Origin: Sphyrna mokarran
Taxonomy: Eukaryota
Assembly (NCBI GenBank): GCA_024679065.1
Contig: JAGIQG010000013.1
Coordinates: 19,096,001-19,160,000 of the forward strand
DNA length: 64,000 nt
Direction of reading: 5' to 3'
Part shown: positions 1 to 64,000 of the stretch, one piece after another
Numbering within the stretch: the stretch's first letter is position 1
Layout: each line of letters begins with the position of its first letter
Program-made: the position numbers and the translations under genes
Notes under the pieces: model-generated
What the model was told of the DNA's origin: nothing
Database searches by the model: none
What the model saw: the letters and a program-made list of their open reading frames with translations, nothing else

Positions 1-2138
1 CATTCAATTAGGCACTGGCTGATTTATCAACCTGAATTTAAAATTTCAGTGACTTGGTAGCCATAGGCTTTTGAAAGGGAAGAAAGTAATAAATGTTTCC
101 ACAAACATTTATGTGAAGTGATGCTTTCATATTTCAGTCCCAAATTGTCTATTCTAAATTAAAGATTATGCTGTCATGTTGTGGATCTCTCCACCAGATG
201 AACTAGTTTCTCCAGCCATTCTATGTAATCCGTTAATCATTTAAAATACAACCCTCATTGCGTAGAACAGGTCAGTTTATCTGACTCTGAACTGACCATG
301 AATACAGCAGCTGGTGTTACCCGAAGTCCTGAAAGTGGCAGGCAGCATAGTGTGGGACTGCTATTTCTGGCATTATTTCTGATCAGGTTTGTTCCTTCCT
401 GTTGGTACGTTCCGAGAGATGTTTTGTAAATGCTTTTTGTTTCTCTTTACGCGAGTTTCAGCAACAATTTTAGCCAGCTATTTGCCTCCTAATGTTGTAC
501 TCTTCTCATTGTAGCAATGTGTATTTTATGGTATATAATTAATACAATGATGTGATGTTTGTCCTTGTTGAAGGGTTACTCTGCACACATACAACTGTCA
601 GGCAAAATGGAGAATATCGGTTTTGAGGACAGTGGCCTTGAAATTGAGACAGTGTATGTGGTGGGCCTCAGAAAGGAGAGGGTTAGAGTTAGGCCTGGTG
701 TGGTAGGATCATCAGTTCTAGGCAGGGGGAGGGGGAGGTGGAGGTGAGGAGGAGGAGGAGGAAGGGGGTTGTGTATGTGGTGGGCCTTGGTGGTGGGGTG
801 GGGGGGGGGGGGAAGGTGTTGATTGATGTCTGGTATTCACAGGGTGGGGAGATGATGTTGACTGTGGCTGATTTACACCCAATTCAAAAGCATGATCCTG
901 CCTTTCCCTCCTATCCTTTGACCCACTTCACCTCAAGTGTTATATCTAACTGCTTCTTAAAAAATACAATGTTTTGGCCTCAACTACCTTCCATGGCAGT
1001 GAATTCCACAGGCTGACCACTCTCTGGGTGAAATTTCTACTCCTGTCTGTCCTAAGCAGCTTACTCTATATCTTTAGACTGTGACCTTGGCTCTGGACAT
1101 CACACTATAGGGTACATCTTTCTTGCATCTAGTCTATGTAGTCCTGTTGGAATTTTATAGCTTTCTATGAGAATCCCTGTATTTATTCACAAGAACCTAA
1201 TATGTTGGGAGTTTTGTTGTTTTATTACATATACAGTTTAGTTTATGATGCAACAATATAAAATTTATTAGATTTTCTTTTAAACTTTGGCTCAAACTAT
1301 GACAGCTAAGAGATATGAAATAGTGAGAGGAAACATCTTTCCTTTTTAGTGTAATAAACTTTAAATAAGTTTGCTTTATTTTTCCTGTAATATTTTTCTC
1401 TTCAAAGAGTCAGAATAAATGGCTATTTTTTTGGAGTGGAAGGTGGTGATTAGTAGGGTATCACAGGGATCAATGCTTAGGCCTTAACTATTCACAATAT
1501 ATATCAACAGTTTAGTCGAGGAAATCATAGTAATAGTTTCAAGTTGATGACAAAAAATTAGGGGGTGTTTTGAGTCATGCGGAGGAAGAAGCTTCAAGGT
1601 GATTTACGCTTTGAGTGAATTTTAGGGCAAATACGTGGCAACTGGTTTATAATGTAGATAAGTATGAAGTTATCCATTTCTGTCAGAAAAATGGAAAGTA
1701 GAATATTATTTAAATTGTGATTGGGAAATGTTGATGCACAGATGCAGCTGGTTGCTCTTGTACACCGATCATTAAAAGCAAGTATGAAGAAGTATTGGTT
1801 TTGCTTGCAATCTTACCTCAGCTGTACAGGTCTTTGAGAGCACACCTGGAGTGGTGTTTGCAGTTTAGTGGCCTTGCCCAAGAAAGGATGCATTTGCCAA
1901 GAGAAAGCATGTGGGGTAGTTTCACCAGACTGATTCATATAGAGATGGCTGTCCTTCATTATACCTTTTGCATGCCTTCCCTCTGATACAATAGCATGTG
2001 AACTGAGCAAGGCCTTAAACATCCTTATTTCATTTGATTTCCATATTTTACAATATCACAGATTGATATTTTGGAACACGTTTTGATATTAACAACCTTT
2101 AGCATGAACGTAATTGAAATTTAACTCTTTTTGTTTAG

Positions 2139-2249
2139 TCGAAAGAAAACCGTTTGCAGGACCTTTTGGAAGCAAAGGCACTGGCCCTGGCACAGGCTGA
2201 TCGTTTGATTGCCCAATACCGTTGTCAGAGAGCCCATGCAGAGGCAGAG
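2139..2249 (+). CDS. CIP2A: CIP2A (KIAA1524) internal coding exon; upstream exons lie outside the window
   Basis: ttgtttag acceptor and GTATTT donor; 111 nt, phase 0-0; [37 protein letters not shown] closely matches my recollection of human CIP2A ([31 protein letters not shown]). Confidence 0.93.
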
Positions 2250-4144
2250 GTATTTTTAATGTATCGCGAGATAGATGATTAATTTTGAAAGATACTGGCT
2301 GGAATTCTCTGGCTGTTCACACCAATGAGATTCTCTGGTTCCACCATGTGGCCTCATTGGGAATTCCCACTGACAGTAGCTAGACCAGAAGATCCGCTGA
2401 GAGCAAACAGGGCACGGCTGAAAAAGCAGGAGCCAGAGAATCTCACCACTGTCTCTCTTGAATCCAATCTTTTCAGTTCAATTAATCTTTTGATTGGCTA
2501 TATTATATAACTTAATTCAAATTAAAATTTTTTCAGTACAGAAATTGACCAAACGTTGTCTGGTATAGACTAACTCCCTAGGTTCTAAGTTCTGAGAATC
2601 TTCAAAATGTAGCAGAATAAGACACTGTTGGATTTATCACATCAATGTCAATTATAAGTAACATTAAAAAAATTATGAAAAATGAAGTGCCAGTGGAATG
2701 CAAATCTATTTTGCAGATGCTTCAGTTGTTTTAATCTATGGAAATGAAGGGCAGTAATTAATCATGGTTAATATTTTTGTAATTGAACAAAATTTTATGG
2801 GGTTTATAAATAACTTTGAAAATTGCACAGCTTCTGAGTTATCCATTTCATTTGGTTGGGAAGCACTTTAGAAACTACAGTAAATCCTTTTCATTTTGCT
2901 GATTTTGGAATTTGCATCAAGAGACAGATTTCAGGCATTAACTGTTATTTACTGTTCTTCCTTTTAATTAACCTTACCATTTTACTGGCATTTTAATTGA
3001 TCAATTGGCATAGAGTTTTGGGCTAAGCCAATTTCAATTCGAATCATTGATGATATTAGTTAGATTTCCTTCACTTTTATGTGAAGGAAAATGCTTCCCT
3101 GGCAGTGGGTAGAGCCACTGATCAGGGCAATCAATAGGTTAAACCGAGCATCACCTGATGCAATTGTTCAAAGACATTCTGGTGTTTTGGTTAAGATGAA
3201 GCATCAAATCAAGTTCAAGATGGGGTGCAATGCCTCATCTTATCAGCTTGGATTTTGTTTCTCTCTCTGGTAGGAACTATGAATTGGATTCTGTGTGAAT
3301 TGAGTTTTTTTTTTTGGATGGAACAATTTTTTTAAAGCATAGAATGCTATGTGGCAGCGTGCCCAGTGGGCAGTGCCAAGGTGCCATCAGGCATGGGCAC
3401 TTTGTCCCTTGGGCAGTGCTGGAGTACAGGCTAGCACTGCCAACTCCTGGGGGGCTCTGATTTTTCTTTCTTTCTTTCTTCATCCTATCCCCCCCCCTTT
3501 CCCTTCACTCCAGTGGGTTCTCCTGAAAGTGGGGAGCTACTCTGAATGCCGCCAGAATGGAATTGTACTGGCAGAGTGGGAGATGCTATCAGGCCTGGAG
3601 AATTCAGTCCTGGGCCTGATAATGACATATCAATTACATGACAAATGGATTAAAATCACTTAACCTGATCTTCCTGCTGGTTTCCTGCGTGGTCCTGACT
3701 GTGCCTCATTTCTGGCAGTAGGGGATGTGCATGCAATCAGGAACACGTGCGAATTGGCGCACACGCGCTCACTCGTCTGCCATTGCGCACACCAAAAAAT
3801 TAGCATGTTAGAATGGGAGAATCACCCCCATGATCTCTAAACATGGCACCACCTTTCACATATTGATGGTGAATTCTACTTGTTCAGTACCATCATAGAC
3901 ACCAAGCTTGTTGCAGCAGTATGATTGTTTGTCTGATATCACTTGTCACTCTGCATTTATGTATTAGTGATGTCTGATGATTTGTACAGATCAGGTGCTT
4001 ATTTCCTGGGTAATATTTAATGTCTTGAACATTGAATCTGCCTTAACATACAAATTTGAAAAAAAAGTGAAAACTCAATGTCTACTTTGCACATTCATTC
4101 TGAATTGTTCCGTTTTATAAATTTGGATATTTTTTGAGTTGTAG

Positions 4145-4341
4145 GCACGACAGTTAGCTTCACTTTTAATGGAAGCAGAGAGAAAAAATGAGGAACTTGA
4201 TGGAGCGCTAAAGACGCAACTGTTGGAATCTGACCGTGCTAAGGCTGATATCGAAGAGCTTTATCAGCACAATTGTAAACTACAGTCCATTTCTGAAGAA
4301 CATGAGTCCTTAAAAGTTACTTCAAAGAGTCTTGCTCAAAA
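4145..4341 (+). CDS. CIP2A: CIP2A coiled-coil exon
   Basis: ttgtag acceptor, GTAAGT donor; 197 nt, phase 0-2; [18 protein letters not shown]...SKSLAQ, in frame with the previous exon. Confidence 0.92.
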
Positions 4342-4816
4342 GTAAGTTTGAGTGGTATCTGCTCCAATTTTGGTGCAATTTGCCATCCTGTCATTTCAAA
4401 AAATGAAATGCAGTGCAATCATGGTTCATTGTAAAGAAATGACCATTTGTATGGCATGAAGTGATAATCTTACCAATTTTGTACTACCATATGGAGGCCC
4501 AACACTTGCCTACAAGAATAGGGGATGATCTTCTAATAAACCACTGGCATCCTTCATTCAGCATCCTATTTCAAAATGATAATGGATACATGGGGAGAAC
4601 ATTAGGAAAAATAACTTGAGGCACTGAGGGCATTGTAGAAGACAAGAGAATGTAGCATCTTTGGACCTTGATGTAGCAATCTACAGGAGTATATTTATAT
4701 TTGCATAATCTTTTAAAAGGTTAAATGAATTGTATTTTTGACAGAGTAACTTTCTTGAAAATATAATTCATAAATCTAATTTCAGATTTGTACATTTACA
4801 CAAACTTTCTTTTTAG

Positions 4817-4930
4817 CCTTGGAACAGTTGAAAGGCAACTTAAAGAACTACAGATTGAACACAATTCTTTAAGTGAACAAAGTGAATTGTTCAAAAAGCA
4901 AATTGAATCCCTTAAACAACAGAATGACAA
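4817..4930 (+). CDS. CIP2A: CIP2A coiled-coil exon
   Basis: ctttttag acceptor, GTAAGT donor; 114 nt, phase 2-2; LGTVERQLKELQIEHNSLSEQSELFKKQIESLKQQND. Confidence 0.88.
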
Positions 4931-5070
4931 GTAAGTCCATTTTCCAACTTGTGAATGGATGTAGTATTTATAGTTCCTAAGTCTATTAGAATGACTTGAA
5001 GTCGTGGTTGTCAAGTGGAAATTGTTTCAAGGAATGAGTAAAATATTTTGTTTTTCTTTTTGAATCTTAG

Positions 5071-5153
5071 ATGCCTTGCTCAGTTAGCAGAGATGGAAGC
5101 ACAGAAAAATGATCTATGCATTCAGTTACAGGAAAAGGACAGTAAATTAATGG
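5071..5153 (+). CDS. CIP2A: CIP2A coiled-coil exon
   Basis: pyrimidine tract plus ttag acceptor, GTATGT donor; 83 nt, phase 2-1; CLAQLAEMEAQKNDLCIQLQEKDSKLM. Confidence 0.88.
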
Positions 5154-7343
5154 GTATGTCTTTGGTTTTTCACTCATCTAAATCCATTTGTTTGCTTCAA
5201 AATGTATTTATTATTTGAACAGGAAAGTGAAATGTGCCATGGAGTGATGTGATGTATTATTACATTTGTATGATCTTATGTGTTCGAAATGGTTCAAGTC
5301 ATCAGAAAAATCTGTCATTGGAAATTTGTGTGTGATCCTATTGGGAACTTAAAAGAAGATGGAGCAATAGGAAAACTTTATAATAAATCTTTCCCTATCT
5401 TGAGAGCACCTAATTTATGTTAGGATTGTGCTTTTTATCTTGCTTCAAAACTTTAGGTAGATGGCTCAACAGGAAACATTTCTCACAGCTGTGCCAAAAG
5501 TAGATGCAGGACAATCTATCCAAAGTCAGAGGTCCCTTGCACTGTTGTACGTTTGTTCTTTGCTCATGTCGAGTGTTATCACAACTTTAGAACTTCATTG
5601 CATTTCGTGCACTTCTGTAATTGGAGGTATACGTCAGAAAAATAATTCAATGCACCATTTGAATTAAAATTATGGTTACTGTATGAATTGTAGTCACTTA
5701 CAGATATCAGGCACGCAGTTTGTATATGAATCACAGTGCACATGCTCCTACATCATCTAACATCTTAATAGTATGTTCTTTTTATTAAAATGCTTTTGAG
5801 GACCTGAATGCAGGAAGATTCTTTTTAGGTTCTATCTTTGCAACTGTTCTCCCATCTTTGAGATTCATGAGCTCTTGCCAGTCTACCAATGAAGCAGATG
5901 TGTAAGTTTGATCAGCTATACGTATACTGAAGTTGCGTAATTTAATGCTAGCTAAGTTATTTTGGTTACACAAGCTGCTTTCAGATGTAAAATTGCGTAA
6001 TAGATTGGACTAGGGCTTGATTAATATTGGGGACTGAATTAGGGAGTAGTTTAACAAGAAGACACAGCTCCAAAAAAAGAGAGATAACAGCATTTCTGAT
6101 GTGAATTTTGCAGTTTAAATGGAAAATTGCAATTTGTTAGACAGCAGAAATAGTTTTAAGTGATCAATGTTTATATTTTTGGATATTAGAAAAAATATAG
6201 ATTTCAGTGAGTTTAATGTTTGTGTAAGAAAGGGTTGAAACTGTAGTTAGATTCAGGTTAAACGAAGGTATTTGCATGTATGAGGGTTTGGTTTCATTTC
6301 AAACAATCTACATTTTGCTTAGAGAAATTATAATATAAAAAGCGAGCAAAGGTAGAAAATGACTGAACAGGGACCATTTTTAAGTTAGAAAGACCTTTTG
6401 TGTTCAGTTTTAACTGAACCCAAGGTAATTGGGGTTTAGCAGCTAGAGAGGGATTCTCACAGCTGTGCCAGACAATTGAGAATATGGGCAAGAAAGCAAG
6501 TCCCAAAAATTAAAGAACAGATTTCCTGGTTTCTAGAACACTGAAATGAGAGGAACCAGGCAGATGGACAGCAAAGGAGCAAAAGGAATTGGAATTTGAA
6601 CAAATACGTTTGTTGGAATTCAAGTAATTCAATGAAAGGCAAAGAAAATATTCTGAGTTAAAGACAGCTGCAAGAATTAAATTCAAGTGAGGAACCAGAC
6701 ATCAAAGGCAAATCAAAAGTTTGGTGACAGCCTATGAAGCAGTAGTGTTCAATTGGTGGCTGGATACCTGAGAGATTGTGTAGAAGCTTGAATGTTCAAG
6801 TCAGAAGAATACTGAAAAGAGATTAGGAAATCTTGGAAGTGGGCCCTTGCTGAAAACAGCTGAAGAAAGCATTGTTTAAAAAAAGGTTCTCCGTTATGTC
6901 TTTTAGAGAGTGGAGTTTGGGAAACACTTGTGTGAAAGCCAGAATCTAGTGAGGCCAATTGGCTCATGGTATAGTAATCATCTGAGGGGATTTGAGGAAG
7001 AATCCTTAGAAGTTCTATTGTGTAGCATCAGTAACTTGGTTTCAGAGTACAGTGTGTCTAACCACATTTGGCTTATTTCTTTACTTTATAGGGGCTGTGT
7101 ACTTACTGAGATTATATAGCTTAAGATATGTTTTGTAACTTGTATTATCCATAAAACCTGAATACATTCCTAAAGATAAGGAAAGGAGTCAAACAAAGTA
7201 CTTGTCAAACTTTTCATGTTCAGATTTTTTTTGTTAAAAGCTAATTGGCAATCCTGATATGTGATTGCAATAGTGCTGATAAATCTGCAGGCTGCATGTT
7301 AGTCTTAAACCCCATTAACTTTTTTTTTGTAATAATTTGACAG

Positions 7344-7483
7344 GTTTGGAACAAAATCTCCAAGCACAGCAAGAAAAAATAAAAACAGCAAAAAAGGAGA
7401 AAGAGGATATGGAAGAAGCTATTGACGTTCTCCGAAAGGAGCTTAGCAAGACAGAGTTAGCCAGGAAAGAGCTCAGTATTAAG
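7344..7483 (+). CDS. CIP2A: CIP2A penultimate coding exon
   Basis: gacag acceptor, GTAAAT donor; 140 nt, phase 1-0; [46 protein letters not shown]. Confidence 0.92.
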
Positions 7484-8967
7484 GTAAATTGTGTATTTAG
7501 AATTGTTAATCTTTCTGCCTTTCAGAAGATTGTTGAAGCACACGTGAGGATTACAATATTCAGTTTGAGTTGTGGTCTCCTGTCCTCTGTGTTTTACTAG
7601 AAATAGCTAAATTTTCAGGAACGAAAGTAAACTTCTCATTACAAGATTGCAGGTACAATTGCATTAGAAACCAGTGTCTCTGATTGTAATCTGAGACTAT
7701 CCAGATGTTCTGAATATTTTATAGCACAAATTTAATTGGGAATCTAAAATGGCTAATTAGGACAAAATAAATAAAAGCAAATTACTGCAGATGCTGGAAT
7801 CTGAAACCGAAAGAGAAAATGCTGGAAAATCTCAGGTCTGGCAGCATCTGTAAGGAGAGAAAAGAGCTAATGTTTCGAATTCATATGAGCCTTTGTCAAA
7901 TCTGGCACAAGGTGACAGTTTTGACAAAGGTCTTCTGGCTGTCAGATGTGCTGAGATTTTTCAGCATTTTCTCTGATTGCTAATTAGAATGGTGGGTTCC
8001 GAAGTTGTCTTTTATTTCTAGATTCATATATACCTAAAGGGAACAGAAAGTTTCCTAACTTGTTTTGAACTCAGCACAGGATAATTAGTTTGTTTTCAAA
8101 GGCTTTCCTTTGGAGCACGTAAGTTTACATAAATTGGCAGTCATGCTTAACAATTTCCCTCCTTACTTCCTCTGTTACCCAAAAAAATTGCCCTTCAATG
8201 GAGGCAGACTGAGGGCCCGGGAACGACAGAATGCCCTTGGCCTGTGTAACTGTGTACCAATCTGAGAAATAATAACAATTAATAATTCGAGAAATTCTTT
8301 CTTGCATACTTTAGAATGTGCTGTTCTGAGATTGATATTAATTCAAAGTATAAGAAACAACAGCTATTTATGTTAACTGTCCAAGGTGCCAGATAAAATT
8401 TATTCCATCTTTTTCTTTACGAGTACACAAGTGGATTAAAATAAATAAACCTAACCAACAATGAGTGGTAGGTGTTGTTAAAATCATCCTGAGAAATAAC
8501 TGCACAGTGTTGACACATTGATAATTTTTTACTGAATGAGAATTTCTAGTAATTATTTTCTCCACAATATTCTGTCTCTTTTTGAGTAGCAAAAATGAAC
8601 TAATCACTCTCAAAATTTACTTGTGTATTAATTAGCTTGATTGAAATGATAACTTTTCTTCATTACTCTTACACTTCTTTGCATTTTGCATATCATGCTA
8701 GAATTCTCCATTGCATGTACATTATCCAATTTCTTGTGGAACTTGTGTGCATTTCAATATGTTTCAATTTGTTGTTGTGTTCTGGAACTCAATACTAGTT
8801 TGGACTGTAATTTGAATAAATATGATGGCCTTGAGGTTCTGTGAGGTTGTATTTTTTTCCTCAGTGCAATTGCACAAAATTGATCAAACCGGTGCAAATA
8901 AAATAACATTTCAAATGCATTTTCAGTGTGGATTGCGATTCCAAGATCTTTTGTTTGCAATACTGTC

Positions 8968-9285
8968 CATAGAATCCTACAGTGCAGCAGGAGGCCATTC
9001 AGCCCATTGAGTCTGCACCAAATGCAATCCCACCCAGGCCTTATCTCCACAATCGCATGCATTTACCCTAGCTAGTCCTCCTTACACGAAGGAACAATTT
9101 AGCATGGCCAATCCACTTAACCTGCATATCTTTGGACTGTAGGAGGAAACCCAAACGCCCAGAGGAGATCCACGTGGACATGGGGAGAATGTGCAAACTT
9201 AGCATAGACAGTGACTCAAACTGGGAATTGAACTTTGGTCCTTGGCAGTGTGAGGCAGCAGTGCTAAACTGCTATGCCACAGTAC
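8968..9285 (-). mobile_element. tRNA-derived V-SINE (HE1-like) with CR1-type tail; others at about 19995-20778 (split), 23240-27175 (split), 28635-28945, 48795-49135, 62505-62795
   Basis: A/B-box head, central V domain (gggtttcctcc..cctcccacagtccaaagat), tail gggctgaatggcctcct..ggattctatg. Confidence 0.85.
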
Positions 9286-10240
9286 TGCACTAAAAGTACC
9301 CTGACCTGGATGCAAGCAGATAAAATTGATTGTCATTGTCCATTTCAGCTAATTATTCAAATTGGCTCTAAAAATTGATGTTCCATTTTTAGGACCAAAG
9401 CGACTAATAATTTTCAAATAGTAAAAAAGAAACAATCCATTATCTACCAATGAAACAAATGAATGCAGTTCAGTAGATTCCTCTCAGCTGTTGGACTAGG
9501 CATTGTTTAAAAATTATTTTTGTGGGTAACCCATTTTCAGTTGCATTTGCAAACTTGCATCAGGTTACCACTTAAAATATTCCTTAATATATTGAATATA
9601 AACAAACCTTCTGACATTCCATCTGGTTGTGACAGTTCATGACAGATCTTGTATTTGATGACAAATTAATTTGAACTGAAAATTGTGTAAAAGAAAACTG
9701 CTTCAGAAAACTAATGCAGTTTGTACTTGATGTTGCTTGTGCCTAATGGGGAAACAAGTATACAAATTAGAAGCAGGTGTAGACTACAGAACCCTCAACC
9801 CTGTTCCAGACAATATAATGTTTCCCTTGATATTAATAATATTCTTATGTTGGTCCTCACCAATGCAAGATAAAAAGCTTTCACAAAATGTTTTCTTTCA
9901 ACAGTACTCCAGTTTTGTATTACCAGTGACTTGCTGTCTCCTTTTATATTCAAGTCCCTCACAATAAATAGTAACATTCTGTTAACTTTCCTCATGACTT
10001 GCTGTACCTGCACACTAACCTTCTGGAATTCATGCACTAACATACCCAGATTTTTCTGCATTTCAGAGCTCTGTGCTACCATTTTTTGGTATTATGTATT
10101 ATTTTTGTTTATTTCTTGAATAAGAAAATTATTTACATTCAGGAACAGATATTTAGAAATTAGTTTTGTTTTATATTAATAAATTTATTGTTCTACACTC
10201 TTGCCTAATATAGGTGTTCATTTTGTGTCTCATTTTGCAG

Positions 10241-10411
10241 TTGTCATCTCTAGAAGTACAAAAATCTCAGGTAGAAACACGATTGCAACAAAAAGAAGCC
10301 CTTGTCCAAGCCCAACAGGATGAACTCAACAAGCACTCTCAGATGATAGCTATGATTCACAGTCTGAGTAGTAGCAAACTACAGTCGAATACAGTAAATC
10401 TCAGTCTGTAG
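10241..10411 (+). CDS. CIP2A: CIP2A terminal coding exon
   Basis: ttttgcag acceptor, phase 0; LSSLEVQK...[29 protein letters not shown]-stop matches the recalled human C-terminus ([29 protein letters not shown]). Confidence 0.95.
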
Positions 10412-10505
10412 CCTTGTGATTTTATAGTTGAGAGAAATGGGGATTGACTCCAATATTTGTTTGCAGACCTTGCATCTGATGCATTATATATCTGCCTATA
10501 CTTTT

Positions 10506-10511
10506 AATAAA
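10506..10511 (+). terminator. Candidate CIP2A polyadenylation signal AATAAA (alternative at 11295-11300)
   Basis: AATAAA about 95 nt after the stop, followed by T-rich sequence. Confidence 0.45.
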
Positions 10512-12619
10512 AAATTTGTTACCATTAAATTTTTTTTACATTCTCATTTGAAAGTGAACGTTTGATATTGCTACGATCTAAATTGAACTGTTTTGAGCAC
10601 ATTGACTGGCAAGAACTTAGTAGTATTTGTACTTTTTAAATTTAGTGTAGTAGTTCAGAACTATTTCTGACTCGTGCATCTCAACATCTGGTGTATTGCA
10701 TCCTTTAGCCATAAACTGAGTAACCACATAGATAGTTCAGGTCAAGACGTGTACTCTTTTTGGTTAATACATTATCTTTTGCGTCAATATAAGTTTGACA
10801 TTGGAAGATAGCTGTCTCATACTTGAGCAACTTATGCTCTAGTGAGAAGAATGCAAAACTAGAACTTTCAAATTATGTTAATAGTAAATGCAATTCAGTC
10901 ATCTCATTGCTGTCCTGGATTCTGAAATGCATCAGCTATAAAGCAGCAGTTCATTTTATCTTGATGATAAAAAAACTGTGCATAAACTAATGAATAGCAC
11001 AATGTAAATGTATGGAAATGTTATATTTTTCAATGTTTTTGTGAATGTCCCTGACCAAATTGCGAAAACACTTCTAAATTTAAAAAGAAATCGATTTGCA
11101 GATTTTGGATTCAAAATAATTTACTAAAAGAAAAATCACTGCACATTCCAGGCACTTTTTTGCTTCCTGTTCACTTTTGTAATGAGTTTTGATGATTTAA
11201 TTATGCTGTCAATTCTATATATAGTCTAATTTCCAGTTGGTTATATATAGCCACGCAATTCTATTACGTTTTAATTTTTCTTTTCCTTATACAAAATAAA
11301 CTTTCAAATTAAAATATGTTTAAAATGCAGACTGGTTTATGCCACATTTGTATATGCTCAAACTTTGTTTTCTTAGAAGGTTAGTGTTTATACTTCAAAG
11401 GAAAATTTTCTTAATCTTGGTAAAGTTGCACATATATTGTTGAAGTCCTTCTCATCTTTCATGTCAATCCATTCTTTGGCTGTGCATTTCTTCACATTCT
11501 ATCTGGTCTTATATCACTTCCACTTTCTCACCCCTGTACAATTTTATATCTTTCCCTGAAACTCATTTCATTGACCATGCCTTGCACCAGATCAAATACT
11601 CTGGTGAAACCTTGTAGACAGAGTTCACAAGTGAACAACAATAAGTAGTGGTGACACAGGTAGCAGTGGGAATTTCACGTGAGAGTACAGCCTCTCTAAG
11701 CTTGCTCAGCAAGCCATAATTGCTATATCCCATAGATGTTTATTAAAAAAAAGTTATTGAGAGTATGAACAGCAAATAATGGCAGGGTTAATGTTTCAGA
11801 CACATTAAGATGTGCTCTTCTCTGAATAGAGTGACCAGCACCATGGAATTTATGTATTTAATTTCTAAAAAAACATGCACACCTTAAATATAATTGTGCA
11901 GACTCTGGGTATCAATATGTCTGACAACACAAATAAGATGACAACTTTTGTCTTGTTTCTTGCAGCATCCAAAAGTGCTCTCCAATATTGATAGGATTAC
12001 TGCAAGAGGACAATGGCAAATGCATACACTGATGTCAGAACTTCACTTGATGCTACCACTTCACCAGTAGCTAACATGCCTTCCCTTTTGTTAGTTTCGT
12101 TTGCTCTGTACAAGTTTGGGTGGGGCCCTCACTGGCTGTAAATCTGGAGAATGTTAACTAAGAATGATTTGTGCCGGTTACATTGTGGAGTGTTCCATTG
12201 AATACTTGTGACGGGGGTCTATTAGTACAATCCAAGTGGAAGTTGTATTAATAAGGGCATTGTAGGCAGTGACGTGAGCAGCTGGTGAGGCATCTCCTCA
12301 ACATCTTACCCGTGCCTCTTCAAAATTGGCAACAGAGGATCTGAGCTCACCAAGATTCTCCTTGAGATTCAAAGCTTGCTTCTGCACAACATTGTGCAGA
12401 GTCCTGTAAGCCATGACTGTTCTTGAGATCCTGGATGGTGCATGTCAAAGCGCTTCTCCAAAATCTGTCTAAACACATGAAGTGCACCTTCAATTTGCTA
12501 GTGACATGTTTGATTACTGATCTGTTGATCAGTCATATGTACTGTGGCACTGTTGTGCTTCAATGGTTGAGTTTCTGCTAAATATTGTCAGCCAACGTTT
12601 AAATGGTTTTGCCTCATTT

Positions 12620-13235
12620 TGATGTGATTTTTATTGTCATACGTATTAGCATACGTGAAAAGTATGGTTTCTTGCTCACTATATGGACAAAGCATACTAT
12701 ACGAGAGAAGGAAAGAAGAGCGTGTAGCATGTAGTATTATAGTCATAGCTAGGGTGTAAATAAAGCTCAACTTGATGCAAGGTAGGTCCATTCAAAAATC
12801 TGATGGCAGCAGGAAGAAGATGCTTTTGAATGGTTGGTATGTGTCCTCAGACTTTTGTATCTTTTTCCTGACAGAAGAGCTGGAAGAGTATGTCTGATTG
12901 AGATTCTTAATTATGCTGGCTGCTTTGCCAAGGCAGCGGGAAGTGTAGGCAGTGTTAGTGGATGAGAGGCTGATATGAGTGATGGACTGGACTTTGTTCA
13001 TGACCTTCTTGTAGTTTCTTGCAGTTTTGGACACAGCAGGAGTCATGTCAAGCTGAGATACAACAGGAAAGAATGCTTTCTATGGTGAATGTATAGAAGT
13101 TGGTGAAAGTTATAGGGGACATGTCAAATTTCCTTAGTCTCCTGAGAAAGTAAAGGTATTGGTGGGCTTTCTTAACTAGACTGCTGCATGAAGGGGAGAG
13201 GACAAGTTGTTGGTGACCTGCACATCTAAAAACTT
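12620..13235 (-). mobile_element. Rex1/Babar LINE 3' fragment
   Basis: same family as 20983-22220 (YTSRCLGKAASIIK). Confidence 0.78.
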
Positions 13236-13861
13236 CTAGAAGTCACTATTTTAGTATGCTCAAGTCTGAAGTCAGGGGACCAGGCCTGGAAGAAAAACTA
13301 TTTTGGTAACTCCTCAGAAACCTTGTGCACAACGGCACATTTATTCTTTTGTGGTTTACATACCAGTTGCACATTATAGCATCTGCCAGCTAATGAATAC
13401 TTCTGATCTGGGATGTTTTGATTTGCTGTATGCATTTGATGCATTGACTGCCGTCGGAGGTTGTTGAGGCAAATTTACTGGGGTCTTTTAAGAGACTTCT
13501 GGATGAGTATATGGAAACGAATAGGATAGGGGGTTATAGATAGGTCTGTGGATTGGTAGATGTGATCGGCGCAACTCGTGGGCCGAAGGGCCTGTTTGTG
13601 CTGTATTGTTCTATGTTTATTGTATGTGTGAATCTACACAGAGCTGCAAACCCAAGCACTTACTGTAGTTAGCATCACTGCAGGCAATGTTAATATAATT
13701 GATGTCCCTGGAAGCCAGTAATTACCTATTGTGTGTTTGTGGGCTGCAAATTTGAACAGCATGAATGTGTTAGAATGATCTGAGACAAAAATGCTAAGTG
13801 TGTACGTGACTTTGCAGTGATGGGTAAATGTAAGGCAAACAATATCACTCAAAAACAGATT

Positions 13862-14101
13862 TTTTGATAAAAGCAAATTACTGTGGATGCAGGAACCAAA
13901 CAAGAACAGAAAATGCTGGAAAATCTCAGATGGTCTGACAGTATCTGTGGAGAGAGAACTTCCTCCATTTCAAGTCTGAATCATCCTGACTGGAAATGTT
14001 GCCTCTTATTCCTCTCCACAGATGCTGTCAGACCAGCTGAGATTTTCCAGCATTTTCTGTTCTTTGGTTCTAGCATCCAAGGTAATTTGCTTTTATCAAA
14101 A
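13862..14101. repeat. Fold-back element with about 90-bp inverted arms; related pieces at about 7770-7975, 19355-19512, 51700-51780, 54320-54420
   Basis: ttttgataaaagcaaattac..ctgtggagag ... ctctccacag..gtaatttgcttttatcaaaa. Confidence 0.85.
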
Positions 14102-14809
14102 TATCACTCATCCTGATAAGAGAGAACAAATCTTCAAGTATAGTAAGTACATTCAACAAAATTAACTTTAAACATGCTTTCCCACTCACAGTTAAGAAAA
14201 CAGCTGTGAGTATGGAATATTTATTTGTTTAAAGTGTATTGGTGTCACAAGTATGCTTACACTAATACCACAATGAAGTTATTGTGGGGGAAAAAACCCT
14301 GCGCCACACTGGCGCCTGAACCTATATTTTTATCTCACTTGCTACTATGTTCTAATCTTGATTTAACCATCTAGTTTCAGGAAGCCCATGGATAAATTAA
14401 AGTGTAAATATCAATAATTTAGCAATTAATGTTTACTTGACAAGCTGCCTCTCCTGAGGGAGTTGAGTGCACACAGCCTAATGTTTGAATGAAAAGTGAA
14501 GAAACTGGATTCCTGACTTGCTGTTGTTTACCTAGTTTTAACATTATCAGCACCAGTTCTCTTTGCATCTTACGTTGCTATTTTACTACTTTACCATTTC
14601 TACAGGGACTATAGCAGTTCAAGAAGACAAGTCACCACCATTTTTTTCAAGGATAATTAGGGCTGGGTGGTGGGGCGGGATTGGGGGGTGGAGGGGGGGG
14701 GGAGTGCTGGCCCACGTCCTATAAATGAATTTTAAAAAGCTTGTCATTGGAGGCTTTTGTCTATGAAGGTGGACACACACAATAATTTCATGGTACTATT
14801 CCTAGAGTG

Positions 14810-15600
14810 ATACAGCACAGGAACAGGTCCTTTGGCCCACCAAGTCTATACTGACTATTAAATGCCAATCTGTGTTAATCCCATTTACCAGCATTTGGGC
14901 CATATGGCCTTGACGATTTAAGTACTATCCAGATACTCTTTAAATGTTGCAAGAGTAACTGCCTCCACCAACCCCTCACATGGCACATTCTGTATTTCCA
15001 CTATCCACTGAATGAAAGTTCTCTCAACTACTTGCGCCTCACCTTAAACCAATGCCCTCTGTCCTTGGATACCTCTGGCATCGGGAAAACTTATTGCAAT
15101 CTACTTTATCTATGCCTCTCAATTATGTATACCTTTATCAGATCTCCTCTTAACTTCCCTGCTCCAGGGAAAAGAAACCCAGCTTATCCAGTCTCCTCAT
15201 AATTGAAATTTTCCATCCCAGGTAACATCCTAGTGAATTTCCCATGTCCTCTCCAATGTAATCATGTCCTTCTGATAGTGTGGTGACCAGAAATGTATAC
15301 AATATTCCATTTGTTGCTTAACCAATAAGATTGTACCAAGAAATCCAAGCTCCTATGTTTTGTGCCTGGCTAATGAAGGCAAACATTCTGTATGCTTCTT
15401 TCACACTTTCTACTTGTGCTGCCATCTTCAAGATTTATGGACCTGTATACCAAGATCCATTTGTTCCTCAATACTTCCATTCATTGTGTACATACTACCC
15501 TTATAAGACTTCCCAAAATGCATCACCTCACACTTATCAGGATTAAATACCACTACCATTGTTCTGCCAAACTTTCCACCTGATCAATATCAATCTATAG
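14810..15600 (-). mobile_element. Old CR1 3' fragment; similar decayed pieces at about 880-1170, 1425-1935, 9740-10075, 13440-13625, 18305-18580, 41430-41740, 43250-43650, 43955-44500, 47680-48790
   Basis: recognisable CR1 RT C-terminal and 3' UTR sequence with many stops. Confidence 0.7.
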
Positions 15601-17660
15601 CATAAGGACCTTCTATTGACAACTCTTACAGACTTGAAACATTTTCATCTTAGGTATAATTTTTCATCAAGTCTGTTACTTGAAAAAGTTTGGTTTATCA
15701 ATTATGTATGATACTTTAATCAAGTGGTTTGATTCCCCTTCTGCAAAATGCACAAATTTGAACCCAATAAATTTGATCAATCAGTGACTTTGAGTTAAAA
15801 TTGCCAGAAAGTGGGAATATTGCTGAACGAATAATTTTAATACTCTAAACTCAACACACAGTAATGTTTTTGACAATCTTCTGCTCTAGTGGAGAAAGTT
15901 AAATATGCACAAATAATGCACAACAAATCATCATGTACATTTTCTGCAGTTTATAGAAGAAGCCACGTCTATTTGTGCTGAGACTAACAAGGAATTCAAT
16001 GAATAATCCATCATTGACAAAATAAACAGTTCAGCATTCAGAATTTCTTGGTAAAATTTACATGCTGGGTTGCAACAATTGAGCTAAGTAGTTTCATAAT
16101 GATGACAGCACTTCAAACATCATAGCTGTCTTTTATGTTCAACAGCAGAGGTTGGGTAATTGGTAGGTTTGTGAGCATATCTTGAAGCTTTTTTTGTATA
16201 AATATGGTAGGGATTATAAGCTGACTGATAGCAACGTGATGGGTCAGTCTAAATTCAGTAACTTTGCTTTCAAAATCCAGGTAAAATTTGCCTTGCCCCT
16301 GGAATTCCTTGATGGGATATACTACTTCTCATGTAAATTATCTTTTAGCACCTTAATCAAGTGACTTATTCATGTGAGAGCATTGATGGTCAGTGTTGAT
16401 CAATTATTTTGCTGTAGTTTGACCATCTTGTGTCTAGGTATATAGTTGAGATCACTGGAAAATGATCAGGAATGTAAATGATCATTTTTATGTATGTAAA
16501 CGATTTTTCTCTACCCAGTGGTTTATGAAAAAATCATGACATGAACAAAAAGTATGATGTACAAATAAAAGCAATCCTAATTTATAACCAATTTATAAAC
16601 AATCATTAAAATAAAATAATATAAATAAAAGGATTGACAAATGAATTTTTCAGTATACAATTAATCAAGGTGCATTACAAAATCTATCTCTTTAATTTTA
16701 AAGCGTAAAAATGAAAGATCTATCACACTGCATTTTCTGTTAAAGTCTAGTGATCATATATTGTCAAGTTGAGTTCATTACATAATTATTTATATACTAT
16801 TTATAAATTTTATGATTGGGCTGCTTTATACTTCATTCATTCTTTATCTTATTTGTGGAATCGTACATTTTCTCTGTTCTATTGCACACCTTTGTGTGTT
16901 TTTGACAAGAGTTGGTGGCAATAAGCAGAGAGATTCAAGTGTACCAGTGAAGTTCAATGAGAACATTTTCTGCCTTTCAGCAAAGGAACACTTATTTTGT
17001 TGTTAGTGTGAGAGTAGCTTTGGTAGGCATTCCCTGGAATCCATTTCAGCGCCTAGTTTCTGAATGCCTAAATTTGTTCACATGCCCTTTGATATGTCCA
17101 GCATTCAAACCGGCACTACATATTCAACAGTGAATTTTGCATAGCTATTAAACACTGAATTGGTCAATTCAAAATATGTTGTGATGTTTGCCAAGCTGTA
17201 GCATGTAAAGTCTTCCATTTACTCTCTTAAACATCTTAAGCATTTCATACTTGGCAATTGCATTTGAGGTCACTTCCAATGTAGATTCCTAATATTTCAA
17301 AGCCCATGTTACACAATCTCAGCATCATCTAAAGTGATAAGCCATTCAGGAGAGTTGTGTATGAAGCACACTTCCACAGACCTGCCCTGGATGTAGTTTC
17401 ATGTAATTAGTGGTATGTCACTCCAGTAATCTATCATAATACGAAATTAGCACTTTATAGTGACTTAGGCAGATGACTGGTCATCTGGCCCACAAAATTT
17501 CGTACCTATTGAACGTGTCATAGGACTCCTGTTTTGACCATATCTTTAATGTAAGCTTTCAAGACTTTATGCATGTTATACACACCTTTTGTTTTTAGCA
17601 GGTTAATTGTGCTAATGGCCTGGCATTATGGCTTTAATTGTATTTATACTACAGCTTAGA

Positions 17661-17670
17661 TTTATTTATT
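17661..17670 (-). terminator. Candidate HHLA2 polyadenylation signals (two overlapping AATAAA)
   Basis: plus-strand tttatttatt just after the stop at 17708. Confidence 0.45.
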
Positions 17671-17707
17671 TTAAAAAATCTATCTTTATCACACTGCTAT
17701 AAGTCAG

Positions 17708-17844
17708 TCAATTAGTATTAGCACAACAAACAAGGTATTGGCAACACAGCAGTACTATGATAAACAGAGCAGAGCTCAATGCAGCACCAAATACCGAAGT
17801 ATGTTCCCGTTCTGGTGTTTCCTCTTGCATGCTTGAGGCTGAGA
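17708..17844 (-). CDS. HHLA2: HHLA2 terminal exon: stalk plus hydrophobic C-terminus
   Basis: aaattacag acceptor in the phase 1 required; VSASSMQEETPEREHTSVFGAALSSALFIIVLLCCQYLVCCANTN-stop; AATAAA about 40 nt downstream. Confidence 0.72.
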
Positions 17845-20207
17845 CTGTAATTTGAACAAAGTACACTTTAACAAACCTTATAGAATTCACAGAAAACATA
17901 CTTCTAAGTTGAAAACCACAACACTAAATAGGAAAGTTAAATAAATAGCTGTAAGTCTGGAATAAAAATAGAAAATGCTGGAAATGACTAGAGTTCCTGA
18001 GGACATTTTAAGATTCTGATAATGTGATTCATTTTTAGGATTCATTGTTGGTCTGACGTATTATCAATGGATTTTATTTTTAATCACTTTTTCAATCATT
18101 CCTTGTGAATTTCTGCTAATTGGGCCTGGGACACTATATAGGACAGCAGCTGTTGCTTGTGAAAAAGTACACTTAATATATTTTGACTATGTTGCCTGTG
18201 TCTGTGTTTGAGCAATGTTGTCTTAAGTGTATTTTTGGCAATTAAGAGTCTTTTTATCAGCTTTGAAGAAATTGTTAAAAGAGCAAAGAGAATAAAAAAC
18301 AATGCTGCACAAGGAACAGGGCCTTAGGCCCATCAAATCTGTGCAATATCCTCTGTTTGCCTCCTGATCATGTGTCTATCAAGGTACATCTTGAACACTG
18401 CTAATGTCCCTGCTTTCATCACCTCCACTGGCAATGTGTTCCAGGCACCCAACACTCTGTGTGAAAAACTCCCACCTCCCCTAAACTTACCATCTCTCAC
18501 TATAAACCTGTGCTCTCTTATAGTTGACCCTTCCACCCCGGAATGCCCTCTGACTATCCATGCCTCTCATAACTTTGTTGAGTTTACTTAGGATGACACT
18601 ATCTTTGAACTACGTATTGATAAAATTGATTAACCATATTTGTAGGGTAGAGCATCTGTATTGGAGGGAAGCTTTTCTTTCAGTTTAGGTATCGCAGTAG
18701 GAAGTATTATTGACATTTGTTCTTAATGGGGAGTAATGTTTTTAATGATATAACCTCTGGTACTGTAGGTAATAAAAAATTTGTCTTCAGTCTACATGAG
18801 TCTAGTTACACAATGGCGTGGCAAAAGATGACCTGCAATCTAAGCCAATGGAAGAGGTGAATTTGGACTCTTTTCAAATGTGGAATTCTGGAAAAATGGG
18901 AAGTGGGGGTAAAAGTTGGAAAATTGAAGTCTTTTTTAATGCAGTTTTACCATATCTTTTGTAGTATGATTGAGACAGAGTGCAACATTACTTCAGAGAC
19001 AGAAGAAGAGAAAGACATCTCTGTGCAGGCAATGATCAAGGAATCCCAGGAACTTGTGGATAAGAGGTTTCTATGTTATCATCCTTATGGCACCATCCTT
19101 AGTTATTTCTACATTATTCAAATTGTTTTTCTTAAGCATTATTATATTTGTAGGATTTTAAGATGGAGGTATGAAACCCTTTAATTGAAATCTCTGTTTC
19201 TAACACTCAGACCCTCAATTGTGCTGGATCAAACAAAGTATGAGTAATTAGCATTTCTGAATCAATAGAACTTATTAAGCAAGATTTTGCATTTACTTAA
19301 CTAAAAATTGCAGAGATAACATATCACATATCTCATCAAAGCAGAACAGTAATCAATAAAAGCAAATTAATTTGGATGCTGGAATCTGAAACCAAAAGAG
19401 AAAATGCTGGAAAATCTCAGCAGGTCTGGCAGCATCTGTAAGGAGAGAAATGAACTGACGTTTCGAGGCCAAATAATGCTTTGTCAAGGCTATCGCCTGG
19501 ACTCAAAACATTACTGTAAGAAGAGGAAAGAAGTAATCAGTAAAATTGATAAACGCTAGACCAGATGACCAAAACAGCTGAATAGAAATCATAAGTCATC
19601 CTAAGGTATTGTGCTCTGATTGTACATAAGCAATACCCCTTTTGAGTACTGTAATCAGTTCTGTCGTGCAAGAGGAACTGAAATACTGGAGCTAGTGCTG
19701 CGGAGAGTCATGAAGCTGATTCTAAGATGCCTGACACTCACCTTGCCTGGAATCATTGCCTGGAAAGAAGTTGGCTAAGGGGTGATTTTATTGAGGCACA
19801 GAACACTAAATGGTATAAAAGGTAAGTCTGGAAATTTATTTCAAACTAAGTTATGAGAGTAAAACTATGGTGACAACTAATTCAAGAGGAAAAGGCAAAT
19901 CTAGGACTGATAGTAGAATCTTCTTCATACATAAGCAATCATCATGTGGAATATAAGAGGCAAGGCAAAAATACAATGATTATTTAGGTTACACGATGGC
20001 ATAGTGGTTAGCACTGCTGCCTCGCATTGCCAGGGGCATAGGTTCAATTCCTCCCTTGGGTCATTGTCTCTGTGGAATTTGCACTTTCTCCCTGTGCCTG
20101 CATGGGTTTCCTCCAGGTACTCCAGTCTCCTCCCACAGTCCAAAAATGTGCATACTAAATTGACCCTAGTGTCAGGAAGATTAGCAGGGTAAATGTGTGG
20201 GGGTTAT

Positions 20208-20684
20208 TGGAGGCATTGGAGAGGGTACAGAGGAGGTTTACCAGGATGTTGCCTGGTATGGAGGGCAGGTCCTATGAAGAGAGGTTGAAGGATTTGAGGT
20301 TGTTTCCGTTAGAAAGGAGGCGGCTAAGAGGGGATCTTATTGAAGCATATAAGATGATTAGAGGTTTAGATAGGGTGGACAGTGATAGCCTTTTTCCTAG
20401 GATGGAGAAAGCTAGCACGAGGGGGCACAACTTTAAATTAAGGGGTATGAGTTATAGGACGGATATCAGAGGTAGGTTCTTTACTCAAAGAGTGATTAGG
20501 GAGTGGAATGCCCTGCCTGCAGCTGTGTAGATGCGCCAAGTTTGGTGGCGTTTAAGAGGTTAATTGATAAGTATATGGAAGAGAAGGGAATGGTTTAGTT
20601 AGGAGGGGCATTGCTTTTTATTTTGGTCGGCACAACATCGAAGGCCGAAGGGCCTGTTCTGTGCTGTATTGTTCTATGTTCTAT
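20208..20684 (+). mobile_element. CR1 3' fragment nested in a V-SINE
   Basis: LERVQRRFTRMLPGM..FFTQRV; same 3' UTR as the long copies; gttat at both flanks. Confidence 0.9.
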
Positions 20685-20982
20685 GTTATGGGAATAGAGC
20701 CTGCGTAGGATTGTAATCAGTACAGACTTGATGGGCTGGATGACGTCCTTTGATGCTGTGGAGATTCTATGATTCTATACAATATATAGTGCAAAAAATC
20801 AACAATGTGGTCTTTCTAAGCAGCATCTTCATGGGGTTCACAACAAGAGAAAATAAAGCACTTTATTAAAATATAAGGCAGGAATTTCACTCGACAAAAT
20901 ATGCTCTCATTGGGATGGCTGGTCTTGTGTATGCATCTCATGGTCTGTTGAGCACGTTATTTAATTTCTACCTCAGTGATAT

Positions 20983-22220
20983 TTAATTTGATTTATTATT
21001 GTCATAAGTATTAGAATACAGTGAAATGTATTGTTTCTTGTGAACATAGAACGTTACAGCGCAGTACAGGCCCTTCGGCCCTCGATGTTGCACCGACCAG
21101 TGGACCCTCTAACCTAAACTATTCCAATATCATCCATATGCCTATCCACCGACCATTTGAATGCCCCCAAAGTAGGCGAGTCCACAACTGCTGCAGGCAG
21201 GGCATTCCACGCCCTCACCACCCTCTGTGTAAAGAACCTGCCTCTGACATCCGTCCTATAACTACCACCTCTTAATTTAAAGTTATGTCCCCTCGTGTTG
21301 GTCATCACCATCCGAGGAAAAAGGCTCTCACTATCCACCCTATCCAGTCCTTTGATCATCTTATACGCCTCAATTAGGTCACCGCGTAACCTTCTTCTCT
21401 CTAATGAAAATAACCTCAGGTCCATCAGCCTTTCCTCATAAGGCCTTCCCACCATACCAGGCAACATCCTGGTAAACCTCCTCTGCACCCTTTCCAATGC
21501 TTCCACATCTTTCTTATAATGCGGCGACCAGAACTGTATACAATACTCCAAGTGTGGCCGCACCAGAGTTTTGTACAGTTGTAACATAACCTCACGGCTC
21601 CTAAATTCAATCCCTCTACCAATAGACCAGATGACCAAAACAGCTGAATAGAAATCATAAGTAATCCTAAGGTCATCCTGCGCTATACAGACAAAGCAGA
21701 GAAGGAAACGAGAGAGTGCAGAATGTAGCATTACTGTTATAGCTAAGGTGAAAACAAAAGGTCAATTTAATGCAAGATCGGTCCATTCAAGATCGGCAGC
21801 AGGGAAGAAGCTGTTCTTGAGTTAGCTGGTACATGACCTTAGACTTTTGTATCTTTTTCCTGATGGAAGAAGTTGGAAGAGAGAATGTCTGGGGTGTTTG
21901 GAGTCCTTAGTTATGCTGGCTGCTTTGCTGAGGCAATGGGAAGTGTAAACAGAGTCAATGGATGGGAGGCTGGTTTGCATGATAGATTGATCTACATTCA
22001 CGACCTTTTCTAGTTTCTTGCGGTCTTGGGCAGAGCAGCAGCCATAACCAGAAAGAAAGCTCTCTATGGTGCTTCTGTAAAAATTGGTGAGAGTCGTAGC
22101 TAGCATGCCAAATTTACTTAGTTTTCTGAAAAAGTAGAGGCACTGGTGGCTTTTTTAACATGGGGGGACCAGGACAGATTGTTGGTGATCTGGATGCCTA
22201 AAAATTTGAAGTTCTCGACC
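20983..22220 (-). mobile_element. Rex1/Babar-type LINE 3' fragment, split by a CR1 insertion
   Basis: LTNFYRSTIES..DRKKL..LPSIDSVYTS..HSLFQLLPSGKRYKSL; tail with aataaatcaaat. Confidence 0.8.
21043..21622 (-). mobile_element. CR1 3' fragment (related subfamily) nested in a Rex1/Babar element
   Basis: LYKTLVRPHLEYCIQFWSPH..VRAWNALP; different 3' UTR. Confidence 0.9.
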
Positions 22221-23268
22221 CTTTTGAAATGTAATGCTTCCTTGATTTTGTACACTCTTGGTAAATGTTATACGTGAGCCAGAAAATTAAGATTAAAAGG
22301 GGATAGATTGAATTTGCAACATGCAATTCTTGAACATGAATTTGCCAATATTAATAAATTCATGAACATCTACTTTAACAAAATTACTAACAATTTTTAC
22401 TAGGTTGAGATATATTTGATGTTGTAGTCTTCTGTCTTAATATCTTGTATAAATTTATTAATTAGTCACAGGTAGTCTTACATTAATATTGCAATAAAGC
22501 TACTGTGAAAATCCCCTAGTTGCCAGACTCTGGCACCTGTTTGGTTACATTGAGGCAAATTTAGCATGACCAAAGCACTTAACCAGCATGTCTTTCGGAG
22601 TATGGGAGGAAACTAGAGCACCCGGAGGAAACCACACAGACATGGGGAAAACGGGCAAACTCTACATACACAATGACCCAAGCCAAGAATCGAATCCAGG
22701 TCCTTGGTGTCGTGAGACAGCAGTGCTAATCACTGCACCACTGTACCACCCATTCTAGCTCAATTGTTGTTCAGAATCAAACTTTTTGTTCTATGTAACA
22801 ACCCTGTGAATCATCTTGAGAAGTTTTATTATATTTAAAATACTTCCCAAAAAAAGGCATATGTTCATTTAAGCCATTTGTAACTTCTATTGTAACATGC
22901 AATTTTACCCCTACATAGTTATTAGTTTAAATGTATGACCTATCTATAGAGCACAGAACCATTAATAAATACCAGCAATCCCAAACACAGACAATCCTGT
23001 CATGATGCAACCTTTAAGACTAAATAAAATCAGTTTTCAATGAAATAAATTATTCTGTGCGCAAACATACAAAGCTAAATGGGATTAAAACAGCATCATA
23101 CCAAATTAAATTGGAGACAAACCCTGTAAATTCCAATCAAATCACAGACATTCTGAATGCCTAGAATCAAAGAACACAAATAAAAATGCTCCTGACAGAT
23201 AAGATTTCTAATCTAACATAAACATCATTAACTCCATAGTAACAAATGGTTAGCACAGTGATTAGCAC

Positions 23269-26200
23269 ATAGTTAAGGCGACAGATAGGAGAGTAAATAG
23301 TAATAAAAGGGACTCAGGGCTGGTGTGTTGCCTCCCAGGGGCTGGGGTCCAGGATGTCGCAGAGCGCGTTTTTAAGATTCTTAAGGGAGATGGGAGTCAG
23401 CCCCAAGTCATAGTTCATGTAGGGACACATGATATAGGTAGGACAAGGGAAGGGGATATTAAACAGAAATTTATGGAGTTGGGGTGGAAGCTTAGGGCCA
23501 AAACAGGCAGAGTGGTTATCTCTGGACTCTTGCCTGTGCCACGGGATAGTTTAGAGAAGAACAGAGAGAGGGAATGTTTGAACTCGTGGCTGTGGGGATG
23601 GTGCAGGAGGGAGGGGTTCAGGTTCCTGAACAATTGGGACTCATTCTGGGATAGGTGGGACCTCTACAAGAGAGATGGTCTACACCTGAACCAGAGGGGA
23701 ACTAACATCTTGGGGGGAAAATTTGCAAAGGCTATGCAGGGGGCTTTAAACTGATTCAGAGGGGGGGTGGGATCCTGAGTAGTTGGGGTGCTAAGAGGGA
23801 TGAGAATAGGGGGGTCGTAGAGGAGAACTGCAAAACACAGCAGCTTACGGGTGGAGTAGGGCATGGTTTGAAATGCCTATACTTTAATGCAAGAAGTATT
23901 CGCAATAAGGTGGAGGAACTTGCAGCTTGGACCAGTACCTGGAACTTCGATGTTGTGGCCATTACAGAGACTTGGGTAGAGCAGGGACAGGAATGGATGT
24001 TGCAGGTTCCGGGGTACAAATGCTTTAGTCGGAGTAGAGAAGGAGGTAGAAGGGGGGGAGGAGTGGCATTATTAGTCAAAGACTGTATCACAGTGACAGA
24101 AAAGAAGTTTGATGAGGACTTGTCTGTTGAGGTAGTATGGGCTGAGATTAGAAACAGGAGAGGAGAGGTCACCCTGTTGGGAGTCTTTTATAGACCTCCT
24201 AAAAGTTCGAGAGGTAGAGGAAAGGATTGCAAAGTCGATCCTGGACAGGAGTGAAAGTAATAGGGTAATTGTTATGGGGGACTTTAACTTTACTAATATT
24301 GATTGGAATAGCTATAGCTCTAGCTCGTTAGAGGGGTCAGTTTTTGTACAAAGTGTGCAGGAAGGTTTTTTGACTCAGTATGTAGATAGGCCAACTAGAG
24401 GTGAGGCTACATTGGATTTGGTGCTGGGCAATGAGCCAGACCAGGTGTTAGGCTTGGAAGTTAGTGAACATTTTGGTGATAGTGACCACAATTCGGTTAC
24501 GTTCACCTTAGTGATGGATAGGGATAGGCATGAAGCTGGGGGCAGTAGTTATAGCTGGGGGAAGGGTAATTATGAGGCCATAAGGAGAGAATTAGGGTGC
24601 ATAGGTTGGACTAGGAAACTACAGGGACTGGGAACATCTGAAATGTGGAGCTTATTCAAGGAGCAGCTGCTGCGAGTCTTTGATAAGTATGTCCCTGTCA
24701 GGCAAGGAGGAAATGGTCGAGGAAGGGAACCTTAGAACATAGAACAGGCCCTTTGGCCTTCGATGTTGCGCTGACCAATATAAAAAGCAATGCCCCTCCA
24801 AATGAAACCATTCCCTTCTCTTCCATATACTTATCAACTAACCTCTTAAACGCCACCAAACTTGGCTCATCTACAACTGCTGCAGGCAGGGCATTCCACT
24901 CCCGAACCACACTTTGGGTAAAGAACCACCCTTTGGGTAAAGAGTGTACGAAAATTTACACCCTTGGTGTACGAAAATTTACTGGTTAAAAGGAAAAAGG
25001 AGGCTTATGTCAGGATGAGGCTTGAAGGCTCGGTTAGTGCAATAGATAGCTATAGACTAGCCAGGAGGGAGCTAAAGAGTGAGTTGAGGAGAGCTAAGAG
25101 AGGACACGAGAAGACTTTGGCTGATAGGATTAAGGAGAATCTTAAAGCTTTCTCTAGATTGTTTAGGGCAAGATTAGGGCCAGTCAGAGACAGCAGTGGG
25201 AAGTTGTGCGTGGAGCCTGAAGAGATTGGAGAGGCACTGAACAAATATTTCTCTTCGGTATTCACGCAGGGAGATGTAAATGTAGTTGTGGAGAACACTG
25301 AGGTACAGGGTTGCAAACTGGAAAATATTGAAGTAGATAGGGAGGATGTGCTAGATATTCTTGAGGGTTTGAAGTTAGATAAGTCCCCTGGGCCGGACGG
25401 GATTTACCCTAGGATTCTCTGGGAGGCAAGAGAGGAGATTGCAGAGCCTCTGGCTCTGATCTTCAGGTCGTCGTTGGTTACGGGTGTGGTTCCGGAGAAC
25501 TGGAGGATAGCGAATGTGGTCCCATTGTTCAAGAAGGGGAAGAGAGACCTTCCAGGGAATTATAGGCCAGTGAGTCTTACTTCTGTTGCGGGCAAAGTAT
25601 TGGAGAGAATATTAGGGATAGGATTTATAGTTATTTAGAGAGAAATGAATTGATTGGGGATAGTCAGCATGGTTTTGTGAAGGGTATGTCGTGCCTTACT
25701 AACCTTATTGAGTTTTTTGAAAAAGTGACCAAAGAGGTGGATGGGGGTAAGGCGGTTGATGTGGTATATATGGACTTTAGTAAGGCGCTCGATAAGGTGT
25801 CCCATGGAAGGCTTCTGCAGAAAATGCAGATGTATGGGATAGAGGGTGATTTAGCTAATTGGGTTAGGAATTGGCCAGCAGATAGAAGACAGAGGGTGGT
25901 GGTTGATGGGAGATATTCATCGTGGAGTTCGGTGACAAGTGGTGTATCTCAGGGGTCTGTTTTGGAGCCCCTGCTGTTTGTAATTTTTATAAATGATCTG
26001 GATGAGGGTATTGAAGGATGGATTAGTAAATTTGCAGATGACACTAAAGTCGGTGGAGTGGTAGATAGTGAAGAGGGGGGTTCTAGTTTGCAGAGAGACT
26101 TGGACAAGTTGCAGAGCTGGGCCGAGAGGTGGCAAATGGAGTTTAATGTGGAAAAGTGTGAGGTAATGCACTTTGGCAGGAATAATAAATGTGTAGAGTA

Positions 26201-26936
26201 TAGGGCTAATGGTAGGATCTTAATAGTGTTGATGAACAGAGGGATCTTGGTGTATATGTGCATAGATCCCTGAAAGTAGGCAGTCAAGTCGATAAGGTTG
26301 TTAAGAAGGCATACGGAGACTTAGCTTTTATTGGTAGGGGGATTGAATTTCGGAGCCGCAACGTCATGTTGCAACTGTACAAAACTCTAGTGCGGCCGCA
26401 CTTGGAGTATTGTGTGCAGTTCTGGTCCCCACATTATAAGAAGGATGTGGAGGCATTGGAGAGGGTACAGAGGAGGTTTACCAGGATGTTGCCTGGTATG
26501 GAGGACAGGTCTTATGAGGAGAGGCTGAGGGATTTGAGGTTGTTTTCGTTAGAAAGGAGGCGGCTAAAAGGAGACCTTATCGAAACATATAAGATGATTA
26601 GAGGTTTAGATAGGGTGGACAGTGATAGCCTTTTTCCTAGGATGGAAAAAGCTAGCATGAGGAGACACAGCTTTAAATTAAGGGGTGATAGTTATAGGAC
26701 GGATATCAGAGGCAGGTTCTTTACCCAAAGGGTGGTTCGGGAGTAGAATGCCCTGCCTGCAGCGGTTGTAGATGCGCCAAGTTTGGTGTCGTTTAAGAGG
26801 TTAGTTGATAAGTATATGGAAGAGAAGGGAATGGTTTAGTTTGGAGGGTCATTGCTTTTTTCATAATTGGTTGGCGCAACATCGAAGACCGAAGGGCCTG
26901 TTCTGCGCTGTAATGTTCTATGTTCTATGTTCTATG
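23269..26936 (+). mobile_element. CR1 LINE, 5'-truncated, with part of ORF1 (esterase/SGNH-like) and disrupted ORF2 (APE endonuclease plus RT)
   Basis: ORF1 VHVGTHD..DGLHLN; ORF2 CLYFNARSIRNK, GDFN, SDHN, QHGF, FADDTK; frameshifts; (ttctatg)n tail. Confidence 0.95.
24733..24943 (-). mobile_element. Short CR1 3' end inserted in inverted orientation inside the CR1 above
   Basis: reverse complement of about 26715-26936; interrupts gaacctt|ggtgtacg, which is contiguous in the sister copy at about 29893-29908. Confidence 0.9.
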
Positions 26937-29448
26937 ATGCCTCATTAGTGCCAGGGACCCCGGTTCAATTCTGGCCTTGGGTGACTGTATGGAGTTTGCA
27001 CGTTTCCTCCGGGTGCTCGGGTTTCCTCTCATACTCCAGTGACGAGCGGGTTTGGTGGATTGGCTATGTTAATCTACCCCTTAGTGTGAACTGGATTAGC
27101 AGGGTAAATACATGGGATTATGGGGATAGGACCTGAGTGGGATTGCTTTTGGTGCAGGCTCGATGAGCCGAATGCTCCGTGGAAATGACTGCTCGCGAAA
27201 AGGGATCAGGCAGCTTGTATCCAAAATATTAGTTATTCGCAGGAAGAAGGGGAAGATGATGGAATTACCTGTACTCCCAACTTTTTGTTTCAGGCCTTAT
27301 TCTCACTTTGCAATTAAATGAACAGGTAGTCCATGTTTGAAACTGTTTGGAAATCATGAAAGTAGCATAATATAGCAGCTGTCCAGAAAATTATCCAAAC
27401 CTGACATGATGAGAATGCTTGGGAGGTCACTAGGGGTTCTGCGGCTCAGAAGAACAAAGAATGACACAGCACAGGAAACAGGCCCTTTGGCCTTACAAAC
27501 CTACGCTGCCCATTTTAAAAGGTTTGGCAATGCCTGTCCTATTACATACCAAGGTAAACTCAGCTAGCAGTCTGTGCTAAATGAATTATATGTTTCTCAG
27601 ACAGACGCTTCAATTTAAAATACTCACCTTGAAATCTCTCCATGGCCTTGCACCATCTACCTTGGTAAAATCTTCCAGCCCCATAATAATCTTTCAAAAT
27701 TCTCTCCTTCCTGTGATACTGAGCTCTCATGCATGCCTTCATTCCACATCATCTCATCAGCCCCCAGATTCTGGAATTGCCTTCCTGGACTTTTCTGCTT
27801 AGTGATCTCCCATGTGTTCTTTAAGGCCTTTTTGGTCAAGCCTTGTGACACTTGCCTTGTGGGGCGGCATGATGATACACTGCTGCCTCACAGTGCCAGG
27901 GACCTGGGTTCAATTCCTCTCTTGGGTAACTGTCTATTTGGAGTTTGCACATTCTCCCCATGTTTGTGTGGATTTCCTCCGGGTGCCTCAGTTTCCTCCC
28001 ACAGTCCAAAGATGTGCAGATTAGGTACATTGGGCATGCTAAATTCTCCCTCAATGTACTTGAACAGACGCCCAAGTGTAGCGACGAGGGGATTTTCATA
28101 GTACCTTCATTGCAGTGTTAATGTACTTGTAACTAATAAATTAACTTGAACTTCATTTTTAACCTGACATTTGTTTTTGCTTAGATTGTGCCTTGCAATA
28201 CATTTTTCTTGGTTAAAGGCTAAAATGAATACTAGAAACAGTTTGTCGAGGGTTCATGCTTACTAATTGTTGCTAATGGACCTGCAAACTCAATAGAGCT
28301 TATGAAAATTTGCTTCATTGTCTTTTGCTCTTCAAAGGCTTAAAACAATATGCATAATGGAGTTGATAAAAATGAGATATCTTGTTAGCTGGAATTGTGC
28401 TTCATAGAGCTAGAAACGAATTAAATTGAAAGCAGTCACAAGAAGATATCACTCCACCTGTTCTGCAAACCTGTTTGTATTTTGTTTGGATGTATTAACA
28501 AAGACTGTATAAAATTGCCCTTACTAACTAAAGCAATATGGATTTCCTGTTTTCCAGTGTTTTCACTTCCTAACCCACTAATTTCCAATTTACCTAATAG
28601 CATAATCTGGCAGTAAATGTTGTGAAAACCTTGAATCATAGAATTTCTCCAGTAGACAAAGAGGCCATTCAGCTCATTGAGTCTGCACTGACCACAATCT
28701 CACCCAGGCCCTACCCCCATATCCGTACATATTTACCTACTAATACCTCTAACCTACACATCTCAGGACACTAAGGGCAATTTTAGCATGGCCAGTCAAC
28801 TTAACCCGCACATCTTTGGACTGTGGGAGGAAACTGGAGCACCCAGGGGGAATCCACACAGACACAAGAAGAATGTGCACAGACAGTGACTCAAGCTAGC
28901 AATTGATCCCAAGTCCCTGGAGCTGCGGAGCTATCGTGCTGGACCCGCTGGTCTGATTTGGTATTCAGATCTTAAATTGAGTGCAATCAAATTGTGAAAA
29001 GACCAGCAGTTGCAGAATCTACCAAGATACTGTCCACTAACAGAACATGGGAAGAAGTTGCGGGAGTCTCCAATCTTTCCTCCCTCTCCAAGCCTGACCA
29101 TGGATTCCCTTTCCACTGATAAATGTTGCTTCATTGTTCTCCTTTCTGTGAATTTGTTGGGTGATATTCTTAGTTTGATTCTGGTACTTCTACTTGCAGA
29201 AAGGAGAGTGAAATAGCTCAATTCCCTCCAATATTCTTTGCTAACTTACTTGGAATATGACATTGGAAACAGAGAATGGGGAATCTGAGATATCTCTATC
29301 GACAGACGTTCTGTTATGTTGGTTGCTATATAATTCCAAACTAGTGTTGAAGTAGATAAATATCACATACAATGGAAGGAAATACCAATGAAGTTATGAA
29401 AACTGAAACAGCATCAGAACAAATTGCTAAATGCTCCCTCAGTATACC

Positions 29449-31893
29449 TATTGGGGACTTTAACTTTACTAATATTGATTGGAATAGCTATAGCTCTAGC
29501 TCGTTAGAGGGGTCAGTTTTTGTACAAAGTGTGCAGGAAGGTTTTTTGACTCAGTATGTAGATAGGCCAACTAGAGGTGAGGCTACATTGGATTTGGTGC
29601 TGGGAAATGAGCCAGACCAGGTGTTAGGCTTGGAAGTTAGTGAACATTTTGGTGATAGTGACCACAATTCGGTTACGTTCACCTTAGTGATGGATAGGGA
29701 TAGGCATGAAGCTGGGGGCAGTAGTTATAGCTGGGGGAAGGGTAATTATGAGGCCATCAGGAGAGAAGTAGGGTGCATAGATTGGACTAGGAAACTACAG
29801 GGACTGGGAACATCTGGAATGTGGAGCTTATTCAAGGAGCAGCTGCTGCGAGTCCTTGATAAGTATGTCCCTGTCAGGCAAGGAGGAAATGGTCGAGTAA
29901 TAGAACCTTGGTGTACGAAAAAAGTTGATTTGCTGGTTAAAAGGAAAAAGGAGGCTTATGTCAGGATGAGGCTTGAAGGCTCGGTTAGTGCAATGGGTAG
30001 CTATAGATTAGCCAGGAGGGAGCTAAAGAGTGAATTGAGGAGAGCTAAGAGAGGGCACGAGAAGACTTTGGCTGATAGGATTAAGGAGAATCCTAAAGCT
30101 TTCTTTAGATATGTTAAGAATAGAAGATTGGTTAGGACAAGATTAGGGCCAGTCATCGACAGCAGTGGGAAGTTGTGCGTGGAGCCTGAAGAGATTGGAG
30201 AGGTACTGAATAAATATTTCTCTTCGGTATTCACGCAGGGTGATGTAAATGTAATTATGGAGAACACTGAGGTACAGGGTAGCAAACTGGAAGGTATCGA
30301 AGTAGATAGGGAGGATGTGCTAGATATTCTCGAGGTTTGAAGTTGGATAAGTCCCCTGGGCCGGACGGGATTTACCCTAGGATTCTCTGGGATGCAAGAG
30401 AGGAGATTGCAGAGCCTCTGGCTCTGATCTTCAGGTCGTCGTTGGTTACGGGTGTGGTTCCGGAGGACTGGAGGATAGCGAATGTGGTCCCATTGTTCAA
30501 GAAGGGGAAGAGAGACCTTCCAGGGAATGATAGGCCAGTGAGTCTTACTTCTGTTGTGGGCAAAGTATTGGAGAGAATTATTAGGGATAGGATTTATAGT
30601 TATTTAGAGAGAAATGAATTGATTGGGATAGTCAGCATGGTTTTGTGAAGGGTAGGTCGTGCCTTACTAACCTCATTGAGTTTTTTTGAAAAAGTGACTA
30701 AAGAGGTGGATGGGGGTAAGGCGGTTGATGTGGTATATATGGACTTTAGTAAGGCGTTTGATAAGGTGGCCCATGAAGACTTCTGCAGAAAATGCAGATG
30801 TATGGGATAGAGGGTGATTTAGCTAATTGGGTTAGGAATTGGCTAGCAGATAGAAGACAGAAGGTGGTGGTTGATGGGAGATATTCATCGTGGAGTTCGG
30901 TGACAAGTGGTATACCTCAGGGGTCTGTTTTGGGGCCCCTGCTGTTTGTAATTTTTATAAATGATCTGGATGAGGGTATTGAAGGATGGATTAGTAAATT
31001 TGCAGATGCCACTAAAGTCGGTGGAGTGGTAGATAGTGAAGAGGGGTGTTATAGTTTGCAGAGAGACTTGGACAAGTTGCACAGCTGGGCCGAGAGGTGG
31101 CAAATGGAGTTTAATGTGGAAAAGTGTGAGGTAATGCACTTTGGCAGGAATAATAAATGTGTAGAGTATAGGGCTAATGGTATGATTCTTAATAGTGTTG
31201 ATGAACAGAGGGATCTTGGTGTATTTGTGCATAGATCCCTGAAAGTAGGCAGTCAAGTCGATAAGGTTGTTAAGAAGGCATATGGAGTCTTCGCTTTTAT
31301 TGGTAGGGGGATTGAATTTCGGAGCCGCAACGTCATGTTGCAACTGTACAAAACTCTAGTGCGGCCGCACTTGGAGTATTGTGTGCAGTTCTGGTCCCCT
31401 CATTATAAGAAAGATGTGGAGGCATTGGAGAGGGTACAGAGGAGGTTTACCAGGATGTTGCCTGGTATGGAGGCAGGTCTTATGAAGAGAGGCTGAGGGA
31501 TTTGAGGTTGTTTTCGTTAGAAAGGAGGCGGCTAAGAGGGGACCTTATCGAAACATATAAGATGATTAGCGGTTTAGATAGGGTGGACAGTGATAGCCTT
31601 TTTCCTAGGATGGAGAAAGCTAGCACGAGGGGACACAGCTTTAAATTAAGGGGTGATATTTATAGGACGGATATCAGAGGTAGGTTCTTTACCCAAAGGG
31701 TGGTTAGGGAGTGGAATGCCCTGCCTGCGGCAGTTGTAGATGCTCCAAGTTTGGTGGCGTTTAAGAGGTTAGTTGATAAGTATATGGAAGAGAAGGGAAT
31801 GGTTTAGTTTGGAGGGACATTGCTTTTTATATTGGTTGGCGCAACATCGAGGGCCGAAGGGCCTGTTCTATGCTGTAATGTTTTATGTTCTAT
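29449..31893 (+). mobile_element. CR1 LINE, 5'-truncated sister copy of the same young subfamily
   Basis: near-identical to 24272-26936; RT motif mutated to FADATK; frameshifts; same 3' UTR and tail. Confidence 0.95.
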
Positions 31894-32183
31894 TTAAACA
31901 GATGCTGGATTGTGGCAACTAGAGGATTTTCACGGTAACTTCATTGCAGCATTAATGTAAGCTTGCTTGTGACACTAATTAATAAACTTTAATAGCTTCT
32001 GGATGTCCCCACTCAAAACTGTCCACACTCTGGTCTAGAGTTATGAGGATAGCAGCTTTAAGAAAGTATATTTATTTTACATTGAACAATTCAATGTAAA
32101 ACACTGATGCCTTATTTATATCCAAGGTTAAAGAATAAGTTAATCAAATTTTAACGTGTAGCTAAAAATTATTGACAGCTTAC

Positions 32184-32492
32184 CTGTTAGAGTGTAAGTG
32201 AACATTTGTGTCATATTTCTGGTTGTGACTTCACAGATATATTCTCCTGCATCTTCTAAAGTTATATGTTGCAGTATAAGGGATGAATGCATCTGGTTGA
32301 TTAACATGACTGGTTGGCTCTCCTGACAACTTGAGATTATATTTCCATTTTGATGCATTGATTCACATTTCATCACCAATTGAGAACTTTCTGTTTTTCT
32401 AAACTTCCAAATAATTTTCAACCCCTGATCGTCATTGGTGAACTCGCTGCAGATCATGGCAACTTTTTGATCCTCTGTTTCATTTAACCGCT
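32184..32492 (-). CDS. HHLA2: HHLA2 membrane-proximal IgV domain 2 exon
   Basis: tctttcag acceptor, GTAAGC donor; 309 nt, phase 1-1; AMIC..IIWKF..SSLILQHITLEDAGEYICEV; V-C-V architecture is characteristic of HHLA2 among B7 proteins. Confidence 0.88.
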
Positions 32493-32811
32493 CTGAAAGA
32501 AAAACCAAAATATTTAATGTGTAACGTAAAACATTATTTTACTTTCCCACTTTGTGTACTCAAGTGGCAATGGGTGGCACAGTGGTTAGCACTGCTGCCT
32601 CATAACCCCAGGGGCCCCGCTTGAAATTTGAGTCCCAGCTTGGGTCACTGTCTGTGTAGAGTTTGCATGTTCACCCCGTGTCTGCCTGGGTTTCCTCCGG
32701 GTGCTCTGATTTCCTCCCATAGTCGAAAGATGTGCTGTTTAGGTGGATTCACCATGATAAATTATCTCTCAGTGTATCTGAACAGGCACCAGAGTGTAGT
32801 GACCAGGCGAT

Positions 32812-33231
32812 TGTAATGACTCCAGCCGGGCTATTAAGGTTGGCTTGCAAGAGTATGAAGTGCCTGATAAGTCCTGCCTTCCACATCCACTGGGCACTGC
32901 AGGGACTGGGGTGCGTTATAGACTCCGAACACCACATTATGATTTAATGTTTTAAGTTTCCTTTGGACTTTGGTTTCTGTTCGGGCCGTCCCTCTTAATT
33001 TGTCCCTAAGTTTAATTTGAGCTCGTTTACTCGTTGGGCCGTTAAAAGACATACCTGATGAGCCCGAATTGATGGTTAAATCAGGGAGCCTCATGCTCCC
33101 TATTTAAAGCAGGTGTGTCAAACTCCCAGCCTGCATTCAGCAGGGAACAACTGGAGAGCTGGCTGTGTACAGATGTTGGTGTAAATAAAATAACTTGGTG
33201 ACAGGACTTTCCCCACCGTGGAGTTATTACA
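32812..33231 (+). mobile_element. Solo LTR (420 bp) inserted in a V-SINE
   Basis: TGTAATGACTCCA...TGGAGTTATTACA inverted termini; gcgat/gggat near-TSD; TATTTAAA at 33101-33108 and AATAAA at 33184-33189. Confidence 0.78.
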
Positions 33232-35206
33232 GGGATTTTCACAGTAACTTCATTGCAGTGTGAATATAAGCCTACTTGTGACAATGATAAATAAACTTTA
33301 ATTTAGGGAGCCCATTGTAAAATGGTTGTACTTATTTGTGCTGTAACACTAGGGGGAGCACTTCCTGCATATGGCGTAGGTGTAATTATAGTGATATAGA
33401 TCTTGATCTTGCATCTATTGCATGTTGCACCCTAAAGGAATGCCTGAAATTAAAGAGGATAGCAAGCCATCATAGTAACAGATGAAAATGGTAATAAGGA
33501 AGTAGCACCAGTGCCAGTAGCAATAACTAGTTCTCCAACTGGATGCTAAATGCAGATGTCTTCCAATGATTTGTTGGCTGTGTTGCCAAGCAAAACTGGT
33601 CCTTGTGCCTTTGCAGTCAGCAGCAGGGGTTATAATGTTGTAAAATATACAAGAAACAAGGATCCATTCTCTATGTATGTGAAGGTATGGCAGGTTGGCA
33701 TGGTGGCACAGTGGTTAACGCTGCTGCCTCACTGAATCTCTTGAATCTTCTATGATCTTGGCCATTTGTTAAAAAAAGGTTTTGCAAGCTGAGGTCCTGC
33801 AAATTGCAAATGCAGCTGGTTGCTTTAAGATAGGTGAAAAGTCTCCATTAGCTTAAAAGCTGTGATTAACTGCATCTTGTTTGAAACAACCTGTGCTGAT
33901 ATCAGTACATATTCCCTTATTCTGAACTGTTACCTTGGCCTTGTAAGTAACAAAACTCTTGCTTTATTAAATCAGTCTAAATTGGACTTGGCTAAATGCT
34001 GTCCTTGCTTGAAGGAGATAACATTCACTTTATGGGCAAAGTAACATCCCAAGATATATATGAGAATGGTTGCTATCTCACAGTGGAGCAATAGTGAACG
34101 TGCAGTTTCGATGGCAACTGGTGGTGTAGGTTTTCGACGTCTTTTTACTTGTGTACTGTATTTGTATTTACTTCTGCTGTTTCTAAGCACATGATCTGGG
34201 TGAAGTTATATTGTGTGTATGTGACTAATTGCTGTAAGAAGAGTGTAAAGGGGGAGATCCACCCGTTTGAGAGAGTATCACTTGGCTAAGTTCAGAGCAC
34301 TGTTCTGAGTTAGTAAAACAATCCTCAGAGAGCTTATACTTGCTTGAGAATGAAGGACTTTCTTATATAGATCAGTGTCTTGTTCTTGCATCAGGTACAT
34401 AAGAGTCTTTGAAAAACGAATTTGACATCACCTGCCTTCAATTCTGGCTTTATTGTCTGTGTGGTGTTTGCGGGTTCTCCCTGTGTCTGCGTGAGTTTCC
34501 TCCAAATGCTCTGGTTTCCTCCCACAGTCTAAAGGTGTTCTGATTAGGCGGATGAACCTTGGTATATGCCTGAAGTTACGATGATGGGGAAGAGGTGAGG
34601 AGGGAGTGGGGGAGATGGGCCTAGTTCAGATGCCCTTTTGGAGAGTTGGCGCAAATCCGATGGGCTGAATGATCTCCTTGTGCGCTGTAGAAATTCTACG
34701 GTTCCTTTGAAAATTCATAAAAATACCTGATAGCACTATAGGAACAATGAGAGCCCCCTATGTTCAGAGTGATATTATTGCCGCAGGAATCTTAGGAAGG
34801 ATGTGTTATTTATTTCTCTATCTGTGTAATGAAGAAAGCATTATAGGAATTGGAAAATAGCATTAATACCCAGCAACAATGTTTTGGTGGTAGTGATTGC
34901 AACATTGAATGACAATAAAGGACATCCCGAGATACAGCAAGGTAGAAGCCAGCAACATCAGATCATTTTGATACACCGAGCCAACTATATGCATTCCTTT
35001 TTTTATCCATGTGTTCCTTTGTTGCCTCTACACCTTATCATGGGTATCTGAGACACTGTGCACTGCACTGCCAGCGTCTGTGCCCTGATCAGTACCATCT
35101 CTTTCAATGAAAGGCTGCAGAGAACAAACAATTGCCAGCTTCTTGCAAAATTAGATCTGCACACACACACACCTACCCTGCCGTAGTGTTATAAAGGGAG
35201 ACCTTG

Positions 35207-35943
35207 GGTAGAATTCTATGTCCTCAGATTGGGCGCGATGTCCTCACCGACTCGTGTGATATTTCGCTAGGTGCGCACGTGCCCAGCCACAAATAAAGAG
35301 CTGACTTAAGGGGATCTGAAATCCCAATTAGCTGAATTTTACATTGGCCCTGTATGACTTTAAGCTCATCGTATGGACAAAATGGGAAGGTAGCCCAACC
35401 AGATTTGATGATGTTTAAGCAAGTATGGGAGGAAAGGTCCTTGCTGGCTGAGCAGCTGGGCCTTTGTAAGGGTGGGGTGGTGTTCTGAAGAGCTGACAGA
35501 GTGGTGTCCAGAGAAGATTTCTGTCCCCTGCCAACTGCATCCATGTCCTTTGGGTTAGGTGGGCTGGCCACTTTCCTCCCACCCCACAGCCTGCAGCAGT
35601 GCCCACAGGCAGTCACTTGAAAAACAGGCACCCGATGGATGGCTAAACTCCCCTCCCACCTGGTATAGCTTTCTCCTGTCACCACAGCTGTGATTGGCAC
35701 TCATTTGCAGCCTTTGGAGGCCTCTTTTAAAGTTTGTGACATGTCATCATGGGACATGATGCCCACTGTGCACCTACCCCCACTATCCTGCTCTGCCAAT
35801 GTGAATATGATTAGTGCCAACTGCCACTCAAATGGCAGCCAACATAATAGTGCGATTTTTAATTACTTCTGGGCAGAATCAGGATTTGAGGTTGCTTCAG
35901 TTTCCATCTGCCAATCGTGCAGCAGTGAGTTAAATTCTACACC
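35207..35943. repeat. GC-rich non-autonomous TIR-type element; similar decayed GC-rich elements at about 2297-2447, 3280-3611, 38450-39397, 40660-41320, 48000-48198, 53700-54320, 55390-55900
   Basis: gggtagaattct ... taaattctacac termini; shared ggcagtgcc/ggcactgcc motifs among several copies; no coherent ORF. Confidence 0.45.
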
Positions 35944-37514
35944 ACGCTACTAATGGCAGCTGGTCAGTGTATGATTTTGCTTTTAAAAGTGAAGGCAGCA
36001 GATAATGGGTGGGAGGGAGGATGTAACACAAATGCTTCAGCCACGTTCTATTCTCTGACACCCCAATTCAAGATGGAACTTCCATGAGGCAGCGCAGGCC
36101 CAACTGTATGATTTGCAAAGTACTTAAAAGACTAAACAGCAAGTGGTGCAAGCATAGCAAACAGCACCAAAACACTGAAATCACACAACACAGAGAAACT
36201 ATATTTTAGGTAATTTTAGGTGTAACAGATGCTTTGATGTGCCAAGGACAGAATTTTAACCAAAATCACCAGTTGGGCAAATGACAGAATCGAACATAAA
36301 GTGAGTTTTATATCTCATCAGATTTGATTCTATTGATGGCAGTGGATACTAACGTTGCCTGGAATCTCTACCCAGTTGATCCTGTTAGATCCTCACCAAG
36401 CAACTTATGATAAAATTGTCACCAGTTTATGCGGCTTTGCCCCTGCTGAATACGCAGCTAGAATTGCACAAGAGGCACCAAAAGTGGGATGGGGGATGGG
36501 GTGGGTGTGGGGGGGTGGTGTCTGAGGGCGAAGAGTGGAATCAGTAACCAGGGGCCTCATTTTCTCTTCTCACATCTGAAATTAAGTGTCCCCATGGTGG
36601 AATTATCCCGATGGGTGAGATTTTCCACTCTGTGTTCTTAAAGTGGAAGGATTGAAAAGCATCTGAACCAGCATGCGCAGCAGTGGAAAATCCCAACTGG
36701 AATCTCCTGATTGTTTTGACACCGGCTTTTTCTCATAGGATCATGATGGCCCTTCACAATGGTGGCTGGAGCATCGTGTAAACTGGTAATTGTTGATTCA
36801 AGTCAGTGCCTTGGTCCCTCGTCTGACTCAATTTATTTTTGACTTGTGACTTGAACAAAAATGATTTGTGTCTTGACTTGAGGAGGAGGGGGGCAGGAGG
36901 CAGCATGGAATTGACTTGGTTACAGCTTTACTAACTGACTAGCCATCGTGGGTAACATAATGCAAAAATACAACAAAGCGATTTGTTTCAAATTTGATCC
37001 CAGGAGCATAGAAAAAAAAAGTATCCTAGCAGTTCACTTAATTTGACAAAGAGGAAAATGTGAGCCATAGAAAATGCTGCAACTACAATTACTGTTGAAT
37101 TCAATATCTACAATTTAGATATTGAATTCAAGTATTGAAGAAATTCTGCAATATTTTACATAGTAGTAAACCCTAATGGGTGGCGTGGTGGCACACTGTT
37201 CAAGTGTGAACCCTGGTTCAATTCCTGGCTTGGGCTACTGTCTGAGTGGAGTTTGTACATTCTCCCCTTGTCTGTGGGTTTCCTCCAGGTGCTCCTGTTT
37301 CCTCCCATTGCCTGGAAGGTTAGGTGCTGGTTATGCATTGACCATACTGAATTACCCCTCAGTGTACCTGAATTGGCGTTGGAGTATGGTGACTAGGGCA
37401 TTTTCACAGTAACATCATTGCAGTCTTAATGTAAGCTGTCTTACGAGTAATAAATAAACTTTAACAACTGTAATATTTGGGAGGTTTCTTTAAGGATTAT
37501 TCATCAGTTGTTAC

Positions 37515-37808
37515 CTTGCATTTTCCAGATTGCAGTCCATGACTTCTGCAATCGTTCATTCTTAATATTGCATTTGTAGGTTTTATTTGACAGCCGATCA
37601 ATTTTCAAAATGCTTTTAATATTGTGTAATCCTTCTGCATCAATAGAGTCTTCTGAACTTGCTTGATTAGTTAACTTATTCCCATTTTCATCTTGCCATT
37701 GTAATGATGGTTTTGGATAGGCCCCAGAAACAGAGCAGATAATATTTACTCTGCTATTTCCAGCCGTTAGCATATTTGGGGAATCCAGTTTTACGTTCTT
37801 CCATTCAG
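37515..37808 (-). CDS. HHLA2: HHLA2 IgC domain exon
   Basis: ttcttcccag acceptor, GTAACA donor; 294 nt, phase 1-1; IICSVSGAYPKPSLQW..YKCNIKNERLQKSWTAIWKMQ (B7 IgC; the WTxxW end resembles HHLA2). Confidence 0.9.
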
Positions 37809-39482
37809 CTGGGAAGAAATAATAATCCATTATTTAGACAGCTTAGACTCTCAGATATTATTATTCAGCTGCACATGTAATATTGACAATCAAAAGCAGA
37901 AGAAATGTAAAACTGTCTGCTGATTCACTATCAGATACTTTAAACTATTGCACAAAGCTAAAATCCTCCACTTCTGAATAAGTATTAATGTATGACTTAA
38001 TATTATATTTATCATAATATTATATTTATCATAAAATTCATTTCAGTGTTAATGTAAACTTACTTGTGACTAATAAATAAACTTTAACTTTAGATTTCCT
38101 CTCACTCATTCTCAGGTTTGTTCTTTAAAGGTTTTGCATTATGTTGACAGCCCCATGTGTCAGCACAGCCTTGACAATATCCTGAATTTCATATCCATAA
38201 ATGATATGCATTGCTTTGGGATGTTTCATCCTAGTCAGTGCTGAATTAAACAGCATCCTTTGAAGTTTTATATCTGTGTTTGTCCTTCTGCATGTGAGGG
38301 TATTTTTGGGGTATGGGTTAAAGGCAGAGTGATGAAGTTGAGGTACAGATCAGGAATGAAAGACATTACCAGCCTTCATCTCTTCCTATCTTTCTATGTA
38401 CATTTTTTAAAAATTTATTTTATTTTGAGATTATATTATGAACATGGTTTCTTACTCCAGGTCTTACAACCTCGTCCCACCCGACTTTTGGCGAGGTGAG
38501 GTGGTAAGATTGGGAGAGAGGCAAAAAATGAGAAATGCATCTGGTTTCTTTCTCCACTCATCACACAGGTCCTGTTTAGCTAAAGAAATTAGCTTCATGT
38601 CCTGGAATGGTGCGAAGCCGATTTAAATGTTAATGACAAGCTTGGTTATCATCCGGACTCAGTCAGCTTAACCGCCTCACCGCTCGAGGCTCCCCCCACC
38701 CTGTCCCAGCGAGAATCACAGATGATCTTCACCAGCAGAGACCAGTCATGATGGTCTCACTGGAAGGATTGGATGTCAATGAAGTCCTCCAGGTTGTCAG
38801 GGTAAGAGCAGGGCAGTGCCCATGGGGCATGGAAGTGCCTGCCTGGCATCCTGGCACCTTGGCAGTGCCAACTGGACAGCCTGGCACTGCCCGCTGGGTA
38901 CCATAACTGTGTTGGGGTGGCGATCAGGGTGGGAGGGAGGTAACTTTGCAGATGGGCACGATCAGCTGAGAGAAGAATGGGTATTCTGCAAATGAGGATC
39001 ATTGATGTGGATGGGTGGTGATATCTGTGTGGTGGGTGAGGGGGTTTAATCAGCACAGGGGATGATTGATGGCGTGGATGGGGAAGGTCCGATGTCTGTT
39101 GAGGGGTAGACTGGCATGAGGCAATTGGCGTGGGGTGGCACCCGATGTCCATGGGGCAGGTGGGGGGGAAGGGGGTAGGAGATCTCTGGAGGATCTGGGC
39201 AATGGCGCTCAAAGACCTCAGCATCCGGTTTTCCCTGTGAGCTCAGGCCCCACTCTCCCCTTGCTGGCGAGAATCACACCATGGCACTTTTTTTATGCTT
39301 AGTGTGCGACTCATAGCTTGCCCAAAAAAACCAGTGCGATTCTCTCCTGTTTTCACATTCGTTTGGCAGTTAGATTTTCTTTTGTAAGGTCACGCCTTTA
39401 GAGTTTTCACATTCTATTAATTTCTAATCAAAACACAGCTCATAGAAAATACATTTTCAATGGAAAATGGCACATATCTGAC

Positions 39483-39809
39483 CTGCCACTTGTAGCGAGG
39501 TAACCAATTCAAATTTTCCTTCTGACGTACTGACGTAACATTGGTACTGTCCTTCATCATCCTTATTAACTCCTGTAAGCAGAAGGGATGCATTGCCATT
39601 CGTTATTTTATCGATAAAAATCTTTGTCCTTCCTTCGTATCTTTTTGGTTGCTTGGATAGCTGATCTGTCTCTCGATAAAAGCTGTGAACGACAATGGTC
39701 TCTGTAGGCAAATCACGTGTCCAGTGAAGCACTATCTCAGATAAAGGTGCTGGTTGAAATTTACACGGCAAAACAACATCCTTGGAAATGATGCCTGTAA
39801 TGCTCGCAT
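39483..39809 (-). CDS. HHLA2: HHLA2 IgV domain 1 exon
   Basis: ccttttag acceptor, GTCAGA donor; 327 nt, phase 1-1; DVVLPC..IVLHW..VHSFY..RYEGRT..NGNASLLL..DEGQYQCYV is a typical B7-family IgV. Confidence 0.9.
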
Positions 39810-39914
39810 CTAAAAGGAATTAAGCAAAATTAGTTTTTTAGGTTAAAATAAAATCACATTAAATTTCTGATTCAATTTCCAAATAGCAGCCAATATTACT
39901 TCAGTGTAAACTAT

Positions 39915-40182
39915 AAGTTTATTTACTAGGCTTACATTAATACTGCAATGAAGCCACTGTGAAAATCCCCCAGTCACTATGCTCTGGCATCTGTTCGGTT
40001 CAATGCACCTAGCCAGCACATCTTTCAGACTGAGAGAGGAAACTGGAGCACATGGAGGAAACCCATACAGACATGGGCAGAATGTGCAGACTCCACACAG
40101 ACAGTGACCCCAACCAGGAATCGAACCCAGGTCCCTGGTGCTGTGAGGTAGCAGTGCTAACCACTGTGCCACCATGCCGCCC
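39915..40182 (-). mobile_element. V-SINE with alternative tail; others at about 22452-22752, 27860-28150, 32570-33300, 37178-37462, 42644-42952, 56000-56305, 57655-57905
   Basis: same head and V domain; tail gggattttcacagtaacttcattgcagtgttaatgtaagcctacttgtgac..aataaa. Confidence 0.85.
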
Positions 40183-41870
40183 TATTGAAAGATCATCAGC
40201 AACAACTAAGCAAAACAAGAGTGGACCATTATTTTGTGGGTGGGTGGCTGATGGAACAGGTTGCTATGCCACATTAATGTGTTAATAGAAATATCAATTC
40301 TGCTTCTCTCTTCACAGATCTGTGCAGACCAATGACGGATATATGCAAATAATTCGATAGAAAGTAAATATTAGGTAGAATCATATATAAGTAGGATATT
40401 ATTTTTTAGAATTGAGAAAATGGTTAATGAGCTCTGGATTTGATAGTCTCACCCTGTTTCTTTAAGAGAGCATACGGTGAATGCTTCCCATTGACCTGGC
40501 CTTGACTTATCTTCTAGTCTTCTAATTATTTCTAGTCATGTGTCAACTTTATAAGATAAGTTTTTCTCCAATTTGGGACTTATATTCCATAGCTATCCTA
40601 AAACTAACTCAACTTTCATCACTTCCACAAAGGTGTTCCCTTAGAGCCGGCTGGGATTCGCCCAGATAAATTCAAGTGTTGATTTGGGTGAAAACTGGAG
40701 TAATTCATGTTGTTTCTTTCAGTGGTGGGAATTCAGTGATGAATCTCCCACACTCTGTGCACAGTAGACTGCACTAGGTGAATTGTGTGACTAATCAATG
40801 AACAGGGCCTGTTCTTGCCTGAGAGACCGGCAGCATAGTGCTGAGCAGGCCACTGCATGTACACTGACCCTGTCAGTACCAAGATCACTGGCCAGCCCCA
40901 AGACTACCGCAATGCCAGCCCTTCAACCTCCCCACAGCCCAATCGTTGACCTCCCTGAACCATTCCTGGGCCAATTAGAACCCCCCACTTTGTCTGTCCC
41001 GATCTCCAGCACTCCCCCCACCTGCAATTCGGCAGTCCTAAACCCCCGGCAGCCTGACCGCCCCTAACCCCCCTCAGCCTACCCTCCTTTCCCCGCCAGT
41101 GCTGTCTGCAGAGTGGCAGTGGGCCCTCCCAAGCCCTGACCCCAGCAATCCTCACCCCATAGGCCCCACCTGCATAGGCCTCACCCTCTTGCACTGCTGT
41201 ATGGGCAATACCAAGGTGCCCCCTGGGCTTCGGCACTTTGTCCCTAGGGAACCCAGGCTGGCAATGCACAAGTGGCAGTCCCCCTGCACGGGGGGAATCC
41301 TTCCAATGCAATGTGCCCACTCATCTGATGAAGGTGCAGCACTCCTAAAGCTCAAGATAATAAATAAGCTTTTGGACTTTAAACTGGTGTTGTCAGACTT
41401 CTTATTCAAAGAAACAATCCAAGCCTATTTAATCTCCCGTTGTAGCTCAAATGTTCCACCAACAACCTGGTGAACTTCCTCTGTACGCTCTTTAGTGCAA
41501 GCACATCCTTCTTTTTGGTGTGGTGACCAGAAATACATACAATACTCCAGCTGTGGCTTAACCAATGCTCCTTGCTCTTATACTCTATGCCAAGACTGAT
41601 AAAAGCAAGGGTCCGTATGCCTTCTTAACTAGCTTATTCAAATGCTCGACAGCCTTCAGGGATCTGTGAATAAGAAGCCCAGAATCCATCCATTCCTCTG
41701 AGCTTCCCAGTGTCTTGCCATTCATTAAATACTCCGCCATCTTTCTAACTTATCCTTTATTTTGCTATCTTCCTTTTTGTTTCGGAGGATTTATAGCTAA
41801 TTTAGCCTTCAATTGTTTTATAATTAAAGCCAATATACAAATATAAAACATCAGTAAAGTGGAATGTTAC

Positions 41871-41955
41871 CTGCGCTCAGTAGATGAAAAATTCCAAGAG
41901 CATAAAACATGACAATTTGACATAACATTCTTGTTCTCCCTTCAATCAATTTCAT
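41871..41955 (-). CDS. HHLA2: HHLA2/B7-H7 signal-peptide exon (exon acceptor at 42045; in-frame ATGs at 41955 and 41928)
   Basis: (MKLIEGRTR)MLCQIVMFYALGIFHLLSA then G|GTAACA phase-1 donor; hydrophobic leader; acceptor ctgtttcttttcattgatttttaag upstream. Confidence 0.8.
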
Positions 41956-42043
41956 CTGAAGTTATCTTCCACGGTCAATTTCATCTAAAGATATCTTCAG
42001 CCAGATTCTTCATTTCATTTCTCAGTGGAACAGTCAAATGCAT
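41952..42043 (-). promoter_or_regulatory. Chain of upstream ORFs in the HHLA2 5' UTR
   Basis: uORFs 42018-42010, 42013(or 42043)-41981 and 41984-41952; each stop overlaps the next ATG as ATGA. Confidence 0.65.
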
Positions 42044-45000
42044 TCCTTAAAAATCAATGAAAAGAAACAGTATTAAGATTATGGGCAGAATGTTATGAGA
42101 AATTGGCACTACCTGTCTATGACCCTCTCTCCTGGGTGCTCTACTTAACTTTGCACCCCCGTGGAATCTTCACAGCAGGTTCATGCCTGGGTCAACCTGT
42201 TTTAAACCTCACCAACATGACATGAAAATCTCCTGTGGTGGGAAATCTGGCAAGGGGTATCTTTAATTAGATTAAAATTTATTTAACTGAACGCAAATTA
42301 GGTTCTTACCCATTATGAGCATGAACGTGCTAACATCACCAGAGAAAGCCAGCTAAAATTGGAGATCGCAATCTCACTGACAAGATTGGGGATTCTTGGC
42401 TTTTACCCAATCTTGAGCGCCTACAAGTGATCTTGTGGAAGAAGAGTGCGGCCTTAAGATCTCACCCAAAATAAGAAGATAAGAAATAGGAGCGCGAATG
42501 GGCCTCTTGGCCTGCTCCATCGATCAATAAGCTTATAGTTAATCTCACTGTAGGCTGAACTCCACTTTCTTGCTGCTCCAGGGTGACCAACTCTTGCAGA
42601 GAAATTTTAAGGAGCACACTTGCTTGGGCAAGGGATTCCCACTGGGGCAGCATGGTGACACAGTGGTTAGCATTGCTACCTTACAGAGCTAGGAATCCAG
42701 ATTTAATTCCCGGGCTTAGATCACTATCTGTGCGGAATCTGCATGTGCTCCCCACGTCTGTGTGTGTTTACTCTGGGTGCTCCTGTTTCCTCCCACAGTC
42801 TGACTGATGTGCTGTTTGGGTGCATTGGCCATGTTAAATTCTCCCTCAGTGTACCGAACAGATGCCGGAATGGGGCAACTAGGGGATTTTCATAGTAACT
42901 TTGTTGCAGTATGAATGCAAGCCTATTTGTGACATTAATAAATAACCTTTAAACTTGCACTGGTGTGGGATTTGGTGCTTCCAGATCTGTGAGAACATTG
43001 TTGGGAGGGGGATGGTGAGGGGTGTCCTGTTGGGGCTGTGAGAGCAGGAAATGGGGGAGCGGGGAAGGGGTGGTTCTTTGTAAGGTTTGTCAGAGGGCAC
43101 AGAGGCAGTGTAAGTACTGTGTATAAGGAAGAATTAAATATCCAAATTAATAAAAGATGATCATTTGGATGTGTGCAGCCCAGAATATGGGACAAAGGCT
43201 CAGGTGCAGGACAATTCTGTAAAATACAGGACAGTAGGTCAACCTGCCTGTTCATAACTCTCGACTCTCTTCTGGGTAAAAAAATTTGCCGAACTCAGTC
43301 TTGAATAAATTACCCAGCTTCTACTGCTCTCCAAGGATGGAGTATTCCAAAGACTCTCAACTTTCTGAGGGAAGAAATCCCTCCTTACTTCCATCTTAAA
43401 TGGAAGGCCCCTTATTTTGAAACCACCTCCTTTTGTTCTAGATTGCCCCACAAGGGAAAGTTCTCTCAGCATCTATTAGATAAACCCCCTTAGAATCCTT
43501 TCATTAAGATCATCTTTCATTTTTCTAGATTCTAATGAGTATGGGTCCAACCTGTGTAACCTTACTTCATAAGATAACCTTTCACTCCAGGAATTAGCCC
43601 AATGATTCTTCTCTGAACTGCCTCCAATGCAAATACCACTCTTCTTAAAGCGGTATGTTGTATGCTAGGGGCGTAATCTTGTGGCAATGATGGGGGTCTC
43701 AGCTGCTAGCTGGAGACCCAGTGAAATGCCTGCGTTGTCTCTGTATGGGAAAGACCAATCAAAGGCTGGCAACTTTTCTGTATTCAGTACATTGGGAGTC
43801 ACAAGGGCTCCTCCACCCGAAGGCACTCATTGAGGAATGCATTTAATGATAAATTAATTAGCAGTGAAGCAGTTAAACTACCTGTAGCAGAGGGCATTGC
43901 ACTCTGGATGGATTGTTTGGACCATGGGGGATGCAGCCTTTCCTACTGGTGTTATCTCAGTATTGTGTTTTGGTCTCCTTGCCTAAGGAAGGACATTCTT
44001 GCTATTGAGGGATCCAGCAAAGATTCACAGAATAGATTCCCGAATGGCAGGACTAACATATGAAGAGAGATTGGGTTGACTGGGCTACATTCATCGAAAT
44101 TTAGAAGAACGAGAAGGGATCTCATAGCAACGTCTAAAATCCTGATGGGACTGGACAGGCTAAATGTGTGAAGAAAGTTCCTGATATTTGGGAAGTCTAG
44201 AACTAGGGGTTGCAGACTAAGAATGAGGGGTAAGCCATTCAGGACAGAGATGAGGAAGACCTTCTTCACTCAAAGTTGTGAATTCTGGGGAATTCTCTAT
44301 TACAGAAAGCTATTGGGACCAGTTCGTTAGGTATGTTCAAGAGGCAGTTGGATGTGGCCCTCGTAGCTAAAGGAATCAAGAGATAAAGCCCGAGTGGGAC
44401 ACTGAAAGTGCATGATTAGCCATGATTATATTAAATGGTGGTGCAGGCTCAAAGGGCAGAATGGCCTACTTCTGCACCTATTTTCCATGTTTCTATGTTT
44501 TGCAGCCACAGGCTCCAACAGCCTCTGGCCTGGCACAGGGAAGTGGTCTCCATGGGGACAGGATCTCTGTGTAAGGCAAAAGCGCTTCTCTGCCATCGGT
44601 AACATAACAGCTCATCTACAAAAACCAGAATTAATTGGATCTGTAATAAAGCTAAGTGGTTACTTTTCCCAATGCCTTATCAGCTGATTAACGTCCCCGC
44701 TCAGCCACCGGAACCTTCTCTAGTGGCAGAAAGGCAATCGTTATAATGGGGCATGAAAAAAGCAACCCGATAAAAACTTTCAAGTTTCTGTTGTTGGATT
44801 AAAGATTAACTAAATCCCAGCAAAGTCAAAAGTCTGAAACAACCTTAGATCTTTAGAACTCCAAGCAATAAAACTAATGTGTTCAGTAATAAAATGGAGC
44901 AGAATAGGACCAAGACTTTAGTGCAAATTTATCAAAATTAGCAATAATCATAATGCTTATTGTTTCCAATTCAGAGTATTAATAAGTTGTAAATTGATAT

Positions 45001-46223
45001 TTTTACATGTTCTATCATTTCCAAATTAAATAAAAGCAACAATGAAACCAAATAGAATTCTGAAAAAAAATCATTCACTAAACAAGTGCATCCATAAAAA
45101 AGTAAGTTGTGCAACATTCAATAAGCATTCAGCATCGAGTTAACAACTGAAACAAAGAAGAAAAGGTTAGGGACCCTAAACAGAAGCTGGACCACAAGAA
45201 GAGGTGATGAAATTCAGGTAGGAAATTCCAAAGCTTTGAGCCTGAATGACTGAACCTCAGCTTCGAATGGTGAGATGAAGGAAATGGCTGTGGGTGCACA
45301 ACCATTAAAGGGCAGAGATATCAGCTGGAGCTTGTAGAGTAGGAGGAAGTTCTAGTGATAGGATTCAGCAAGGAGACGAATAGAGGTAGGGTCCAGAAAG
45401 GTGAGTTACAGATATAGGGTATAGCAAGGTGAGTTATACTGTACAGCAAGAAAGAATTTAGACAGGAGAATTAGAAATTTAAAATTACAACAATGAACAG
45501 TGTGAGCCTAATTTGGATCAGTGGGGGTGGAGCAGGGAAAAGGAGAGGGAAACAGTTGTGGGAATCTGAGTTTGGCTGGAGGTGCTGTTTGAACAGTTTG
45601 GACTATAATGTACTAGTCTGGTAACTACTGGACTGAGATTGTCTGGAAATGATAAAGGCAAGAATAAGGCTTTATCAGTCAGAGAATTGAAAACGATTTG
45701 GAGTTGGAAAATGTTATCGAGATGTCATCAACAGTTTTAGCACTGGGGAAGACGTAGGAAAAGTATCTCAGAATATAGACGGCAGGCTTGCAAACGGGCC
45801 AGTTTAATTTGGGACAGTGGCCTGGTAGGAATTCACTGCAGCAAGGATCTACTGAAAATGTCTTTGATCTTTCCAAACAAAATTATTCTTCATCCAACAT
45901 TAGATGTTGAACAATAATTTCTTCAGAAGCACTTCATTCACAATATGTTTTACATTTCATTGCTTCTGGATAAAAAAATCGTATCAGGTTGATGCCTTGT
46001 TCGCTGAACTCAGAAAGATGCCCATAACCATATCTGTAGACACTGTCACATCTACCTGGCATATACAGTGGGGAGTTTTGCTCACTTTATTCAGTGCTAA
46101 GTGGCACTGTGCCATTTCCTGTAAGGCCAAAGACATAGAAGATGCAGTAAATATGATGGTAACAGTCAGAGACAGATATGGCTCACTGCCGGACATGCTA
46201 CACTGTTGGTTTATGGTATTGGT

Positions 46224-47402
46224 ACAGTAAGAAGTCTCACAACATCAGGCTAAGGTCCAACAGGTTTATTTGATAGCAAATGCCACTAGCTTTCGGAGTG
46301 CTGCCCCTTCATCAGGTGTGTGTATAAAGACACAAACTCAATTTATAGAATAATGATTGGAATGTGAACAGCTAATTAAGTCTTTACGATACAAACAATA
46401 TGAGTCAAGAGAGCATTAAGAACAGGTTAAAGAGATGTTTATTGTCTCCAGACAGGACAGTTAGTAAGATTTTGCAAATCCAGGCAAGTCGTAGGGATTG
46501 CAGATAGTGTGATGTGAACCCAAGTTCCGGTTAGGCCGTCCTTATGTGTGTGGACTTCTCCAGCTTCCGTCTGAAACATGTTAAAGAAGCTATCCTCTAT
46601 GGACAACTTTCCCTTATACACAGGATCTGCTCAGATGAGGAGAATTGCAACAGACACCTCCAGAAGCTGAGAAATGCCCTCATAAGAACAGGATATGGTG
46701 CTCAACTCATCGATCGACAGGTCTGACACGCCACAGCAAAAAAATGCACCAGCCTCCTCAGAAAACAAACACGGGATAGTATGTACAGAGTACCCTGCAT
46801 TATCCAGTACTTCCCTGGAGCGGAGAAGCTACGACATCTCCTCAGAACCTTCAATGTGTCACTGATGGAGACAAACATCTCGCCAAACCATCCCCACACC
46901 CCTACTTCTTGCCTTCAAACAATCGCATAACCTCAAACAGACCATTGTCCTCAACAAACTACCCAGCCTTCAGGAGAACAGTGACCACAACACCACACAA
47001 CCCTATTATAGCAACCTCTGTAAGACATGCCAGATCATCGACATGGATGCCATCATCTCACACGAGAACACCATCCACCAAGTACACGGTACATACTCAT
47101 GTAACTCGGCCAACGTTGTCTACCTGATAGGCTGCAGGAGAGGATGTCCCGAGACATGGTACATTGGAGAGACCCTGCAAACATTATGACAATGGATGAA
47201 TGAACACCACTCAACAATCACCAGGCAAGACTGTTCTCTTCCTGTTGGGGAACACTTCAGCAGTCATGAGCATTCAGCCTCTAATTTTTGGGTAAGCGTT
47301 CTCCAAGGCGGCCTTCACGAAACACGATAGCGCAGAGTTGCTGAGCAGAGACTGATAGCCAAATTCCACACACATGAGGACGGCCTCAACTGGGATCTTG
47401 GT
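46224..47402. mobile_element. Penelope-like element: inverted 3' end/pLTR (46224-46557, -) fused to RT C-terminus plus GIY-YIG (46558-47402, +)
   Basis: CNSANVVYLIGCRRGCPETWYIGET at 47100-47174; about 46518-46557 is the reverse complement of about 47361-47402. Confidence 0.88.
46284..46318 (-). ncRNA. Minimal hammerhead ribozyme motif (Penelope pLTR)
   Basis: cac-CTGATGA-a-gggg cagca ctcc-GAAA-gc-ta-gtg. Confidence 0.7.
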
Positions 47403-49399
47403 CCAATCTGTTTCGCAGAATGGCCCCTTTTTAAAGGAATCTTTACCTCTTTTTGGTCTCCATACATTGATTAGTGTCTGCACCCACTAAACCAGACGGA
47501 AGGCATTGTCCACTGCTTTGCACAGCTCGGGTGCATACTCAGGAACAAGCCTCACTCTGGTATGTCTTTCTGCGAAGGAGAATCTGCTATCTGCTTGGCT
47601 CATGCTAACATGTCTAATGTTGGTAATGATTACAAGGTAACTCTTGATCCATCTCAAAATTTAAAAAGATCTGCTTAAAATGGGGTTCCTCTAGGGATTA
47701 GAGTAAGGATCACTGCTTTACCTTTGATATATATTAATGATCTGGACCTAGGTGGATGAGGTACAATTTCAAAATTTGCAGATGACATGAAACTTAGGAA
47801 TATTGTGAACTATGAAGAGGACAATGATGGACTTTAAGAACGTTTCCTGTACCGAAATGTCCAGGCAGGGGCAGGTGAAAGTTAAGTGAAGTTATTTATT
47901 TCACAACTGGGAGAGACAATAAACAAAGGAGATAATTCCAAAGGGGTGCAAGGGGTTTGTGTGGATGGGTTATTGAAGGTGGCATAGCAGATTGAGAGAG
48001 GGTAGGATTTTCCTCCCCCTCAATGGCATGTTCTGCAGGGGCAGAGGAGGGTGGTTGGCCAGTTGCTAGTGATGGGATCTTCTGGTGCTGCTATTGTCAA
48101 TGGGGTTTCTCTTTGATGCACTCCTCACTGCTGTGGCAGGGGTGTGTCATCAATAGGGCTGTAAGATCCCACCAGGGCAATGGCCAGAAAATCCAGTCCA
48201 ATAAATCGAATAGGATCTTGCTCTTTAATAGTTTCTTAGAGAACAAAAACAAGGAAGTTATGATAAATGTTATAAAACACTGGTTCAACCTGAATTGGAA
48301 TATTTTGCCCAATTCTGTGTACACCATATTTTAAGATTATAGAGGGTGCATGAAAAGATTCACTGGAATGGATCCAGGGATGAGGAACTTCAATTGTGAA
48401 GATAGATTGGAGAAGCAAGGGTGCTGTTCTTCATGGAGAAGAGAAGATTAGGGAGAAGATTAGGAGAAAAGCTGTTCAAAATCATGAGGGATTTGGAAAG
48501 AATGGGTGGGAAAAAACTGTTAATATTGGTGGAAGGATCTGGAATCAGAGAGCACCTATTTATAATAAAGAAAGCAATAGTGACATGAGGAAAACCCATT
48601 TTATGCAGTGAGTGGTAGAATCTGGATTACATGCTTGAGAATGTAGTGGAAGCAGATTCAATCAAATCCTTTAAGTGAAAATTGGATAATGATCTAAAAA
48701 GAAATGGGAAATGCCAAGGGGTGTGGTCTCAGTGAATTGCTCTCGCAGAGTGCTAATGCGGACATCACTGACTGAATAACCTCTTTCTGTGCTGGGCAGC
48801 ATAGCAGATTAGCACTGCTATCTCACAGAGCCAGGGACCTGGTTTCAATTCCAGCCTCAGGCTACTGTCTGTGTGGAGTTTGCACATTCTCACTGTGTCT
48901 GCATGGGTTTCCTCCAGGTGCTCTGGTTTCCTCCCACAATCCAAAGATGCATGGGTTAGGTTGGTTAGGCATGCTAAGTTGACCGTTAGGGAATTAGCAA
49001 GGTACATATATATATATTTATATATATATTTATGGGCTTACGGAGATAGGGCCTGGGTGGGACTGTTGTCAGTGTATGATGGATGGTCCAAACGGCCTCC
49101 TTATGTGTTCCATTCTATCGCCGTTCCATGATTCTAAACACACATCTCTTTCCAGCCTGAACAACAGGAAAAATTCCAAAGAAAATTTCTAGAAGCTGGT
49201 GTTAATTCTGTTATGCCGCAAGTTTTCTGATGACAATTTAGTTTATTACTGGCTGAGTACCCGAATGTTAAAAAGATCCCAGGATTGAATGCTGATTTCT
49301 ATTACATGTTCTTTTCTCAGCCTTGGCTGGCAGTAGGAATTCCATTGTTTAATGTTGTCAGGTTGGGCGAGGAACAAAGTCATTTTTTGTTTCTAGAAA

Positions 49400-51208
49400 A
49401 CTGTGCAGTTGTGGAAATCACAGAGTCGTTATAGTGGGAGGTTTTAATCTCCCTAGGGTAGATTGGAAAGTACCTAGAGCTGGGGGTTTGGACGAGCAGG
49501 GAATTTGTAAAATGTGTACTGGAAGGATCGTTGGAACAGTATGTGGCTAGCCCGACTAGAGAAGGGGCTATATTGGATTTAGTTCTGAGTAATGAGCCAG
49601 GGCAGGTAGTTGATGTTGTAGTAGGGGAACATGTGGCTAACAGTGACCACAATTCTGTCTACTTTAGGATTCAGATGGAAAAGGATGCTTGTTGCCCTAG
49701 GGGCAAGGTGCTGAATTGGGGGAAGGCTACCTACGGTCAGATTAGGCAGGAACTTATGGAAACTGATTGGGAACGGCTGTTCGAGGGTAAGTCCACGTTA
49801 GGCATGTGGGACTCTTTCAAGGGAATACTGAAAATGTTGCAAGATAGATATGTGCCAGCTAAGAGGAAAGATGGGAAAGGTAGGATTAGAGAGCCGTGGA
49901 TTACTAGGGATATTGAGGACTTGGTTAGGAAGAAGAGAGAGGCGTATGATAGGTCAAAGCAGCTGGGAACGGAAACAGCGTTGGAGGAATATAGAGAGAG
50001 TAGGAGGGAGCTCAAATGGGGAGTTAGAAGGGCAAAAAGGGGGCATGAAATGATTTTGGTGAATAGGATTAAGGAAAATCCAAGAAAATTCATATATTAG
50101 GAATAAAAGGGTGGTTAGAGGAAAAATCAGACCTCTTAGGGACAGAGGAGGGGAACTGTGGTTAGAGCCTGAGGGAATGGCAGAGATCCTGAATGAATAC
50201 TTTGCATCAGTATTCATGAAGGAAAGGGGCTTGTTGACAACTCCTGTCTCTGAGGGAGCTGTAGACTAGTTGAGGGAAATATCCATACCGAAGGAGGAAG
50301 TGTTAGAGCTTCTAGATAGCATTAAAACTGATAAACCTCTGGGGCCTGATGGCATTTATCCCAGGCTGCTTAGGGAGGTGTGAGGTGAAATTGCTGGGCC
50401 TCTGACGCAAATCTTTGTCTCTTCTTTGGACACAGGTGAGGTCCCAGAGGACTGGAAAATAGCTAAAAAGGATACTAGGGATAACCCTAGGAATTATAAG
50501 TCAGTGAGTTTGACGTCAGTGGTAGGGGAGCTGTTGGAGAGGATTCTTAGAGATAGGATGTATAGGCACTTAGAGCGTTGCAATCTGATTAGGGATATGC
50601 AGCATGGATTTGTTAAGGGGAGGTTGTGCCTTATGAATCTGGTAGAATTTTTTGAGGAGGTGACGAAAACGGTGGATGAAGGGCGAGCCGTTGATGTCGT
50701 CTATATCGATTTTAGAAAGGCGTTTGACAAAGTCCCTCATGGGAGGTTAGTTGAGAAGGTCAAGGCTCATGGGATACAAGGACAGGTAGCTAGATAGATA
50801 AGTAACTGACTTAGTAATAGGAGACAGAGAGTAATAGTGGAAGGGTGTTTTTCTAGCTGGAGGTTGGTCACTAGTGGTGTGCTGCAAGGGCTCGGAACTG
50901 GGACCTTTTCTATTTGTAATATATATAAATGACTTGGAAGAGGGAGTAAGTGGAGTGATCAGCAAGTTTGCAGATGATACAAAGATGGCTGGACTTGCGG
51001 ATAGTGAGGAGCATTGTCAGGCGATGCAGCAGGACATAAATAGGCTGGTAGCTTGGGCAGATAGATGGCAGATGGAATTCAATCCTGATAAATGTGAGGT
51101 GATGCATTTCGGAGAAAGAATGTAGTGGGGAGGTATATGATAAAGGGTAGACCTATTAAGAGTATAGAAACGCAGAGGGACCTGGGGATGCAGGTGAACA
51201 AGTCTCTG
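49400..51208 (+). mobile_element. CR1 ORF2 fragment lacking its own 3' end
   Basis: PTREGAILDLVL, SDHN, QHGF, FADDTK; stops abruptly at a T10 run. Confidence 0.9.
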
Positions 51209-51220
51209 AATTTTTTTTTT

Positions 51221-51601
51221 CGAGAGTATCTTAGTGTTTCACATCGTTAGTGTACGCTTGACCTGGACGATTTGATGGGCAAAACGACAGCTCAGTGACT
51301 ATCGCTGTGCTGTGTAGATACATGGATTTGGGCCTGTGTCTGTGAGAGTTTGCGCATTCTCCCCATGCTTGCGTGGGTTTTCTCCATGTGCTCCAGTTTC
51401 CTCCCACGTCCCAAAGATGTGCTCTTAGGCTAATTGGCAAAACAAATTCTCCCTAAATTGTCTCAAATTTGGTTTTTAATCCATAGATCTATAAACATAG
51501 ACAGGGATCCCGGGTAGAGTTTGGAACATCAGGGTGGTGGCACAGGCTCATTGGGCCGAAGGGTCTGTTTCCCGTGCTGTTTTGTTCTTTGTTCTTTGTT
51601 C
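51221..51601 (+). mobile_element. Atypical V-domain SINE with non-tRNA head and CR1-type (gttcttt)n tail
   Basis: V domain at about 51325-51440; no A/B boxes seen in the preceding 105 nt; tail gggccgaagggtctgtttccc. Confidence 0.6.
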
Positions 51602-51944
51602 AGTGGACCCAATCAGATTAAGAAATAAATAGCTGCCTTGAAGGCAGTACTAACCGCTGACAATTTCAGCAGTTTTCCTTCAGTTTTCAAGAAGAGTCAC
51701 ATTCAGCAGGTGCCAGACCTGCTGAGAATTTCTACCATTTCTATGCTTTTATTTTGCATTTCAGGTGTTTGCTTTTGTCTTATAGGAGAGAGCTCTCTTA
51801 CCAAAATCTCACCGAAATCTTATGAAAAGGAATGTTGCTGAACTTGCATATAATTAAATCAAAGTGCAGCACTAAAGACGAAACCTCTGCTCAAACTCAA
51901 ACTTGCTTATACATTTTACAAGACTTGAAAAACAGTTTACTTAC

Positions 51945-52090
51945 ATTTTCTAGGTTTCCTCTGTGTCCTCCTTGTCCTGTAGTTTCTTTTAAGTTTTTCA
52001 TTACTTTTCACAACCCACGGAGCTTTAACATTTTTCAATTTGAACTTCCTGAACTGAAAGTACCTGTCAAGCAAAGTTTTTAAGGGCGGA
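51945..52090 (-). promoter_or_regulatory. Candidate HHLA2 non-coding first exon and promoter
   Basis: non-repeat island with a GTAAGT donor after 51945, ETS core ACTTCCT (52044-52050), IRF-like GAACTGAAAGT (52051-52061) and GC box GGGCGG (52084-52089). Confidence 0.3.
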
Positions 52091-52162
52091 GAAAGTATAG
52101 CAGATCAAATTCCAGACTTTGTCTTGTATTAGTAAGTGCTGGCTGTTGGACTGGGGTGGGAA

Positions 52163-53083
52163 CAGTCAGAAGTTTCACAACACCAGGTTAATGTCTAGTA
52201 GGTTTATTTGGTTTTCAGAGTTTCAGGCTCCTTCTTCAGGTGAGGGGGGGATTTGTGTTCACAAACAGGGGACATACAGACACAAACTCAAGTTACAAGA
52301 TAACGTTGGAATGCAAGTCTTTGCAGGTAATCAAGTCTTAAAGATACAGACAATATGAATGGAGAGGAGTTAAGCACAAGTTAAAGAGATGTGTACTGTC
52401 TCCAGCTGGGACAGTTGATGAGATTTTGCAAACCCAGACATGTTGTCGGGATTACAGATAGTGTGACATGAACCCAAGATCCTGGTTGAGGCCGTCCACA
52501 TGTGCATGGCTATTAGTTTCTGCTCAGCGATTCTGTGTTGTGGTGAAGTCCGCCTTGGAGAACACTTACAGGAAGATCAGAGGCTGAATGGCCTGTGACT
52601 GCTGAAGTGTTCCCCGACAGGAAGAGAATACTCCTGCCTGGCAATTGTTCATTCACCCATTGCTGGCACATCTGCATGGTGTCCCCATTGTACCATGTTT
52701 CGGGACATCCTTTCCTGCAGCGTATCAGCTAGACAATCTTGGCTAAGTCACTAGTATATGTAATGTGTATCTGGTGGATGATGGTCTCATATGAGATGAT
52801 GGCATCCGAGTTGATGATCTGGCACATCTTGCAGAGGCTGGAGACAATACACATTTCTTTAACTTGTGCTTAACCCTCTCTCCACTCATTGTCTATACCT
52901 TTAAGACTTGATTACCTATAAAGACTCGCATTCCAACCATTATCTTGTAAATTGAGTTTGTGTCTGTATATGTGCCATGTTTGTGAACATAACTCTTCAC
53001 TCACCTGAAGAAGGAGCAAGAACTCCGAAAGCTAGTGCTACCAAGTAAACCTGTTGGACTTTAACCTGGTGTTGTGAGACTTA
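52163..53083. mobile_element. Penelope-like element with about 240-bp inverted terminal pLTR copies
   Basis: 52168-52408 is an imperfect reverse complement of 52836-53082; decayed GIY-YIG on - in between. Confidence 0.85.
53002..53037 (+). ncRNA. Minimal hammerhead ribozyme motif (Penelope pLTR)
   Basis: cac-CTGAAGA-a-ggag caagaa ctcc-GAAA-gc-ta-gtg. Confidence 0.7.
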
Positions 53084-53904
53084 TTAAGTTGTAGCAGAAA
53101 GTTAGACACAGGAAAGCCTGCTAAAGAAGTAGCATACTGCAAAGTGCCACCTGACTGGAACAGGCATCTAACTCTCATCTTGTGCAGATGGGTTGTCACA
53201 CTCTGCAGCATCAGTCTGAGGATTCCTCATCAGTGTTGTCGCCCTGTCGCTGAATATCCCTGCACGAAGTTTGGCTGGGGTGTGAAAAATGGTGACGCTA
53301 TCAGTGTTTGAGGACATCAGCATCACAACTTTGCTGTGGATAATAGGCAAACACTTGCAGGCTCCATGGGCAGAGTCACCAAATGAAAACATTGAGGGAG
53401 TGAAATCCCTTACAGGCCACTAATGACCCCTGGGTGCCTGTAAAGCCCTATTTGTGCAGTGGATGATTTTTTTGGACATGGGGGAATCGAGTCATAGCCC
53501 CAAAACCTCAAACTCTCTTGGCCTGACTGTCCTGATCTGTTGTAAACTTGACGGAGTTGTTCCTTCTCCAGAATCAGCCCTCAGTCACAGTCTTGATTCA
53601 GCATTGTGTTGCTGCCTGGGCAGTACCACACATATCTCCAGTTTCTTATCTGGAATGAGTTTGATGCATAGAAAGTCAGGGCCCACTGTGATATAGGGAG
53701 CCATTGTTATAGAGTCATAGAGATTTACAGTATGGAAGGAGGCCCTTCAGCCCAACTTGCCCACGCTGCTCTTTTTGCTGGCACTACCCCCCCCGCCCCC
53801 CGCAGTGTCTGCTATGCTCGGGAGTGTTAGGGTGGTTGCCAAGGTAACAGTGCCAGGTGGCTGTGCTGATGGCTGTGCCAGGAGTGGATCCTCTAGGGAG
53901 CCAC

Positions 53905-53909
<5 letters not shown>

Positions 53910-53947
<38 letters not shown>

Positions 53948-53958
53948 GGGGGGGGGGT
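53910..53958. repeat. (GT)n microsatellite plus G run; shorter (GT)n at 54819-54837
   Basis: seen directly. Confidence 0.95.
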
Positions 53959-56869
53959 GTTTTTCCCCTTGTGGTGAAGGGGTGGCTCTGCTGCTTATGT
54001 GAATAGAGGTTGCTTCAATAATTGAGAGAGGGGGTGAGTTTCCTATGTCTATGGGAGGTGGCGTTGGGTGGGGGGGGAATACCTTCTAACACTGGTCGGT
54101 GCACTCTTTAAAGATGGTGGTCTGCTCTTTGTGGAGCTGGCATTGTCTGCTCCATCAGGCCTGCCCTGCCCTGCTCCGCCAGTTTAACAGCAGAAAACAC
54201 ACCCCCAGCATAGAGCGAATGGAGTGCCAGAGAATCTAGACAAAACTCGCCTATGCAACTGGAGAGCTACATGCTGATTTTCTCACTGAACCTGACAAAT
54301 CATCAGCAGATTCCGCCCTCTGCTTCCCTCTCCACAGGTGCTGCTAGACCTGCTGTGCGCTGAGCCTTTTCAGAATTTTTCTGTCTTTACTCCAGGTTTC
54401 CAGCAGTATTTTGCTTTGATTTTAAAGCGCTGTGGATAAATAAGTTTACACATCGCTTTCAGTGAAGCAGCAGGAGTAACGGTGAGGAGGTTGATGACGG
54501 AATGAACGCTCCTGCCTTTAATTTAAATATATTAAAATAAATTTAAATGGGGAGGGGGGGAGGGAGGAGTTTCCCTGCCATATGATACCCGCAGGTGGGA
54601 AATTACCCCCTTTCGCCAACATGACATTGCGTTGGCGAGGTTTAGAACAGTTTATGCAAAATGGGAAGCTGTCGAAGGGAGTACGCAAGGGGCACAACGG
54701 TTAATATAGCTCACAAACTAACCTGGCACTGCCTCCCTGGCACTATGACTCCTGGCAGTGCCCACCAAATTAGGGACTGTCAGAGTGGATGCAGAAAAGC
54801 TGAGGGTTTGATTTTAACTGTGTGTGTGTGTGTGTGTGGATGGGTTTTGGGTCAGTTCAAATTGAGTCTGATGGGCCAAATGGCTGATCACAGCAACTTG
54901 GCTGTCAAACAATCCTTGCCAGGTAGAAGGGGAAGCAGTGGTATTTTAACCTGACAGGCTGAGTAGCTGATTAAAAAAAAATTTATTTAATCAATGGAGT
55001 TTTCTAAAATTCATTTTAACAATAGATTTATTTCAGTAATCAATACAAGGCACCACACCTTCAGAAAGTAGCACAGTAAGCCTGGTCAACAATATAAAAT
55101 TACCAGGCACATTGTGCAGATCAGTGTGACACAAACTGTTGTTAGGCAACCGGTTTCAAGATAACATCAAGCACATTCCACATAGCTTTGCTGATGAATT
55201 TGTTCTGTCAATTTATAAATGGTGCTGCCAAGTAAACCTGTCAGACTTTAACCTAGTGTTGTGAGACTTCTTAATGTGCCCGCCCCAGACCAACGCTGGC
55301 ATCTCCACATCATGACTCCCCATTACCACCAGTGCCAGTCTTCAGCCTCTTCCATTCACTCCGTGTGACATTATTAGGAAGGCAATGGTCAGGAATCTCC
55401 CAAAAAAATTCTAAATGCCCAGCTTACGTAAAAGCTGGACGAACGCTAGCTGTTTTTTTTTGCAGTGGGGTTTTCAAAGTGCATCTTCCACATTCTGCCG
55501 AGTGCCTCAGGGAGATTCACGCCGAAAACCAGGGGCAGGGCCTACTCTCACTGGAAAGTCCACTGGAAAGTGGCACCGAGCGGGGCCACTGTGCATGTGC
55601 TAATCTCCGCTACGACAGATCAGCACATGCGCAATGTTGGCCTCCAATCACTGGCCAGCCCTGCAGCAACTCAACATTGGCTGTGCAACCCCACTCCCCC
55701 CACCCTCAGATTGCTGGCCTCCCAGATGTCTTCCTATGTTTTCACTCACCCCTATACTAGCCCTGATTCCTCCCTCACACCTCCCCGACAGTCCTGACCT
55801 CCCAGCCTCAATGGCCAGCCTTGATCAACTCTTTCCCTCTGTCTGACTGAGAGTGGGAGCGGGAACCCGCTAACTAAAACTAAAACAATTACAGACCCAT
55901 TAGCCTGTTCCTAGCCATTGGTAAAGAGATGTAATGGGTCATTATTAGAACAGCATGTTGAGATATTCTGGGATAGGAAGATTTGAGGGCTGAAAACTTT
56001 AAGTTTAAGCCTATTTATTAGTGTCACAAATAGGCTTACATTAACACTGCAATGAAGTTACTGTGAAAATCCCCTAGTTGTCATACTCTGGCACCTGTTT
56101 GAGTACACTGAAGAAGAATTTAGCACAGCCAATGCACCTAACCAGCAGGTCTTTTGGACTGTGGAGGAAAACGAGCACCCGAAGGAAACCCACACAGACA
56201 CAGGGAGAACGTGCAGACTCCGCACAGACAGTAACCTAAGTTGGGAATCGGATCTGAATCCCTGGTGCTATGAAGTAGCGGTGCTAACTACTGTGCCATC
56301 ATGCTATTCCCCCAAGAAGGGAGTCACCAGCTATCAAGATCAGCATCATTGTTGGCTGTAAAGACCTGGCCCAGTAATTTACTCGAATAATGAGTAAATT
56401 CGAGTAAATGAGTGGCATTGGACACAAGTGAGAAGAGAAATGCTCTCAAAGGTCATATGAATGTTATACTATTGAAAAGATCAGGTACTGAATATTTGAG
56501 TTGAGTGGCTTGCCCCCTGACCCACAGAGTCTTTCCATCACCTACACTGCCCAAGGTAGGAAAGTCTACCCTTTTTTCTCTTCGTACAGCAAATGAATAT
56601 TTAGATATTTTTATGGGTAAGAATGTGACTGGCATAATGTGGGATATAGCTGAATAAGGCAATCAGTTACGGTTACACTGACTCAGCTCAGAAATTTAAC
56701 AATGTGTAGTTAAATGTCCATTGTGAATCATTGTTAGCTCTCGCAATGATTGAAAGCGTTAATCAGTAAGTAAATAATTTTATATTGGGCGCAAAGTCAC
56801 ACAGAAATGAGCATAATTATATCATAAGCATTGCTTGTCACTGAACTAAAAGACATACCTCTATTTACA

Positions 56870-57340
56870 GATTTGATTTGATTTGATTTGATTTATTTTT
56901 GTCACATGTATTAACATACAGTGAGAAGTATTTTCTTGCGTGCTATACAGACAAAACATAGCATTGCTAAAGAAGGAAAGGAAAATGTACAGAATGTAAT
57001 GTTACAGTCATAGCTAGAGTCTAGAGAAAGATCAACTTAATGTGAGGTACTTCCATTCAAAAGCCTGATGGCAGGAGGAAGATTCTGTTCTTGTGTCGGT
57101 CGGTATGTGACTTCAGACTTTTGTATCTTTTTCCTGATGGAAGAAGGTGGAAGCGGAAATATCTGGTGTGTATGGAGTCCTTAATTACGCTGCTGCTTTG
57201 CTGAGACAGTGGGAAATGTAAACTGAGTCAATGGATTGGAAGCTGATTTGCGTGATGGATTGGGCTACATTCATGATCAAGAGCCACACCAAGCTGTGAT
57301 ACAATCATATGGTGCATCTGTGAAAGGTGGTGAGAGGGTG
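56870..57340 (-). mobile_element. Rex1/Babar LINE 3' fragment with (caaat)n tail
   Basis: aligns by eye to 21679-22100. Confidence 0.78.
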
Positions 57341-58651
57341 ATAAAGTTGCAAACCAAAAGAGAAGCAAACCATTGAGGCAATGACTTGTTTATATATTTT
57401 TTATTTTACTTTAACGTCACACAAATCCTCCTGTTCTAGTCAATACTGTAAGAAACTACAACAGACATTAACAAATGTGCAGAATTAGTATGTTATTGGC
57501 AAATGAATTTCAACAGGATGAGTGTGGATTATCTTGGTATTAATGATGAGGAATCACATATTACTTAAAAAATGGAAACTTGAATAGGATAGAGGAGGGT
57601 ATGGAATACAAATCATTAAAAGCAGCGACATAGCTTAATAAGGTATAATATTTTAAAGTTTATTAGTCATAAGAGTTACATTAACACTGCAATGAAGTTA
57701 TTGTGAAATTCCTCTGGTTGCCATAATTCAGTGCCTGCGCAGGTCAATGCACCTAATAAGCACGTCTTTCAGAATGTGGGAGGAAACCCATGCAGACATG
57801 GGGAGAATATGCAACTCCACACATACAGTGACCCAAGCTGGGAACCGAACCAAGATCCCTGGTGCTGTGAAGCAGCAGTGCCAGCCACTGTGCTATCGTG
57901 CTGCTGCTTTCTGTAGCCATGCAGATCAACATTGGGATGGCGCAATTTTTGTTTATCACCTCATCTGTAAAATTTTATGTTAGCCTGCATGACTGCAGCA
58001 TCGATTCTCTGTTAGTCAATCTATCTGGAGCTGCTTAGCCAATAACATGACGCGGGCAGGCACACTGTTTATTAAAAGGAGGCTATCCACCGGCTCTCGT
58101 ACCAGAGAGAAAACCAGTCTTCAACAGAGCAGCAGGCCAGCAGGAGCTCCCCCCGCCTCCCCAACCCTCCCACTGGTATTGATTCTGCACTGGGAGCTCT
58201 GGTCACTGAGGTGGACTTCAGGAGGGAGGCAATGTTTCCCCGGGTGGGATAGGAAGCCCTTCAGATTCATCTTGAAGAGGAAATGGGACCACATGACTGT
58301 TGTCTGGTGTTACAGATGTGGCAATGAAACAGGGAGAGAAAGAATGGCATCAGGCAGGTGATCAGACTGTTTTATTTCAGGGTAGCGTCCATTCGTAGCA
58401 TTCTGCCATGCGCTCTTTTTCAGCACCAATGATGCTTGGGGTACCCTTGGCGGTGTTGTGTGGCCCACACTCAGTAAACAATGACAGGCCTTGTGCTATG
58501 GCGACACCGCTGTGTCAGCCAATTTTATGCTCACAGGAGTTTCTATTTGTTGGAATATCAAATAGTCGTCAATATAAGATAGTTTCAAAATGGTGTAAAC
58601 GAGCATTTGAACATTTTGAATAATGCACCTTACAGTCTTTGAATAAACTGT

Positions 58652-58779
58652 TTATAAGTAATACGATTGCTCTGGACCAAGCAGAGAGTAGATGACGGTA
58701 TCATCAGTGTTCGGTTGCTCTCTCCCACTTTGGCTACTGTCAGGCACGGCTGATTCCTTTGTCCGTGAAACCATTTTTT
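58652..58779 (-). CDS. Orphan terminal exon encoding an ITIM-bearing cytoplasmic tail (unidentified receptor gene extending beyond the window)
   Basis: ttcctgtttggcttgtttcag acceptor, phase 1; KMVSRTKESAVPDSSQSGREQPNTDDTVIYSLLGPEQSYYL-stop; AATAAA at 58376-58371 and 58073-58068. Confidence 0.55.
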
Positions 58780-58917
58780 CTGAAACAAGCCAAACAGGAA
58801 ATTTCTCAGAGAAGCTCAATAGACAAAACAACAGCAAAGGTTACAGCTCATTAATACAGGTCAACTTCAGTATGGAGAGATTGCTTTAAAATGTAAGCTA
58901 GATAAATTAATTTATTC

Positions 58918-59400
58918 TTATTTGATTTGATTTAATTTATTATTGTCACATGTACTAACGTGCAGTGAAAAGGATTGTTTCTTGCGCGCTATAAAGAGAA
59001 AACATAACATTCGTAGAGAAGGAAATGAGAGGGTGCAGAATGTAGTGTTACAGTCACAGCTAGGGTGTTGAGAAAAATCAACTTAATGCAAGGGAAGTCC
59101 ATTCAAAAGCCTGACAGCAGCAGGGAAGAAGCTGTCTTGAATTTGTTGGTATGTGACCTCAGACTTTTGTACTTTTTTCCCGATGGAAAAAAGTGGAAGA
59201 GAGAATGTGTCTGGGGTGTAGGGTCTGTAATTTTTCTGGCTGCTTTAATGAGGAAGCAGAAATGTAGCCAAAGTCAATAGATGGGAGGCTGGTTGGCATG
59301 ATGGATTGGGCTACATTTACAACCTTTTGTAGTTTTTTTGCTGTGCTGGGCAGAGCAGGAGTCATACCAAGCTGCGATACAATCAGAAAGAATGCTTTCA
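58918..59400 (-). mobile_element. Rex1/Babar LINE 3' fragment
   Basis: KKLQKVVNVAQSIMPTSLPSID; same 3' UTR. Confidence 0.78.
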
Positions 59401-60249
59401 TTTATGGGAAATGGGCGTAACTGGCTAAGCCAGCATCTATTCCCATCTCTAGTTGTCCTGGGAAAGAGGTAGTGAGCTGCCTTCTTGAACTGCTGCAGTC
59501 CATATGGTTTAGATATACACAGTGCTGTTAAGGCAGAGAGTTAGAGAATTCTGACCATGTTGGTGGTGTGGTGTATTAGGCAGCAATATTAGAAAGAAAG
59601 AAACTGCAACAGCTAGAAACCTGAAATGAAAAGACAAAACTGTAAATAGACAATAAGACAATCAACATATGCAAAGATAGAAGAGAAGTAAGATGTTTCT
59701 TGTGTGTACACGTCATTAGATCATCTGATTGAATGTGATGGGTACTTGAATAAGGTTTGAAAAATCAGGGAGAAGAGGAGTTATATTAAAACAGAGATTC
59801 AGTAATTTTGGGTGGCACAGTGGTTAGCATTGCTGCATTACAGCACCAGGGATACAGATTCAATTCCGGCTTCAAATGACTGAGTGTGTGGAGTTTGCAC
59901 GTTTTCCCCGTGTCTGTGTGGGTTTTTTCCGGGTGCTGTGGTTTCCTCCCACAGTCGAAAAATGTGCAGATGAGGTTGATTGGCCATGCTAAATTACCAG
60001 TCTCTAGAATGCAGAAGAAGGCCATTCAGCCCATCAGGCCTGCAGCAACAACCACCCCACATAATTACCCTGCTAATACCTCAGATAACAAAGGGCAATT
60101 TAGAATGGGCAATTCACCTCATCTGCACATCTTTACGTTGGCACAGTGCGTCACTCACCTGATGAAGGGGCAATGCTCCAAAAGCTCATGTTACCAAATA
60201 AACCTGTTGGACTTTAACATGGAATAGGCACAGTAAGTAGTCTCACAGA

Positions 60250-62040
60250 TAAGGCAAAGGAGAATCTAAAGAGCTTCTACAAATACATAAAGGGCAAAAG
60301 AGTAACAAGGGAGAGAATAGGATCTGTTAAGGATCAACAAGGTCATCTATATGTGCATCCATAAGAGATGGGTGAGACCCTAAATGAGTATTTCTCATCA
60401 GTATTTATTATTGAGAAAAGCATGGAAGTTAGGGAACTTGGGGAAATAAATAGTCATGTCTTGAGGAGTATACATATTACAGAGAAAGAGGTACTGGAAG
60501 CCTTAAAGCGATGTGCTTTAGATAAACCCCCCGAACCTGATGAAGGATATTCCAGGACATTGTGGAAAGCTAGGCAGGAAATTGCAGGTCCCCTAGCCGA
60601 AATATTTGAATCGTCAATAGTCATAGGTGAGGTGCCTGAAGATTGGAGAGTGGCAAATGTTGTGCCTTTGTTTAAAAGGGCTGCAGGAAAAAGCTTGGGA
60701 ACTACAGGCCAGTAAGCTTTACATCTGTGGTGGAGAAGTTGTTGGAAGGTATTTTGAAAGATAAGATCTCCAGGCGTATAAAGATGCAAGAACTGATTAA
60801 GGGCAGTCAGCATAGCTTTGTGAGTGGAAAATCATGTCTCACAAATTTAATTGCATTTTTTGAAGGGATAACCAAGAAGGAAGATGAGGGCAGTGCAGCT
60901 GATGTCTACGTGGACTTTAGCAAGACCTTTGACAAGGTACCACTTGGTAGGTTGTTGCATAAAATTAAATCTCCCAGGATGCACGGTAAAATATCTAAGT
61001 TGATACAAAATTGGTTCTTGACAGAAGCCAGGGGATGTTTGTAGAGAGTTGTTTTTCAAACTGCAGGCCTGTGGCCAACAATGTGCCTCAGGGTTCAGTG
61101 CTGGGTCCACTGTTATTTGTCATTTATATTAATGATATGAATGAGAATATAGAGGGCATGTTTAGTAAGTTTGCAGATGACACAAAGATTGGTGGCACAA
61201 TGGACAGTGAAGAAAGTTATCTCCAGTTGCAACGAGATCTTAATCAATTGGGCAAGTGGGCTGACGAATGGCAGATAGACAAATGTGCGAGGTGATGTAT
61301 TTTGATAGATTGAACCAGGGCAGGACTTACTCAACTAATGGTAGGGCACTGGGGAGAGTTACAGAATAAAGAGATCTAGGGATACTTGTTCACAGTTCCC
61401 TGAAAGTGGAGTCACAGGTGGACAGAGTGGTGAAGAAGGCATTTGGCATGCTTGATTTCATCGGTCAGAACATTGAATATAGGAATTGGGATATCTTGTT
61501 GAAGTTGTACAGGAAATTAGTAAGGCCACACTTGAAATACTGTGTGCAATTCTGGTCACCCTATTATAAAAGCATATTATTTAATCATAAAGAGTGCAGA
61601 AAAGATTTACTAGGATGCTAGCAGGACTTGATGGATTGAGTTATAAGGAGAGGCTGAATAGACTGGGACTCTTTTCTTTGGAGCTTAGGAGGCTGAGGGG
61701 TGATCTTATAGAGATCTATAAAATAATAAGAGGCATAGACAAGGTAGAGTGTCAATATCTTTTCCCAAAGGTAGGAGAGTTTAAAACTAGAAGTTTTATG
61801 GTGAGAGGGGAGAGATACAAAAATGTCCAAAGGAGCAGTTTTTTCACACGGAGGGAACAAGCTGCCAGAGATAGTAGTAGAGGCAGCTACAATTTTATCT
61901 TTTAAAAAGCATTTAAACAGTTACGTAGATAAGAAGGGCCAAATACCAGCAATTGGAATTAGCTTTGGGGTTTTAAAAAAAGGACCAACATGGACAAGTT
62001 GGACCGAAGGACCTGTTTCCATGCTGTAAACCTCTATGAC
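60250..62040 (+). mobile_element. Degenerate CR1 ORF2 3' half
   Basis: EDWRVANVVPLFK, PQGSVLGPLLFVIYIND, FADDTK, CR1-type tail. Confidence 0.9.
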
Positions 62041-63084
62041 TATGACCCCAGACCAACGCCAGCAACTCTATATCTTTGGGCTGTGGGAGGAAACCAGGAT
62101 ACCCGGAGGAAACCCACACAGACATGGAGAGAATGTGCAAACTCACACAGACAGTCACAGGAGGCTGGAATTGAACCTGGGCCTCTGGCGTGTGAGATAA
62201 CAGTGCTAATCACTGTGCCACCATGCTGCCCATGAGATGCTGTAGGTCATCAGCAGCTGCAGTATTGTACTCAATCACAATCTGTAACCATACATCTTTT
62301 AGGATAATAAGGACCTTCGAAGTGGCTTAGCAAGCCAATCAGTTACCTTTGACACAGAAAGAAACATCCCTTAATATTTTCCCAGAAATATAAAGAAAAG
62401 AATGCTGAGTCAAAGGAAGAGGAGGGCTGATGCATTGCCTTATCAAAGAAATGAATTATAAAGAGGGAAGTGGAGAAGCTTGTGGAAGAGATTCTAAACA
62501 ATGTTGGCACAGTGGTTAGCACTGCTGTCTCACAGCACCAGAGGCCCAGGTTCAATTCCCAGCTTGGGTCACGGTCTGTGCAGAGTCTGCACATTTTCCC
62601 TGTATCTGTGTGGGTTTCTGATTTCTTTCTATAGATCTGTGGGTTCGGTGGATTGGCCGTGCTAACTGATCTGAGTGTCAGGGGGATTAGCAGGGTAAAT
62701 GTGTGGGGTTACGGGAATAGGGACCTGGGTGGGATTGTGGTCAGTTTGGACAATATGGACTGAATAGTCTCCTTCTGCACTGCAGGGATTCTATAAATGG
62801 GATCGAGATGGCTGGAGCAGTACTGGTACAATCTCTAAGTAACGTCATGGCCAGAGAATATCATTTGTTCAGATAGATTTTGTTTCGATGATTGTGCCAG
62901 GCCAGAATCTGATTGGAGCGATTCATATAGCGAGCTGTTTGAAAACTGGTCACGGATTTGGAAGCTTTGGTGAAAAGACAGAAAAATTATGGACAGAAAC
63001 TCATTTTTTAGCAGCAACAGTTTAACATGAAATTGCATAGGCAAAGATGACAATGATATAGAATGATATTCCAGTATATATTAC

Positions 63085-64000
63085 AAAGAATAAAGAAAAT
63101 TACAGTCTTTGGCCCTCCAAGCCTGCACTGACCATGCTGTGATTAATATAAAACCCCTTACCTTTCAGGGACCATATTGCTCTGTTCCCACCCCAATCAA
63201 GTATTTGTCAAAATGCCCCTTAAAAGTCACTACTGCATCTACTTCCACTACCTCCCCCAGCAACGAGTTTCAGGCACCTACCACCCTCTGCGTAAAAAAT
63301 CTGTCTCATACATCTCCTTTAAACTTTGTCCCTCACACCTTAAAGCTATGCCCCTAGTAATTAAATCTTCCACTCTGGGAAAAAGCTCCTAACTATCCAA
63401 CCTGTCCATGCCTCTCATAATCTTGTTGACTTTTATCAGGTCACCCCTCAACCTCCATCGTTCCAGTGAGAACAAACTAATTTTGTGCAACTTCTCCTCA
63501 TAGCTAATGCCCTCTATAACAGGCAACATCCTGGTAAATCTCTTCTGTACCTTTTCTAATGCCTCTACATCCTTCTGTGGCGACAAGAATTGAACACTAT
63601 ATTCCAAATGCAGCCTAACTAAGGTTCTATAAAGCTGCAACATGATTTGCCAATTTTTAAACCCAGTACCCTGGCCAATGAAACTAAACATGCTGTCTGC
63701 CTTCCTGACTACCTTCTCCAAATGCATTGCCACTTTCATTGACCTGTGCACTTGCACACCCAGATCCCTTTACCTATCAATACTCTTAAGGTTCTGCCAT
63801 TTACTGTATATTTCCTATCTGTATTAGATCTTCCAAAATGCATTACCTCCCATTTGTCAGGATTAAATTCCATCTGCCAACTCTCCGCCCAAGTCTCCAA
63901 ACGATCTATGCCCTGCTATATCCCCTGATGATCCTCATCGCTATCCACAAATCCACCAACCTTTGTGTCGTCCGCAAACTGACTAATCAAACCAGTTGCA
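63085..64000 (-). mobile_element. Degenerate CR1 3' part, continuing beyond the window
   Basis: LQLYRTLVRLHLEYSVQF..VQKRFTRML. Confidence 0.88.

Follow-up and report, generated by a model that had tools for sequence, protein, structure and literature searches.

The segment at 58652..58779 (minus strand) of the window, by which we mean the whole 64,000-nucleotide stretch of Sphyrna mokarran DNA analyzed here (contig C335:19,096,001-19,160,000), is the genuine spliced last exon of a cartilaginous-fish receptor gene, which we call g1. The product of g1 is a VJ-C1 receptor of the immune-cell surface and likely provides the inhibitory arm of a trio of receptor genes next to HHLA2, with a tail tyrosine predicted to serve as a dock for the lipid phosphatase SHIP. 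The parts of this picture that were directly observed are the gene structure, a splice from transmembrane (TM) exon to tail exon in a relative, the orthologs, the motifs of two paralogs (g2 and g3), and near-identical C1 domains in g1 and g3. Features outside the window were found in 200 kb of upstream sequence added to it, and are given in extended coordinates (C335 position minus 19,096,000).

The tail exon and structure of g1

Translation, the splice junction of a relative, and identity to Mustelus together define the exon as a 42-codon cytoplasmic tail plus stop. On the minus strand a pyrimidine tract and an AG at 58780 form the acceptor, two bases finish a split codon (phase 1), and 41 further codons, or 42 counting the split one, lead to a TAA ending at 58652. 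The tyrosine motif VIYSLL occupies 58696-58679 and is followed by an invariant Gly. The 3′ UTR (57659..58651, minus strand) contains AATAAA at 58376, 58073, and 57664, and the alignment of the relative's contig extends into it from 58779, as far as 58298. The phase-1 acceptor, 42-residue frame, motif, and downstream AATAAA had all been picked out by an earlier, sequence-only reading of the window, and each is present where it was placed. That reading had also described the segment as free of repeats and CpG-retaining, which agrees with five CpG in 128 nt (observed/expected 0.76 vs. 0.28 for the window) and zero repeat cover when checked within 264 kb. A 301-nt query spanning the exon has a single match in the genome, namely itself.

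The ITIM motif by itself is not beyond chance: six-frame translation of the window contains 152 matches to the consensus, and 5 of its 170 unique acceptor-started frames have one. It is the splice junction and the conservation among orthologs that lift the exon above chance. The frequency of the bare consensus is what would favor reading the segment as an intronic frame that arose by chance, or as an untranslated 5′ exon belonging to HHLA2; the junction from the TM exon and 12 ortholog tails already refute this, and we consider its probability negligible.

The segment lies 5′ of the HHLA2 leader and is not the HHLA2 tail, as had been claimed. The leader exon (41871..41928) was placed by weak tblastn matches (Cetorhinus E 0.38, Amblyraja E 0.10) together with an ATG and a phase-1 donor, so that 16.7 kb separate the g1 stop from the HHLA2 ATG at 41928, with g1 directly upstream. 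The HHLA2 Ig exons span 32140..39819 and comprise IgV1 (~39463-39810; Pfam, 57% identity to Amblyraja HHLA2 and 48% to frog HHLA2), IgC (~37507-37810), and IgV2 (~32180-32500), the latter two recognized by Pfam and a V-C-V alignment. The likely HHLA2 tail itself, a candidate TM/terminal exon that carries no ITIM, is near 17800 (17711..17846, bounds approximate; E 0.007 for the C-terminus of Amblyraja HHLA2 in tblastn). All of these are on the minus strand. The possibility that the tail exon belongs to another HHLA2 copy was rejected, as the 200 kb upstream hold no HHLA2-like exon.

Splicing into 58779 was named by the earlier reading as a check on the gene, and a 1098-nt contig from a related species (organism B) provides it for that species. 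This contig, which comes from runs X2 and X3 of one study and whose label as RNA is an automatic guess, aligns from 58298 to exactly 58779, with 49 other letters and 8 gaps, and then leaves the genome. Thirty of its 169 loose letters were compared with the 3′ end of the TM exon and showed two mismatches, while the next best place for them in 264 kb has 10. A 172-nt contig from run X1 lies entirely within exon and UTR and has no junction. In the related species a stop comes right after the motif (alignment table, minus 2 rows), so the last five tail residues are dispensable.

The TM and Ig exons sought on the minus strand beyond the window are likewise present. From the 5′ end, g1 consists of a leader exon (extended 77644-77707), a joined VJ exon (extended 75713-76072), a C1 exon (extended 74349-74654; Pfam C1-set E 3.7e-19), a TM exon (extended 67197-67301, whose 3′ end matches the end of the relative's contig), and the tail exon, all on the minus strand; the last intron is 8.4 kb long, with its in-window part at 58780..64000. 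Every one of the introns between these five exons is phase 1 and GT-AG, and the spliced frame is open throughout, encoding 320 aa with leader or 298 aa from V to stop. The hydrophobic core of the g1 leader includes an Asp that might weaken export in Sphyrna mokarran; in four orthologs the residue is Tyr, His, or Gln.

Orthologs, paralogs, and C1 evolution

A profile of the three V domains retrieved full-length relatives. With a V-C1 profile at E 1e-20, 29 of 2911 candidates were obtained, 28 of them named cartilaginous-fish proteins and one unnamed; the search missed even the sturgeon rows of its own query and thus does not bound the bony-fish range. A first homolog search with the V frame gave no match among proteins of 97-312 aa, which does not imply absence given that most orthologs are longer. 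Over the 298 aa that follow the leader, g1 shares 81% identity with Mustelus XP_078088173; its identity to Carcharodon XP_041066806 is 64%. Orthologs have been modeled in sharks, rays, and a chimaera, with NCBI models for 11 of 12 species and a UniRef entry only for Pristiophorus. The sequence-only reading had proposed a hidden, unannotated inhibitory receptor: the locus does hold a distinct receptor gene of the Ig superfamily whose tyrosine motif is conserved, but in relatives it is neither hidden nor unannotated. RefSeq and GenBank models (XP_078088173, XP_041066806, NP_001279395) represent the same gene, under automatic names that convey no family, function, or HHLA2 linkage. Names of g1-type orthologs include “immunoglobulin light chain-like”, “SIRP-alpha-like”, “tapasin-related”, “hypothetical”, and “uncharacterized”, and the Ig names given to V-C1 relatives are kappa or lambda light chain-like. 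Judging by accession class, the Callorhinchus gene (NP_001279395 and a GenBank protein) appears to rest on cDNA.

The 12 orthologs were chosen from 34 proteins by their g1-type tail, leaving out of the count one Rhincodon model that ends before the TM. In the V-domain tree g1 groups with nine other proteins at 96/94, all nine having the tail motif; these are nine of the 12 orthologs, and the remaining three, Callorhinchus (unplaced in the tree), Hemitrygon, and Chiloscyllium (both outside it), were assigned by tail and BLAST. Gene g1 is a real, conserved, and mis-named receptor with an inhibitory-type tail.

Three related genes lie between HHLA2 and BBX. Gene g2 (extended 163760-172486, minus strand) has its leader at 172486, V at 170461, C1 at 169349, TM at 168063, and tail at 163974; g3 (extended 206143-219135, plus strand) has its leader at 206143, V at 208549, C1 at 213237, and TM at 219026. 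A C1-set exon follows the V exon in all three genes and their orthologs. The g2 tail contains YVNI; Y-[VA]-N is present in seven of seven g2 homologs, five of which fit the full CD28H tail consensus as given in PMC11599192. All seven g3-type homologs with a modeled TM have an Arg within it. Thus g1 and g3 form a linked pair, one with an inhibitory-type tail and one with a charged TM, inverted and 139 kb apart at C1. From these motifs, the likely outputs of g1, g2, and g3 are off, boost, and on, respectively. In the V tree the g3 clade (96/90) and g2 clade (98/96) are recovered, and the deep branches are not resolved. The gene order is repeated in Chiloscyllium punctatum, where locus tags 2799, 2801, and 2802 are g3, g2, and g1. 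A candidate g3 tail exon (extended ~220,969-221,060, plus strand) matches the predicted tails of g3 homologs in two frames, and may be frameshifted or spliced differently in Sphyrna mokarran.

Beyond g3 is a DUF2028 gene, which we take to be BBX. The sequence-only reading named IFT57, the direct human neighbor of HHLA2; here that gene is on another contig (C771, 51,288,000-51,307,000), head to head with a dynein heavy chain-like gene and ~80 kb from an ABITRAM-like gene, both presumptive names taken from the look of the frames. In human, CD47 sits at the place corresponding to the g3-BBX interval. Neither that interval here (extended 219,136-246,000) nor 200 kb around IFT57 showed a CD47-like frame; genome searches with CD47 and the Pfam V-set_CD47 model were silent, as were their controls, which leaves CD47 unplaced and not absent. 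Where human has IFT57 and CD47, this locus has the three V-C1 genes.

The C1 and V domains of g1 and g3 have different histories. In the window, Mustelus, Scyliorhinus, Carcharodon, Pristiophorus, and Hemitrygon, within-species C1 identity between g1 and its g3-clade partner is 94, 98, 100, 94, 96, and 82%, while V identity is 50, 48, 56, 54, 63, and 44%, with the Carcharodon and Pristiophorus partners assigned by the V tree alone. Between species, the C1 of g1 in the window is 89, 79, 82, 76, and 68% identical to that of the other five in the same order. Accordingly the C1 tree pairs the genes by species in five shark pairs (99/93, 96/82, identical, 95/91, and 87/86), less clearly so in Hemitrygon, and the V tree sorts by gene. 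In Sphyrna mokarran the two C1 exons (extended 74349-74654 and 213237-213542) are 97% identical as DNA; among 101 codons three differ synonymously and six by residue, and beyond the exon the similarity extends only ~25 nt on the 5′ side and 8 nt on the 3′ side. Of 374 candidate C1 domains elsewhere in the genome, 150 were scored, and none of these is more than 38% identical.

Because C1 identity reaches 82-100% within each of six species vs. 44-63% for V, we infer that g1 and g3, which are inverted copies, have repeatedly undergone gene conversion confined to C1, which would keep this domain alike and V distinct. Paired receptors usually have near-identical ligand-binding domains; here the opposite holds, with concerted evolution of C1 only, between an inhibitory-type and an activating-type gene and recurring across several lineages, a pattern that wants explaining. 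As conversion would equalize C1 while V stays distinct, the ligands or surfaces recognized by g1 and g3 probably differ.

Comparison with known receptor families

The V domains of g1 and g3 have EIPPP and GxG; g2 keeps the PPP and does not have GxG. A V search of the Sphyrna mokarran genome gave five matches outside the cluster, one TCR-like V and four CD28H/HL/X-like V exons (contigs C838, C1 with two, and C2), which group with their own orthologs in the tree; the CD28-family labels of these exons were given by eye, except for HL2, whose accession is in supplement S3 of PMC11599192. The CD28H/HL1/HL2 clade (95/95) excludes g1-g3. A V-C1 protein from sturgeon joins g2 at 94/88 on a long branch, and joint grouping of g1-g3 with this protein is not rejected (p-AU 0.49) in a tree built without amniote TMIGD2, CD28, and SIRP rows. 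The trio also has an extra, nearly invariant Cys pair, placed by eye as in the amniote TMIGD2 rows of Quiniou S3-B and absent from three chondrichthyan CD28H rows. Two further V-domain receptors with proline-bearing CDR3 and GxG, Rhincodon XP_048475988 and Cetorhinus XP_078392759, fall outside the named CD28-family clades.

The CD28 family has been defined as nine single-V members, and five synteny blocks have been described (Quiniou et al., 2024, PMC11599192). Because their C1 domain breaks the single-V definition, g1-g3 are kept out of this family; by motif and tree, their V domains carry CD28H-family motifs and are not orthologous to known members. CD28H/TMIGD2 and CD28HL1-3 (PMC11599192) share with the trio a joined VJ, an E-I-P(PP) CDR3, and GxG, CD28H has a YxN consensus that fits g2, and CD28HL3 has an ITIM, as does the g1 tail. 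The trio differs by its extra C1 and its HHLA2-BBX locus, where the neighbors (HHLA2 and the DUF2028 gene) match none of the five blocks, and CD28H-, HL1-, HL2-, and CD28X-like genes lie elsewhere in the genome. The trio is not found in the sections of the 2024 survey covered here, and a motif search of the whole of its supplement S3 places the g1 tail motif in none of the tails (PMC11599192). In the literature searched there is no description of an HHLA2-BBX receptor cluster, so its novelty is provisional. A CD28H-like V combined with an antigen-receptor-type C1 bears on the kinship of co-signaling receptors and non-rearranging VJ-C1 genes.

SIRP-alpha/beta resemble the trio in their non-rearranging VJ and C1 ectodomain and in clustering of inhibitory and activating paralogs. 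Canonical SIRP has two C1 domains and four tail tyrosines, and its activating member has a TM Lys. In contrast, g1 has one VJ exon, one C1 exon, and one conserved tail Tyr, the TM residue of g3 is Arg, the CDR3 is CD28-like, and it is C1 rather than V that has been homogenized. Structure and sequence searches were less discriminating: among 50 rows of a fold search, Z scores of 14-16 tie TCR V, VCBP3, PD-1, Siglec-15, and CD28, with SIRP and TMIGD2 not among the rows listed; ESM Atlas returned generic V-set and V-C1 clusters, with a SIRP-alpha cluster at 0.97 tied with a TAPBP-like one; and PDB sequence searches were dominated by antibodies and TCRs. The top PDB sequence match of the g1 C1 is shark UrIg2 (score summed over three stretches). 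The trio shares a single-exon VJ with UrIg/UrIg2 and NKp30, a C1-set domain with UrIg, and a TM Arg with NKp30, which is V-only, but has one C domain only and no visible MHC or antigen-receptor-complex linkage. The sequence-only reading had drawn parallels to BTLA, TIGIT, and CD96 of human 3q13, from which g1 differs in being VJ-C1-TM with one conserved Tyr motif. The ectodomains of these three have no C1-set domain, BTLA and TIGIT have two tail motifs, and CD96 has three Ig domains. KIR3DL3, whose role as a single-ITIM inhibitory HHLA2 receptor (PMC10173190) is the one that had been proposed for g1, has D0-D1-D2 domains and signals through SHP-1/2, and homology is not expected.

Predicted output and ligand

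The SHIP assignment derives from the pattern of conservation around the tail tyrosine. Across the 12 orthologs Tyr, +3 Leu, and +4 Gly are invariant, -1 is always Ile or Val, +2 is Leu in 11 and Met in one, -4 is acidic in 10, and -2 is Val in five, Ala in five, Thr in one, and Gly in one. The textbook ITIM consensus, (S/I/V/L)xYxx(I/V/L) (PMC12151841), fits the Sphyrna mokarran tail and five of the 12 orthologs. Conservation of the ITIM among chondrichthyans, which the earlier reading had made a check, therefore holds for the Tyr, +3 Leu, and +4 Gly and not for the full consensus. SHIP prefers Leu at +2 and ignores the N-terminal residues, and the SHPs prefer a hydrophobic residue at -2 (PMC3418551, citing Sweeney 2005), which is not conserved here. 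Since 11 of the 12 orthologs have +2 Leu and only five have -2 Val, SHIP is favored over SHP-1/2: we put predicted docking of SHIP at somewhat better than even, and consider docking of SHP-1/2 rather unlikely. The preference of SHIP leaves the conserved -1 Ile/Val (12/12) unexplained.

In the proposed mechanism, ligand engagement would lead a Src-family kinase to phosphorylate the g1 tail tyrosine, and the phosphorylated tail would bind SHIP1/2 and damp PI3K-dependent activation; g3 would rely on its TM arginine to signal by way of an ITAM adaptor, and the output of g2 would be co-stimulation through Grb2/GADS. The ITIM of FcgammaRIIB has Leu at both +2 and +3. FcgammaRIIB is like g1 in its tail motif, with SHIP recruitment as the predicted output (PMC6433993, PMC3418551). 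Its ectodomain is unrelated, and the likeness ends at the motif.

Three other functions would make different use of the same features. Y-x-x-Leu doubles as an adaptor-protein endocytosis signal. In all 13 sequences compared, 9-13 residues separate the motif from the C-terminus, and 12 of the 13 also have a di-leucine. Together with a di-leucine inside the FcgammaRIIB ITIM that drives endocytosis (PMC6433993) and the CD28/CTLA-4-like PPP loop of the V domain, this could mean that g1 acts as CTLA-4 does, capturing and internalizing a shared ligand; we regard it as improbable, since an acidic -4 residue is typical of Src-family phosphorylation sites and V domains as divergent as those of g1 and g3 make no common ligand evident. 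A SIRP-alpha-type receptor acting through SHP-1/SHP-2, with a pathogen protein or CD47-like self marker instead of a B7 ligand and with g3 as activating counterweight, fits the VJ and C1 ectodomain, the activating paralog, the automatic SIRP-alpha-like names of several orthologs, the ESM Atlas cluster, and the consensus ITIM of Sphyrna mokarran itself. However, the single C1 and single conserved Tyr, the Ala, Thr, or Gly at -2 in seven of 12 orthologs, and EIPPP in the V domain all argue against it, and a decoy pair would need V and not C1 to be homogenized; we hold this possibility to be fairly unlikely.

Finally, g1-g3 might be non-rearranging TCR- or light-chain-like dimer chains that pair through C1, with the C1 of g1 and g3 kept identical for one partner or for each other. 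The VJ-C1-TM layout, the concerted evolution of C1 in six species, and the match to UrIg2, whose C1 domains dimerize (PMC12227049), are in line with such pairing. Against it, the g1 stalk has no spare cysteine, conversion between inverted duplicates needs no selection for pairing, and a C1-set match is unspecific, as 5147 PDB sequences give one at E 1e-5, so that we give it a low probability. An inhibitory VJ-C1 receptor with a SHIP-type tail is the reading we prefer.

The ligand of the trio is most likely a B7-type cell-surface protein. HHLA2 would be the leading single candidate, although as a specific assignment it is doubtful. In humans KIR3DL3 is a single-ITIM inhibitory receptor for HHLA2 (PMC10173190), and CD28H also binds HHLA2 (PMC11599192). 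By analogy, g1 could be an ancient inhibitory HHLA2 receptor and g2 its co-stimulatory counterpart, roles that KIR3DL3 and TMIGD2 fill in humans, an account we think unlikely to hold as a whole. It draws on the direct adjacency of g1 to HHLA2, the EIPPP and GxG of the V domains with CD28H/CD28HL-like best matches outside the cluster, the TMIGD2-like Cys pair, and the CD28H consensus of the g2 tail; the CD28H-like V and the g2 neighbor are better reasons for an HHLA2 ligand than those first advanced. HHLA2-like and cluster genes are moreover on equal-sized contigs in Amblyraja (60,892,660) and Cetorhinus (106,584,623), and in both copies of Atlantic sturgeon (57,810,186 and 56,076,761), which suggests that they share a chromosome in skate, basking shark, and sturgeon. 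A common contig is not adjacency, and the sturgeon HHLA2-like and cluster accessions are 63 and 60 apart. A separate shark CD28H ortholog (C838, syntenic CD28H) could serve HHLA2, the CD28H clade does not include the trio, and Ig-superfamily genes abound in the region (human 3q13), so neighborhood counts weakly.

In its fullest form, which we likewise regard as a minority possibility, the locus would be an ancestral linked checkpoint module in which three VJ-C1 CD28H relatives read HHLA2 with opposite outputs: g1 as the inhibitory receptor before KIR and a SHIP-type brake, g2 as a Grb2-type co-stimulator, and g3 as an ITAM-adaptor activator. The trio would then be a missing C1-bearing branch of the CD28 family that predates the shark/bony-fish split. 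The KIR3DL3 family is mammalian and HHLA2 is older, which raises the question of how HHLA2 signaling was restrained earlier, and this locus offers three genes. If HHLA2 is not the ligand, what stands is still a conserved, mis-named shark receptor trio, with an interest mainly for comparative immunology.

Other features of the window include, at 55,300-55,700 between g1 and the HHLA2 leader, a GC-rich segment that has several CpG, is little covered by repeats, and is possibly a promoter or 5′ exon of HHLA2. Tail to tail with HHLA2 is a coiled-coil exon (7319-7480, plus strand) that we take to encode the CIP2A C-terminus; in human, MYH15 lies between CIP2A and HHLA2. Many decayed LINE fragments with reverse-transcriptase and endonuclease frames, presumably CR1/L2-type, are found at 20,159-31,807, 49,462-51,125, and 60,365-61,905, and such fragments fill the HHLA2 introns and the interval between g1 and HHLA2.
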